In this document: in pieces, positions 1 to 64,000 of the stretch
How positions within the stretch are numbered: position 1 is the first letter of the stretch
Layout of the letters: each line of letters opens with the position of its first letter
Assembly (NCBI GenBank): GCA_964187785.1
Contig: OZ076409.1
Coordinates: forward strand, 5,954,001 to 6,018,000
DNA length: 64,000 nt
Reading direction: 5' to 3'
Source of the DNA: Amphiscolops sp. MND2022
Lineage: Eukaryota
Position numbers and translations under genes: made by a program
The notes under the pieces: generated by a model
The model's input: only the letters and a program-made list of their open reading frames with translations
Told to the model about the DNA's origin: nothing
Database searches by the model: none

Positions 1-3
1 TTG

Positions 4-1416
4 CTATAGCTTTTGCGCGGTGATACAGCGTACCATTGCTATGTTCGTGTCTTCTGGTCCAATTTCTCCGAAAACCATCGATGGTGGGAGTGGAGGAATT
101 ATAGCGGCTAAGGTAATTTCAAGTCCACTCTTATCATGCCGCGTCCACTCTTTGAATCGATAGGCAGGACAGTCTGAAGGTGATGTCTCGTGCACAGCCT
201 TCAAAGTGGTTTCCAATGGTGGGATCACACCTGGTTCAATGCTCGAGTATGTCTTTTCTACTGTAATGAGAATATGGTGTACTTGTGGACCGTCCTGGTT
301 TTCAGTCTGTATGGCCCAGATTGTACGTTGTTCATGGTCTTCAAAAGTATCCTCTTCAGCTAAAATGGGGGTGAGAGCGCCCACTCCCCGGGCCAATTGG
401 TCGTCCGGTGGTTTTCGTTCGATTAGGTTGACTCAACTACAGTAGCGGGAACCACATGTTCCGCACCGGTATCGTGGTGCCCTGTTACGTCGTAGTTGGT
501 AAGGTGGGGGTTGTGAAGGTGTTGGTGGTTGTGCTTCTCGCTCCTCTGGTGACCTACTTTCCGCAATGTCGGGTAGTGTCATAGCACGTTCTAAAGTTTG
601 TGATTGAATTCTAGTTTCTGTTCTTCCTCTCGATCGAGTGTATGGTCTGTTTTGTTGTGTGAGTGCTCTGCTTGATGAAGTGGTGCTTCCTCTTCTACGA
701 CCTAGAGGTCTACCTCTTGGTCTGCCCCTCCTGCTTGCAGTTCTCCCGGGTTTTGGTAATGCTTCAATGTTTCGGTCAGATTCTTGGATTTCTTCGTTGT
801 ATTCTTCTTGGGGTTCAGCTTCCTGTGCAAGTTCTAGTCTTCCCGAGCTACCATTTTGAGAACTGTATGATGGAAAGTTACTCAAAGTGTCGGTAAGGGC
901 TGGGTTCGACAGTAGTGGTGCCGAAGTTCCTGATGGTGAGGGTATTAGGCTCTGTGGTTGTTCGGGCAAGACTTCTTCCTGATCTGAGAACAATGGTTCC
1001 AGGTCGTCAATGTCAGGGAAAACCACTGGTTGCTGTGTTTCTGGAGAAGGTGGTGCTATTGGTTCTTGGTCAGATTCTGATTCGGATGGATATCCAAAAT
1101 GGCTAAATCGCCTGCGTGGGATTCCTTATTGCAAAGCGGATTGAGTGCGTGTTTGAATTGTGAGGGGTGGAACGGGTGCAGTTGGTACCATTTCGAATGA
1201 TGCCTCTGGCAGTTGTTCTGGAAGGAACGAGTCACACGATATGTCCGATGTAATTTCCTCATTGCTTTCTTCTGCGTATGGGTCTGCAATGATGGCGACG
1301 TTCTGGTCTGGTCCAAATGGTTGGTGTGTTGCCCAATCCCAGGATGCAGGCACATGCTCCTTCAATCGCTCAAAATGGACTTTTTTGGCCTGTATCCCAT
1401 ACGTATAGTCGTCCAT
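4..1416 (-). pseudogene. Long post-integrase C-terminal extension of element 1 pol (broken ORFs 1126-1416, 433-1026, 4-396)
   Basis: Begins with integrase-tail VHFERLK, continues through acidic/Pro/Arg-rich low-complexity sequence and YQLRRNR..RCGTCGSRYC; interrupted by stops. Confidence 0.6.
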
Positions 1417-2480
1417 CTTGTAGCACGTCTGTGACCTTTATGAGGCCCGCGCCAGGCGCGGAGAAGCTTGCGGGTACCGCCCTTGGGAATTATATGGCAG
1501 AAAACCCAAACGGCGTCGCCTACGGCGTGTGCTTTTGCTTTCAAGTGTCGATCAAACTTCTGTTTCTGTCGTACCTGCGCCTGGTGCGTGTTTCTGCGAA
1601 CAAGTTCGTGAATTTCCTGTTGTCTGGCGAGTAGGTGTTCTACAAATTCTTCCTTAGACTCGAATTCTCGTGCTGCAAACTCGGGATATATGAACGAGAG
1701 CGGAATGGATTTTTCCGCGCCATGTTGGAGCATGTACGGAGAGAACCCAGTTGTAGCATGCCTGGTTGAACTGTAGGCACCCAGGACTCCATCTATGTCC
1801 TCGTCCAAGTCGAGCATTCTGCGAGAAGTGTAGACTCGGAGCAGAGTGAGCAATGTTTTGTTTTGTCGTTCCACCAGGCCATTGCCTCTTGGGTGTGCTG
1901 GAGTCGATGTCACTTTAGTTTTTTGCGAGGCTTTCATCAGTTCCTGTGCAATTTCCGCGGTGAAGTTGGTGGCGTTGTCTGACTGCATCCTGGCGGGGGT
2001 GCCATGTCTTGCAAACCATTTATTCAAAATGATCTTCGCAGTTGTCTGGGCGTCGTATTCATCATGTGCACATGGAATCGCCTCTGCAAACTTAGTGGAA
2101 TGGTCGATAATGACTAGCAGTCCATTGTTTCCTGACGTTGTTTTGCACAGTTTCAAGTGGTCAAACTGCACTAGGTCGTTGAAATTGCTGCTGTTAATAC
2201 TTTGTAGGGGGTAGCAGGGATTTCCAGCGGGGTGTTTTGTCTGTTGGCACGTTAAGCAGTGCTTAATGTGATTGACGACATCACGCTTGATGCCTGGCCA
2301 AGTGTGGCGCTCGTGGATCCTTGCCAGCACTTTGCCAACACCTTGGTGTCCTGATTCATCATGCGCTCGGTATAAAATCTCGTGTTGGTACAATTGAGGC
2401 ATGACAATCATACACGGTCTTACATGCATCGCACGTTGCTGTGCAATGTAATTGACGCACAAGATGTCATTCTGGTTCAA
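1362..2480 (-). CDS. pol: Gypsy integrase (element 1)
   Basis: HHCC motif (AHDESGHQG...CLTC), core motifs FDHL, SDNATNF and HPRGNGLVER, and a W-GP-like tail. Confidence 0.9.
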   Translation of the reverse strand: MNQNDILCVNYIAQQRAMHVRPCMIVMPQLYQHEILYRAHDESGHQGVGKVLARIHERHTWPGIKRDVVNHIKHCLTCQQTKHPAGNPCYPLQSINSSNFNDLVQFDHLKLCKTTSGNNGLLVIIDHSTKFAEAIPCAHDEYDAQTTAKIILNKWFARHGTPARMQSDNATNFTAEIAQELMKASQKTKVTSTPAHPRGNGLVERQNKTLLTLLRVYTSRRMLDLDEDIDGVLGAYSSTRHATTGFSPYMLQHGAEKSIPLSFIYPEFAAREFESKEEFVEHLLARQQEIHELVRRNTHQAQVRQKQKFDRHLKAKAHAVGDAVWVFCHIIPKGGTRKLLRAWRGPHKGHRRATRWTTIRMGYRPKKSILSD

Positions 2481-3220
2481 GAACAGTAAATCTTTCTTTT
2501 GATGTTAGTAGCGTTTGGCAAAGTCTTGCACGTCTTCTGAGAACATGCTATCATCCAGTGGTTCATTCTTCATGAAGGAAGGCGGCGTGAAAAGGAATGA
2601 AGTCTCGATAGTTTTTTCAGCGCCAGAATGTGAACATCCCTATTTTGAGCTAAATGCAGATCTTTCAATCCGCGCATTGTCGACTGATGCTCGTGAAGTT
2701 CAGTCCCGACCAGTCTGAGGATATCAGCCTGTTCTTGACACTGCATAGGCAATAGCCTTAAGGCTGGGTCACGTTTGGTGGTGTCAAGACGTGCCGGCGG
2801 CACGTTGGTTGTTACACTGAGGATACAATTCAGTCTGTCGTCTTCAGTTGAAGTTGGGGTTGTTTCCCATTGTACCTGTTGGTACCATGGTATGGACTTC
2901 AGGTTTGGATCTGAGGTTGAATTCTCTTTCGGTCTCTTCTTCAAAATGTAGAGCACAGGGAGTTGTGCTCGGGCTTCGGGCAGAAGTTCCGGGTGGTTAG
3001 GAATGAATTTTCCCTGTTTGTCGATATATGGCACAGTGGGGAGTTCTTCGTAGTCTTTTTAGGACATGAAACTGAATCCTTTGCTCACTTCCGGTAGTTT
3101 TTCTACGATCTTCTCCCAATGCACGTAGTCGTGGGTCCTCTTGCTGAGACCATCTGCATTTCTGTGTCGCGTGCGTGGTCTGTGGATCGTTTTGAAATGA
3201 AATTGGTCTAAACGCGCAAT

Positions 3221-4541
3221 TCAGCGTCCAATCATGGCCTGATCCATCGAATATGTTTTCAGCCACGAGAGAGCCTGGTTATCCACGCGCAGCGTGAATT
3301 CCCGACCCGCAAGGTAGGGATGGAGTTTCTCAATGAAATAGAAAACAGCATACATCTCTAGTTTTGGGGCGCCATAATTCAATTGTGTTCGAGTCAGTGA
3401 TTTGCTACCATAAACGATGGGACGAAGAATGGTCTTTCTCTGATATTCTTGTTCTTGGTGCAGTATGCCGGTTATAGCGACCGCGCTGGCGTCCGTATCC
3501 AAAACGAAACGTCCTTCATCGTTTGGCGCTGCCAAGGCTGTGGCGTCAGCTAGTGCTTGTTTCACTAAATCAAATGCTTCCTGGTGCTTCTCGTTCCAGT
3601 AGAAGTGTTGATTCTTCCTCAACAGCTCCTGCATAAGCTGTACCTTTGCGGCGTGAAAAGGAATGAAGTCTCGGTAGTAGTAGTTCGCAAATCCAAGGAA
3701 GCTTTGTAGCTCTTCTCTATTTCTCGGGGGCATCCACTCTTGGATTTTGCTTACTGCAGACGGGTCTGGCTTTATCCCTTCGGAGGAAACCACTCTTCCG
3801 GGGTATTTAGTCTCGGTGCGCATAAAGTCGCATTTCTCGGCTCGCATCTTGAAGCCGGCCTCTCTGAGACATTCAAATACTTCTCTGATTCTTTCCAAAT
3901 GGTCTTCAATAGTTTCGGTTGCTATCACTATGTCGTTGATGTATGCCATGATAACACTTCCATGTCGTTGTTGCATCTTTTGAAGAGCTCTTGCGATTGA
4001 TCGTTGAAAGGTGGTCGATGCATTGCATAACCCAAAGGGCATTCGTCGCCATTCGAAAAGGCCAAGCTCACATGCAAATGCGGTCTTTCTGCGGTCACAC
4101 TTTTTCAATGGAATCTGCCGAAAGGCCCACGCCAAATCAATGCTAGTAAAGATCTTTGCATTTCCAATCCTCGAGAGGCTTTCATCCATCCTGGGCAATG
4201 GGAACGCATCTTTCACAGTTAAAGCATTTAGCGGGCGGAAGTCACAGCAAAAGCGAAGCTCGCCTGATTTCTTTTTTACCAAGACTATGCCACTGGCCCA
4301 CGGAGAGTAGTTAGGGTTGAATCAGACCAAGAGCCAGCAAGTTTTGCACTTCCTGATTGGCTTTTGCCGCCTTGTCAGGAGACATTCGTCTAGCTCCTTC
4401 CCGGTGTGGTATAGCCTCCGGCTCTAACTCTATTCTATGCTTTGCTATTTTACACTTGCCTATGTCAGACTTGTTTTTCAAAAATAAATCTTCGTACTCA
4501 GTTAAAATGACATCTAATTTATCTCTCGCCTCTTCCCCCAT
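3221..4541 (-). pseudogene. pol: Reverse transcriptase/RNase H, copy 1
   Basis: LRFCCDFRPLN, MPFGLCNA, YIND (damaged YxDD), LDTDAS; in-frame stops. Confidence 0.9.
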
Positions 4542-4968
4542 GAAGAAACGACGAGGAAAGGTCAGGGCCTGGGATTGCTTTTAGCAATTGAGGATCTGTA
4601 CATTTTCTCTTTTCATTTTCTGACAAGCCTATCTCAGATGGTTCCGTTGAAGACAAGAAGTTTTGGGCGAAGAAACTGTATTCTGAATTAGTGTCCAAAT
4701 CAATATCTTTATGTATTCGATTTACAAATTCCTTCGTAAGCTTCGAAGCTTCACAGACACTCTGCATAGGAACAGGATTTAACACAAAAGTAGTCAGCAT
4801 TGCTTTTCCAATTGCAGTTTGTTCTTAAATTCTTACCCGTTCGTTTGGTTTCGCAGGGCTATGAATACTATACCCCCTTCCCCCACGGAAGTTAGTGTAT
4901 CTTCTGAAACAAAGACTGAACTGGATTTCATGCTACATGATAGGACCATTACATTACGGAAGTGAAAT

Positions 4969-5613
4969 TCATCCGGTTGTTGTGTTATGATTTTCGCGCG
5001 TACCACTTTTCTTTCGAAAGGCCCTAGGACTTACTTCTTCAGTGGAAACGACAAACGATGACTCATTGTCACTTACCTCATGGACGGTTTCAAACGTTCT
5101 AGGCGTTTTGGGATCACGAATTGTCACCTTCATTACCGTGAGATCCACCAACACGTTGTATGTGCGCAGGAAATTTCTACCTAGGAGAAAGTCCTCTGAT
5201 CCAATGTGATCAGCTATGACTACGAAGTTGGTTTTCAGAGTATATCCGCCGAGCTGAAAGTTCACATCTTCTGCGATGCCAACGGTGGTGGTACTCTTGC
5301 CATTAGCAGCGAATAGTTCATTGTCGTATGGTGATAGATTCAGCTCATGTTGGGATGCGATCTTCTTGTATGCACTCAGTGAAAGAATGGAGACTCCCGA
5401 GCCGGTGTTTATCATGCCGAAAAGTGGTATCGGTTTTTGTAAAAGAGTGCCGAATGCAACGAATAGCGAGGCTCGCTTATCAATCTGTGCTTCTCCTTGT
5501 GCATCTTGCACTTCAATGTTGTAACAGCGCAGTTCTTGCCTACTCAAATAAAGGCCTTGAGAAAAGTGTCCTTCCAGGACTACAATCGCATCGAATCTCG
5601 TCCACTCCGTCAA
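4969..5613 (-). pseudogene. pol: Aspartic protease region, copy 1
   Basis: MINTGS (damaged DTGS) and FLLGRNFL. Confidence 0.8.
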
Positions 5614-6552
5614 TCGTGATGGCTATGGGGACCGGCGCGATTGACTTGACCTTTTGTACTTGGGCTAGCTTGGTCTCGTCACTTCTGGTGAAGTGTGGCA
5701 AGTGTCTCGAAGCTATTGTGAGGTTTGTGTTGCGACACAGTTCTTCCTTCAATTGAGCCAATGTGAGTTCGGGACGTGCTTTCTGTTCGGCGGATAAAAG
5801 CAAGTGTATTGATATGAGCGTTTCGGTACAATTGGGTGCTGGGGCTTCAAGCGTGGTGAGATTTTGTTTTTCACCACAGGTCACAACCACAGGACGTGAG
5901 GGGCCTCCTTCTTCAGATGTTGATATCACCCGTATTTCATCTTCGGTGTTCGTAATAGAATGTGAACATCCCTATTTTGAGCTAAATGCAGATCTTTCAA
6001 TCCGCGCATTGTCGACTGATGCTCGTAAAGTTCAGTCCCGACCAGTCTGAGGATATCAGCCTGTTCTTGACACTGCATAGGCAATAGCCTTAAGGCTGGG
6101 TCACGTTTGGTGGTGTCAAGACGTGCCGGCGGCACGTTGGTTGTTACACTGAGGATACAATTCAGCCTGTCGTCTTCAGTTGAAGTTGGGGTTGTTTCCC
6201 ATTGTACCTGTTGGTACCATGGTATGGACTTCAGGTTTGGATCTGAGGTTGAATTCTCTTTCGGTCTCTTCTTCAAAATGTAGAGCACAGGGAGTTGTGT
6301 TCGGGCTTCGGGCAGAAGTTCCGGGTGGTTAGGAATGAATTTTCCCTGTTTGTCGATATATGGCACAGTGGGGAGTTCTTCGTAGTCTTTTTGGGACATG
6401 AAACTGAATCCTTTGCTCACTTCCGGTAGTTTTTCTACGATCTTCTCCCAATGCACGTAGTCGTGGGTCCTCTTGCTGAGACCATCTGCATTTCTGTGTC
6501 GCGTGCGTGGTCTGTGGATCGTTTTGAAATGAAATTGGTCTAAACGCGCAAT

Positions 6553-7869
6553 TCAGCGTCCAATCATGGCCTGATCCATCGAATATGTTTTCAGCCACGA
6601 GAGAGCCTGGTTATCCACGCGCAGCGTGAATTCCCGACCCGCAAGGTAGGGATGGAGTTTCTCAATGAAATAGAAAACAGCATACATCTCTAGTTTTGGG
6701 GCGCCATAATTCAATTGTGTTCGAGTCAGTGATTTGCTACCATAAACGATGGGACGAAGAATGGTCTTTCCCTGATATTCTTGTTCTTGGTGCAGTATGC
6801 CGGTTATAGCGACCGCGCTGGCGTCCGTATCCAAAACGAAACGTCCTTCATCGTTTGGCGCTGCCAAGGCTGTGGCGTCAGCTAGTGCTTGTTTCACTAA
6901 ATCAAATGCTTCCTGGTGCTTCTCGTTCCAGTAGAAGTGTTGATTCTTCCTCAACAGCTCCTGCATAAGCTGTACCTTTGCGGCGTGAAAAGGAATGAAG
7001 TCTCGGTAGTAGTTCGCAAATCCAAGGAAGCTTTGTAGCTCTTCTCTATTTCTCGGGGGCATCCACTCTTGGATTTTGCTTACTGCAGACGGGTCTGGCT
7101 TTATCCCTTCGGAGGAAACCACTCTTCCGGGGTATTTAGTCTCGGTGCGCATAAAGTCGCATTTCTCGGCTCGCATCTTGAAGCCGGCCTCTCTGAGACA
7201 TTCAAATACTTCTCTGATTCTTTCCAAATGGTCTTCAATAGTTTCGGTTGCTATCACTATGTCGTTGATGTATGCCATGATAACACTTCCATGTCGTTGT
7301 TGCATCTTTTGAAGAGCTCTTGCGATTGATCGTTGAAAGGTGGTCGATGCATTGCATAACCCAAAGGGCATTCGTCGCCATTCGAAAAGGCCAAGCTCAC
7401 ATGCAAATGCGGTCTTTCTGCGGTCACACTTTTTCAATGGAATCTGCCGAAAGGCCCACGCCAAATCAATGCTAGTAAAGATCTTTGCATTTCCAATCCT
7501 CGAGAGGTTTCATCCATCCTGGGCAATGGGAACGCATCTTTCACAGTTAAAGCATTTAGCGGGCGGAAGTCACAGCAAAAGCGAAGCTCGCCTGATTTCT
7601 TTTTTACCAAGACTATGCCACTGGCCCACGGAGAGTAGTTAGGGTTGAATCAGACCAAGAGCCAGCAAGTTTCGCACTTCCTGATTGGCTTTTGCCGCCT
7701 TGTCAGGAGACATTCGTCTAGCTCCTTCCCGGTGTGGTATAGCCTCCGGCTCTAACTCTATTCTATGCTTTGCTATTTTACACTTGCCTATGTCAGACTT
7801 GTTTTTCAAAAATAAATCTTCGTACTCAGTTAAAATGACATCTAATTTATCTCTCGCCTCTTCCCCCAT
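6553..7869 (-). pseudogene. pol: Reverse transcriptase/RNase H, copy 2
   Basis: Same motifs as copy 1 plus an extra frameshift near 7507. Confidence 0.9.
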
Positions 7870-8296
7870 GAAGAAACGACGAGGAAAGGTCAGGGCCTGG
7901 GATTGCTTTTAGCAATTGAGGATCTGTACATTTTCTCTTTTCATTTTCTGACAAGCCTATCTCAGACGGTTCCGTTGAAGACAAGAAGTTTTGGGCGAAG
8001 AAACTGTATTCTGAATTAGTGTCCAAATCAATATCTTTATGTATTCGATTTACAAATTCCTTCGTAAGCTTCGAAGCTTCACAGACACTCTGCATAGGAA
8101 CAGGATTTAACACAAAAGTAGTCAGCATTGCTTTTCCAATTGCAGTTTGTTCTTAAATTCTTACCCGTTCGTTTGGTTTCGCAGGGCTATGAATACTATA
8201 CCCCCTTCCCCCACGGAAGTTAGTGTATCTTCTGAAACAAAGACTGAACTGGATTTCATGCTACATGATAGGACCATTACATTACGGAAGTGAAAT

Positions 8297-8941
8297 TCAT
8301 CCGGTTGTTGTGTTATGATTTTCGCGCGTACCACTTTTCTTTCGAAAGGCCCTAGGACTTACTTCTTCAGTGGAAACGACAAACGATGACTCATTGTCAC
8401 TTACCTCATGGACGGTTTCAAACGTTCTAGGCGTTTTGGGATCACGAATTGTCACCTTCATTACCGTGAGATCCACCAACACGTTGTATGTGCGCAGGAA
8501 ATTTCTACCTAGGAGAAAGTCCTCTGATCCAATGTGATCAGCTATGACTACGAAGTTGGTTTTCAGAGTATATCCGCCGAGCTGAAAGTTCACATCTTCT
8601 GCGATGCCAACGGTGGTGGTACTCTTGCCATTAGCAGCGAATAGTTCATTGTCGTATGGTGATAGATTCAGCTCATGTTGGGATGCGATCTTCTTGTATG
8701 CACTCAGTGAAAGAATGGAGACTCCCGAGCCGGTGTTTATCATGCCGAAAAGTGGTATCGGTTTTTGTAAAAGAGTGCCGAATGCAACGAATAGCGAGGC
8801 TCGCTTATCAATCTGTGCTTCTCCTTGTGCATCTTGCACTTCAATGTTGTAACAGCGCAGTTCTTGCCTACTCAAATAAAGGCCTTGAGAAAAGTGTCCT
8901 TCCAGGACTACAATCGCATCGAATCTCGTCCACTCCGTCAA
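8297..8941 (-). pseudogene. pol: Aspartic protease region, copy 2
   Basis: Translation identical to 4969-5613. Confidence 0.8.
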
Positions 8942-11500
8942 TCGTGATGGCTATGGGGACCGGCGCGATTGACTTGACCTTTTGTACTTGGGCTAGCTTG
9001 GTCTCGTCACTTCTGGTGAAGTGTGGCAAGTGTCTCGAAGCTATTGTGAGGTTTGTGTTGCGACACAGTTCTTCCTTCAATTGAGCCAATGTGAGTTCGG
9101 GACGTGCTTTCTGTTCGGCGGATAAAAGCAAGTGTATTGATATGAGCGTTTCGGTACAATTGGGTGCTGGGGCTTCAAGCGTGGTGAGATTTTGTTTTTC
9201 ACCACAGGTCACAACCACAGGACGTGAGGGGCCTCCTTCTTCAGATGTTGATATCACCCGTATTTGATCTTCGGTGTTTGGAAAGTCTGCTGAACTCGTG
9301 ACTGGGGCGTACCACGCCGCTTGTACTTGTTCTTCTGTTACTGCATTTTCATGCACCATACAGTCAGATGCCACATGACCCGCGCGGCCGCAATTGATAC
9401 AAAATGGTGTTGTTCCTTGTTCTGGTAGGGCTGCGGGCGTCATATTGTCATTCATACCACGTGGGTTCGATGGGCACACCCATTCTCCGGTCATGTTCAA
9501 TCCACAGGAGTTGACTACCTGCTGTACGGGTTTCCGTGCTTGGTCCTTCGTGGAACAATCAGCCACGAAGTGCGAGGGGTCTCCACAGTTGAAACATGTT
9601 CGCTGCGATTGTTGTCTGAAGGCTGCGGGTTGTTGCGGGATTTGTTGGGCATTGGACGGCACTTGAGCGGCTGTTGCCTGTATCTGGTTTTGTTGATTGG
9701 CTGAAGCAGGTTGTTGTAGTAGTTGTTGTAGAGGTGCAGGAAAAGTCCCCGGACGGGCCGAACCACGCATGCGCAGGTACTGTTGTACTGTGAATCGTAG
9801 GGCTTCCACCGTTGGGGGTGTATTCACGTACTGCTCTTGCGCATACATGAGTGCGAGGTTGCGCTTCAACTCGAAACTGCGTACTCCTTCAAAAAAACTT
9901 TGCATGATTTCGTAGCGTCTCACCACAACTTCCTCGTTGGGAAAACCTTGGCTGCGCAAGCCTTCCAATGCATCCAAGTATTGCATGTAATCTTCGTCAG
10001 GAGATTGGTTACGCGTGCGCAACTGTTGTTGTATTTGGATCTTGTTGGATCCTGTTCCGAATCTTCTCGCTAGCAGTGCGAAGACTTGTTCGTCTGTATC
10101 GCGTTCTGCTTCTGATTTATTCGTGATGTAATCCCTTTCTTCGATTTCTAGAAATTCCACAATAGTCCATGCTCTGTCTAGTGGGGTGTCCTTAGCTTGA
10201 GCGTTTTCTAGATAACGCTTCATTAGCATGAGCCAACCGTCCACTATGCCATCTCGCGTACGGTATTTGGTTGGTTTGTTCTTGGTGGCTTTTGTGGCTA
10301 GCAACGGTTCCAGACCTTTTGACATTGCTGTGGTTATTGCTTCGGCTAACGCTTGGTTGTGTATTGCGTTCGGAGTGTCATCTTTAGTGACTCCTTCAGT
10401 TGTCGTGGGGTTCAGATTCTTTAAACAGTTTTTCTTTGCGTTCTAGAGGCCAACGGCCGTGGTGGATCGTTATTGTAGGATAGTGCTGAGCGTTTCATGC
10501 CGGGGTTCGTTGTGCCATTGTCGCTGTTATCTCCGATATTCGTCTCTCGGTCAGGTCCTTGACTGTTGCCATGGCCATCTCTATCTTGCCTTGGTTAACG
10601 CGTCCTTCCAACTGTATTTCTTTTACTTCCTTTCGCAACTCGTCCATTTCCATCATTAAGACTTCTGCTCTTTGGACATGGTCGCTATTCTCCTTGGTCA
10701 GCTTTGTTTGGACCTGTTTCAATTGCTCCATACCATGTCCAAATTCTTTCCTTATGGCTTCAGTTTCTTTGATGCCTCTGGTAATGGCCGAATTGGGAGA
10801 TGCCACATTGCCGGCATCGGAATGCTGAGAGGTTGCTGTACATTCGTGTCGCAATGTGTTGGGACCCAGCAATGGTGGTGTTGCGAAGGTATAGTTTTGA
10901 AGTGTCACTTCTTTTCTGGTCTTCCGTTTCCCCAGCTTGCTTTCTGATCGCGGTGTCGCCCAAAGTGTTTCTGCTAGCTTCAAATATCGGGATTCCAGAA
11001 CCCAGCAAGTCCGGCTTCGTGACTGAGTGAGGTGTAATCTCTCCCAAAGTCATGCCCACATTCATGTTATCCACCCATTTGTTAATGCTTGAGCTCGTCG
11101 CTACTTCTCTGTCGAGTTCGGCCAGTCCCCGGTTGCAATCACGGAGGCATTCAGAGGCGGCCACACATTGTCGTTGTTTATGGGAGTCTGGTTGGCAATT
11201 TCAGCGCTATCTGGAGACGCTTGCGAGGAATTGGATTGGTTTGCTTGCGCGATGCGTAAATTTTGCTCGGCGTTAGATACGTTATCTGACAATTCGTCGT
11301 CTAAAAATATGTTAGTGATCGATCATGCCTGTTGGTGCTACTTCTACTTGTGTGCTGAGCCTATGCCAATCCTCTATGTCGCTTGCGAATGGGTTGGTGG
11401 CGTGGAAGCTATTAGTTTCCCAAAGTGCTTCATTCGACGGTATTGAGTTTTCCCATTCACTCCAACTCATTTTCGTTCGTTTGATCTTTTGCTTTTTCAC
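8868..11500 (-). pseudogene. gag: Gag of element 1 (main ORF 8868-10325; frameshifted N-terminal pieces up to 11500)
   Basis: Retrotransposon capsid-like helical region and two CCHC knuckles (CFNCGDPSHFVADC, CINCGRAGHVASDC); coiled-coil upstream fragments. Confidence 0.85.
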
Positions 11501-14492
11501 TCAATTAAACCTTTCTTTGGCTTTCCACTCAATCCTTCCCCTTCACAAAATGGAAGAACAGTTAACTAAATTCGAAGGTTGAATTACACTTCCTCTAATA
11601 TTCTAACTAAACTACTATATCTTTGGGTTTTGGAGCAAGTAGCTCGTGATTGTCTTCTAGGTTCTAAGTTAGGACTAGTCGGCTCTCACAAACTCTAGAA
11701 TCCCAATTACATGCACTGGTGCTGATCACCACTAATTAGAACAAAAAGCTTTACTTCCCCACTAACTGGAGATAGTTATTCTACTAAGATCAAGCACAAG
11801 TTTTTTTTGAGATACTACCTGGAGGATGCTAAGGCTAACTCACTCTAAACTGGTTTTTATCCAGCCGCAGACTATGTGATTGGAATGAACAAAAAGGTTT
11901 TAGAACGTTGGCTGGACTTCCGGGAGGTGTTTCCCAGTCGTCACACTGCACTTCTCCGAACGTTCTCTATGTCACTCGCACTGCCTTATTTCTGGGGAGT
12001 ACAAGTAGGATTACTGCTAAAGGGGATTCGGAAAGTAGACCTTGGGGTAAGTAGGTGCTGGGACATTAGCTAGCGAAGGTGTTTTACTATTCTGATTGCT
12101 GTGCGATGCCTGGAAACTTGGATCTTAGCACTTCTCAATGCTACTGTTCTTGATGTTCTGTTACGAGACGCGCCGCGTCCAAAGTTTATGTTTCTTGGGA
12201 AGCTACTAAATGCGTTCTAGCTTTCACGCGGTACTTCCCACTTGAAATGCACGTGGCTGCAGCTATTAATCCGTACTTAGATGACTTTGGTGGCCGTAGG
12301 TGGAAAGAGCACGATTTTGGTGTTTTTCACTTCTATGTCTCGTATACAGTTTTTTGACGAACCCGAGATCTTAGGGTTTGGCTAGCTCTATTCTGATTGC
12401 TTCAACTGGACGTGCTATGGGTGTCTAGTGTGGAATTAGGGTCGCTTGAGTCTTCCCTTGCAACTACGCCTACGAAAGATTTGATATTTTTCGTAGAAAT
12501 TCACAAAATCGGTATCTTTGTCACCAATTTGCACGTCTAGGAAGGGTGAAAATCACTTCTAGAGCTGCTTTCGACTTGATAATTTAACACGGTATACTGT
12601 AGTGGCCAAATCGTGGGAAAATTATCGCCGATTACACCAAAATTTATTATACGTGACATGGGATTGTTCGGAGTACAATGTTGTTACGAAACTTGACTAT
12701 GTTGTGAAATTCACACAAGTCCGTCCAACTCGCCTTCTAGGCTTCCTAGCTACCTGAAAATTTGTATGCGAGCGTGAAATAAGTCCACGTAACAGAAAAA
12801 CAATTTAGCGGGGTGCCCAGGTCAATATTCGGCAATCCGAGTTGACAAAACTAGGGTGTACCCTATATGTCACTTTTTGGGGTCTGAACTCACAAAAATG
12901 TCAATTTCTCCAAATTGGACATTAGCAAACTGCTCAAAACGCACAAATCGTCGGGACCTAGTGCCGTACGTACGAAAATGCAAGAATCTCAGTGCTGGGG
13001 TACCTCCAAGGTATAGCACTATACTCAACTAAAATTCGATTTTTTCGACAATTTCGTACAAATTTTGAGTAAAACTGCGGCTAAGATTTCTCAATCACTA
13101 GTTGTGGTAGCGCTACGAAAATTACACCACTAACGTAACTTTTTACGGTTTAGACGATGATGCATTCTGTTTTGGGCTATTCCTGCTAGGAGAGATTTCG
13201 ACCTGTCTCAGGAACACTATTCCAGTGTACCGATATTGTCACTGAAATAACGCGTTTTTGGCTATTTCTCGGCAACTACTGGTTGGAATCACTGGCGATT
13301 TTCTGCGTTTGCAACGTTACAATCTATACTAACAGAAAATAGGCAAGCGAAACCTGGCAGGTTCCAAATAAGGTCTCTCAAACATTTTTCAAGTTACACT
13401 TTTTACACTCTGGGAACACTTGTGAAAAACACGTATGTTCCCTAAGTACTTTTTGTTTCTCGGTTTCCAGATGTTCAAAATAGTTCTAATAGTACAATAG
13501 GAAGGTGTAATCACTTTATTCAGGGGACTGGGGTTGTTTCAATTATTAGTTTTGATGTTATAACTCTCAGGTCTATGGGGTCCTCTACTCAGGTCAATGT
13601 ATATCAAAGAAAATCAGGGGTTAAAGTTTCAATTTATATTGGGCAATGCTAAAAGTTGTCTTGGCAGTAATGTTCCGTACCACCAAGCTCGGGAACAACG
13701 TTTTTGAGCCGATCTAAAAGCTTGGGAATAAACGCCCATGGCCAAAATTGATGTTTTTTTAACAAAAATTGCTAAATTTTTCGATGTTTCAGAAATTTAG
13801 TCCAGCAAATTTTTCTGTTCCTGACCTAGTAGGTCTAGTGGAACGTTTTCATTGTATTCCCACCGGCCGTATTCTATTCTACAAATTTTGACTCTCAAAA
13901 TTAGTAAAATTGAGGTTTGAGCTATAGATAAGGTGATTTTCTGGGTTTTCGCGCTCAAACTTTTTCACAACAGGTCCAAACACGCACTGGGTATTTTTCT
14001 CAGCTAGTTTTTGTGGGAATAGGCCTGGGAATATGTTGTTTGAGCTTCTAAATCAAGAAAATTGGTGATTTCACCCGTTTGACGTGGGTACACTGCAATC
14101 ACAAGGGTACGGGAGAGTCGTCGTGTAGGACGTCACCACGTCATCACAGCTGGTGGAAACCTTCAGCGTTCGTCCTCTTGGTCCCCATACCTTGCAAATT
14201 AACTGCAATGAGGCTACAGAACCCTTTAAAACAGAATCCGGTGAGGCCGGATGTTCAATTTCAACAGGTAGAAACGGTTTTTAATCGGTACTCTGTTATA
14301 AATCGGATATTTCTCATTTCAGACCCTGGAAACATGCAGGAAACGCAGGAAAAACACTAATACAAAATCTGTAATGCTGGAATAAGGCAATAAAAACAAT
14401 CTAGGACTCTCCAGAAAATTTTCCTAGATCCAGACCTAACAGGGCCCGGAAAGCAGGAGAAACTCCTATTATTGCGAAAAGATGGAAAAGGT

Positions 14493-14508
14493 CACCTGTG
14501 GGGCGCCA
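14493..14508 (-). promoter_or_regulatory. Candidate primer-binding site TGGCGCCCCACAGGTG
   Basis: Starts with TGG and lies 16 nt downstream of a GTTACA LTR-like end on the minus strand. Confidence 0.45.
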
Positions 14509-14524
14509 TAAAAACTATCCTAGA

Positions 14525-15255
14525 TGTAACGTCAAGCTTGCAGCTACATTCTAGAACTAGGATAATGCTCAGGATGTTTTAACAAGAGACCGGTGTCCTA
14601 TAACAACCTAAACATCAGCTTTTCATCCCTAAAAGGTCTCAGTAGGGACTTTTCCAAGACGTCGTGGAGACTCCTCATATTAGAGCTCCGTGGCGACGTG
14701 CCGGCACACTCAAAGTCCGGACACATCCCACAAGCACGTAAAAACGTATCCTAAAGAGTTCCTGCGGTCCTACATGCCTCCAAGGTCCGAAAACGGGGTT
14801 CTAGTCTGAAAGCATTCTATTGGGAAAATAACCTTCAAAAGTACCAGCACAAGGATCTAGCAGATCCTGCATTGCCCTAAATCTGCAATTGAACAATAAT
14901 AACAGCATAATCAATCAAAATCGACATTTCCAGCGTTCTCTCATTGATTCTACAGTTTCCAGTTCTTCTTAGAATATGGGATATTTGGATCCCGGGCCAT
15001 TTCGTCGTAAAGAACTTGTAATTTCCGAGTGAGATGGCACAATTCCGAGTCTCAGTATGTGTCTCTTGTCGTCTTCTTGTCTTTTTCGTCTTGGGAGGGT
15101 CTTTCTTTGCGTTCTGTTCTTCTTTTTTGATTTCAACGACCTGTTAGGTTGGCCATTTTGATTCGCACACTTTTTGGTCCTTGATCGAATTTTTGGTGTC
15201 GACTGGTGGACGTTACAAAGGGTTTCAAAAAAGAACACGCTTAGATCCTTCTACA
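14525..15255 (-). repeat. Putative 5' LTR of element 1
   Basis: TGTAG...GTTACA ends, between the PBS candidate and unrelated LINE sequence; partner LTR is not in the window. Confidence 0.35.
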
Positions 15256-15289
15256 GACTCGATCTCGAATGCTAATGGGCCAACCATTC

Positions 15290-16750
15290 AACTTAATCAA
15301 ACGCTTTAAATATGCCGATGATTCTTCAGTACTTCTATCCGGACAGAAAATAACAGTGGTTGCAGGACACCTGTTTGGATATCGGAAAGTGGCGCAGACG
15401 CTGAAGAATGGCTGTACACCAGGGAATTCGAACAGTTGATTTTTTAAAGCTTGAGTGGAAAGTTTGAGTTTGGGTTCGAGTTTGGCTCAAACAGGGCTGC
15501 GAAAGTTTGAGTTTGAATCTAATCTATGATGTTAAACTACGTGAAAAACAAAATGACATTCAAATTTTTAAGTGAATGAGAAGTAAAACCAAAGGTTTTA
15601 TGACAGCAATGATATATTTTTCTTCAAGAACATATTGCGATTGTCTTTATCAGGCGTAAGTCGATTTTGTAAAAAACTTTTTGACATTCGTGCCAGTGAA
15701 AAAACACGTCCTGTATCAGCACCGTTTCAATAGCCAATGAGACACCAGCATTTTCAGCTTGCAAAAACACAGTAGACTCTTGTAAAGGCTTCAAGATGTT
15801 GCAAACTTTCTCCAGTTGCCTCCAGCCGAAATCACAATGTAAACGGATCGAAAACCGAAATTTTGCCTTCAACCAGCTCACACGAAGACATAACCCAGAT
15901 CAAACTAAACGGAGAAAACTGCAAAATCAGCGAAACCACGAAATCACTCGGGCTCAACATCGATTCTAAACTCAACTACAAATAATACACTGAAATCTCA
16001 GTTGCCAAAGCTACGCGAAACTGGCATATCCTTCGAAAGCATTGCAGCGGGGCATTACCCTTCCGACCCTAGTCTATCTCTACCGATCTGTCATACAACC
16101 CCCAGGTTTATATGGATAACCAACATGGGCACAAAGGAATATCAAATGCCTGCAACTTTTCCGAAACAATATTCTGAGATCGATCTTCAAAAACTGTTTA
16201 TTGCCACCTATTGGTTAAGCTGAAGCTCTCACAAAGTCTAGCAGTCAAATTTTTTATCAAAAGAAGCAGAAAAACGACCTAATGCAAGCAGCCAACAACC
16301 AAGCAAAAACCCAAAGCCGCAGCAATAGTTGCGTCCTCGTAAGTTTCTGGAGAAGCCATTGCAATTGACCAACAAAACCGAAAATGGTTACACACCTGAG
16401 TCGATATGCGCATATCTAAACAATTTATAGCTAAACCAATGGAAAAGCCCACTCACCAATGTCTTACTCAGATATTTCATTCACTCGAAACCCGGAGTTG
16501 GCAAACCCTGCCCAATTATTAGGGGAAATCCCTATTATGCAAATTGCATCTGCAACCTACTGATGGCCAACACGGCGATTTTCAATGAGAACAAATGGAA
16601 GTTAAGCAAATGTGCCTCACCGAAATGCTCATGTGGTGATGAAGACAACGCATACCACTATTTCTTTGTCTGCAGCAAAGTTTTTGCCTTCCGTTCTCAT
16701 GAAATTGTCTTCCTTGACATCAAGTCATCTGGCTTCTTTTTTTTGTAGAG
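15290..16750 (+). mobile_element. Degenerate non-LTR retrotransposon (LINE) ORF2 3' remnant
   Basis: KYADDSSVL at ~15308, SLGLNIDSKLNY thumb-like motif at ~15950, C-terminal CSCGDEDNAYHYFFVC. Confidence 0.7.
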
Positions 16751-16783
16751 ACACTTGGCCCTGAAACTTTTAGGCCAATTTTT

Positions 16784-17114
16784 AGTCGGCAGTTTCAATA
16801 ATAAAAGAGCCCGATGATTACAGTCACTCATTTTTATGAAATTGTTTTGAAGACAGACTTGAAGCGACGAACGTTAACGTTCAACTAAAGGAAACCAAAT
16901 ACCAGGGAAACGCATCTAAGTTATTCCAAAGGGCCCCCCCTCGGTATTTAACTTTTGAAACGTAACCTACAAACCGGACGGGACTAAAGATTCCCCTCTG
17001 TTGACATTTTTCAGCAATGTTCGACTTTTTTGATTTTTTTGTCTTCAAAGAGTCCCCGTCAAATTTTTTATTTGAGACTTAGATATAGCGCCGACTTGAC
17101 ATGTTCCCGTTTGT
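16784..17114 (+). mobile_element. HINE/DINE-1-like non-autonomous Helentron copy
   Basis: TTTAGTCGGC 5' subTIR with nearby inverted repeat; 3' AGCGCCGACT followed by a degenerate hairpin; inverted relative to the three other copies. Confidence 0.6.
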
Positions 17115-17574
17115 TCTTTTTTTCTTTTCCGTTTTCTTTCACTATCAGATTTCATGGATCTTCGTCATCAATCAAGTGCCATGTGTATCATCATGTTGAG
17201 GGAGAAAACACACACCCGTGGTCTGCAACGAAAGTAGGGAACCACATGCGTGCCACTATCGCAGTAGACCAGTAACAAAAAAAAGCAACCAGCAAACTAC
17301 TCATACCAGCCACTATCCCAGTCGACCAGTATGTTGAAAAAAGTTGAAAAATGTTTATGAAAGAAATTTATTCGAACGCATCTCTGTCTCTCACAGTTCC
17401 TAGAACACAAGCCGCATTGCCGTTCTGAAGAGCCATTGAAATCCGTTGCTTCAAAAAGCTGCCAGTACGTTGATCTTCGTCCGAACGACAGAGCATTTTT
17501 CAACGACGAGTGATGAAAATTTCACTGCTCTCGCCTAAAGAACCTTGTACTTCCATGGCCACCGGCTGATTATA

Positions 17575-17823
17575 CTATCCATTGTCTATTAATTCGTGAT
17601 ACTTCTCACTTTTACGCGCTTCAGCTTCGGTGGCCGTCGGTCCCGGGTTGCACAAGGAGACGCGATCCAGGCGACTGGGTGCAAGAGCATCCACAACCGT
17701 GACATCCCACACCAGCTGTTTGCCCAGTTCCCAAGCAACCATGGTAACACCGTCTGGGCGTTTCCCATTAGTTCGGTACAATCCATGCGGTTCGAGCATC
17801 AAAGGCAAATCGGGACACCGCAA
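17575..17823 (-). pseudogene. Restriction-like endonuclease domain of a CRE/NeSL/R2-group non-LTR element
   Basis: EP..L...GKRPDG...W..GKQLVWDVT...AEARKSEKY motif. Confidence 0.8.
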
Positions 17824-18099
17824 CGTCTGCTTTATGAGCGAATTGAGAGGGCGGTGGATGTTAGGACCGACTCAATTTGCGCAAATATGCAATTTGTCAC
17901 TGAGATCGAAGTAAAATGGTTGGAGAAAATGAGATCGAATCAATGTTTTCAAATTACTAGCGTGTTCAATTTACAATGTTTTTGGCCCTCAGATATGCCT
18001 CTATTTCCTCTAGTGCCCCGCGATCCCTTGGGGACGTTTAGTTTCGCATCTTGCTAAACGAGGTCGAACAGGAGCAAGGACCTATCGGGAACAAAGATC

Positions 18100-19500
18100 G
18101 CCAAGCGATCGTAGTTAGAGCTGGTCTTTGATACAATGAGGGTGAGCGTGCTTACACCGTATATGACGACATATTAGATGGGGAAAAGAACCTGAAGTAT
18201 TTTAAGTCTCTTTTCGACTCCAAACAGTCAATCAGACGCTGAATGGAATCCGAAAAAAAAACTGGAGACTCAATCTTTTTGCTGGGTGCCTTCACAAGGT
18301 TTTAGATTTTATTTCTGTAACCAAGTAATACAGAACATTTCTGGTTGATGAATTCTCGAAAATCTATCTTTTTTTGTAAAAAGCTAGAGTCTAGGAATGA
18401 TTGGTTCTCAATTGGGGAATTGGTGGGTTCTCCATAGCCGGTGTTTCCAGAGGTGTCTTGTTTTCAAAGGTTTCATTTTGTTGCCAGACAATCTCAGATC
18501 TCCAAGTTCTCCTTGAAAACTGCTTTAACTGTCGTAGTGTTTACTCCTTTTAGCGTAAACTCCTTGGTATGGAAGAGTGAACTATTAGAAGAATCAATAA
18601 TATTTATTTTTTGAGAATGCTGGAAGTTTTTCCTTGGTACCGAAAAGACAGAAAAGAGTTGCTTGTGTGCGACCGTCCCTTGCTGTGGAGCGTAATTGGT
18701 GTATAGTCCAATTAAGCAGTTCTTTGACCATTGGGTTTCGGAAAAAACTTTCACATGAACCATTGATATAGGCGTCAGTGCTATAAGATCATTGCGCTCT
18801 GTCAAATGGAGTGGCGTCTCCTCCATGATTCCATGATGAAGTCTGTTGTGTCTAGCACAGCTGTCGGGTACTTTGCAAGACATGCGTGAAGGGCACTATT
18901 TACCTTTATGTCAAGGACTTCGGTGAATGAAACAAACTAGAGGTTTTACATTTTCGTGACGTTCTTCTTTGGATATCGCTCAGAAGAGGGGATAGTTTAA
19001 AAGTGGGTGTCATCCATCGCTCAGCTCTTTTTTGAACGTTTGTGCTTGGAAGCTGTTGTTTAACTGAATATGTGTGATTGGGCTAATTACCTTTTTGATC
19101 AGTCTTTCGGATTCCGATGGCTGAAGATTTCCAATGTGGAATGAACAAATTCTCGATTGATGAAGATACATTCCCATTTGATACCATCTGTGTGAGGTCG
19201 CTTGTCTGTGTCTTACTTCAGATTTTCTGTTGAACCAACATCAATGATTAAATGGTGTTCTCTGAAAGTATGTACCACGTGTTGATGAAAGCCAAAAACT
19301 CAATGTACCCTTCCTCTCGTAAACCATTATCTGGTATTGTTGGTTGTCGAAAGTGTTGCCGTAATTCTTCTATTGCTCTGTGAAAAAGAAGTCCATTGCA
19401 ATTGAAGACTTCAATTGCCAATAAGCAGGTGTCTGGGTGGTCGTCATTTGTGTTTTACCAATCTTGAATTGGAATCAGCTACGCCAATTTCGCCTTCTGA
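18100..19500 (-). mobile_element. BEL/Pao gag-protease remnant (boundaries approximate)
   Basis: CKVPDSCARHNRLHH Pao-type knuckle in ORF 18494-18883; surrounding sequence heavily degraded. Confidence 0.45.
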
Positions 19501-19551
19501 GTTGAATTGAATCAAAAAGTTCAAATTTAATTTGAGGACGTGACGCTGAAA

Positions 19552-19891
19552 ACAAGCCGGAACCGGCCCAAGTCGGAGCCATATCAAATGCTCCAAACTT
19601 ACAAAAGGACTTCAAAGTGTCGAAATTTAGTTAAATTGGGGACCAACTGATCAAATTTTCTTGAAGTCTCACAATGCTGACAAAACTGTAAGGGGAACAT
19701 ATAGTCTCGCCCGGTTTTGTATTTTGCGCGGAAAGACTTGAAAAATCTTTTTGTCAGTTCTCTAGGCCAAATGGTTCAATTTGGCACGATAAATTTTAGT
19801 TAAACTTTTGAGAACAGTTTTGGTCAGTTCGTGTGGATTGAAAAAAAAGAACCACTATAAGATTCGCGTTTCACTTCATTAAGCACCGACT
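19552..19891 (-). mobile_element. HINE-like repeat copy
   Basis: ACAAGCCGGAACCGGCCCAAGTCGG...AGCACCGACTAAAAA termini shared with other copies. Confidence 0.65.
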
Positions 19892-20754
19892 AAAAACCAA
19901 CCTTTTTCAAAACGAACTCTTGATTTTTACCAAATTTTACGCTGTCATTACCCAATTCATTCTTTGCTTGAAAATCAGAAAAAAACAAATTTCACCCTAT
20001 TCAAAACGAACTGTGTAGAATTTCACCAAATTTCACTCTGTGATTACAAACTCAAGTCATTGCTTTAAAAACACTGAGGAAACAAACCAACCCTGTTCAA
20101 AATGAATTCTGTTGAAGCACTCGTCTTTTGGCGTCGAAAAGTTTTCACAATTTTCAGAGCAGTTTTGTTGCTAACTATTAGCAAAAAAAGTCGAGGCGCT
20201 TTTTTTACAGTGATCTCCAACGAAGGGGTTTTAGGTTCCAATATGTGCAATGACATCACAGTAATAATACTATACTTAGTAACAAAAACTACACTAAGAG
20301 AAAATAATATATATGGAATAGAATGAAACGATTACATCTCTCGTAGTTTCAAAACGGTACAATCTAATTGTATTTGTCACGCCTTTGAAAATAAAAACCA
20401 TGACAATAAAACCATTGAAAATCAAGTGAAACTTCGCAGTCACAAAAGTTTTATAACAGCACTTTTTTCGCAGGGGTCAATTTGCATGCATCAACGACCA
20501 GGAAACGTGAAATTTCTGTCCTTGAAGACCCAACGTAGATTTCAAAATGTGTGCTAATCAAATAACTGTGTTCTTGGGTAATGATTTCAACCTTGATTTT
20601 CAAAAAACTGATTTTGTTTTCGGAGCATTAATTTGGTTTTCGTTTGAGCAAGCGGGGAATCGCTACCAAAACGTTCTCAATTAGAACACTTTGACCTCTT
20701 GGTGCATCTCTTGGTGTTTACAAAAGAGTAGGAAGTCATCTACATAAATGGGAA

Positions 20755-21277
20755 ACAAGCCGGGAACGGCCCAAGTCGGCGCCATATCTAAGGCTCAAAA
20801 ATAGCAAAAGGACTTCAAAGTGTCAACTATTTTCTTATACAGTACCCGCATGAGGAAAATATTTTCCGAATCTTTTTCGAAATGTTTTTGAAGTCGTCTC
20901 CGGTAAGTCGCATAGTGCCGAAAAATGTATAGGGGGCGCTTTGGGCGTTTTTGAACATCCATTCTTTGCAAAATAGGAAAAAATTGAAGGGGGACCCTTT
21001 GAAGACAATTTAAAAAATGCGAAAAAAGTCTCACAAAGCCGAAATAACATGCACAAAAAAATTTTGGTGCAGGACGAGACTCGAACCCACGTCCTTCTGC
21101 TTGGCAAACCTCAAAAATTATAATTAACCCCTATGCTAAGTGGCAGTAGAAGTTACCATAGTGTGGCAGTTAGTGGAAGCCAGCTTATAAAGCTTATAAA
21201 ATCTATTACCTCCGTTGGTCCTAAAAAGCAGAAAAGTCACTACTATAGTCAGCGTTTTTCTGCGAAAAGCGGTGACT
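20755..21277 (-). mobile_element. HINE-like repeat copy with internal tRNA-like fragment
   Basis: Same termini; internal GGGGGACCCTTTG motif; B-box-like sequence at 21065-21109. Confidence 0.7.
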
Positions 21278-22907
21278 AAAAATGAAAGGAAAAGAGAAGC
21301 GAACGTTTCAGCCCATTTTATTCTATTAAGCCCTCCAACATTTCTTCCCCAAAGGTTTAATCATTTCGAAATTGGCATCGATCACTGATGAAGAACTCAA
21401 GACACTCCTCAAACACGGGAAACGTTTCATTATTTCCTGAAATTTTTCGTGATCAATGGTATCTACCGAGTTGCAAGAAAAGTCCACGTTTGAGCTATAT
21501 CTAATCAATTCGAATATCTACGCGAACACGTGTACAGCGCTATGTTGGAATCTAAAGCCATTTTCTGTAAAAATTGGTCTACTCGTTTCGAAAGTCCTAA
21601 ATCTGGTTTCAACAACGCCTGAAAGACTTACACAAAAACGAAAAGATTAATATTAGACGTTTTTAGGTAAATTTTTAGTAAGTTTTTTGTGATACCTTTC
21701 TACCATTTTTATATGGGGTAAAAATTCTCAATTTTCAAAGGCCGTAGCATTACATTGTCGATTATTAAACTATGTGGTTGCACCAATTGGTACCTTTCAA
21801 TGTTTTGCAAAATGACACGTCTGGAATATTTCAGCAGTTAAAACATCTAGTCATCGGGAACTAGATAGATTATTGGCATTATCAGTCTTGATTTCTTAAC
21901 TTAGCTTGAAAAACTACAGATTGTTTTGCTACGCTCTGAACTCAAGATTGAGCTTGAAAACCCGTTCGCAAAAACAAATGCGAAGTTTTGAATGAACGTT
22001 TTATAGAGAAACGGAGCCTTAGAAGATTGAAGCAAAATATGAAATCAAGTTTGTTTTTTGAGTTCAGTTCGGCGTGGCTGTTGTGTGATTAGCTTGTAAG
22101 TGGTCCAATTGGGTGACTTTTGAAACACCCAGTTTTGTATTGTTGTCACGTTGCCATCAGGGCTCTTTTTCCTTCCCCCCCACACATTTTTTTAAAAGAA
22201 AACAAACTCAACATAAAGGATTATATTTGACTATATCATTCAAAATTCCTTCGAATAAGTCTTTTCCTTTGTTTTGTTGTCTCCACACTATTAGAGTAGT
22301 TTTCCGCTTGAACAAATCATTGTTCACACAATTTGACTAATTATGTTCGTATTGAGTGTTTATTGATGACTCAAAACAGGAAGCTGTTGATTTCTTCATC
22401 AAAAAAGCGTGACTGCATAGGGAAAAACAAAGCGTGAACAAAGTTTGTATCTGAATCCTAAACTATCACCCTGAGAATAAATTTAAAACTGAACTGTTTC
22501 ATTGGAAACGCAATTGAGATATAGTTAAATGCAAAAACATCATCTTGAAAAGTGTGTGTGGGGGGGGGAGAAAAAGTTCCGCTATCAGTAGCAAAGTTTA
22601 GGGAAGTGTTTGAAGCAAAATTGAAGGTCCTACTCGACCTGCTACCGAACAAGGAAAACTTACAAACATCAGATGTGGTCGAAATGTGATCAGAGTCTTC
22701 TTAATGCCTAGGCCAGTTCGCCACAAAGTATTTGGATATGAATCTCGGATTCCAGTGAACTAATGAGGAGCATTCAGAAAATTCAAGGTTTTTGTGGTTC
22801 CATCAGAACCGTATTGCATTTGTATTCCGGCGTATAAGTCCCCCTTTTTTGAATTTCTGTTGGTCAAATGTTTGGGGAGGGGGCGTATACGACAAAAATA
22901 AAACAAG

Positions 22908-23097
22908 AGTAGTGAGTAAAGGGGGGGGGGGGTTTAGGTAGATTTTGAATCCTTTGCAACTTTTGCTAACATGAAAAGTTGGTAGCTAGAATTATCAGCT
23001 GAGAGTGACAGCTATATGACAACCGAGTACACAATGGACTAACCAAGTTTAACGTTGACAGTGGTTGACATTTGGCACACAGAAAGTATCTATATTA
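22908..23097 (+). repeat. Polinton left TIR
   Basis: Reverse complement of 36775-36960; G12 run versus C7 run; mismatches cluster in the inner half. Confidence 0.95.
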
Positions 23098-23455
23098 GAT
23101 CTTTTATTATTATAACCTTGAGCTGAAATCAAAACGAAGGTGAATGTGAAACTTACCATATAAGGTGTCAGAAGCGATACCCAGTAATATAAAGAGGAGC
23201 TGTAAATTTAACCAATTTGCCGAAATTTGACCATTTTGCCAAATTGACTGTTGCTGAAAGTTCCTAGCACAGAATTTGGATTACCTCAGAAAAATACCGG
23301 TTAGCGACAACCAAAACACGCTGTTACACTGTGCTAGGAACAGCTTCGGTTTTGGACGGAAAACTCCATTTTAAAGGAAAAGTTACATAACCGAGATAAG
23401 ATATCCGAACCAATTTCCTTCCAAATTGAACGCCATTTGGTTCTTCAGCTCCATC

Positions 23456-24331
23456 ATGTCAAGTGTCTTACGCGAAATTCCTACTCATTTCTATTACTTG
23501 GTTTTCTTCACTGAAGAAGAAAGGTTGGCTAGTAATCATCAGGAATCGCCACCCTATAAAAAATGCAAACCTGCAGATGAGCTTCAAAACAGATTTCCAG
23601 AAAATCTTTGCCGATTTATTAAGAAACTCCTGAAAAACACTCACTGCGAGTACAGCATCAGACGCCATGGAGTAGCTGAGCAAACGGAAGCAGATCTTTG
23701 TTCAACTATCCAGGGAGAGCATTTCCATATTCTCCTATACATCAAGTCATTCGTGGGCGCAGAGAAGTTCATTAAAGAAACATTGGGTGCCCAATATCTG
23801 GGCAACCAGACGACATTGAAAGTGACGAATAGTCAAGTAAAACTATTCAAAATTTCCTACCCAGAGAATTGTCTCCTAACTGAGGCCCGTCTTAGCGGAA
23901 ACAATTTATTCATTCACGGGAAGAAAGTGGAAAAAATTTTGAATTCGAAACCAACCCCTGATTTGGGATGCAATTTCAACTTGATTTGGGAGCTGCAACG
24001 GAGCTGCTACACTCCATTCAATGATAGAGAAGACTCTGAAAAACTTTTTTTTCTAAGCCAAAGATTAGTTGAGCTGCAGAGGTCTCAAACGGTATTCAAA
24101 GACAGTGTGCTGGACTTTATAGAGCTGCTTGAGCGAGGCTTTGGGACAATCCACGCTTCGCATCACAACAATGTTCTGTCAGTGGATTTGGGATTTTCAG
24201 ATGCTCAATGCCAATGCATTGAATGTGTTGAAGGTCAAAACTCGGAAACTGATAATGTCGAGGAAAAAGTGAACATAAACTACACCACTGATTTGTTCAC
24301 ATTCATTGATGAGAATTCACAATTTCCCTAA
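23456..24331 (+). CDS. Polinton accessory protein with HUH-like motif
   Basis: Intact ~290-aa ORF; GEHFHILLY; C-terminal CQCIEC. Confidence 0.75.
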   Translation: MSSVLREIPTHFYYLVFFTEEERLASNHQESPPYKKCKPADELQNRFPENLCRFIKKLLKNTHCEYSIRRHGVAEQTEADLCSTIQGEHFHILLYIKSFVGAEKFIKETLGAQYLGNQTTLKVTNSQVKLFKISYPENCLLTEARLSGNNLFIHGKKVEKILNSKPTPDLGCNFNLIWELQRSCYTPFNDREDSEKLFFLSQRLVELQRSQTVFKDSVLDFIELLERGFGTIHASHHNNVLSVDLGFSDAQCQCIECVEGQNSETDNVEEKVNINYTTDLFTFIDENSQFP

Positions 24332-24396
24332 ATCATTTATCAAAAATTTCTGTTGAGAAACAGTTGCTTTGATTTGGATGAAATAAATCTTTCAAA

Positions 24397-24813
24397 ATGC
24401 AAATTATTTTTTCCGCTAGTGATTTGCAAACTGCTTTGGGCAAAGTTAGTTACCTTTTTCCAAGAAATACACTGAGAAAAAACGCATTCCTGGCAGTTTG
24501 CTACTATATTGATAAAGATGTCAATTTGTGGGACATTAATGACATGGCAGAATTTGGCGGTCTAATAGGTCCCGGAAATAGTATATTGGACAAATATTTC
24601 AAACATCTCAAAATCTTCCGACTTCATGCAATATTTCACGATGCGTTCGGTTTCATGAAAAGCAATTTCGATCTGGGTCCGGGTTATGTATATGCATTAT
24701 CTCATAAACCAATTTTCACGAACAATATGTTACTCGGACACTTTACAGGATTAGCTTATTGGCTGCATATGAAGATATACAGGACTACGGAATACGAGAA
24801 GTTTTTGCTTTGA
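24397..24813 (+). CDS. Parvovirus-type phospholipase A2-like protein
   Basis: GLIGPGN calcium-loop-like motif, HAIFHDA catalytic HD, second LGPGY. Confidence 0.65.
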   Translation: MQIIFSASDLQTALGKVSYLFPRNTLRKNAFLAVCYYIDKDVNLWDINDMAEFGGLIGPGNSILDKYFKHLKIFRLHAIFHDAFGFMKSNFDLGPGYVYALSHKPIFTNNMLLGHFTGLAYWLHMKIYRTTEYEKFLL

Positions 24814-24840
24814 CGTTCATTACCGATCCAGCTTGCTCAG

Positions 24841-25092
24841 ATGTCAGTCGTGCGCTCTTACGTTGAAACTTCAATTTCACTTCCCATCTCTCCCACTACC
24901 AATTTTTCAGCTCGCTTGAATCCAAAAACGCTTCTTGTTTGCATAGAGCAGTCGAACATTCCGAGTACAAAAAGTCGACAGACTTTGAATCGGATTCATT
25001 TAAATTTGACCGACTTGCAAAGGCTGTACCAAGTTATCAACTTTGTTTTAAACATTAATCCCTATCATATAAACTCTTTCCAAGAACAATGA
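24841..25092 (+). CDS. Small Polinton hypothetical protein
   Basis: ATG-initiated ORF in the gene array; its stop overlaps the next ATG (ATGA). Confidence 0.55.
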   Translation: MSVVRSYVETSISLPISPTTNFSARLNPKTLLVCIEQSNIPSTKSRQTLNRIHLNLTDLQRLYQVINFVLNINPYHINSFQEQ

Positions 25093-25382
25093 CAAAAGCA
25101 ACCAGCGAAGGGGATTTTGCTGATGCACTGGATGTTGGAGCCGTTATTTTTGACGACCAAAACCGGGAAAGATCGCCATTCGAATTGAATTGTTGCTGTT
25201 TCAGAAAAAGTACTTGCAACAGAACACTTTTCATTCTTCTTTTTCACTACTCAATAATTTTTGCAGTTGTTCTATTCAGTATTGGGTACTTAGCGCTCAG
25301 CTCTCAAACTCATTATCATTCCGGCGTTTTAGCATTACTGTCAGCTTGTATTGGATACATCATTCCGAGTCCAAGAGCATGA
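25089..25382 (+). CDS. Small two-transmembrane protein
   Basis: Two hydrophobic helices ending LLSACIGYIIPSP; ATGA overlap with the ATPase. Confidence 0.65.
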   Translation: MTKATSEGDFADALDVGAVIFDDQNRERSPFELNCCCFRKSTCNRTLFILLFHYSIIFAVVLFSIGYLALSSQTHYHSGVLALLSACIGYIIPSPRA

Positions 25383-26080
25383 ATAAGAGAATTAATACAA
25401 GTCCTCACTGTTTCATTTCAATTGTTGGCCCTGGAGGTTGCGGGAAAACTCAACTCGTGTCGCAAATGTTGCAGAATCAGCGGAAAATTTTCAAGCCATC
25501 CTTCGATAAAATCCTATATTTTTACAACCACTTCCAAGATCATTATCAATCTTTATTGCTTGGGGCATCCGATGACAGAACATCAATTGAATTCCATCAA
25601 GGTCTCCAATGGTCTGCCGTCGACAAGTGTGAGGCGCAAAAGATGAGAACGTTGGTTGTAATCGATGATTTGTATCAAGATGCATGTGAAGACAAAGCAT
25701 TTTTGAGCTTGGTTGTCGCAGGACGCCATCGCAATATTCACTTGATGATACTAAAGCACAACCTCTATCAACCAGCAAAAAATTCAAAAACTATAGACTT
25801 GAACGTTACGCAAATGATACTCTTCAAGAGCCCTCGCGATATTGAACAAATTGGCGTGTTGGGAAGACAAATGGGCGATCGACAGCTTTTATTGGAGGCA
25901 TATAAAAGAGCTACACTAAGGCCTTTCGGTCATTTGTTGATTGACTTGGATTCACAGGTGGACCCCAAACTCAAATATTCTACAGACTGCTCAGGCAACA
26001 AACCTTCTGTGTTTTACATTTCTACGACTAAAACAACTGAAACTGTAGAAAATGAGTCGACGAAACTTTTATATGCTTGA
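25379..26080 (+). CDS. A32/FtsK-like DNA packaging ATPase
   Basis: Walker A GPGGCGKT, Walker B LVVIDD, GRHRNI arginine motif. Confidence 0.92.
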   Translation: MNKRINTSPHCFISIVGPGGCGKTQLVSQMLQNQRKIFKPSFDKILYFYNHFQDHYQSLLLGASDDRTSIEFHQGLQWSAVDKCEAQKMRTLVVIDDLYQDACEDKAFLSLVVAGRHRNIHLMILKHNLYQPAKNSKTIDLNVTQMILFKSPRDIEQIGVLGRQMGDRQLLLEAYKRATLRPFGHLLIDLDSQVDPKLKYSTDCSGNKPSVFYISTTKTTETVENESTKLLYA

Positions 26081-26384
26081 TTTGTTCATTGATATGAAAC
26101 CTGTGGTCAAACAAACGTTTTTACTTCATTGCTCGAACGAAATAATAAAGTTTTTCTGCAATTGTCTTTTCAATGTGGTTCATGGCCAAATCAAAATGGC
26201 ATCAAATGTTTCCCGCAAGAAATTGGAGAAATTCACAAGCCTGATAGACTTTCTTTGTGCAAAGAGTAACAAAATTGTCAAGAAACGTCAGTCGTTGGCA
26301 TCTAAAAATGGATTAAAACTTTTGCATCTGATAGAACGTTCAATTCTTAATCATTTGATGAAACGCCATGATATCGGGCAGTAG
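26052..26384 (+). CDS. Conserved small Polinton protein
   Basis: IIKFFCNCLFNVVHGQI resembles the ICEC..N.L.GN motif of a Polinton core ORF. Confidence 0.65.
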   Translation: MSRRNFYMLDLFIDMKPVVKQTFLLHCSNEIIKFFCNCLFNVVHGQIKMASNVSRKKLEKFTSLIDFLCAKSNKIVKKRQSLASKNGLKLLHLIERSILNHLMKRHDIGQ

Positions 26385-27039
26385 CACCAAAGAATTCGTT
26401 CTGATAACACTGGACGAATACATGTCCTTGTTGTCTTTGAAAACTACCAAATCAGAAATCGCAAAATCCGACATCGCGAATCTCAGCGAATCCTTCCCAC
26501 AAGCAATCCTGCCGAACGTTGACAAAAGAACCAGTTGCGAACAGCAAGAAACAAATGCGGAAAAAACTTGCACGCAAATCAATTTGAACTCGAGATTGCA
26601 AGCTCCACCCAAAAGGAGCGCTCCTGCTGATGAAGACATATCCGACAAGGCTAAGACTCTTGCGAAAACGGACAGGATTGTGCTCGATTTGCTTTCCTCG
26701 GGACTTTCCGGCGGCAAAGTTGAGCGATCGAGACAAATCTTGCAAAAAATTGATCAGACCAAGGATGTGTCGATTGATTCAAACTCTGGTCGATTACTTA
26801 TGCACGACCGAGACGTAAACATACCAATTTTCGATTTTTTGAATGACCTACAGGTGACCACGAAGAAATTGAGTGAAAATGCTTTGGAACTGATCAGGAG
26901 AATCCGGATACCAGAATTTCTGATCGCTAATACAAATGCAAAACGTGTTGCATCAGAAATCGCCCACTATCACGAAGAAAATGATTTGGATGAAAAGATT
27001 GGAAGTTCCTCAACTGCTAAATGGTTGCGTTTATATTAG
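26368..27039 (+). CDS. Polinton hypothetical protein
   Basis: Intact 223-aa ORF upstream of integrase, ending W-x-x-L-Y. Confidence 0.7.
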   Translation: MISGSSTKEFVLITLDEYMSLLSLKTTKSEIAKSDIANLSESFPQAILPNVDKRTSCEQQETNAEKTCTQINLNSRLQAPPKRSAPADEDISDKAKTLAKTDRIVLDLLSSGLSGGKVERSRQILQKIDQTKDVSIDSNSGRLLMHDRDVNIPIFDFLNDLQVTTKKLSENALELIRRIRIPEFLIANTNAKRVASEIAHYHEENDLDEKIGSSSTAKWLRLY

Positions 27040-27076
27040 CAAGAATCACTTTTACGCCTAACTCAGTTCCCGACAG

Positions 27077-28309
27077 TTGATCTTACCGCGGAATATGTAT
27101 AAAACTAGAAGAAAACCTAAAACAAAATATTTTTGTGGAAATTGTGCCAAGGAATTGGGTCGAGGTTCTCGACAACATCCTTCAGTCTGGTGCAACGTAT
27201 GTGGATGGGTCCACTTTGCGTGCAGTGGCCTAAAACAGTTGAAGGATTACAAGAAAAACGAAACCTTTCTATGCACAAAATGTTCAGCGACAAGACGATT
27301 GGTCCAGCCAACAGAAGAAATCATTGCACATAGCAAATTGCATAACCTTTACACATCCTGCAACAATCCGTCTGCTTTTGGCAGTCGAACTGCTCTCAAA
27401 CAGACTTCCAAATGCACATTCAAACAAGTTGACAACTATCTCAACCGCAGCGAGACTTATTCCAAGTTTAAACAAACGCGCAATCGTTTTCTCCGATTGA
27501 AAGTTCAAAGCTACCGGTTGAATGAGATTTGGTCCATTGACTTGGCAGACATGCAAAAGTTGGCACGACACAACCATGGTGTAAACTTCATCCTGGTAGC
27601 AGTTGACACCCTGAGTCGGTTTGTTTGGGCAATGCCATTGAAACGAAAAACGGCCATCGAATGTAAAAATGCTCTCCAATCCATTATTAACAATCTCAAC
27701 TCCAGAGGAAAGAATAAATCAAACACTTTGAAGCCTAAATTCTGTTCAACAAATTGCGCAAATTTCTTGAAGCCTGAAAAAATTTGGGTAGATAAAGGTC
27801 GAGAGTTTGCAGGACAATTTTCAGAATACTGCACTGATAATGACATCCAAATTTATTCCACGCACAGCGAAACAAAGTCAGCGTTTGCAGAGCGCAATAT
27901 TCGATCACTGAAGGCAATTTTATTCAAGTATTTGCACGAAAACAACACCGATACTTATGTAGAAAACCTGCAACAATTCGTGGACGTCATCAACAGCCGA
28001 GTTAATCGTGTCACCAAGCTAGCTCCAAAGGAAGTACGCAAATGCGATGTTCCATATTTGATTTCGTTGCAAAACACTAATACCCCTCTTCGGCCAAAGT
28101 TTCACATTGGCCAGCAAGTGAGAATAAAACGAAAAATTGAGACTTTTCATAGAGGGTACCGCATTCAGTTCACTGAGGAGGTTTTCACGATAGCCACAGT
28201 ACAAACACTGAACCCTCCCACTTATACGATTAGGGACGCCAACAATCAGTTGATTCTTGGGAAATTTTATGAGTCTGAACTAACAAGATTCGAAGAATCT
28301 CCTCTATAA
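27077..28309 (+). CDS. int: Retroviral-type (rve) integrase with N-terminal PHD finger
   Basis: C4HC3 PHD (CGNC..WCNVCGWVHFAC..FLCTKC); DDE core WSIDLADM, VDKGREF, AERNIRSLK; ends FYESEL with no chromodomain; likely ATG ~27095. Confidence 0.93.
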   Translation: MILPRNMYKTRRKPKTKYFCGNCAKELGRGSRQHPSVWCNVCGWVHFACSGLKQLKDYKKNETFLCTKCSATRRLVQPTEEIIAHSKLHNLYTSCNNPSAFGSRTALKQTSKCTFKQVDNYLNRSETYSKFKQTRNRFLRLKVQSYRLNEIWSIDLADMQKLARHNHGVNFILVAVDTLSRFVWAMPLKRKTAIECKNALQSIINNLNSRGKNKSNTLKPKFCSTNCANFLKPEKIWVDKGREFAGQFSEYCTDNDIQIYSTHSETKSAFAERNIRSLKAILFKYLHENNTDTYVENLQQFVDVINSRVNRVTKLAPKEVRKCDVPYLISLQNTNTPLRPKFHIGQQVRIKRKIETFHRGYRIQFTEEVFTIATVQTLNPPTYTIRDANNQLILGKFYESELTRFEESPL

Positions 28310-28339
28310 CTCGGAAGCTCCTTGAACAAACTGGTGGAA

Positions 28340-29242
28340 ATGCAATCCCAAGACTTCACAATAAATTTAGTGTCAAACGCTTCAATGGCAACGTTTCCAA
28401 ACAATACGCTGGCACAATTCACAACTTTATTACCACAACAGCTCTCCTTATCAGGATCGTGGGAAGTAGCAGTGTCTGAAATTTCGTGGCCTTCAGCAAT
28501 TCAAAACATTACCTGCGGCGAATTCAAGTACCAGCTGAGGCCAGCTCAACCAGATGATAAAGAGGAACAAGGGGAAAAAACTCGCAAGAGGGCGTATGGC
28601 CTAGTGACAATGTACACCCCTCCTAAAATTGAAGATCATATTGAAGAGAGGACCTGTAGCATTAAACCAGGATTGTACTCGACTGTCGACCAAATTTTGG
28701 AGAGCATTTTCAAAAAAGTCTTTCCAAATGCTGCAGCAAAATTGCCAGTTACATGGAAGGTTGACAAATCTTCACAAACATTGAAGGTTTATTTTGATGG
28801 TAGCGAACGTGATTGCATCCTATTGGAAGCTACATCAAACGATTTGCAAAACGTGTTGGGACTGAAAACGGTCATTGATTGTAAGGAGAGCAGTTCAACT
28901 TCGAGAACCAGCCCTATGAAATCAAAGACTGTCGGCAAGTTTCCAATCGATATCAGCGGTGGGTGCAACACAATCTTTCTCTATTGCGATTTAGTGCAAA
29001 ACGAAATTTTGGGAGACTCACAGACTGCGTTACTACGTGCAATTCCACTAAGCAATTTCCTAAGTGAACACCGTGGGCAACAATATCTAAACTATCAAAC
29101 ATTTACCAATCTCCAATGGCGACGAATAGTCAAATCGAGCATCGAATCTATAACAATTTCCTTACGCAGTGAGTCTGGCCAATTGTTACCTTTTTTAAGT
29201 CGCGGCCGCACCAACATCACTCTTCAATTTCGCCAACGCTGA
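28340..29242 (+). CDS. Minor capsid protein (penton, Polinton PX)
   Basis: SNAS..FP.NT...F...LP..L.LSGSWEVAVSEI and LYCDLV...GDS..LLR motifs; C-terminal LQFR. Confidence 0.88.
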   Translation: MQSQDFTINLVSNASMATFPNNTLAQFTTLLPQQLSLSGSWEVAVSEISWPSAIQNITCGEFKYQLRPAQPDDKEEQGEKTRKRAYGLVTMYTPPKIEDHIEERTCSIKPGLYSTVDQILESIFKKVFPNAAAKLPVTWKVDKSSQTLKVYFDGSERDCILLEATSNDLQNVLGLKTVIDCKESSSTSRTSPMKSKTVGKFPIDISGGCNTIFLYCDLVQNEILGDSQTALLRAIPLSNFLSEHRGQQYLNYQTFTNLQWRRIVKSSIESITISLRSESGQLLPFLSRGRTNITLQFRQR

Positions 29243-29285
29243 GAGCTCCATTCTGGTCAAAGTCATCACACTAAGCGGTCGCTAT

Positions 29286-29777
29286 ATGGATGCTCATTAC
29301 GATTCTCAAATTCGACTGCAAAGTCATCATCAAACAACATTTGGGGGCCCGGCGAGGCAATTTGGATCCGGTGGAATGGGCGCTTTTGCCATGCGTATGG
29401 GAAGGGTAGCGGTACCTCTTGTGAAAAAATATGTGTTGCCAGTTGCAAAAGAGTTTGGAAAAAACTTAGTTTCTGCTTTTGTTCCTGAACTGTCAAACGT
29501 TGTTTCCGGGAGAAAGAGACCTCGCAAAGCTTTGAAAGACACTTTGAAAAAAAGTGCAATGAAAACAGTGATGACCGACGGCGGCACGGCGACGACCAAG
29601 GTCACGCTCCGGGAAGCGGCGCCGAACGGGCCTTCGCGTCATTCGGGCTCACCGGCTACTAAAAAAGGCAAAGATAAGATTACAAGCACTGCTAGCAGAC
29701 CATTGGCGACCATTTCTAAAAAGAAGTCAGCCAAAAGAAGTCGGTCCGAGATTCTTTCTAACGTCAACTTCGCCTAA
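29286..29777 (+). CDS. Basic core/membrane-active protein between penton and hexon
   Basis: RQFGSGG motif, amphipathic helix VPLVKKYVLPVAKEFGKNL, K/R-rich tail. Confidence 0.75.
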   Translation: MDAHYDSQIRLQSHHQTTFGGPARQFGSGGMGAFAMRMGRVAVPLVKKYVLPVAKEFGKNLVSAFVPELSNVVSGRKRPRKALKDTLKKSAMKTVMTDGGTATTKVTLREAAPNGPSRHSGSPATKKGKDKITSTASRPLATISKKKSAKRSRSEILSNVNFA

Positions 29778-29793
29778 CTTTTCTATTTTCCCA

Positions 29794-31163
29794 ATGAATA
29801 GTGGAAGCAGCAATGGCACAACGGGCACTTTGTTTACTCAAGCGTCGGAAATTGCCAGACCAGTAACGCACAGTGCTTTGGACTTTTTCGAGCAACCGAC
29901 TGTATTGATCAATTATGAAGGTTCATTTGATCAGGAAGTGTTTCCCCACGTGGGCTGTCGCGGGCCCCAACTGGATTTTGTCGTTTCAGCTGAAAACAAA
30001 AATTGTATAGATTTGAACAGGCTTTGTCTGGCTTTGGAGGTGTGCATTTACGGACCAGATGGCAAAGACAAAATTAAACCTGCAGACGTGGACCTCACAT
30101 TTGCAAATAACATTTTACACTCTCTATTTTCACATGTGGAGCTCTTTCTCGATGGAAAATTGGTTTCCAGCAGCAACAATAATTATCATCATTTGGCCTA
30201 CATCGAAACTGAACTTACAACGGACATTGCCAGCAAAATGACTTGGGCTCAATGTCAAGGCTATCACTACAGAGCGAATGAAAAGTCTAATGAAGAACTA
30301 AAGATGAAGCAGCTGGACAATTTTCGAAAAGGCGAAGAATTCAAAATTGAGCTCTATGGCGCCCCGCATATTGATTTTTTGGATTGTGAGCGATTACTTT
30401 TGCCTGGGGTTTCACTCCATTTGCGGTTCTACAGATGCCAAGCAATTGCGCTCTCGAAAGTGTAGGAACATGGACTGCGGATGACATCAAACGAATCGAT
30501 CAGGCGCCTTTCTCTGTAGTTATTGAAAAGGCATCCCTGTTTGTAAACAAAATTGTGTTGTCTGATTCAGTTAGAGTCAGCATAGAAAAAGCTCTGTTGA
30601 AAAGTGACGCTGTTTATCCTTACATCGAGAGCCTGAACAAGAGCTTTATAATCCAGGCTGGACAAAATTGTTTTGTGAAGGAAAACATTTTTGGAACAGA
30701 ACCCATCCGCAGATTGACGTTGTGCATGGTGAGAAACAAGTTTTTCAGGGGATCGACAATTGAATGCACGCCGTTTCGATACAAAAAATTCAACCTGAGT
30801 AAAGTTGAAATTCAGCGCGGCAATGGAGTTCCCATTGCTGGGACACCCATAAGGACTACAAATTGCACCCGTCTTTTTTACAACACCATTTGTGCTCTAG
30901 GTTTTGAGACTGGCGGGAATGGAATAGGAATGGCAGACTTTGAAGATGACCACTTTTTCCTAGTTTTCGATTTAACCTCGTCGAGAGAAGCGAGCAAGAC
31001 GCTCACTCTTTTTCCGGAACTCACTGGAGGTGGCCTCACTCTAAAGTTGGATTTTTCAGAAGCCTTAACGGATCCTGTGGAACTTTTTCTTGTTGGTGAA
31101 CGATTCAGTCAAGTATTTATTGACTCTGGGCGTAATATACGAAAAAATTGCCGGAGCAAATGA
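29794..31163 (+). pseudogene. Major capsid protein (hexon, Polinton PY), split by one frameshift at ~30436
   Basis: SALDFFE, NNILHSLFS.V, LLLPGVSL.LRF in ORF1; VYPY, PIRRLTLCMV, FFLVFDLT in ORF2. Confidence 0.88.
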
Positions 31164-31765
31164 TGGATAACTTTACACTTACAGACTTGGCTAAAAACTG
31201 CTGTGCATCTTCGCGATTTAAATTTGCTGGTGTTTGGTCGGCAAACAATTTCTCATTACCGTCACTGGCGATGAAGAATGCGACTGTTAATACAAGTAGC
31301 AAAGATTTTCAGACGTTGTTTTTGCACTCTTATTTCATAATTAACACATCTCCAGTAGGAGCTGTTGGACCGCATTGGTTGCTGTTATTCATATTGAGAC
31401 CGCAAGTGTTCCTCAAGAGGCAATTGAGAACACTTTTTTGCGTATGGGACCCATTGGGAAAACCTATTCAGAATTACACTTCATTTTTTGAACATTTGAT
31501 GACACTTTTCAAAAAGATTGGCACTGGAGAAATTTTTGAAATCAAGTTTCCTTTGCAAAAATCGCATTCAAACACTTGCGGTCTGCATTGTCTTCACATG
31601 GCTCATTACTTGATGCGTCTAGCTGATCAACACTCTATCAAGCTGGAGACTTTTCACTCTCAATTTGTAACCTTGTTGGAACCGCTAAAACAAATGCAAG
31701 AAATCGATTTGGTTTTATTTTGTAATGATCACTGTAAAACGATGTTGATGTATAAAGTAACATGA
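31148..31765 (+). CDS. Adenain-like cysteine protease
   Basis: IINT...GPHW, WDPLG, LQ...SNTCGLHC (His/Asp/Cys with Gln). Confidence 0.92.
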   Translation: MPEQMMDNFTLTDLAKNCCASSRFKFAGVWSANNFSLPSLAMKNATVNTSSKDFQTLFLHSYFIINTSPVGAVGPHWLLLFILRPQVFLKRQLRTLFCVWDPLGKPIQNYTSFFEHLMTLFKKIGTGEIFEIKFPLQKSHSNTCGLHCLHMAHYLMRLADQHSIKLETFHSQFVTLLEPLKQMQEIDLVLFCNDHCKTMLMYKVT

Positions 31766-31835
31766 CTGATGGGTATCAAACCTGTAAATGCATATAAGAT
31801 TTACAGAACCTTGCATATACATTGGCAGTTGAATT

Positions 31836-32330
31836 TTACTTTTGACAAGCCTTTTTACGGGAAGGTTCATCATCAGGGCTTACATCACTTTCAGTAGCCT
31901 CGTAGTCTATGAAGGGACAGGCAAAACGTGTAGCATCGGAATCAGAAACTTCATCATCGGTAAGGGTTTCAAAATTGATACACTGAGCTTCATGGTCAGA
32001 ATTCTCGCCGCTTGTTTGGTTGAGAAAGAATCCAGGATCAGGAGCAGCTGAAATTGAAACATCTTCGTTTCACACTCGTCGAGTTTATCGATTAGTACAA
32101 GGTATTGTATGAAAACTAACTATATTCCACAGAGCTCCATGCCTGAGCTAGAACACTGCGTTGATTGGCACAAGGAGAGCTGTTGCTAGCAGATGGGCTC
32201 ATTGTATTGGATAGAGAGCAAGTATCAGCACCACTACCAACCTCCTCGTCGGTTTCAGATTCAATGTCTGAAGCATCACCGTCGAAAGAATCATTGGATG
32301 CATCAGAATCAACAGACGAATCACTTTGAC
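31836..32330 (-). CDS. Two spliced acidic exons (32330-32121 and 32047-31836) downstream of pPolB
   Basis: Poly-T TAG acceptor, GTTAGT donor, TTTCAG acceptor, 73-nt intron; phase-1 join keeps the frame to TAA. Confidence 0.6.
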
Positions 32331-32394
32331 CTACAAAAAAAAAACAAACTTTTTTTTGCTCGAAAGACCATTCACATCTCCCCAATGTAGAAGT

Positions 32395-35300
32395 CTACTC
32401 ACTCGTTAGTCGACTAGACGATTTCAAGGAATAATGTCCATATGCAAGGGAGGATACCGTGTCATCTAAAATATACCGCTTGTCATCGTAGCAGCTCAAA
32501 GCAACCTTGTTGACAGAGTTGACAATTATTTGATGACTGGCTGATTTGAGTTGAATCATCTTTCTACGTACTGTTGATTGAGAAAGTAGACAATCCTTGA
32601 ATAAATTATGATGTAGCGTTTTTTTGACAGATTTCTGAACGCCTTTAGCACTCTGCTTGGTTCCTCCCACGTAATCGATGCTATACAATTTAGATCTCAA
32701 ACAGACAACTTCTTTTAAAACTTTTCCGTTGAGTTCATCCGTCATTGTTAATGGTACTTTTTTGTTGGTTTTGTCGTGGAGAAAATGATCAGCAGGATAA
32801 TCCGAGAGGTCCAGTAGATGTTTGAATGTGGCCATATCTTTATACAAGTCTTCAGTTTTGATTGGATAAAGCAGGGAGTCTGTGTCTTTGTACACTACTT
32901 TCAACCGGTCTGCTCCATACCGTGGAAGCATCTCCTCATAGTGAAACTTGTACAAAGAAAGTTTTGACAAATCCAAAATACTCGCGCCAACGGGTGTCGG
33001 TTTGTTCCATACCACTGAAGAGGGTTTCAAAGAAACAGTAACAAGATTTTTGCTGATGATTTTGAAACTCTTGAAGGTTGCCCGTTGAATGAATGCTTCA
33101 GCTTGAGTCTCCGTTGATACGAACTTTAGAGTACTACGTCTTCTGAGATTTTCCATTGTTTTGCCAAAACAAGCGTTCGACATTAGCTTGTAAAAGTTTT
33201 TCTCGAAGTCATTTGCGGCACTTTTACGCATTACAGTGTTTTTGGCAATGTACGTTCCCAACCATTTTGACTGTTGAAATTTTACCGCCCGGTGTAGAGT
33301 CGTGACTTTAAGACCATGTTTGACATAGAATTTTAGGTTTTCATAATGGCAAATGTAGTTTTTTTTGTCGAGCAGGGTCTCTACAAGCTTTTCATTCGCC
33401 GAGCTCATATTCAAACCAAATGACTTGGCATAATCCGATTTCCATTCTTTAGGTATTTTTAATTTTTCCGGAGCCAATGGAAGATCATTATGAGAGTCGT
33501 GTATTCCAGGAGGGTACACGAGGTCAACCTCGACGAAGTAACCAACGGGAGAGTCATTGGGCGTAGACAGAATTTCATTCAAAGTAATTTCAGGACACCA
33601 TTGATACCCTCCGAGCGGCATTTCCATTTGCATTGTTCCTGCGTACAGAGATGTTACATCAAAAAACGCCCCAAAAGTAACGTCTTTTTCAGGATTGAAA
33701 TTATCCAGATACTTGTTGTTAGCTTCAAAATGCCTCAGTGCACCAAGACCATTGATTCCTCCTCGGATTGCCTTTTCAAAAAACAACAGCTGATCAATGT
33801 CCTGCATTAGTTCCATTTTAACGCCAGTTGTGATTAGCATGGCATCCCAACTCAGGTTCGGAGCCGAATAAAAGTGAGCTGGGTCCAGCCTGTAGACTTG
33901 CATGCATACCTCCCTGAACTTTTGAAAAATGTCGGCCAGGATGAACACATCACTTTTCAGATAGATATCGTGATAGTCGCCTAAATTTTGGCAATGAAAA
34001 GCATTGTACATCTCCAAAGCACAACCATAATCTTGCTCGGTGATTTCAATACGTTGAGTCAAGGTGTTGAACCAGTCAGGGCCATAAGGTGGAAGTGGCA
34101 TTGCAAATTTTTCGAGGGAGTCGAGAAAATTGTACGGAAAGAATCCTTTTCTTGTTAATTTTTCAAAGATACTTTCAGTGATGTTTGGGAAACATGCTTT
34201 CAACAACTTGAAGTCTTGCTTGTCCAAGGTTTTAGCTAAAGAATCCAAGCTCTGAGACATAAACTGGAAGCTGTCCAGAAACCGTAAAGAATGATATTGA
34301 ATGACATCGTGACCCTTCTTGCTTTTAAATTTTTCCATGGGCATATCCAAAGAGAACGAAATATAAGTTTCATCGTTTTTAGCAATAGCTGACAACTTTT
34401 CACCAGTCTCGATTACCAAGTATTTAATAATATGATGAGCGTCATAACGCGAAAGGTTGTGAAAAAATACCGGCAGGAAATTTGTTGTTCTCGCACGCAG
34501 GTTGCACTTGGAATGAGCTACTCCAAATATTTCACCAGTTAGGTGACAGTGGTGAATTACCCGTTGACTTTCTTCCATCTCCTCACCACATAAACAGCAT
34601 CTCAAGTCATCTTGGTTCAGTAGAGAAATTCTATCATCTTTGGATATTCGTAGAATTTTACATTTTTGTTTCTTTTTGAAACACCATGTTGACCACGACC
34701 GAAGCAACTTCATTAATTGTTGAATGCAGTCTTTTCCTTTGTAGAACTCTTTCTTCACAACACTGTTACCTAAACCAAAAATTTTGGGTCAGAACGGTTT
34801 TTGTGAAACGAAAATTTTTGATGCCGAAAAACCTAATACTGACAAACTTACTTCTATCGTCGATGAGAACAGCACCAAAACTACAGGGAAACTGCTTTTC
34901 AATTTCTTTAGTGTTGCTTCCCACAGTGGTAGATGGATTCGAAGGGACATCAATTGCTTCCAAATCTGCGTAAACAATAAAGGGAACTCTCTGTGTTTTC
35001 TGCCAATTGACAAACTCGACAAAAGGAGCACACGTCGGCATACGAATTTCGAGTGGAGAATTTGATTCACAAAATTTGAAATGTTTTCTGAAATTTTTCT
35101 TGATGATAGGCTGAAAGCAGTTGGAGCAGAATTTTGACTTTGAACCTTTTTTACGTTTGCTCTCCGATCGTGTTAGTCGCTGAAGAAGATTGGAGAAATT
35201 AGTGATTAGGCAGTAGTGAGAGTTGGAGCCCTCTACCAAACGCAGAAGGTTAATTCGTCGCTTCGAAGATTTTCGCTCACTATAATACACAGCAACCAAC

Positions 35301-36286
35301 TTCCTTCCTTCCAGTTGATAGACATTGATTGAAACATCATTTGACCGCTCGAAAGTAGGAATACTGGATAAGGGCATTGGCATTCGCGCAGAATTAAATT
35401 TCAGTCGCCTCACATTTTCCTTGTGATTACTAGGATGGCTGGGTCGACCAATGAAAGAGAATATTGCAGCTGCCACGCAGTAAAGAAAACAAAAGTTGTC
35501 CTTTTTGTTCTTGATATTCAGCAAGCTGCGGGAAAGACCTTTAAGAATAATTGGCGTTGCAATGTATGAAGATCCACAGGCCATTTGGCAAGTAGCTGTT
35601 TTGACTTCAACTGAAAGTAGAGAATCTATCACCCAACCAGATCCACAGGATGCGTAAACACTCAAATTGGACATTAATTGGTCTACGTGAACGTGATATT
35701 CTTCATCTGTGATATGATCAGCCAAACGCATGAAATGAGAATTGAAGAAAGCAGTCACTTCATCGTTGGTCAGTGGTTTCACAAGTTTAACAGCAATGCT
35801 AACTCCCACCTTTAAATTGGACGATTGACTGAGTTTCTCATTCACAAAATCCATTATACTCTGTTGATTCGATATCAAATAATTGAATGGATCGATACAC
35901 AAGTCTGTTCGCATAATTTTCAAGCGATGAACTTTGAATCTATCATTAATGGCTTTAGTCGTGAATTCAACAGGGGCTGAGGAAAAGATTCTCTTTTTTT
36001 GATGTTTTATTTCATTCAGGCCGTGATCTTTTCTCTCATGAAAGTGCAAAGATTTCTCATGCGCAAAATATGTGGAACAAAAGAAAAACCTGTGAGCCGA
36101 TGGAGACTGATGTTGATTTCTAAGATGCTTCAATAAATTGTGGCTTCGGTTGAATTGACTGCGACATTCTCCGCATTCGAATGAGGTAGAGTTCTCCACC
36201 AAGTTTTGGTTATGTTTCGTTTTGAGATGGTTATTCAAAAACCGTCGAGAAGTGAAGACTTTTCCGCATGTATCACACAGATGCAT
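32395..36286 (-). CDS. polB: Protein-primed family B DNA polymerase with N-terminal C2H2 zinc fingers; one 82-nt intron (34770-34851); ~1269 aa
   Basis: Exonuclease YADLE, HNLSRYDAH, YLKSDV; polymerase FDVTSLY, KLMSNACFGK, YKDTDS; endonuclease VII-like CCLC..HHCHLTG..AHSKCN; GTAAGT..TTCTGAC..TTTAG intron joins the two ORFs in frame. Confidence 0.95.
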
Positions 36287-36774
36287 GATCTTTCATTCGA
36301 AAGAATACCTGAAAGAGAAGGCTTTCTTCATTGGTTTTTGCATTGACATTTTTGTGCTTTCATTGATTCAATCTAGTTTACTTCAATTTTAGAAAATGTT
36401 TCTATCAAAAGTAATCATTTCAATTTTTGTTGCATTTTTGCAAAACTTTTCAATCGAAAACGAGTCATTGTAATTCGATTCAGGAAAGCCTCCTCTTCGG
36501 AAATTCGATCATTTTAAAACCTTGTTTTCAGTGAACAGTCAATTTGTTTTTATTTCGAAGAAAAGTTCGGAATAATAAATGGTTCGTTTAAAACTGGTGC
36601 TTCAGGTTGAAGCAATTTCCATTCGAAAGTTTTGATAAAGTTCGGTTCAGAAGATTCAGTTTCAATAAAGCGTGATTTCATTTGAGTTTCAAATACATCT
36701 TATCAATGGAAATAGACAACCGGTGTCACTTTTGTTAGATTTGGGTTCAATTTCAGAACCATGATAGAATTCAT

Positions 36775-36960
36775 TAATATCGATACTTTGTGTGTGCCAA
36801 ATGTCAACCAACTGTCAATGTTAAACTTGTTTAGTCCATTGTGTATTCAGTTGCCATATGACTGTCACTCTCAGCTGATAATTCTAGCTACCAACTTTTC
36901 ATGTTAGCAAAAGTTGCAAAGGATTCAAAATCTACCTAAACCCCCCCTTTACTCACTACT
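36775..36960 (-). repeat. Polinton right TIR
   Basis: Inverted copy of 22908-23097. Confidence 0.95.
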
Positions 36961-37490
36961 AACAAGGACCTTTTTTTTTCAGAATCAAAGTTTTGGTATT
37001 CATCCATATGATGACGAATTGGATGACGTTGCAGTTGATTTTTCTGTTCCAGACGTTTCAGAGCCAGATGAAATGACAGATGATGACTCTGATTTTAGTC
37101 ACTCAGAATCGAAAATTGAATATTACCTCGAAAATTGATTCAGTTTACATTTTGAAACTTTTATTTTCTTTCATTTTCTCGATTTAGGGGGGGGCTTGTA
37201 TGACGAACACACCGTAAATCAACAATTTCCCTCTCAAAACTGGGAAACTGGTTTTGATGGGGCTTATACCGAGGGGGCTTATACGCCGGAATATACGGTA
37301 CTTTCGCAACAGAACTTTTCGTGGAAATTTCGCCCCTAAACAAGAATCTGTTTTGGGGTATCAGAGGAAAAGGAAAAGTCTGTTTGCAAAGTAAGAACAA
37401 AGGGTCCTCGTTTGAAAGTTTTTTTCGCGACTTTGCAACTTTTTTCCAAATTTCTCAAACGGAAGAATCTCCAAACTCCCTTATAGCGAA

Positions 37491-38043
37491 ACAAGCCGAG
37501 AACGGCCAAAGTCGGCGCTATATCTAAGGCTCAAAATTGTAAAAGGGGGGACTCTTTGGGCTTTGTGAAACTCCAGCTGGTTGCAAAATATGAAAAAAAT
37601 TGAAGGGGGGACCCTTTAAGGACTGAAAAAAATTGCCCAAAAAAATTTTAAAATGTGATTTTTGAACAGTGTCACAGTGCCGAAAAATGTAAAAGGGGGG
37701 ACCCTTTGGAATTTTCTGACATCCATTGTGTTTTAAAATATCGAAACAAATAAAGGGGGGACCCTTTGGTGCAATCCAAAAAGTTTCAAAAAAAGTCGCA
37801 TAGTGCCGAAAAAAAGTGAGGGGGGGGAGGCTTAGGGGAGATCGTTAGTGTGTTGTCGAGGTTTTGTTTGTTTTGTTTTCTTTTTCGTTTTGGACGCGCT
37901 TCTTAGGTTCGCCAAGTTGTTGAAGAAATGAACTGAACAAAGAACAAAAAGAAAAGACAGAAAGAAAAGTGGCACTTTCGTGTCTAAAAAAAAAACTACC
38001 CACTGTAATAGTCGGGCACATTTTCTACTAAAATGCGCCGACT
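37491..38043 (-). mobile_element. HINE-like repeat copy with internal tandem GGGGGACCCTTT units
   Basis: AGTCGGCGCT subTIR, terminal AGTCGGGCA..TGCGCCGACT hairpin, A-run flanks. Confidence 0.7.
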
Positions 38044-38617
38044 AAAAAAACGTTTTGCAAGATTAAAGGATTCCCTTAGGGTTTTTCAGCACTTTGTGAC
38101 TTATCGAGACTTTTCCGGAAAACTTTTTGAAATTTTTGCCCACACATTTCAAATTTGTGAGGAAAAAGCGTTTTTCGGGTCTCCAGGGCGAATTCTTTGC
38201 CAGTATTTTTGTACCGACAGGTTGATGAGTTTTCTCAAATATTGCTCTCGAGCATAAAGAAACGACTGTCAAGTTTTTTTACATTGTGCGACGTTCTCCC
38301 AAACTTTCCCAATTCAATGGAGGTTCGCGCATTGTGTTTTGATGTTTCATGATGTTTTCGAACGCGTTTTCTCAGCTTTCGGGCACCGTTCAATTTCTAT
38401 GGGAATGAAAAAATATACGCTTACAAAACATACATATGTTTTGATACTTTCAGCTGGGAAGAGTAATTTTGAATCAAATTAAGACGATTCCAGAGTCGTG
38501 TCTCGCCAAATAGTTTCACCACCGAGTGAGTTCTGAATAAACCCGTGTCGAGCTTCTCTATCTCTCAAATTAAACTATGATACACTCTTTAGGATAAATC
38601 TTACTTCTGGATCTGAG

Positions 38618-41600
38618 TGTTCCCTCTACGTCTGCCGGTTCTGTGAGAAACTATATTCATAAAAGACCAGTTGATTTCGAAATAATTTGGTCGAAATACA
38701 ATGCTACGGCTGTATGAGTTTCAATCAATGACGGAATACGAATAGGCGTGTGAGCCTGTAACGGTTTAGTGAGCACAAAATGGCAGCTTCAATATAATGA
38801 GAGCATGAACTTTATTTTCCCATTTAATTCGACGATGAAGTAATGGAATGCACTCTTTCAGTCACATTGCCCAGATTGCACAAGCATAAACTTGTGCCCG
38901 CACGTACCGTTTCCGATGGTTGAAGTCTATTTCAGAGATAGTATTGTGCGGAAATTCGGTGTTCCGTCGGCCGAGGAGAAAATTGATTGGGTGTCATTGC
39001 ATCTGTGTCACTTGGATCGGAACTAACAGGGATTAGCATTTGCGCGTTCAAGATCGACCAAACATAAGAGGGCCAGCAGAATTTCTTCCGTGAGCCGACG
39101 GTCCCCAATGACGGAGCAGAAGACCTATTTACAACAGCTGAGTAAACGCTCCCCCGACCCTCCGACCTTGAGGGTTAAACTTCCAGGTAACTTTCCTGTG
39201 GACGGGTAGTTAGGGTGCTTGCTCATTCCATTTCCATGTTTTTTGACTACTTTAGTCTCGCTCTCGACGAAATTCGTACCGTTTTCTGAATACACAACGA
39301 ACGGCGTTCCGCGGCGCGCTGAAAATCTGAGTTTTCTCATGACACATGATAAGGTGTCTAGCGACGGAATGACTTCTAGGTGTTCGGCTCGGTTTGACAG
39401 GCACGTCAATTAGAATAGAAACCACGTCTCGTTTCGCTGGGTCAGCGTACTGTCGCAAAACAAAAAGCGGGTCACATCACTCCATTTCCCGAAAATTCCT
39501 GTTCTTGTGAAAGGCAGATTTTGGAACAGAAATTAACCTTTCGGAATGTTTGCCATCATAGGCATTGACGTCTCATCCTTTATACGACGACACACCAGAC
39601 AAGCCCTTTCAGTTTTACGAAGCGTGTTCCTCAATTTGAGAACGACGAAGTGTTGTTGGACTTGAGCCCGCATTAATTCCATATCTGGGTGGTAGTGCGA
39701 TTCATGCCAGTCTTAAAGTAGCAAGTGGAAAAGCTTGTGTCGACCGTCCAGAATTATCGGATGCTTGACATTGTGAGTAAGTTCGCTATGGCGTTTGACA
39801 CAATCGGTAGATCGCGTTAGGCCGCTGGGATAAATGAAAGGTGAATCGACAAAAATACGACTTTTGGGGTACAACCAAGTTCAAGGTACAACGATTCACG
39901 AACACGATTTTGATTCAGCGAGAGAATATTCGGAATAGTCAACAATCCTTCTGTCCGGAGTTCGGAAGTGACTATGTTTCGCAAGGATGCACAGAACGTG
40001 AACCATAATGCGGGTAAAGCGCTTTCTTTGTCAGTGCCCTCTATCAGATCGTTGAGAACAGCGTTGTCGGATTTGAAACGCGAAGCAGTTCAGTCTGATC
40101 GCAACAATTCAAGGTCCAAATGCGAGCTGCTAGACTTGATTGCTTCTGCGAAGAGGCCTCTAGTCACAGCGTTCGCCGAGCTGTCGGAGTAGCAAATATA
40201 CTTCCACTGGTTTATTATTGTAAGTTCCAAAAAATTGCAAACTCTCATAGCATTAAATATGGACTTTTTTGCAGTAAATGGCAACCATCGCAAAATCGTA
40301 TTATTGGACCAAAAAAAGTGTTATGATTCGGGCTGGTAAAAGCTAGGTTAATTTCGCGACACAACCTAGCAGCTTGGAGCGCTGCTTGCAGTTCCAATTT
40401 ACGGACTGCCAACAACTTCATGGGAGCTACACGGGCTTTTCAGATGACAAACGTCAAAATTGGATTCCGGTTGGTTGCTGCACGATGTCTTTATTGTAAG
40501 AAAGCCACAGCATTGAAATCTTCCGGTGAACTGTCTCCAAATACGTGTATTTCAAAATCTACGGGGGATTGTCATTCCGCTTAGTCGGGATATCTCGTCG
40601 AACCATTTAGTAGTTTTTTGGCTATGTCAGTTGAGAGTTTGTCATCCCATTGTTGACCAGAAACGTGCCCAATGTCTTTCAATAGGAGTCTTGTTCTGAC
40701 AGTGAACGGTGCGATGAGCCCAATGGGGTTACATTCAGCAGCAACTAGGCTGAGCAGAGCTCGCTGGGTTAGAGCGAGAAGCGTCTTCATTTATTCTTCG
40801 AGGGCCAACGAGGCTGTAACTTGAATGTTCCCACTTCTGTCCATGAACGCGGGATGAATTGTCCAAACTATCTGAAAATGCTTTGGTTTGTTACGTGTCG
40901 AGTGGTAACTCACTTGCCTTCAGTTCAACTGTAAAGGCCGCAAAATTACTTGCAAACGTGGTGAGTTTGAACCTTTTTTGGCAAGCATATCAACTTATGA
41001 ACAAGCATCTCAGGTCTTTTGATTACTGTAGAGCCATTTCTGGTGTGGGGAGTGAATCTAAGATGTCCATTTAAATTGAGTGTCACGGCACGAGCTGCGT
41101 CGTTAAACGAAACTACATTATCGACGGTGGTTCTCTGTAGCGCAAAATTTGCCAACATAGGGTAGTCCTATGCCCCTAATATGTGTCGCACATAATGGTA
41201 AACTGCAATGTTGCCATGATGTCGCGATTTTGCATCCCGCCAAACAAAGCAGATGGATGGTTGATTTTGTTCCAAAACACCGGCCTGAAAAAACCCTCCA
41301 TACCTTCAATACCAGGAATAACGGCAAACAACTGCACGGGGAAACGGAGTTTGGTATGCATGAAGTTTTGTAGCAGTTCGGGTCCTGAGAAGAGTAAGTT
41401 GTTTAGCGATACTTTCGTAAACGTGGCTGCCTCATTAAGGACGCGTCTCATTTTTGTAGGTTAATAGGGATTCACCACAGGATTAGATTGAAGTATTTCT
41501 ACATGATAGCGTGCACAATCGTGGTATGTTGTATCCGTCAGGAGTTCCAGCTCTCGTTTGTCGGCAGTTGAACGCGGTTCCACCATTTCAAAGGACCAAA

Positions 41601-44600
41601 CGACTCGATGTCCTTACAAGCGCGTTGCTGTGCCGGAACTTCGCTCTGAAGCATGTTGATATCAGACCGGAACTGGTCGGTAGAAGACCTCTCTAGACCC
41701 ATCCTAGAGGTGACTGACTGCGACTGGGGAATATTATAATCGGAATCAAAGTGCTTCTTTAGTCGGATGGCTTCGAAGGCATCCTGTTCTAAAACTCGTT
41801 CCATATTGTTGTTGCTGTATGTTTCTGCACTTAACCGCGCAAGAAGTGGATACATGGATTGCAGAGAAGCGAAATCAATGACGTCAAAGCCAACAATGAT
41901 GGTCTCTTCCAGATAGGGCGACTATATATAAGTATCCCGGAGTCCGTTGACATTGGACAAATACAGCACTGTTTCAGTTTTAAAAACTTTTTGCGAATTG
42001 ACATCGTTGACCGTCAAACAAATGGCCAAGCTTTCGTGTCATCCCAGGTTGACTACACGCCGAATCGCAGAGTGCCCAGGCTGTTTGTGAGTCATAAGTG
42101 CTAGAGAGATTCACTTGGACTATCTGCAGTAGTCCCTTCACATCGAACTTGGACGCAATGGTGACTGAATTAGGAGAGGAAATGCTGTCATGAAAACTGA
42201 GTTGATGGTTCGCCAAAACTGTTGCTCTGGGTTTGTTCACAGGGTTTTGGTCAGCTTGGAAAAAAGCGTCTTGCTCCATGTAATAGAGTTTGTGACTACT
42301 AGTACATCCTTTTTTGTACACTTACGTAAATTCGGGTATTTACTAAATCTATGCGCTTCGTTTCGACATGAAAAGCAGAGAGCGCGTTCAGCGAATAATT
42401 TCGCTCTCCGGATCGGTGCTTTTCCTCTGAAGACTGCACAATGCACTGCTATACTGGATGACATTTGCAAGCGATACAAGGCTTGAACGTTTTGATGGGG
42501 GCACTGGTCTTGACGTACTTTAGGTCTCCGACTGACTCGATATTTGAGGAAAATGTCTTCCAGATTTTGCCTGGGCTCCACTTGGGGCAGGCTTGTCACT
42601 GCTTGACGTTTTTGGGTGCCTTGCATTCTGTTGTGAGTCTTTGACTTTTCTTGAAGCCGAGTGTTAAAAATTGAAAATTCTACAAGATTATACACGATTT
42701 TTGGTCTGTACAAGTTCCGTTTGGCGATGTTTGAAGACCACCCGTACCTCATATCAGGTATAACTTGCTCATTGCTTGTGTCAAAAGTGAAGCTTTGCGG
42801 AGGTCGGATTCATGAAAGAGTGATTGAAACACATTGACGAGGCTGCTGTTTGTGGAAGCGTAGGTAATGACACTTTCGTAGCTTCGCATTTTTAGCCGGG
42901 TAGGTTGCGAGCTTGTCTAAGTAGGCTCTCACAATACCTTTTGACTGGCCGCATATTTTCACAAACGTTTTCAATGCTTCAGCGAACGTAGCGCCGCAGT
43001 ATGCAAAGATCGCATTGGCTATTTTCGCTTTCGCAGTTACCAATGTTTTGAGATATGTTATCTTCACAACTTGACTCATTTGCGACGGAACTACAGCTTA
43101 ACGAAACTGGCCATACCATTCATTCCAGTTCAGTGGGTTTCCGTCACACGTACATAACTTCCACTCTGGAAGATAATCTTTCCTGTTTATTGTGAGCAGT
43201 TCTGCTGGGTCCTTTATTGTCACCTGGGCATTCAACCCTTGCTGGTTTGTTAGCATAATTCGCAGCTGTACGCATGGCCGAAAAAGTGCAAGGTTTGCGT
43301 TCGCTCCCGTTCCAGTGAAATTGTTGATGAGCCAGGTAAGGTAGGATACAGTCGACCCGGGGTTTGGCGGATGTATGTGGTTGCTATCGTAGGTGCAACT
43401 GTTGAGGTTGCTGCAAGTGTAAATAGTTTCTGCGTCAACGATGTTTGATGTGCTATCAAGAAGTTTCAAGACGACAGGTTAAGATACCGTTGACCATTTA
43501 GTTTCAAGGTGGTAGTGTTCCATTGAAAATTGATTGGTTTGTACTCATCGCAATAGGGGCTAAGAGTGGAATTACCAACGCGTTGGGATTTATGCCGACA
43601 GGAGTCACAATTGATTGCTCCTGATGAAAAGTCATTACTATCGAGGTCGGTTGTGCTTCAATGCCAGTTGGTTGGGTCATCATTTTTGTTAGCTGCTACT
43701 CGTAAGTAGTAACAAGTCTATCGACTTTTACGCCCCGTTCTTTTTTTGGGTCGGTTTTATCATTCGCTTTTGCGCTTTCTCGATTTCGATTTGGAATTCG
43801 TAGCTACCCTCGAACTATTTGGTGGCTTACGGTTCCAAAGGCATTGTTGGTCCCAAACAAAGCATTACTTCGAGACCTAATGGGGTGTTTGAGCAAGATG
43901 GGAGAATTCGGTGGGAATGATTGTTCTAGATTATGGACGAATCTAAGGCGTTCAAGTGCTTCACTAATCAGCCAGGAGTAAAACGAGCTCACCAGCTCAA
44001 CCCAAAAAACGTTACAAAGAATAATTGGATGACTGACAGCCGAAAAGTTTTCTCGAAAATGGTGGAGCAATCCGCGGACGAAATGATGTAAAAGAAAAAG
44101 AACGTCTAAAAAATTTATCTCTGAAGGAAAAGTACAAACAAGAAGTCTGAATATGCCTATGTGGGGTGCTCCTCCATAACTAATGAGTGAACCTCAGACA
44201 CATGGGAACACCAGACAGCAATTTGAAAGTAAAGAACCAACTTTTTCGCAAAAACACAGCTGCAGCGTAAAAAGCGTTCAAGAAATTTAATAGCTTGGAA
44301 CGAAAGTGTGTTCAGTGCTCCCTCATAACCAAAGTGAACATCGGATACGTAGGACACAGAAAACAATTCACAAAGAAGCCAGCCTAAGATTGCGCAGAGC
44401 GCAACTTCGGCGTTTGTTGAGTTTTTCGGCCGAAATTTTTCAGCAAGAACGCTCAAGTTTTCATTGTACCTAAACACCAAGAACGGTGATTCAAGTTTAC
44501 GTCGGGCAGCTGGTGCAGTGAGAAGTATTCGCGCTGCAAAATAACATTACATGCTTTCCGTTTTGAATCGAAACGTTAAATGGAAAAACTGTACTCTTCA

Positions 44601-45482
44601 ATGTTCGGAAGGTGTCAGGCACTACCGCAATACACCACAGCTCTTAAACGTTTTTGATAGCGTGAAAGACCATTTTATAGTTTGGAATGGATAGCGGTCC
44701 GTTTCTGTTACTTGAGTGTTTGCTCAAAGAGTTATTCTGCACATCATGCCACATGGTAAAACTTTTCTCACGTTTGCAGTTTTTATCAACAAGAAATGAA
44801 TGGTTAACCTTTTTTTCACGGCGTTCGAGTTACAACTCTACACTTGTACAGTCAAAACCCGCTTGGTGATGCGTTTGCGAGTGTGTTTTGACAAAGTTTC
44901 TGCTGCATGATGGAGCGAGGTAACTCTTAATGTGAACACCATCAACCTTCTTTCGAGCCCGCAAAAGGTATGGCAGGGATTTTTCCCAACTTCAAATACA
45001 TGTGTTCGCTACTACAGATTAGTCCTTGAAATTGTGTTTCAATCGAATTGTTCGAGACAAAGTTTGTTTTCTTTTGGCAACCCCTCGTGTACTTAGCTGA
45101 ACCTGGTTTGTTGTAGCTGCGGCTTGGTCTGTGCACATAAAGAGCTCCGTTGATCTGATGCAACCTCAGAAAATTGCAGTGCGAAGCTGGGTAATGTGAC
45201 GTTGACTGTTGAGGAGCCACTTGAACTTCGAACAAGTTGGGTGGGAAGTAAGTGTTTCGAGGTGGTAGCTGGCTCCCGGATCGCAGCACCAAAATGTTTT
45301 CTGTAAGTCTGGTGGTACTGTGAGATACTATGTTTTTAAAATACCAATTGATTTCGAACTACCTTGGCTGAAATACAATGCTAAGAGTGTATGAGTTTCA
45401 GTCAACAACAGAAAACGGATAGGCGTTTGATCTTGCAACGGTTTAGTGAACACAAAATGGCAGCTTCAATATAATGAGGACA
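38618..45482 (-). mobile_element. Old BEL/Pao LTR retrotransposon
   Basis: Diverged 188-bp TG..CA LTRs (38618-38805, 45295-45482); TGGTGCTGCGATCC PBS-like site; degraded gag (DGNPLNWNEW), PR (ALCDSAC), RT (SLNNLLFSGPELL), Pao RNase H, integrase (HLEVIPSLDT..RRGTP..SENGTNF). Confidence 0.85.
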
Positions 45483-46718
45483 AAAACTCTATCGCTGATT
45501 AGACGATATTTATCAACAGTGCATTCAATTAAATTTCAAAAAACTTAAAATTTCAGAACTGTTAGCTGTCAATCAAAAATGATATGTCAGTTATTTTCAC
45601 TTGTCAAATAAAGTCAGAGGACAAACGTTATGTGATCATGCTTCATGGTTTTTCAAAAAAGTGAACCGGTTCGCCCGAAGCTTTCTTTGGCGGGTTCCAA
45701 AACCCATCTCTAGCTTGAATGTCAAAGTTCGGCCCGCAAAACATTAGTACTTTAAGTAGGGTTACAAACTGTTTGGATTTTTTATTGACAGACAATTGTC
45801 AACAGAAGAAATGAAAAAATCTCCGATCTGTTAACGTTATCCTCAAACTTTTTAGTCACAAGTTTTTTCAAGCTTTTGTTTGATTCCAAGATATTACTTC
45901 ATTAACACCGTTTTCTGACAACAAACGTAAGGCGACAAAATTGCAACAAGCCCAACATGATCAACTTCACCGGTTAGGTCCTACAAAAAAGTAGTGGAAT
46001 ACTAAATTTCAACTGCGCTTATAATATTACAAGTTTGAGCTATTTTTTACATCTATAGGTAGATTTTAAACGAGACTTCTTTTGCGGTTTTTGTTTTCAA
46101 ACGAACGTACGTCCTGTAAGTGTCAGACTTTTCACTGGGGAATTTTTCAACAGTTTACAAAAAATTAATCGGTTGGACTGTTGTTCATGTTTTTTTATCA
46201 CGAAACAAAAACGTGATGGGATCAATTTTACAGATAATATTAAAGACAACCATTTGCATATGTTTTTAGGTCCAAATTTGTTCGCAGCGTTTAGCGTCCG
46301 CTGCTCTTAGTAGCTGGTATTTGTTGGTCTGAATGGATGGCTGAACCCCAATATTATAACGTTTGTAATTCCGAGAAAATTATAAGGCCGCCTTTTTTAC
46401 CACTGTCAACTTCTGAACATTTTTTATCTAACGAAAAGATAACCTGTAGGGATTTTTTCCAATTAGAAATTGATGTTTTTCGAACCCGAAGGCTCCTTGA
46501 TGTTTACGAGAAAATTTACGAGAAAAATTTTCCCAACACTTGGAATTAGAAGAAAGGTTTCAGTTAGTTTTTCGAGTGTCGACGGTGCATTATCCGGGTA
46601 ATTTCTGACATTGCCAGGTTCACAAGAAGTTTCTCGAAAATTGACTTCGAGCATATTTCAAAAACTTTGCTGTTTTAGAGCCTTGGGCGTTGTTTGTTCT
46701 ATTTAGGAATAAACGTTC

Positions 46719-48444
46719 TGTAAGTAGTGTTGTCCATATGATCCCTCAGATCACAAGCGGACCTTGAGTCCTTCTTTGTAAATTTCGTATTTGCGTTCTT
46801 CCATACATTCCCAATTCCGTCCTCATTTGCGGACGTACACGGCTCAACGCCATGTTGACTCAAAGGCAAGTTTTCCACCATGTTTTGTATTTCTGGGATA
46901 AATCTCTCACTTCTGGCAGAACTAATGGCCCTGCTAATCTGTGGTTGCATTAGGCCCATCATGGCTTCCATCTCACGTGACATCCTAGCATTCATTTCTC
47001 CAGACAACATGTTAATTGACTCCACTAGCCTCCTTTCTCTAACAGGCTCATTTCTACTATCGATGTCTCTGATCTCATTCTCTTGAGATGAAGTTTCTCT
47101 GTTAGGAAAGGATTGAAAGTCTTGCTGCCTTTCTGGGACATTAATTAGGCTATCTAGATCTCTCTCTATTGAGTTTGAATTTCCTTCACCTAACTTTACG
47201 TCCATGTTGCCGTAGTCGAACAACATATCTAATTCTCTCGATTTCCTGGCTTTTGCCTTTTGTTTCCTTGTAGAGGGCATTGAAAATGATTATCCAGGAG
47301 TAAATACTTGAATTGTTCCTGTGGACAATATTAACTAGGCTTCACAGTGAATCTTGCACAATATGTATAAGAGCAACTGAACAGTAACCGTATTATAAAG
47401 ACAATTGTCTTTCAGGGTCAAGCTGGGCGTATTTATACCCAAATTACCATGACACTCATAATTCTAAAGGTCATGTTACTAAAAATAACTTACAAGTTAT
47501 AAATAAAACACGTCACTGCTAAAAATAGCATCGTTACGTCACAAAGGTCATTTGAAGGCGGGTAGATCAAAGTGCCTTTTTAGGCCATGTGACGAAGAGG
47601 TAATGATATTCATATGCAGCAAACTATATGCAAACACTTTTACATGTAGATAAAATTCATGTATAACACAACTGATGAGTAGCTGAAAAGGACCTATAGT
47701 TCCTTTTAACAGCGCAAAGCAACATTACATTTGAACATGTTCATGAAGGCCCTATACGGCTATTGCCCGTTAAGGTTCTCTAATTTAATCCCAATCATAA
47801 CACGGAAAGCAACACTACATGTTAGCAATATACATGTCTGGTCATTACATGGGGGGGTTACTTGTGTCTTTCCATCACTAATTAATTGAGACACCAATTT
47901 CATATAATAAGTACACAGCATTTGAATGCTTATTGCGTCAACCGGCCGTGATAGGCTTTATTTACTGTATAGCACAAAGACACTTAGTACAGTGAGTAGG
48001 GACAGCTAAGTCACATAGCCGCTTTCGTCCCATTTGTAATTACTGAATATTATTCAAGTACAGCATCAAAGCACAGTAAGGCCGGCAAAGGTAATTGGCC
48101 GTATTGGTCCATTCTAAATAGCACTAGCGCAGTTACGTAATAAGTAATAAGATGGCTGTTATAAACTGCACTCTGATTGGTCAATTCACCATGGACGGCT
48201 TAGTTAGCTATACTGGACAGGCAAACATTTGAACACGTTTCCTTTCTGCCTGTCAGTATAGCTTGCTGTCAAATGTATTTTACATAGAGAATAATAAAAC
48301 AATTCACCGATCAACATTACATATTCAAAATAATACTAAATGTTTGAAAGTTTTAGTTTTATAATGGGAGCGTCCCAGGTAGAGCAATTGGCCTCGTATG
48401 GTCAATTGTATAGATGTTGCCATCGCAGGCGGCAGCCTGCGACA
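46719..48444 (-). repeat. 3' LTR of element 2 (includes a copy of the gag 5' end, 46719-47280)
   Basis: Direct repeat of 59944-61669; preceded on the minus strand by a short PPT AGGGGGAG. Confidence 0.95.
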
Positions 48445-49196
48445 CTCCCCCTGGTAGTAATAGGAAAGTGCCCACCTGCATTCCTTCCATAAAAGATCTT
48501 TTGCGCGCTTCTAGTTGATCTGCCGATTCTCCCAAAATGGCTGTCTTGCGCAAATAATCTGTGACTGCTTCACTCTAGATTTGTAATGTCGATTTCCCAC
48601 ATATCACACAGTCTGAGTAATTTGCCATTGGATTGTTCGTCTCAATACCCATTCCTTGAAAATGGTTTGTAATCGAGTCCAAGGACTGTTGGGAAGTTCC
48701 GGATTGACCGTCCGCCGAGTAAAAATCTTGAATTGGTCCCTGCTCTTCAGGTGGGGGCGACATCGGAGTATCCACCATAGGAATGATTTCCCTGCACAGC
48801 TTGATAGGGTGATTATTGTGCACTCGATCGTCTCGCCTTATTGGGCCATTTCCTCTCCCCAATGAGAAAAAGGATTGGTCAAGAGTAGGCCTCACTGTAA
48901 AGCTCGTCCCGGAGGTCCCGTACCTTGGTAAGTTGTAGTGGGGGGCTTCATTTCTAATTTTCAGCGCTGAGGGAGGACCAGGTATTGGGATGGGCGATGA
49001 CAATTGCATCTCGACACATTGGGCCATCATCATGATTTCGTCATCTATTTCCTCGTCTTCCGATGACAATTGAAGATCTAGCACTGAAGTCATGCTCAGG
49101 TCACACATTTCTTCCTCTTCGTCACTAGATAGGCAGATTATGTCTACACCTGCGGCCGCTGCGCCTTGAAAGTCTTCAGGGTATCGGGCGGCCATG
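48359..49196 (-). pseudogene. Accessory ORF3 (SIM-like acidic motifs, CxxC) running across the PPT into the 3' LTR; one in-frame stop at 48575
   Basis: MAARYPEDF..VDIICLSSDEEE..VLDLQLSSEDEE..CVICGK..RKRSFMEG; homologous to ORF 63695-63973. Confidence 0.7.
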
Positions 49197-49841
49197 AATT
49201 TTGCTTTTATGATTTTTTTAAGCAATTTTTAAAAGGAATTGGATAGAGCTTTAGGAATTTTCAAACTTTGCTAGTCGACCGTTTTTTGAAAGCTTCAGAA
49301 GAGAGAATGATGACTTTCCCTTACTGAGTTCGTCTGAAATATTTTCAAGTCTCGTGATTCCTTCCCGGGGTTTTGTCTTTCCCGGCAATCGTTTCACTGA
49401 TAAATTCTCTTAAACAGTCTTTGATGATTCTAATAAACCGCCTTGTTTACATCATCACTTCAGTCGTTTGTCTGATGCGGCAAAGAGCCATCAATGACAT
49501 CATTGAGTGTTTATCTGCTCTTGATATCCACTTGAGAATTTCAAGAGTGGGTAATCAAGTTCTAAGGCCACGCGCGGCGCGTCACCGCGATAGCCAATAG
49601 GAATCGCCTTCAGAGTCTGCATTTCAAAATGGCCGAATTAATAATAATCCAAATAAGGAAATAAATGAGATAAAATAATAAATGTATAGAATAATAAATC
49701 CATGGTGATACAAAAGTTTTGAAAAATATTTTTGTGGATTTCTCTGACAGATTCCATCCACAGAATAATCCTCATAATTGTAAAATTATTTGACATCAAA
49801 TCCAGTTTGCCACGAACTCCAACTTTGTTCTTGCAGATTTA

Positions 49842-52800
49842 ATGGACAGCTCTGGCGTTGCCGTCTTCCCACCAGTAGCGCCAAATGTTATTCTTGACCC
49901 CAATGTTTCCTGAATTTGAAGGGGAATTTCATGCAGATTCGGGACACAGTGACTCTGAACAAGAACAATATCGCTCTAAAGTGGACGGAGCCGACAGACA
50001 ACTCTCAGCCAAGGGTAAATTAATCATAAAGAAATACTTTCAGGAAACTCGTCCCATTGAGTTACCTAGGGACCACCCTGTCATTGCCCTCACTGCAGAT
50101 GAGATGCATGCCGTCCTAAGGACTGTCTCTGACGAATCTGTACTCTCGTCGTATCTTATGATGAAGTCCTTATTGCTTCATGCTACCCGAGGCGTTCCTC
50201 AAGACAAGAAAAGGTCCTTGCCTAAACGGTGCGCAACACCCGCTCGGCCAGACGTTTACAGTTCAGGAGATGAAAGTAGCTTTGGGGGACACTCGTCAGA
50301 TGGGAATACCAGTGGGGTCTTCAATACTGATGAGAATCCTTATCAATTAGGATCCATCTCTGGCACCTATTACCTGAGTGAAGCTGACCCTTTAACACTC
50401 ACCCCTAAGACCCGTACAGGCGGGGTAGCATGTACGTCCCAAGCAGAGACTGTGACTCCAACTTCTGGGAGCGGGTACAGTAGCACTGATTATCAGCCGC
50501 TCTCAACGCTTGGCCGACTGCCCGAACAGAAAACCCAGGTCAGAAGCCCACCCCGGAAAAGGCGCAGATTACTTAGTAAGCCCGGAAAGGTGATGAAAGA
50601 CGCCTATTTCAAAGGCATCCAATGGACTCGAACTTTTGTGTCCGGCCCCGTTGACCATGTCCACAATAAGTTCAAGTTTTACTGCTGATATGTAAAACCA
50701 ATGTTTCCATCTTCTCCAAGGGCGCCAGGGAGATTCTCAGACAGTATAAAACTGAAGGACATCTCCGAAAAGATCAAAAATGGAGATACATCCACCTGCA
50801 AGAAACCGATGAGATTACTGGAGTCACTACCCACCAAGTCAGAGGCAAAGACGCTTATGTCCTTACTCCCATTGAGCTAGAGCGTGAAAAGCCTCTATTC
50901 TTGGATATTCCCCTGGTCGAAACAGGTGATCGTTTTCCATTCTACGACGATTACATGGCCAGTATTGGAGGATTTACCAACCCCGATGATCTTCGTACCG
51001 GTACCCTCATCTCGTTGATTGGGACTTTTGTGCCAAGGGATGGTAACATCTCGCTCCTAAAAAGTTTGTGGACTCGCGTGGGGGTGTTTACTAATCACCA
51101 AGCCCTGTTCTCTTCATTCGATTGGGGATAAGCTACTCTTACAGTAAGTAGTGATTTTGTTTGCAATATTGCTGGTAAGACCCAAAATGGCCTTTGGTTA
51201 CAACGTCCCTTTACAACTTGGTGTTTTGTTTTAGAATATCTTCCACCACGTTTTTATGAGGGGACTTGCTGATATCTCTACACACATCATGGCCACTGAG
51301 ATGTACTCCATTGAGTTCACTACAGAGGGTATCTACCGCTGCATGTCTGTTCGTTTCTGGAGGGATGATTCACTCGTTCGGGTTGAACTGCATCGGCACC
51401 AACAAGCTGAGTCCTATCCAGGCTGTTATTTAACAGCTATCTCGTGCCTGCTGTCATTTGTATCTTCAAAGCCCAACCTTGTTAGCATCTCCGGGTGCTT
51501 TTCCATGATCTTTAAAACTTTGGAAACCTGCGGACTGTTCAGCCATGGGATCCAATATCCATTTCGCTTCGAGGTCTTCTCTCTTCCTGAGTTGATGCAT
51601 CCTGAGGCATTGCAGACTGGTTACATCTTCGGCCGAATTGACATCTTCTCGCAGCTGAAGTTCTTAGTTGTCTTCCTGCGAGGCGGACTCAGTCAGCCTT
51701 GGGCCCTAAAGAGTCTTGAACTTTGCAAGGTTAATCACTTTCTTGATCATAGTTTTTTCATTATACATAGTCATGATGTTCCGATGTCGACAAGCCTTTC
51801 TGGTCAGTTTCATAATGGCAAATAGGAACTCTTTTCATTTGATCGCTTTCCATAGGCCATAACAGCATGTGATGTGTTTAATTGAAGAAGATCCCCACTA
51901 TATGCACTGAGCTCGGTAAAAACTGGAAGCCCATCAAAGACTACCTTACCAGTAAGGCCCCTACTCAAAAGATGCAAGGAGTCAAGAATAAGGTAATTAT
52001 CTGTCGCTTTTCTTCTAGTCTATGTCTCTTGCACTGATTCGTTGTGTTTTTGGGTGTTGTGATACTCATGAGCCGATTTCTTTTTCAGCCTCAAAGCCTG
52101 GAATGGGAGATTATCCTAGACGACTTCTTCACCATCAAACTTGAATTTCTCTCATTGCTGGTGCGCGATTGTTAGTCATTTTCTTTGTATTTGTTTGAAG
52201 TAACGGGGTAGAAGCCCTACTAAACCACGTGCCGGTCACGGCTTTAGCCATAACTATGTTTGTAGCAGCTTAAGGTATTTGGTAGGTTCTGGTAATTTGC
52301 ACCTAAACCTGGATTTGTTTAGATACCAAGTGTTTTGAGCGCAGTCTGTCCGGGCGACGGGATGCAACACTCTTCATTTACGGCCAATATTGTAGTTTTG
52401 TCCGTCGGTTGTGTCACCGTGCCGTGCCGTCTTGCCTAAATGCATTCCGAGCGATACAGACTGGACTGGCCTCTTGCAATTGTGCCTTGACGATCTGAGG
52501 TTAATGTCATGTCGCGATTTCCTGAATCAACTCAAGTTAACGTGTGACCTCGATCAGGCTTACCAAGCAAAATTGGAGAGATCTCGCGGGGAGAGCCCTG
52601 CACCAGCTAATCAGGATGAGCTGGTCACCAAGGAAAGAGAGACCTTTGGGACAGAAGCCCGGACGTATATAGTCTCTCTTCTAGGGTCTTTGCTTCGAGA
52701 TATCCACTTCTCTGCAAATATTGTGCACGGCATGGGCAGTTTCGATCCTCATGTGTTGTTGACATTACCTCTTGAACAGGCATCTTTCTGTTTCAACGCT

Positions 52801-53427
52801 TTGTACGACAGTTTTCGACTCCGCGGTTGGGTGGACGAGTCTTCCCGAAGTGACTGCCGTGATGAGTACTTCGAGTTCGTGGATTATTTCCGTGAAACTT
52901 ATCCTTCCATTACGTTTTCACCTGGGACTGTTGCCGACATATTGGACTTCCTTATCCCAATTCCTGCCTTCCGAAGCCGCACTAGACTGTTCCACTTAAT
53001 CCGGTTGTGCTGCCTTTGCATTATTGAGGAACATCAGGCCCTTCCTGCCATCAAGTTTCAGGATGTCGATACCTCTAGTTCCCGTTGCCGCCTTTCTGCT
53101 GTAGTGCTGCCTGCTCAGTCCTACCTGACGAATTGCCCTGGAGCTGTTGCTGTTTGCACTACTGAGGCCGCCTTGACCAACTATAAAGAATTGGAGGGGC
53201 AGTTTAGTTCTGGACAGACTCTTACTACTGCCTTCAAGAATTTAAAAGGAACTCCTGTGGTTGGCACTAGCACAGCGTCACGATCATCCTCTGTATCGAC
53301 TTCTGCTGGACGCAAGATAAATTGGGCTGCTGGTCAAGCTCAGAAGTTGGCCTATTTCGGCGACATCCCACCTAGTGAGCTTTCAAAGACTGTCCAGAAA
53401 TTACGAGAAGGAAGCTCTAAAGACTAA
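49842..53427 (+). pseudogene. Antisense multi-exon gene inside element 2; BED-like zinc finger and hAT-transposase-like traces
   Basis: ORF blocks 49885-50688, 50901-51131, 51256-51825, 52411-53427; in-frame intron 51144-51234; further donors ~51730 and ~51993, acceptors ~51855 and ~52088; AATAAA ~53560. Confidence 0.75.
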
Positions 53428-53595
53428 ATGTACATTTGTCATTCTAGACTCTTGATTTGTAAATTTCAGTTCTGTTTCTTGTTTTAGTATTTATATAGTT
53501 AGTTTCTTTTAAGTCATGGAAGTCGGAGTAGTCCCAGTAAAAAACATGCCTTCTTGGGCAATAAAATGAGTAGGGACATAATTTAACATTTCTGA

Positions 53596-56500
53596 CTAAT
53601 ATCTGTACTCATCAGTAAAGTTAGGGTTGGGGTTAGGTCGAAGATTATATTTCCCTCCTCTAGGGCTAGATGTTTCATTTTCTTCATTATTTACAATGTC
53701 CGATATTCCGGGCACGGAATTATCCTCTCCCCTGTTAGGAGAATTTCCAGTACTATCGTTGTTTTCATTCAGTGAATCCGTGGGCGTGTCACCAGTATTT
53801 TGGTTATTTCGGCTAGTGGCCGTACTCGGCCTTTTGATTTCGCTGCGTTGTTCATCCTTTGCTGCTTGCTCGTTGACGTCATTTTCGTCATGCAGTATTG
53901 GTGCGTCTCGGCTAGCGGTCGTACGCGGTCTTGTTTCATTCTCAGTAGTGGTGCGTTCATTCACTTCGAAGACGTCATTTGCGTCTCGTGCGAGTATGCC
54001 TCCTCGGCTGGTGGCCGTTCTCGGCCTTACCGCGTCGTCATTAGCATCATCATAAATGACATAATCATCGTTTGAGCCGCTACCATTAGTGTCTGCCTAT
54101 TGTAATTCTTCATTCGGAATGTCGTCCTGTCTCGGCTCGAAGACTTGATTGTCAAAATCAGCTTCCCATGAGATGGTATATAAATCATCTTGCGGAATGA
54201 TTATTTCATCATCAGGTTGCAATTTCTCTTTGGAATATTTGTCCTCTAAAGGCGTGTTAGGAACGAATTTTTTCAGACGAATTCGGTGTAATATCTGCGT
54301 TTTATTTGTATTCAATCGACGAACAATATAATTGTCGTTAGGTAATACTTTTTCAATTCGATAAGGACCAATCCAACGGTAATCCCTGAAGGGTATTTTC
54401 GATCCTTGATTATCTGCTTTAGGCTGCAAGATGAAACAGAAATCTTGTTCATTCAGATGGCCTGCCTTGGCTTTGCGGTCATAATATTCTTTATATTTTA
54501 AGTATGACTGCATAATGTTTTGTTTCGTTTTGTCAATCAGAATTTGTGTTCGTTGTTGTAGTTCTTCCGCGAATTCTGTTGTAGGCAAGAAATCCTTGTT
54601 GGGATTATTCCCAAGTTTGTGATCTAGGACGTTGTATGGAATCCGTCCATGGAAGACCTTGCTTGGCTCACAGCCAATACTAGAATGGTTGGTAGTATTA
54701 TAGTTGAGTACAGCCAGTGGTAAGTATTTATGCCATTGACGGCGGTATTCCCCTGAAGCCATTTTCAAATTTATTTTGAGTGAAGCGTGAGTCCTTTCAA
54801 GTTTGCCAATCGTTTGCGGGTGTTTAGTAGTTGCGCATTTCAGTGTAATTCCGAGGATTTTCGTTATTTCATCAATGATTTTGGATGTAAATGCGGTTCC
54901 TTTATCCGTGATAAGTGTAGTTGGCAAATAAGCGTGTTTGGTCATAATGTCGATCAAGACCTTCGCTGTGATTGAAGCGGTAGCTTCAACTAACGGGTAG
55001 GCGAACAGGTATCTGGAGAAAACGTCTATTGCCGTCATTATCGGTTGGTAGCCACCACTTGTTGGTAGGTTTGGTAACAAGTCAATTTGCATTGCGTCCT
55101 CAGGACCAAGGTCCCATTAAGGCAAGTTAAGTAATTCTGGGGTTATTGAGTTGTTTGGAACTCGTTTGTCTTTTGCACAAATTTCACATCCCTCTACCCA
55201 TTTTTTGACATGTTTAGCTATTCCTGGGTAGTAGTATTTCTGGCGTATTTCTTGTAGCATTTTGGATATGCCCGGATGTTTGTGCGCAGTTCCGTGCAGT
55301 GCCTGTGAGAGCTCTCTCAGTAAATGTTTTGGAAAGAGTATTTGGTGGTATTTGACTTGCCCCGTTTCGTCATAGTACTGTCGCGTGACTATTTCGTCTT
55401 TGAGGACTAGTCGGTCGAAATTGTGAAGGTAGTGTTTGTATCGGATATCCTGCTGAAGTATTTCTTCAGAATAATCTTAGTTCTGAATTTTAGCCTTGAG
55501 TTGGCGCAATATAGGGTCTTTGGATTGTTCAAGAAGAATCTGATTCATTCTGCGCAATTTTTGGGTAAAGTTTGTGATTTCGTCTACTATGTTTTCAGAT
55601 ATTGCGTCAATTTGGATTACGCCTTCGTGGTCGATCAGGTTGTTACGGCTTTGTTTTTTGCGTTCCCAAATCTGGGCTTCCGTCTCTTCATCTTGTTCCG
55701 TGAAGAAAATTTGTTCCTCTTCTGCCACGCCTGCCGATTAGACATTGACCTCAATGGGTTTAGTTTCTATGTCTTCGCGGATTTTTAGGACTAGTTCCTC
55801 TCTGGGGTCCATTTCCATGCGAGATAAGTAGTCGGCTGCTGTGTTGTTTTTCCCTGGGATATGTGCTATGACAAAGTTGAATTGTATTACATAGTCACAT
55901 GCGTTCCAGAGTGTCGGAGGAATTATCTTTGTCTGAAAGAATCTCGTAACCGATTTATTGTCGGTAAGGATGGTGATCGGTTTGGGCGCTCTCCAAAAAG
56001 TATGTCCAAATTCTTTGAATGCGTAATAGATTGCTAAGAATTCTTTGGCATATATTGACATTTTGAGTTGCGATGGCGTAAAGGTTTTTGAGCCATATGC
56101 GATCGGAGCATATGATTTTTTGACGGATGATTATTTTTGGTGTGGGTCGTCCTCTGTGAGTATGGCATAGCCAGCCGCTGTGAAGCTAGCATCAGTCATG
56201 AGGACTAGTTGTTTGTTCGGTAAAGGTTGTTTAAGAGCCAATTGGCTACACTTGTCAAGGTCTCGATTGATTTCATTAAATTGTTGTACTAGCTCTGTGG
56301 TCACTAGGACCTTTTCGTCCTTTTTGAGAAGTTGGAAGAAAAGGGCTAGTTTTTCAGATAGTCTTGGAATGTAGTTCCTGTAATAGTTCAGGAATCCAAG
56401 GTATCGTTGTAGCGCTTTCTTGGATCTTGGGAATTTGGTTTGTTCAAGGAAGTTTGTTATTCTTTCCTTTTGTGATTTGACGCCCTCAGGGGTGATTGTT

Positions 56501-57200
56501 CTCCCTAGAAAGTCAATTTCCGTTGCCCCAAAGTGGCATTTGTGCATTGTTAGCTTGAGGCCTGCATGTCTGATGCATTCAAACGTTGCTCTCAAATTTT
56601 TGATAAGATGATCAGGATCATTGGCAGCTATGCCGATGTCGTCCACACATTGATCGGCTTTGATGACTTTATCGAGGTATTCTCGCAAAAAGCTTGAAAA
56701 GGCTGATAATGCTCTGCTAAGGCCTTGAGCTAGTCTTCTATAAGCAAACGTGCTGCTTGCAAAGTTGAACGCAAGCATCTCAATGGACCTCTGGTCCGCT
56801 ATTGGAAGGCAATGGTACGCCTGTGAACAGTCAAGTTTACAGAATAATTTCTTGCCCGCCATATGCTGTGCGGCGTCCGTTAAGGTGCTAACTGGATGAT
56901 TGTTATTTATATAGTCATCTGAAATATGGTTATTGATTTTCCTTAAATCGACTAAAAGTCTCAGTTTCCCATTCGTCTTTTTCTGTGCAAATATGGGACT
57001 AGCATATTTAGAGAATGGCAATGTAGTTATGATGCCATATTTGTGTAAAAGAGCCAGTTCGACGAGGATGTCCTCTTTTAAAGTGACTGGAGTAGGTAGA
57101 CCTTGGCTATATGCAGGCGAATTGTCCTTAGGAGTTAGTTTTACTGTGAATTCTTCATTCATTCCTATGTCAAATCTGTGTCTGGCAAATATATCGTGAT
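53596..57200 (-). pseudogene. pol: Pol of element 2: RT, RNase H, integrase and repetitive C-terminal tail (disrupted)
   Basis: LRLLVDLRKIN, CVDD (YVDD damaged by deletion), MTDAS, HHCC, IDLL..TDKG..GKLER; tail with RPRT(A/T)xSR repeats ending GGKYNLRPNP. Confidence 0.92.
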
Positions 57201-57206
57201 ATTCGA

Positions 57207-58808
57207 CTAGAAGCGATTCGTTCTTCGTGTAGAAGCGATTTCGTGTTGATGTAGCTTCGAGTCTTTCCAGTCAAAGTTGCTAAGGATTTTACGTCGTGAC
57301 TCCTCATCATTTTGAGGGTTTAGTTGCTCGGCCTCTTGGAGGTTGCGTAGTTCTTGAAGGATCCGTCTCTGGATAGGAGTGTGAGAATCCTCGTCCCCTG
57401 GGTTTTCTGGTGTTGGAAACCAGTACTGTTCGTATTGATCGTTGTTTCGGTTAGCCTTGAGTAGACTACTGACATAGTAGATGACATCTTCTTCATTTTT
57501 GTTGAGAAGATGCCAAGTGGACACCGGGTCTATTGGTTTAACGTGTTTCATCTGTTCCGGCGTTAGTACTGAGAAGTTTGCTATGTGTAGTCCTCTTTCA
57601 ACCTTGTAAGGTTGATCTGAGAAATTAATGATATGGACATTAACGGTTCCATTAGTCAATGTGACTATTGCGGCACAAAATGTGATATCGCCCTCCTCAT
57701 GGAGGAGATCACTGGGTTGTAACACTCTTCTGACCGTGTTTCCATTGTAGATTTGTGATTTGATTTCTACTAGAGTACGGTCATTGGGTGGTATTGTGAC
57801 ATCGTCTGGGTTAAGAATAGGTTCCAAGACGTTAGAGTATTTGTGGTCAGCCGTTTTGGAGAAATAGGGGAAATTAAGGATGCCTTGTCGCATGTCCAGG
57901 ACTGTGTGATTCCTTCGAAGGAACATTGGTCCTATGATGGGGCCAGTCAGTTTTTCCTTTACTATAAAGATTTCATGAAATTCAATATCTCCCACCTCAA
58001 ACTTGAGTTCAACAGTGCTCTTTGGGGTTTCCAATTGTCCATTTGCGACCATAATTTGAAATATTGGAGCAGGACCTTCTTTGACAATGGATTGAGGCGC
58101 CAATAGGCGTATTTTCCTGAGGTCTGCATCCGGAATTGCACTAGATAAGGCTCCAGTGTCTAAGAGGCCGTCTATGGTTAGTTCTCCAAAGTCCATCGGG
58201 AAATATAGCATCCGTTTTTTGTGTTTGAGTCCGAGGTTCGTGGATAAGGGTATGTACGCTGGTTCTCCTTCTTTAGTGATTAGGACATGTAAGAAAGCTG
58301 ATTCGTCCAATAGGCCTGGTTCTCCTTCTTTATTTAGATCCTCTATCTCCTGCTCATTGGTGATTTCAGAGTTAGGTTGCCACAATTGGATGAGTGCCCT
58401 TGTTAGCTTGTTATCTAGGACTTCAGGGTCATCCTCGTCGTCTGTTGGCGGATGATCGTCACATTTGAATTGCAGTTCTCTTTGGTCATAGAGGGAATTG
58501 TCCCAGTATGGATCAACTCCATATTCAGGATCAATGTAGTGGGGGTCATAATCTTCAATTTGTTGAAGTGGTCTGAATCGTGATTCAAAAGCTGTAGTAT
58601 AGTCTATGTCGTAGTATCTGTCTGGGCGGTCGTTGTGGACCATTTTGTACTTTTTAATGTAAGTTTTCTCCATCTGTTGCTGCCAGACAACTGATGGTGT
58701 TCCGTTGATGTCACTCTGTGATTGCTTGTTGGCGATGTTAGCTGGGTCCGATATGACATATTTTCGTATCGACATTTGGTCAGAAATTTGGAGTCGTGGC
58801 GAAATTAG
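57207..58808 (-). CDS. pol: Pol N-terminus: acidic spacer, aspartic protease, dUTPase-like fold
   Basis: LLDTGA, PIIGPMFL; open in the -1 frame from the slippery site. Confidence 0.85.
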   Translation of the reverse strand, partial: LISPRLQISDQMSIRKYVISDPANIANKQSQSDINGTPSVVWQQQMEKTYIKKYKMVHNDRPDRYYDIDYTTAFESRFRPLQQIEDYDPHYIDPEYGVDPYWDNSLYDQRELQFKCDDHPPTDDEDDPEVLDNKLTRALIQLWQPNSEITNEQEIEDLNKEGEPGLLDESAFLHVLITKEGEPAYIPLSTNLGLKHKKRMLYFPMDFGELTIDGLLDTGALSSAIPDADLRKIRLLAPQSIVKEGPAPIFQIMVANGQLETPKSTVELKFEVGDIEFHEIFIVKEKLTGPIIGPMFLRRNHTVLDMRQGILNFPYFSKTADHKYSNVLEPILNPDDVTIPPNDRTLVEIKSQIYNGNTVRRVLQPSDLLHEEGDITFCAAIVTLTNGTVNVHIINFSDQPYKVERGLHIANFSVLTPEQMKHVKPIDPVSTWHLLNKNEEDVIYYVSSLLKANRNNDQYEQYWFPTPENPGDEDSHTPIQRRILQELRNLQEAEQLNPQNDEESRRKILSNFDWKDSKLHQHEIASTRRTNRF

Positions 58809-60505
58809 TTTTTTGAGTCAGGCTTTTTTGAATTGGATTGGCCTGATGTAGATGTTGTTGGTTTTTCGTTTTTAGTGCGGGTGTCTTCGTCTTGAGGGGG
58901 CTCCGTGTCGTTGGAGTCATTTCTATTCCGTTTTGGACGAAGGTGGGCACCTTCAGCACGCCAACATTTCTCTGCTGGGTGGTTAGTTTTGTTGCAGGTG
59001 GGACATTCTGGATAAGTTGGGCATTGAGGCTTCTTGCCATTTTTGGCCTCCAATTCCTTCTTCTTTTTCAGTTTTGGACAATTTTTCCAGAAATAGTCTT
59101 CAGCCTTGCAGTACGAGCATTGGTTATTTTGGTTGGTATCAATGCCAGTGGATAATAGATTTTCCGTTTTGCCTGACGATGACACCATTGTGGCTATGGG
59201 TAGGTCGTCAGATTCTTCTAAGGCGTTTAATTCAAGCTTTCTTTCCAATTGTGCCACAATCTCCTCGTAGGTCCCGTTTTCCAGTCGGGCCATATTCACG
59301 GATCTTTTGAGTTTTGGTGGTAACTTAGCATATAGGAGGCTATCGATCATGCTCTTGGCGTTTTCCCCAAAAGCTTTCTCGGCACCCTGGTTGAGTTCTT
59401 CGATGAAGTCGGGTAGTTTCATTATGTTGGGGTCGAAAATGAGTCTGTGCCACTTGTGTTTGGCTGTGGCTTGAGACTCGGGTTTAACGTACTTGCGACG
59501 AAAAATGGCGAGTACGTCTTCCAGTGTTTGACGGTTTATAGAGTTTACATTTCGGAAAGTTTGTAGGGCTCCTCTTCGGAGCAATGAATGAAATTGGTTT
59601 ATTTTCATTTGTTCCGTCATAGCGGGCTGCATCTTTATCATTGTATGAAATAAGTCTTCAAACAATTCAAATTTTTCTGCTTTGCCGTCAAATGTCATGG
59701 GGTTCGTAGTGACTGGTCTAATTGTCATTGTCTGTGGTTTGTTCGTGAGATTTACCAGGACATCGGCCAGTCGGTTGATGGGGTCTTGTGGCTGTTCAGC
59801 TGTAACGGGCTCCGCCACTGGTAGAGTTGTATCCAGAGTTGTATCACGCGCGGATTCTTGTCTCTGAAGGTCTGGCTGAGAGTGAATTCGTCCTGTGAGG
59901 AATTCAGGAATCGGATGTTGGAGTTCGTTAGCTCCTGTCACTATGTAAGGAGTGTTGTCCAAATGATCCCTCAGATCACAAGCGGACCTTGAGTCCTTCT
60001 TTTTAATTTTCGTATTTGCGTTCTTCCATACTTTCCCAATTCCGTCCTCATTTGTGGACGTACACGGCTCAACGCCATGTTGACTCAAAGGCAAGTTTTC
60101 CACCATGTTTTGTATTTCCGGGATAAATCTCTCACGTCTGGCAGAACTAATGGCCCTGCTAACCTGTGATTGCATTAGGCCCATCATGGCATCCATCTCA
60201 CGTGACATCCTAGCATTCATTTCTCCAGACAACATGTTAATTGACTCCACTAGCCTGCTTTCTCTGACAGGCTCATTTCGACTATCGATGTCTCTGATCT
60301 CATTCTCTTGAGATGAAGTTTCTCTGTTAGGAAAGGATTGAAAGTCTTGCTGCCTTTCTGGGACATTAATTAGGCTATCTAGTTCTCTCTCTATTGAGTT
60401 TGAATTTCCTTCACCTAACATTACGTCCATGTTGCCGTAGTCGGACAACATATCTAATTCTCTCGATTTCCTGGCTTTTGCCTTTTGTTTCCTTGTAGAG
60501 GGCAT
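58805..60505 (-). CDS. gag: Gag of element 2 (566 aa), starting inside the 5' LTR
   Basis: FDGKAEKFELFEDLF capsid-like region; knuckles CSYCKAEDYFWKNC (degenerate) and CPTCNKTNHPAEKC. Confidence 0.9.
   Translation of the reverse strand: MPSTRKQKAKARKSRELDMLSDYGNMDVMLGEGNSNSIERELDSLINVPERQQDFQSFPNRETSSQENEIRDIDSRNEPVRESRLVESINMLSGEMNARMSREMDAMMGLMQSQVSRAISSARRERFIPEIQNMVENLPLSQHGVEPCTSTNEDGIGKVWKNANTKIKKKDSRSACDLRDHLDNTPYIVTGANELQHPIPEFLTGRIHSQPDLQRQESARDTTLDTTLPVAEPVTAEQPQDPINRLADVLVNLTNKPQTMTIRPVTTNPMTFDGKAEKFELFEDLFHTMIKMQPAMTEQMKINQFHSLLRRGALQTFRNVNSINRQTLEDVLAIFRRKYVKPESQATAKHKWHRLIFDPNIMKLPDFIEELNQGAEKAFGENAKSMIDSLLYAKLPPKLKRSVNMARLENGTYEEIVAQLERKLELNALEESDDLPIATMVSSSGKTENLLSTGIDTNQNNQCSYCKAEDYFWKNCPKLKKKKELEAKNGKKPQCPTYPECPTCNKTNHPAEKCWRAEGAHLRPKRNRNDSNDTEPPQDEDTRTKNEKPTTSTSGQSNSKKPDSKN
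58808..58814 (-). promoter_or_regulatory. -1 ribosomal frameshift slippery site A AAA AAC
   Basis: Immediately before the gag TAA; the -1 frame reads KKLISPRLQISDQMSI into the protease ORF. Confidence 0.8.
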
Positions 60506-61669
60506 TGAAAATGATTATCCAGGAGTAAATACTTGAATTGTTCCTGTGGACAATATTAACTAGGCTTCACAGTGAATCTTGTACAATATGTATAAGAGCA
60601 ACTGAACAGTAACCGTATTATTAGGACAATTGTCTTTCAGGGTCAAGCTGGGCGTATTTATACCCAAATTACCATGACACTCATAATTCTAAAGGTCATG
60701 TTACTAAAAATAACTTACAAGTTATAAATAAAACACGTCACTGCTAAAAATAGCATCGTTACGTCACAAAGGTCATTTGAAGGCGGGTAGATCAAAGTGC
60801 CTTTTTAGGCCATGTGACGAATAGGTAATGATATTCATATGCAGCAAACTATATGCAAACACTTTTACATGTAGATAAAATTCATGTATAACACAACTGA
60901 TGAGTAGCTGAAAAGGACCTATAGTTCCTTTTAACAGCGCAAAGCATCATTACATTTGAACATGTACATGAAGGCCCTATACGGCTATTGCCCGTTAGGG
61001 TTCTCTAATTTAATCCCAATCATAACACGGAAAGCAACACTACATGTTAGCAATATACATGTCTGGTCATTATATGGGGGGGTTACTTGTGTCTTTGCAT
61101 CACTAATTAATTGAGACACCAGTTTCATATAATAAGTACACACCATTTGAATGCTTATTGCGTCAACCGGCCGTGATAGGCCTTATTTACTGTATAGCAC
61201 CAAGACAATTAGTACAGTGAGTAGGGACAGCTATGTCACATAACCGCTTTCGTCCTGTTTGTAATCACTGAATATTATTCAAGTACAGCATCAAAGCACA
61301 GTAAGGCCGGCAAAGTTAATTGGCCGTATTGGTCCATTCTAAATAGCACTAGCTCAGATACGTAATAAGTAATAAGATGGCTGTTATAAACTGCACTCTG
61401 ATTGGCCAATTGACCATGGACGGCTTAGTTAGCTATACTGGACAGACAAACATTTGAACACGTTTCCTTTCTGCCTGTCAGTATAGCTTGCTGTCAAATG
61501 TATTTTACATGAAGAATAATAAAACAATTCACCAATCAACATTACATATTCAAAATAATACTAAATGTTTGAAAGTTTTAGTTTTATAATGGGAGTGTCC
61601 CAGGTAGGGCAATTGGCTTCGAATGGTCAATTGTATAGATATTGCCATCGCAGGCGGCAGCCTGCGACA
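59944..61669 (-). repeat. 5' LTR of element 2
   Basis: Direct repeat of 46719-48444; followed by PBS-like TAGTGACAGGAG inside gag. Confidence 0.95.
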
Positions 61670-62058
61670 CGTTCACTTCCTTTGTGCTGCGGCAACCTCA
61701 GTAATGTTGACTGGTTTTCTGCATCATTAGTTGTGTGAACTCCTAAGAAGTGATCTCCTTCAAAACGTCTCCCATTAAACTCTCCGTCAATTGCAAACTT
61801 CATGATTTTACACCTGCTCTTGGAGAAGTTGATAGTAACACACATAATCTATACAGTTTTTTTCTTGAAACTCTTATAATTCTAATGTGGGGCATGATGT
61901 TTTTGTAGCATAAAGGGCTTGGATTTAAACTGCATACAATAAGAAACGACGTACTAATGCTGTATGATAGCCATATATTTAGAGGAAAAATCTTATTGTT
62001 CGATGTCCCAGCAATCATGATCACAAATTGTCGGTTTCTCTTTCTCGACAATTGTTAC

Positions 62059-63738
62059 TGTGATAATCCTCTCTTAAGGGTTCAGCGTCAGATTCTTCGT
62101 CAGAATGAATAGTCACATCTACATCAGATTCAGCTCGAAACAATGGTTTCGCAGGATGCTTAAGGTCTTTCATCTTAGACGCTCTTAGAGGATAATCGTT
62201 GTTTTCAGAATCTGAGTTTTCATTATTAGATGCGTGAACTCTTATAGACGGGTCTATTCTGGATCCCGATGGTTGTGGTTCTTGTATTTCATTTATATCA
62301 GATCTTGGGTTTGTTGCAATTGAAGTATTTTTGTTGCATTTTATCTCTTTCAGAATTGCTTCTAGTTTACTATCCATTTCTTCTCTTATTCTCTCTATCC
62401 TTTCGGTATTTTTCTGCTCAACAATTTGTGTCCAAACTTGTATTTCATCACTAATTTGACTGGGTTCTCTTAGCTGGTTTTCCAAGTTTGGTTCACCTAA
62501 ATTTTCTTGAACATTTAAGTTAGAATTAGTTAAAGTTATATTACCTGTTTCTGAAGAATCGATCCTAGTTTCGCTTGTTTCTCTCTCAGTAGATGGGGTT
62601 GCTAGTCTCCTCGATCTTCGACTTCTTTTATTTCCCATTTTGCTCAGTAGAAAACAAGTTATGTTTGCTGGGGAAGAATTTGAATTATGTTCTCAAATTG
62701 AAAATCCAAACTTGAAAGAGAACAATGAAGGCAGTGGAAATGTGGGTTAGAGCTTATAGGAATTGGATCAACTGCACTCGGTGAAAGTTATTTCAATTGT
62801 GTTTTTCTTACAAAATCCTTATTTTCAAAAATATAAAACAATGACAATCATTTTTGCGAGCATCATAGAATCCTGGAAAATCTAAAAATAGGATAACGTC
62901 AGATTGCGTAATTCTATTTATATCATCTCCATAATGACGTAAATGCTTCTAATCATCCTTAAACCCTAGGAAAATGCTGCAAAATGATATATTGAACATC
63001 GCAAATACTATCTGATACAGTATAATTGCATGACATTCAAAAACTGCACATTTAGCTGAAAACCGCATAACTCCGCATATACGTCAGCCTCGAAACCGTA
63101 GGGTGACGTATAACACACGTGAACATTTTCCTCACGTTTGCTTAGTATTGTATATACAGCACAACACGATCCGCATAATATTTGCTAGAAACCGTATATT
63201 AACGTATAATCGTCACTGCAAGAAACGCATAGTGACGTATACTGCGAATGGCGAAATGGTATATTACCGCATACACTAATGATTCAAAACGTATGTTATC
63301 GCATATTCAAAAGCGTATAATGACGCATACTTGAAAATCATTTCACGCATAATGAAGTATATTCGTAAAGCTATTTCATGTATGATGACGCATCCTTATT
63401 AGTTGAAAAATGTCTAATGACACATAATCGCAATTCTAATTGTAGCATGATTACGCATAATGAAAGATCAAAAATCACAGATTTACCTTACTTATGTAGC
63501 TTTTAAGCACATGTTACTCTTATGAATGAATTTTAGATGAACTAGACGTCAATGAAAGGCTCAGAAAATATCTTAGAATGAAATTCATCAATGGAAATAC
63601 ACAAATAATTCCAAGACATTGTAGAATAACATCAAAAAGGAGTTTCGAGAGAGTTTAAAATGTTTTATTGTTAAGTCTTTCCAGATGTTCCTTTTCATTG
63701 CTGCACCACGGAACCATCGCATCTCGAGGGATGCGACA
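62059..63738 (-). repeat. 3' LTR of a related Gypsy family (element 3) containing a gag-like 5' ORF (62059-62638)
   Basis: TGTCGCA...TCACA ends; ORF MGNKRSRRS.. truncated at the LTR end as in element 2; ORF3 homolog enters it at the same register. Confidence 0.7.
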
Positions 63739-63973
63739 GTCCCGCATTTTTAAAAAGGAACAATGCTGCTTCAAATCCGTGGATGAATGCTCTAGATCTG
63801 ATCGCCCTTTCTTTGACCGTCTCGCCTTCATACTCTGTCGCAACCAGGTATTCACCTAGGGTCTCCAGTGCAATCTGATCGTAACATTTGCCGCAGAGTT
63901 CACAGTACCCCGCAACATTCGCCATCACTGTAGGAATCAGCCTGATGCTATTTCTCTCCTGTGCTGGGATCAA
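63695..63973 (-). CDS. ORF3 homolog of element 3 (C-terminal part)
   Basis: CELCGK..YL..GE..RAFIHG..CDG aligns with CVICGK..YL..GE..RSFMEG..CDG of element 2 ORF3. Confidence 0.7.
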   Translation of the reverse strand: MIPAQERNSIRLIPTVMANVAGYCELCGKCYDQIALETLGEYLVATEYEGETVKERAIRSRAFIHGFEAALFLFKNAGLSHPSRCDGSVVQQ

Positions 63974-64000
63974 TAGGGAATTGCTGCTATGAGTCGCATT

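Follow-up and report, generated by a model that had tools for sequence, protein, structure and literature searches.

Structure of the element

The window, i.e. the whole stretch of 64,000 nucleotides analyzed here, contains a Ty3/gypsy-type LTR retrotransposon of 14.95 kb on the minus strand (46719-61670). Its LTRs, the 3′ LTR at 46719-48445 and the 5′ LTR at 59944-61670 (both minus strand), are 1727 bp each, 97.1% identical, and have TG..AC ends. They are flanked by the 4-bp target-site duplication GTTC, with the left copy at 46715-46718 and its partner at 61671-61674 (no strand assigned). The gag gene (58805-60505, minus strand) is open in this copy and its ATG (60505-60503) falls within the 5′ LTR; the first ~187 codons of gag are present a second time in the 3′ LTR. 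The pol gene (53596-58817, minus strand), which encodes protease, reverse transcriptase, RNase H and integrase, is split into several ORFs. The order of these domains is apparent from an intact relative, whose 1750-aa pol matches the Pfam models for protease (residues 207-301), RVT_1 (612-777), RT_RNaseH (843-973), Integrase_H2C2 (1165-1220) and rve (1241-1336). The rve match is also found in the pol of the window copy. Hence, LTR ends, target-site duplication and domain order identify a Ty3/gypsy element, of which the window holds a degraded copy. A tRNA scan of the element found none.

Between the end of pol (about 53595) and the 3′ LTR lies an interval of about 5.15 kb, which holds a gene on the plus strand, antisense to gag and pol, as well as an ORF on the sense strand. 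An earlier note on this DNA had described plus-strand coding sequence between the integrase end of pol and the 3′ LTR. Our results confirm this observation of a retrotransposon with an intron-bearing gene on the opposite strand.

Exon-intron structure of the antisense gene

In intact relatives, the antisense gene has five exons on the plus strand, separated by four GT-AG introns, and encodes a protein of 1211 aa. The window retains a remnant of exon 1 (49835-51143), from which the start codon and the first 152 codons are gone. It is followed by intron 1 (51144-51234; GT..AG, 91 nt, phase 0), by exon 2 (51235-51729; 495 nt, length intact), which codes for an RNase H-like domain, and by intron 2 (51730-51855; GT..AG, 126 nt). 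Exon 3 (51856-51992) measures 135 nt in intact copies; the window copy has 2 nt inserted near 51877. Intron 3 (51993-52088; GT..AG, 96 nt), exon 4 (52089-52170; 82 nt) and intron 4 (52171-52322; GT..AG, 152 nt, phase 1) precede exon 5 (52323-53427, including the stop codon), which codes for an all-helical domain. All these features lie on the plus strand, as does the AATAAA of the antisense gene at 53560-53565. This AATAAA lies ~30 nt from the pol stop, so that the earlier description of a signal of the gene's own converging on the pol end holds. It is conserved in the other lineages examined, at 145-160 nt past the stop of the antisense gene.

Intron 1 was mapped from 20 aligned copies and is in phase 0 because exon 1 measures 1767 nt. 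It agrees to the base with the phase-0 intron at 51144-51234 proposed in the earlier note. The note had worked out this single intron; we map four instead, and the intact gene starts farther upstream than had been read. In an intact copy (L014) the five exons join as a single frame of 1211 aa, and only one position of donor 4 permits this joining. The exon lengths of 1767, 495, 135, 82 and 1157 nt are fixed in most of the 20 copies, while the intron lengths are variable. GT..AG borders were present in 73 of the 80 introns, and the gene was fully open in 5 of the 20 copies. In three divergent lineages the intron boundaries were read by eye, and in one copy (D73) donor 4 is offset or non-canonical. 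In two database homologues the translation continues through intron 1 at this same position. A search for longer database entries of the antisense protein (spliced, annotated) gave no scored match, which is weak evidence. A search of Rfam with the intact gene and its spacer also gave no match. Judged from these alignments, the family carries an antisense gene of five exons and four introns that would be transcribed and spliced.

The window copy of this gene is dead, having lost its start codon and 152 codons in a deletion of about 975 bp (junction at 49831-49835), which also shortened the spacer upstream of the gene. What is left of exon 1 lacks 2 nt near 49900 and, inside the Cx2C..Hx5H finger, 1 nt near 50685; a TAA stop directly precedes donor 1. 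Exon 5 has gained 5 nt near 52417 and lost 57 nt at 53215. The stops and frameshifts that had been reported for this copy are therefore real, and one of them cuts the finger.

Conservation of the gene within the family

The antisense gene is integral to the retrotransposon family, as the earlier note had supposed. It adjoins the same pol/integrase in 19 of 19 other loci, and the same layout (LTR-ORFx-E1..E5-pol-gag-LTR) was found in all three of the more divergent lineages. Three full copies besides that of the window have LTR pairs that are 98.3-99.8% identical; in all, six fully examined copies, taken from different lineages, contain the gene. A first look at the genome with the last exon gave 7460 candidates, and the 106 that were scored are 57-100% identical, all with E ≤ 1e-149. 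Inverted repeats bracketing the gene were absent from both the window and an intact copy, where only scattered matches of 12-28 nt occurred, and 8-bp target duplications around the coding unit were not found. With its orientation against gag-pol, its place between pol and the 3′ LTR and its presence throughout the copies examined, the gene resembles the antisense genes known as aORF-3R; a transduced segment would be expected in one or a few copies.

Reading frames remain open in copies that are 57-100% identical. Substitutions between subfamilies show a strong third-position periodicity, which is confined to the exons of the antisense gene. The earlier note had suggested comparing dN/dS across copies, and between subfamilies we obtained values of 0.08-0.10 over the whole coding sequence (dS 0.75-1.17), with even lower values of 0.02-0.05 around the finger. 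The p-distance of the introns was 0.18-0.38. The periodicity and the low dN/dS imply that the antisense coding sequence is more than a chance reading frame, and they support purifying selection on the gene.

Domain structure of the antisense protein

The antisense protein begins with an acidic, Ser-rich region of about 430 residues that is predicted to be disordered, and it carries a PRKRRR basic patch. The domains follow in the order of a zinc finger, the RNase H-like domain of exon 2 and the large all-helical domain of exon 5. The single finger is of the form Cx2C-x16-H-x5-H, with the ligands C457, C460, H477 and H483 invariant or nearly so. Hence, the earlier reading of a finger stands, with conserved ligands, but its assignment to the BED type finds no support in Pfam: zf-BED (PF02892) had no match in 56 family members at E ≤ 0.1. 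A generic C2H2 model, zf-C2H2_ZN292, was matched by 41 of the 56 members, below its threshold (best E 7e-4). The finger region was modelled as a beta-beta-alpha unit with a pLDDT of about 55, from an alignment of two sequences only.

Exon 2 is predicted to fold as beta1-beta2-beta3-alpha1-beta4-alpha2 (pLDDT 70-91). The sequence folded was a homologue (P0052) that is about 38-45% identical to the window family. It includes about 30 residues translated from intron 1, which lie inside the part that aligned to Hermes 133-175. The fold was computed from an alignment that is deep in exon 2 only (A4), because MAFFT misaligned the two mixed alignments of long and exon-2-only homologues (A3 and A5), which were left out. 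In VIA-align, nearly all matches to the exon-2 model were RNase H-like or actin-like-ATPase folds (Z 5.1-7.6), including retroviral integrase cores. The matches to Hermes gave the longest alignments (119-123 residues) with Z 5.7-6.0, values that are tied with many RNase H-like folds. In Foldseek, Hermes (8edg_A) was the top match (E 5.4e-4, probability 0.93) and the sole one at E ≤ 0.001, with seven further Hermes chains among the top 32. The rmsd of this alignment, at 23.8, is very high, and the mean pLDDT of the model is 46.8. These structural scores are modest, and what they show for the antisense protein is the fold of an RNase H-like core.

Exon 5 was modelled as entirely helical (pLDDT 80). 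The model aligned with Hermes 363-609 over 186 residues (Z 5.0, rmsd 6.7), which is within the noise range that the tool states for helical models. Among the matches listed for exon 5, only Hermes covers almost all of the model, and the part of Hermes matched here comes after the part matched by exon 2. Foldseek gave no match to the exon-5 model at E ≤ 0.001. Look-alikes in the ESM Atlas reached at best 0.76 and 0.79, below the useful range. A 'CGG triplet repeat-binding protein 1-like' entry appeared there at 0.75, which is a lead only.

Possible relationship to hAT transposases

The earlier note had recognized a hAT-core-like run that lacked the catalytic Asp. As a fold this is borne out by the RNase H-like exon 2 and the top Foldseek match to Hermes, but no sequence method finds hAT. 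Pfam searches with single proteins and with sets of 56 and 64 family members matched neither zf-BED nor hAT nor the hAT dimerisation domain. In particular, the hAT C-terminal dimerisation domain (PF05699) was not matched by the antisense protein or by any of the 64 members, while the same model finds the true hATs of this genome at up to 82 bits. Profile searches of the PDB with the antisense protein returned nothing, and hhalign of the protein against six hAT C-terminal halves of the same genome gave a probability of 0.07%. The C-terminal segment LFHLIRLCCLC, which had been taken as hAT-like, is without a demonstrated hAT counterpart.

The loss of catalytic residues is likewise only partly as described. 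In this family beta4 ends, at the expected position of the second Asp, in Ser-Gly-Cys (30, 30 and 31 of 31 sequences, respectively), so the second Asp is indeed missing. The first position is not empty, but holds a conserved Glu instead of Asp in beta1 (24 of 25), at the place to which the offset of the Hermes alignment assigns Asp180. These two positions of the triad were assigned by secondary structure and alignment offsets rather than by residue-level superposition. On this assignment the antisense protein would lack a conserved DDE triad. In domain order and predicted fold, the protein most resembles a hAT transposase (Hermes) minus at least the second catalytic Asp, and we infer a hAT origin from this resemblance.

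The 3′ accessory module

The sense-strand accessory ORF, ORFx (48359-49228, minus strand), encodes ~290 aa in intact copies and crosses the polypurine tract to enter the 3′ LTR. The window copy is broken by an in-frame stop at 48575-48577. Its dN/dS between lineages is 0.10-0.22. ORFx and the antisense gene start in divergent directions from a spacer, which is ~1.1 kb when intact and of which a remnant is left at 49229-49834 (no strand assigned). The spacer has a core that is strongly conserved in the family, with a GC-rich stretch, CCAAT and AAAATGGCGG. This core is probably an internal, perhaps bidirectional, promoter. Together, the antisense gene, the spacer with its conserved core and ORFx make up a 3′ accessory module.

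Sequence identity to one copy (C3) rises from 0.56-0.77 within exon 5 to 0.80-0.98 directly past the stop of the gene. Moreover, an identity of 95% in gag and pol goes along with one of only 44-57% in the antisense protein. Read along the alignments, these steps in identity show that lineages swap the 3′ module as a block.

Possible role and alternative explanations

Taken as a whole, the locus is rather probably a complex Ty3/gypsy-type element with a 3′ accessory module, whose antisense gene provides a hAT-like, non-catalytic nuclear DNA-binding protein for the element's own use. The introns of this gene are antisense to the genomic RNA. They are therefore not removed by splicing before reverse transcription, and pass to every new copy. 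The transposase-derived protein would be made by the element and act in trans. Our first guess is that it regulates transcription from the element's promoters; a second guess is a tether to chromatin or integration sites. The earlier note had suggested a DNA-binding regulator or an anti-silencing factor as putative roles. We infer the nuclear location, the DNA binding and the regulatory role by analogy.

An alternative explanation, which we regard as unlikely but serious, is that a real gene of the element encodes a protein not derived from hAT. The RNase H-like domain might then be of other origin (integrase-like, actin-like-ATPase-like or a new combination), and the matches to Hermes would reflect a common fold. 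Indeed, the VIA-align scores for Hermes (Z 5.7-6.0) are no higher than those for Pelota, pantothenate kinase and retroviral integrase cores (5.6-7.6), no sequence or profile links the protein to hAT or BED, and hATC is undetected. Yet Hermes is the top Foldseek match, the sole one at E ≤ 0.001 and the one with the longest alignment, and a second, independent model, that of exon 5, fits a later stretch of Hermes, so that the order is kept. The combination of a finger, an RNase H-like fold and a large helical domain is, moreover, the layout of hAT transposases. As another alternative, the protein might still be an enzyme, a nuclease or recombinase with a variant active site that includes the Glu of beta1, which would give the element a second activity at the DNA level. 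The very strong constraint on the core domain and the Glu at the place equivalent to Asp180 (24 of 25) would suit such an enzyme, but Ser-Gly-Cys is invariant at the expected second Asp, the 4-bp target duplication and the LTR ends fit insertion by the integrase, and neither 8-bp duplications nor inverted repeats were found. We consider an active enzyme highly improbable.

It is nearly as improbable that the gene is a passenger, either a host gene captured once and unused by the element, or a locus of which the antisense RNA alone matters (e.g. as a source of dsRNA). Gene capture by LTR elements is known, and antisense transcripts alone are able to regulate retroelements, according to excerpts of PMC7264820. 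Against both versions speaks the purifying selection on the protein between lineages (dN/dS 0.08-0.10 at dS near 1), along with frames that stay open at 57-100% identity, fixed exon lengths and conserved splice sites; selection among transposing copies acts solely on what benefits the element. The chance that the segment is an independent hAT DNA transposon, nested in one copy of the retrotransposon, is vanishingly small. The interval between pol and LTR is non-essential and tolerates nested insertions, and the fold of the protein is transposase-like. However, all 19 other loci have the segment at this position by the same pol, as do six full copies with near-identical LTR pairs, and none of the 150 scored matches to the hAT dimerisation domain in the genome falls in these loci. 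We rejected the nested transposon since the segment is present in other family copies, without inverted repeats of its own.

Comparison with other antisense genes

Antisense genes of the aORF-3R type have been described in plant Ty3/gypsy elements, namely gene23 of Grande in maize, RIRE2 in rice, Retand in Silene, and the Retand lineage with its TRP28-domain proteins (excerpts of PMC7264820 and PMC11963269). For Grande, an upstream promoter of the antisense ORF's own has been reported, and the aORF-3R proteins are thought to be nuclear, DNA-binding regulators (same excerpts). As in the window family, the plant genes share position and orientation and occur in most copies of a lineage. They differ in encoding TRP28 or no known domain, and the word intron is absent from both PMC7264820 and PMC11963269. 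The window family, in contrast, has an animal host, and its gene has four introns and encodes 1211 aa with a zinc finger and an RNase H-like, Hermes-like fold. In the fungus Botrytis cinerea, Boty-like Ty3/gypsy elements carry the additional antisense gene brtn (Zhao et al. 2011, Virology 417:248, as cited in an excerpt of PMC8365987). According to this excerpt, the accessory gene brtn matches the gene in the window in its antisense orientation and in its place between pol and the 3′ LTR.

HBZ of HTLV-1 and other antisense genes of deltaretroviruses offer a further comparison (excerpts of PMC7264820 and PMC11963269). HBZ, like the gene in the window, is an antisense protein gene of a reverse-transcribing element; its own promoter is in the 3′ part and its product is nuclear and regulatory. 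However, HBZ is a small bZIP protein with its promoter in the 3′ LTR, whereas the window family encodes a large transposase-like protein from a probably internal promoter.

By its predicted fold, the antisense protein runs from an N-terminal zinc finger through an RNase H-like core to a large helical domain, as do Hermes and other hAT transposases. It differs in that it has no detectable sequence similarity to them, no hATC (Pfam), no inverted repeats or 8-bp duplications, and about 430 additional, disordered residues at the N-terminus. Host genes derived from hAT transposases are well known, e.g. the ZBED family, and domesticated transposases usually lose catalytic residues while keeping the DNA-binding parts. 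Here, the apparent domesticator is a retrotransposon and not the host. HBZ, mentioned above, is itself spliced. Full-text searches of the literature outside subscription journals turned up no LTR element of an animal whose antisense gene has introns or is transposase-like.

LTR retrotransposons with antisense accessory genes have been described in plants and in one family of fungal elements, and the present family extends them to an animal. New here are the thousands of copies, many of them young, and a gene that is large, multi-exonic and strongly selected. To our knowledge, the domestication of a mobile element's enzyme has so far been described for host genomes; if the Hermes-like reading is true, one class of mobile elements has domesticated the enzyme of another. 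Because the product has a recognizable fold, its function can be tested by localisation, DNA-binding maps and knock-down. The blockwise exchange of the 3′ module between elements with near-identical gag-pol shows modular evolution, like that of complex retroviruses.

We put forward tentatively, as somewhat short of an even chance, that a lineage of animal LTR elements domesticated a hAT transposase for itself, as a disabled, intron-bearing gene whose antisense position would serve to preserve the introns through reverse transcription. With the internal divergent promoter, ORFx and U3, this gene would form a regulatory cassette, exchanged blockwise when the template is switched once at the end of pol. 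The family would then have a retrovirus-like 'complex genome' outside the retroviruses. For genome annotation, the plus-strand exons would be called host genes unless the family is recognized.

Organization of the retrotransposon

The minus-strand element spans window positions 46719-61670 (14,952 bp) and is an LTR retrotransposon of the Ty3/gypsy type. Comparison of the window with itself yielded a single pair of long repeats in direct orientation (46719-48445 and 59944-61670). These LTRs are 1727 bp each and 97.1% identical, start with TG, end with AC and have GTTC on both flanks. Between the LTRs, on the minus strand, are an open gag gene (58805-60514) and a pol gene split over several frames (53596-58817). 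The 1750-aa pol product of an intact relative matches, in series, the Pfam models for protease, RVT_1, RT_RNaseH, Integrase_H2C2 and rve. An intact pol (L025:1586-6835, minus strand) also has a weak dUTPase match between protease and reverse transcriptase (residues 339-419; E 6e-4), which at 20 bits is slightly below the cut-off of 22.

The gag ATG lies inside the 5' LTR, about 560 nt before its inner end, both in the window (59944-60505) and in the element copies C3, D57, D70 and D73. Hence, the LTR encodes the first ~187 residues of gag, the primer-binding site falls within the gag frame, and each 3' LTR has a decoy gag start.

An intron-bearing antisense gene in the element family

An earlier note had claimed that an intron-bearing gene lies antisense between pol and the 3' LTR. 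Our results strongly support a spliced antisense gene that belongs to the element family. Across 20 copies, which form three subfamilies with a mutual identity of about 80%, there are four stretches in which the overwhelming majority of between-subfamily substitutions occupy every third position, the frame shifting from stretch to stretch. The intervals between them contain indels and lack this periodicity, and typical splice donors, and acceptors with their pyrimidine tracts, mark the borders. In L014, an intact copy, the ATG is at position 1039, and exons 1 to 5 (L014:1039-2805, 2897-3391, 3520-3654, 3749-3830 and 3983-5139) together give a single 1211-aa open frame. Within the whole interval, a single GT preserves this frame as donor 4. 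Exon lengths are 1767, 495, 135, 82 and 1157 nt in most copies. Intron lengths range over 89-93, 126-128, 93-98 and 140-154 nt, with GT..AG borders in 73 of the 80 introns. The gene is fully open in 5 of the 20 copies and has a single stop in three more. Database homologues share the start MD-S-Y/F-SGS, and two of them carry intron 1, in an identical place, as translated sequence.

Mapped to the plus strand of the window, the four introns lie at 51144-51234, 51730-51855, 51993-52088 and 52171-52322; the first is exactly the intron that had been read from the window alone. The AATAAA converging on the end of pol, likewise described before, is at 53560-53565 on the plus strand. About 30 nt separate it from the stop of pol, and in other lineages it lies 145-160 nt downstream of the antisense stop. 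The check for selection across copies gave dN/dS values of 0.08-0.10 between subfamilies (dS 0.75-1.17), which indicate purifying selection, with 0.02-0.05 around the zinc finger; the p-distance of the introns was 0.18-0.38. From this conservation, we infer that the antisense gene is transcribed and spliced.

An alternative explanation might be that the segment is an independent nested insertion, missing from other copies of the element or carrying inverted repeats or a duplication of its own. We searched the genome (1.07 Gb, 1929 contigs) with the DNA of the originally noted interval, which gave 1097 candidates; 39 scored places among them yielded 78 matching pieces at 76-96% identity. In each of the 19 other loci fetched, the integrase found in the window (53216 to about 54620-54720) follows unbroken, and 18 of these loci match window 49305-49835 upstream. 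A search for inverted repeats bracketing the antisense segment found none. Three more full-length copies, with LTR pairs that are 99.8, 99.3 and 98.3% identical, have the same internal layout. A protein search of the genome with the last exon returned 7460 first-look candidates; the 106 scored matches are 57-100% identical, and most are free of internal stops. Three distant copies among them (57, 70 and 73% identical; LTR pairs 98.5-99.8% identical) all show the order LTR, ORFx (an accessory ORF beside the 3' LTR) on minus, exons 1-5 on plus, pol, gag, LTR. By eye, their introns are in unchanged places with different lengths, donor 4 being ambiguous in one copy. We therefore reject a nested insertion: the segment is present in other copies, no inverted repeats bracket it, and distant lineages share the layout, so that it is integral to the retrotransposon family.

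The window copy itself has decayed, with stops and frameshifts as the earlier note had stated. A deletion of about 975 bp (junction 49831-49835), which neither the other members of its subfamily nor the remaining copies share, truncated the upstream spacer and took away the start codon along with the 152 N-terminal codons. Smaller deletions lie near 49900 and near 50685, the latter inside the finger, and a TAA immediately precedes donor 1. Exon 3 has gained 2 nt; exon 5 has gained 5 nt at one place and lost 57 nt at another. Its pol is broken as well, and its ORFx contains an in-frame stop.

An exchangeable 3' module

A spacer of 1049-1289 bp precedes the antisense ATG. On its far side, divergent from the antisense gene, lies ORFx (window 48359-49228, minus strand; intact copy L024:5308-6213), which encodes about 290-300 aa without a Pfam match and crosses the polypurine tract into the LTR. 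ORFx is under purifying selection (dN/dS 0.10-0.22). Its product has an acidic, Ser-rich stretch containing DIICLSSDEEEE, which we take to resemble a SUMO-interaction motif.

Within the spacer, about 330 bp form a core (L014:~250-520; window ~49560-49830) that is conserved far above the flanking coding sequence, even across lineages with antisense proteins that are only ~50% identical. It contains a GC-rich stretch, CCAAT, AAAATGGCGG, presumably a YY1-like site, and an AT-rich run. These features suggest that the spacer core is an internal promoter, perhaps for both ORFx and the antisense gene. About 190 nt upstream of the ATG, a conserved CAG|GTAAGCTATCTGG may act as donor for an intron in the 5' UTR.

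With C3, the copies D57 and D73 share 95-96% identity in the gag and pol proteins and 44-74% identity in the antisense protein, while the subfamilies of the window and C6 show the reverse ranking. Along the alignments of copies L030 with L031 and L034 with L035 against L024 with L025, identity jumps from 0.56-0.77 to 0.80-0.98 immediately past the antisense stop; between lineages, U3 retains no more than short alignable blocks. Thus, the 3' module behaves as an exchangeable unit between lineages. Possibly, a single switch of template while the minus strand is synthesised, close to the end of pol, would move U3, ORFx, spacer and antisense gene jointly into both LTR contexts.

Predicted fold of the antisense protein

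The antisense protein belongs to a family with 90 exon-1, 35 exon-2 and 459 exon-5 representatives, all anonymous entries. Its N-terminal part is a poorly conserved, acidic, Ser-rich region of about 430 residues, disordered in the model, followed by a conserved PRKRRR patch and a finger of the form Cx2C-x16-H-x5-H. The ligands are invariant or nearly so, which upholds the finger described earlier; BED is a candidate label for it, with zf-BED matching none of the 56 exon-1 relatives in Pfam. The generic C2H2 model zf-C2H2_ZN292 was weakly matched by 41 of the 56, at best with E 7e-4, below threshold.

Sequence comparison gave no link to hAT transposases either. Pfam gave no match for the exon translations or for 64 relatives of exon 5, and profile searches of PDB sequences with the antisense protein gave none. 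Comparison of the exon-5 family by hhalign with six hAT C-terminal halves from the same genome gave a probability of 0.07%; the Pfam model of the hAT dimerisation domain, without a match in the exon-5 family, scores those hATs at 77-80 bits. Predicted structures, in contrast, point to an RNase H-like fold. The database homologue P0052 consists of exon 1, the translated in-frame intron 1 and exon 2, and its folding alignment is deep in exon 2 only; the finger was modelled from two sequences. Overall pLDDT is 46.8, with 70-91 at residues 620-740, which fold as beta1-beta2-beta3-alpha1-beta4-alpha2. Almost all of the top 50 VIA-align matches are RNase H-like or actin-like-ATPase folds (Z 5.1-7.6), including Pelota, type III pantothenate kinase and actin relatives as well as lentiviral integrase cores, RuvC and Argonaute. 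Chains of the hAT transposase Hermes score Z 5.7-6.0, tied with other RNase H-like folds, and give the longest alignments (119-123 residues), which pair model residues 618/620-750 with Hermes 133/136-268. In Foldseek, Hermes 8edg_A ranks first (E 5.4e-4, probability 0.93, 335 columns, with a very high rmsd) and is the sole match at E <= 0.001; seven further Hermes chains are among the top 32. About 30 residues of P0052 (611-639) are intron-derived and fall inside the aligned stretch.

The exon-5 model (alignment A1; mean pLDDT 80) is an all-helical domain without a Foldseek match. Among the VIA-align matches listed, Hermes 363-609 is its sole near-full-length match (186 aligned, Z 5.0, rmsd 6.7), within noise taken alone. 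Together, the two models thus cover consecutive segments of Hermes, in its own order. The family alignment has a conserved Glu in beta1 (24 of 25) and Ser-Gly-Cys at the end of beta4 (30, 30 and 31 of 31), the site of the second Asp in DDE enzymes, in agreement with the earlier suggestion that the catalytic Asp is missing. There is good support for a predicted RNase H-like core whose DDE triad is not intact, and moderate support for a dead-transposase fold, resting on these models. As for its origin, a hAT transposase as ancestor is the single best reading, unproven and slightly favoured. True hAT elements are abundant in this genome: a search for the hAT dimerisation domain gave 2215 first-look candidates, and some of these lie in open frames of 597-697 aa, so that a donor transposase family was at hand.

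Possible role and comparison with known elements

Survival of antisense introns through reverse transcription is the principle of intron-marked retrotransposition reporters. Because the introns are complementary to the genomic RNA, its splicing leaves them in place, and reverse transcription passes them to each insertion. Integrated copies could then produce the antisense protein, which would act in trans on the element family. Judging from its sequence features, an acidic disordered N-terminus, basic patch, zinc finger and disabled transposase-like core, this protein probably works in the nucleus as a DNA-binding factor; the core could provide DNA binding and oligomerisation. Within this explanation, we tentatively regard the protein as a transcriptional regulator of the element's own promoters. 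A role as integration or chromatin tether seems unlikely, and one as copy-number repressor equally so.

A full-text search of the literature outside subscription journals and Repbase notes found no animal LTR element with such an antisense gene, and no LTR-element antisense gene with a transposase-like product. Antisense genes as such are known from other elements. The plant Ty3/gypsy elements Grande, RIRE2 and Retand have additional antisense ORFs between pol and the 3' LTR, with TRP28-domain proteins in 97% of the clusters of Retand; the plant ORFs have been proposed to act as nuclear regulators, and deltaretroviruses have antisense genes too (PMC7264820, PMC11963269). The word 'intron' is absent from both texts. 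For the Boty-like elements of fungi, an antisense gene, brtn, is described (Zhao et al. 2011, as cited in PMC8365987).

Surroundings of the element

Interrupted ORFs at window 40000-45000 suggest more decayed mobile elements just left of the retrotransposon. Dispersed repeats form a direct pair (38618-38801 and 45295-45478; 82% identity) and an inverted pair (22908-23097 and 36960-36775; 92% identity). A 3.3-kb tandem duplication (2625-5950 and 5957-9278; 99.6% identity) lies in a GC-richer, T-skewed region.

Follow-up and report, generated by a model that had tools for sequence, protein, structure and literature searches.

A gypsy-type retrotransposon from Amphiscolops sp. MND2022 with a gag reading frame that starts inside its long terminal repeat

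The element and its neighbourhood

The window analysed here is the whole 64,000-nt stretch of contig OZ076409.1 (positions 5,954,001 to 6,018,000 of the forward strand, assembly GCA_964187785.1) from Amphiscolops sp. MND2022; all coordinates refer to positions within it. It contains a retrotransposon of 14,951 bp, which runs from 61669 to 46719 on the minus strand (Table 1). Self-BLAST of the window identified one ungapped repeat of 1727 nt (46719-48445 / 59944-61670, 97.1% identity), which was trimmed to two LTRs with TG..CA ends, and the target duplication is exact, with five identical bases on either side of the element. The gag ATG (60505) is nucleotide 1165 of the LTR, and the original prediction that both 1726-bp LTRs include this codon together with 562 nt of coding sequence is borne out by the self-BLAST alignment, the trimmed termini and the ORF positions. 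Substitutions between the 5' and the 3' LTR are spread evenly (33 in 1164 non-coding nt, 17 in 562 coding nt); half of them are transitions (25) and half transversions (25), which is a low share of transitions. A hairpin lies in the first 23 nt of the LTRs of this element and of the neighbouring family described below (61647-61668, 48422-48443 and 63716-63737), with stems that differ in sequence and still pair. Between the candidate TATA box and the gag start of the first element no other ATG is found. AATAAA, looked for across the LTR of this element, is absent, and an ATTAAA within the coding part was considered as a poly(A) signal and rejected, as the 3' LTR does not have it.

The order of profile matches in pol is gag-asp_proteas, RVT_1, RT_RNaseH_2, rve and Integrase_p58_C, with the protease, RNase H and p58_C matches below the cut-offs. 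Pol overlaps the end of gag in the -1 frame, and its broken state agrees with LTRs that have diverged by 2.9%. The best matches of the RT among solved structures are a foamy-type RT (E-value 3.7e-27) and the Ty3 RT (E-value 2.6e-22). DUF1759 and Peptidase_A17 are together profiles of the Bel/Pao type; the former matches the element weakly (23.5 bits, cut-off 25.4), and the latter was not found on the pol pieces scanned, which gave gypsy-type RNase H and protease matches instead. By the geometry of its LTRs, target duplication and polypurine tract, its pol order and its capsid fold, the element is a decayed Ty3/gypsy-type LTR retrotransposon.

Two further coding regions lie between pol and the 3' LTR. 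The extra sense ORF has no match to any Pfam family; its homologue in the second family (63695-64000, minus strand; 36% identity over 73 aa, E-value 3e-13) also enters a 3' LTR, and the ORFs of both families contain a CxxC motif. By their reading frames, both ends of the LTR are predicted to be coding in both families. The antisense ORFs have no Pfam or Atlas match above noise. Scattered inverted matches of 9-11 nt occur around this region, without clear ends of a nested insert, and by eye a zinc-finger-like Cys/His pattern can be made out after a basic stretch.

The second, distantly related family is represented by a 3' LTR whose element body extends past the edge of the window. We assign the repeat as a 3' LTR because the homologue of the extra 3' ORF runs into it. 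Its start (63738) shares the first seven bases with the LTR of the first element, and its polypurine tract is less purine-pure. An alternative delimitation as a solo LTR of 1.45 kb, which was considered on the basis of a 6-base flank match near 63511, was rejected in view of the hairpin LTR start and the upstream ORF homologue at 63738. The two related elements lie in the same orientation, about 390 bp apart (61669-62059). The description of the neighbour at 62059-62638 as a divergent relative with the same layout holds for the layout and not for the LTR-borne ORF: comparison of the LTR-borne ORFs of the two families detected no similarity (best E-value 0.27), and the kinship is visible only through the Gag core of full-length homologues of the second family, which is 42-43% identical to that of the first family (five compared). 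The window also contains a Polinton/Maverick-like element (22908-36960) with inverted ends of 191 nt at 92% identity, which encodes DNA polymerase B, integrase, an A32-type ATPase and a C48-type protease, and an unrelated gypsy-type element (1362-10325, minus strand) with a zinc knuckle, RT, RNase H and integrase. The latter includes a 3.3-kb tandem duplication at 99.6% identity (2625-5950 / 5957-9278), either recent or an assembly artefact.

Table 1. Features of the retrotransposon and of its neighbour (positions in the window)
Feature	Positions	Strand	Remarks
5-bp target-site duplication, upstream copy	61670..61674	-	
5' LTR	59944..61669	-	1726 bp, TG..CA after trimming of the repeat
Hairpin at LTR start	61647..61668	-	9-bp stem
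Candidate TATA box	60657..60662	-	157 nt upstream of gag ATG; motif match alone
gag ORF	58805..60505	-	566 aa: leader 1-187, linker, capsid, two zinc-knuckle-like motifs
LTR-borne part of gag	59944..60505	-	187 codons + 1 nt (562 nt); basic N-terminus, predicted helix 80-126
Putative primer-binding site, read in gag frame	59932..59943	-	fit of position and family motif
Candidate -1 frameshift heptamer	58808..58814	-	putative; pol overlaps gag end
pol	53596..58817	-	protease-RT-RNase H-integrase; five in-frame stops and a frame change
Antisense coding region, in pieces	49879..53427	+	about 3.5 kb, between pol and 3' LTR; element ORF or nested insert
Extra sense ORF	48359..49195	-	one in-frame stop here; reads through polypurine tract, 83 coding nt into 3' LTR
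Polypurine tract	48445..48452	-	just before 3' LTR
3' LTR	46719..48444	-	1726 bp, TG..CA; 50 substitutions and 0 gaps against 5' LTR
Truncated gag ORF of 3' LTR	46699..47280	-	193 aa (187 LTR-coded + 6 flank)
5-bp target-site duplication, downstream copy	46714..46718	-	
3' LTR of second family	62059..63738	-	1680 bp; ATG at LTR nt 1101, 580 coding nt
Truncated gag ORF of second family's 3' LTR	62021..62638	-	205 aa (193 + 12 flank)

The gag frame across the LTR end

From the ATG the gag frame passes the LTR end and the primer site and continues into the capsid. It was proposed at the outset that the frame crosses the LTR end in mid-ORF and that the primer site is itself coding; both are correct, as the ORF runs on through 59943-59932 and this segment is in frame with it. 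The AlphaFold model of Gag is weak (mean pLDDT 48, with residues 1-82 and 126-240 under 50). In the leader it predicts a single long helix at residues 80-126 with pLDDT of about 57-74, the remainder being mostly of low confidence, and residues 72-140, predicted as a complex of two copies without use of the alignment, gave a score of 0.01. Foldseek with the whole Gag model returned no match at E <= 0.001. Residues 343-431 of the model align with the CA-CTD of Copia, Arc, PEG10 and MLV (Z-score 9.2-10.8, rmsd 2.3-2.9), which leads us to infer the capsid CTD in this segment and to place a putative NTD at about 270-340. Relatives of Gag have CCHC matches in Pfam, and one of them gives weak matches to Retrotrans_gag and Ty3_capsid.

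Evidence for the family comes from predicted proteins without DNA, in which the LTR ends of other copies are deduced from the pattern of residues; such data show open frames only and thus carry an ascertainment bias. We compared the best 120 of 2499 matches to Gag, 119 of them other than the query, and all these 119 long relatives among the matches listed have Met at the junction (116 YMVTG, 2 HMVTG and 1 YMVRG), as do, in the form HMVTG, 97 of 101 longer homologues of the second family. The search with the truncated ORF returned 339 short matches, the best 120 of which were taken. Leaving out the query, 119 listed proteins remain: 81 diverge immediately past the junction Y or H, 13 go on as gag, and the motif is absent from 25. 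For 80 of the 81 flank-reading ones, the residue after the junction can be coded by a codon starting with A, as predicted for an LTR that ends in ..AC-A and is followed by unrelated flank, while at the control position one residue later this is so in 39/81. Among 84 cluster members read, 24 end at the LTR junction, and 23 of these fit the same rule. The LTR boundary drawn from the window thus recurs in other copies. Scans of metagenomes for further DNA copies gave 45 and 62 pattern matches, none of which was confirmed as a locus.

The layout extends well beyond close relatives. When the part of Gag that follows the junction was used as query, 1394 representatives were matched at E <= 0.001, and from the best 150 of these we picked 28 distant ones by hand; in these, the LTR end was deduced from the junction motif only. 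Sixteen have a residue before the junction Met, which is Y, H, D or N in 16/16 (the products of N-A-C codons), seven begin at the Met and five have no motif. In eight distant representatives whose N-termini are basic, the leader measures 114-223 residues and the core is 43-88% identical to the query. The suggestion that the layout is a family trait is supported: it is common to many copies and reaches distant families, and within the limits of such protein data a gag start inside the LTR is confirmed as a clade-wide layout.

At the level of codons, the junction residues imply an LTR that ends in ACA, followed by a primer site that starts with TGG. At the junction codon the present copy differs from its relatives in reading Ile and not Met. 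The original prediction of a 10/12 match to a tRNA-Leu-type site stands as a partial and not as an exact match: of the two mismatches one is private to this copy, and the other is family-wide because Thr190 is invariant in the aligned proteins (42/42). A search for tRNA genes in the 64-kb window found none. Three of 425 proteins (P0237, P0295 and P0326) have MVTGVG at the junction, followed by sequence that is not gag; these are possibly LTRs of these families that are attached to different internal regions and use a longer primer site, and a site of the Leu type would fit. In two others (P0432 and P0445) a junction-like motif occurs twice, at a spacing of 24-35 residues; this is the pattern that a duplication of the LTR end and primer site would leave, with a shift of the boundary and a longer leader.

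Constraint, fragments and alternative readings

The leader varies little in length: all 115 family-A proteins that have the family start fall within 181-190 aa, and 76/77 family-B proteins within 186-196 aa. The frame is open even in distant family-A leaders, which share 42-46% identity with the query and align to it with two or three in-frame gaps; in a neutral, substitution-only simulation it was open in 0/3000 runs at 45% identity and in 7/3000 at 60%. The LTR-borne frame is thus under constraint to stay open, as the earlier interpretation required. Along the leader, conservation comes in blocks, with 0.86 for residues 1-20 and 0.22-0.28 for 41-100. Conservative changes make up 0.27-0.33 of all changes in distant family-A leaders, not above the neutral value of 0.28 +/- 0.05, whereas in closer pairs they reach 0.42-0.51 against 0.31-0.34 under neutrality, with a clear excess in three of four comparisons. 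What is constrained is mainly the open frame, its length and some blocks of sequence, a pattern that would be expected if the region is disordered.

We consider it probable that the element is a decayed gypsy-type copy from a clade in which Gag starts deep in the LTR, and that the truncated Gag fragments are a passive by-product. Genomic RNA would start in the 5' LTR upstream of the gag ATG, near the candidate TATA box at -157; in the first element this ATG would be the first AUG after that start, and the ribosome would initiate there. The second family, with three ATGs between its candidate TATA and the gag ATG, counts against this step. The product, of about 565 aa, would have a basic, largely disordered Gag leader of about 115-225 aa that includes one long helix; from its composition, the leader probably serves RNA binding, localisation or particle nucleation. 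A -1 frameshift would lead into pol. Sequence at the integrase attachment end and at the primer site would serve two uses, which would fix the junction as Y/H/D/N-M-V-T-G. Priming would occur inside the coding sequence, with a strong-stop product of roughly 700 nt, and reverse transcription would put the leader segment at both ends of the element, so that every 3' or solo LTR would carry a stop-less leader running into random flank. Selection would act on the leader in transposing copies and not in inserted 3' or solo copies.

Could Gag proper start instead at the AUG formed by the LTR end and the primer site, the LTR frame being translated rarely or as a longer isoform? The junction Met of all 119 long relatives listed would agree with such a start, as would the position of the entire capsid downstream of it, the leaders of the two families in the window, which share no detectable sequence, and the seven of 28 distant representatives that begin at this Met. 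The Met is, however, explained by the DNA signals alone (the LTR end and the first bases of the primer site), and the present copy does not have it. The upstream frame is open where none of 3000 neutral runs was and is best kept in its first 20 residues, and the seven proteins in question are only 93-391 aa long and may be broken copies. We therefore regard a start at the junction as unlikely. It is barely credible that the repeat extends beyond a shorter true LTR into gag as the result of a local duplication, a conversion or an assembly error in this copy. The other near-perfect duplication in the window (3.3 kb, 99.6%) demonstrates that local duplication occurs, but the TG..CA ends, the exact 5-bp target duplication and the polypurine tract all fit the 1726-bp unit, divergence is even between its non-coding and coding parts, and the boundary recurs in 80 of 81 short relatives and in the second family.

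The fragments themselves exist as reading frames. The 3' LTR does encode a 193-aa Gag N-terminus that reads into the flank (ORF 47280-46699), and open truncated ORFs of 3' or solo LTRs, as anticipated, are found in many copies, 81 of 119 short relatives ending at the LTR boundary. The analogy to Ty1 p22 that had been drawn for them finds no support: they have no capsid CTD, their tails are like random flank, and decay of the 3' copy is no slower than that of the 5' copy. The fragment ends about 155 residues before the CTD. Tails are as long as in random DNA (median 15 vs 15, KS p-value 0.28) and start in 78 distinct ways among 81 fragments; being random in sequence and length, they speak against an evolved C-terminus. 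In the coding part of the LTR pair we counted 3 synonymous and 14 non-synonymous changes (pN/pS of about 1.2, on 17 changes and hence with low power), and six changes are private to the 3' copy, seven to the 5' copy and one is unclear. The changes are as site counts predict without selection, for one LTR pair and with low power.

These observations bear on a third possibility, namely that 3' or solo LTRs express the leader and thereby restrain the element, through poisoning of Gag assembly or competition for RNA or host factors, with an effect that rises with copy number. Such a role could draw on the abundance of open truncated ORFs, on the promoter and ATG that a solo LTR retains, and on the predicted helix, which could mediate contacts. 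Yet the leader lacks the capsid domain, whereas Ty1 p22/p18 and Drt2 use the CA-CTD, according to the passages of PMC8458377 and PMC13709905 that deal with them; the frame meets no stop codon where the LTR ends, and the fragments have random tails; decay of the 3' copy looks neutral, with the little power that 17 changes give; and RNAs of this kind would be stop-less if polyadenylation took place within the coding part. We find restriction by the leader quite improbable. A broader version, in which LTR cassettes coding at both ends limit the element independently of capsid or seed host genes with fragments or fusions, while leader and promoter turn over between families, seems to us rather unlikely. 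Passive formation of the fragments from a Gag that starts deep in the LTR remains our preferred reading.

Comparison with known elements and implications

The layout is known from Ty1, and the new part is its size. In the parts of PMC5454406 and PMC4974528 that describe Ty1, its RNA has a 53-nt UTR and a primer site at nt 95-104, inside GAG; a gag start within the LTR and a coding primer site are features that it shares with the present element. From these numbers we calculate about 41 coding nt in the Ty1 LTR, as compared with 562 and 580 nt here. Ty1 belongs to Ty1/copia, whereas the present element has the gypsy domain order, an LTR of 1.7 kb and an extra ORF that enters the other LTR end. 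Ty1 Gag, too, has a non-capsid N-terminal domain, as described in the relevant passage of PMC13709905. The restriction factor p22/p18 acts through the capsid C-terminal domain (Ty1 Gag 259-355), in the account given in part of PMC8458377. The fragment described here resembles p22/p18 and Drt2 in being a partial Gag that could come from the element's own sequence; those proteins, however, are the CA-CTD half and come from an internal transcript (relevant passages of PMC8458377 and PMC13709905), whereas the present fragment is N-terminal and capsid-less, with a C-terminus that is not fixed.

With Ty3/gypsy elements the present one shares the PR-RT-RH-IN order, an RT that matches Ty3, a CTD like those of Arc, PEG10 and Copia, with Z-scores of 9.5-10.8, and the -1 overlap of gag and pol, whereas the primer site of Ty3 is in the untranslated ends, as stated in part of PMC4974528. 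In a V-clade element of fish it is pol and not gag that overlaps the LTR (as far as the relevant passages of PMC11117352 describe it). Plant Athila/Tat/Ogre/Retand elements are likewise large, with long LTRs and poorly conserved extra 3' ORFs in either orientation, but the plant-mobile-domain and Transposase_28 profiles have no match in the present element, and the passages of PMC6317226 on these elements describe no gag start in the LTR. Our phrase searches of open-access literature found no gypsy-type LTR with a long gag N-terminus; Repbase and older subscription papers lay outside their scope and may describe one.

Our analysis indicates that, throughout a diversified gypsy clade, one third of Gag can be contained in an LTR, an overlap more than tenfold that of Ty1. 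If LTRs are taken to be non-coding, annotation would shorten these Gags and call solo and 3' LTRs orphan genes by the hundreds (cf. the 339 short matches above). The invariant junction peptide would allow LTR ends and primer sites to be read from protein data alone. A defensive role of the fragments, if true, would be novel as a mechanism, yet none of our results points in that direction. Finally, each solo LTR may be viewed as a potential promoter with a 187-codon exon that is open into host DNA, and thus as a testable source of fusion genes.
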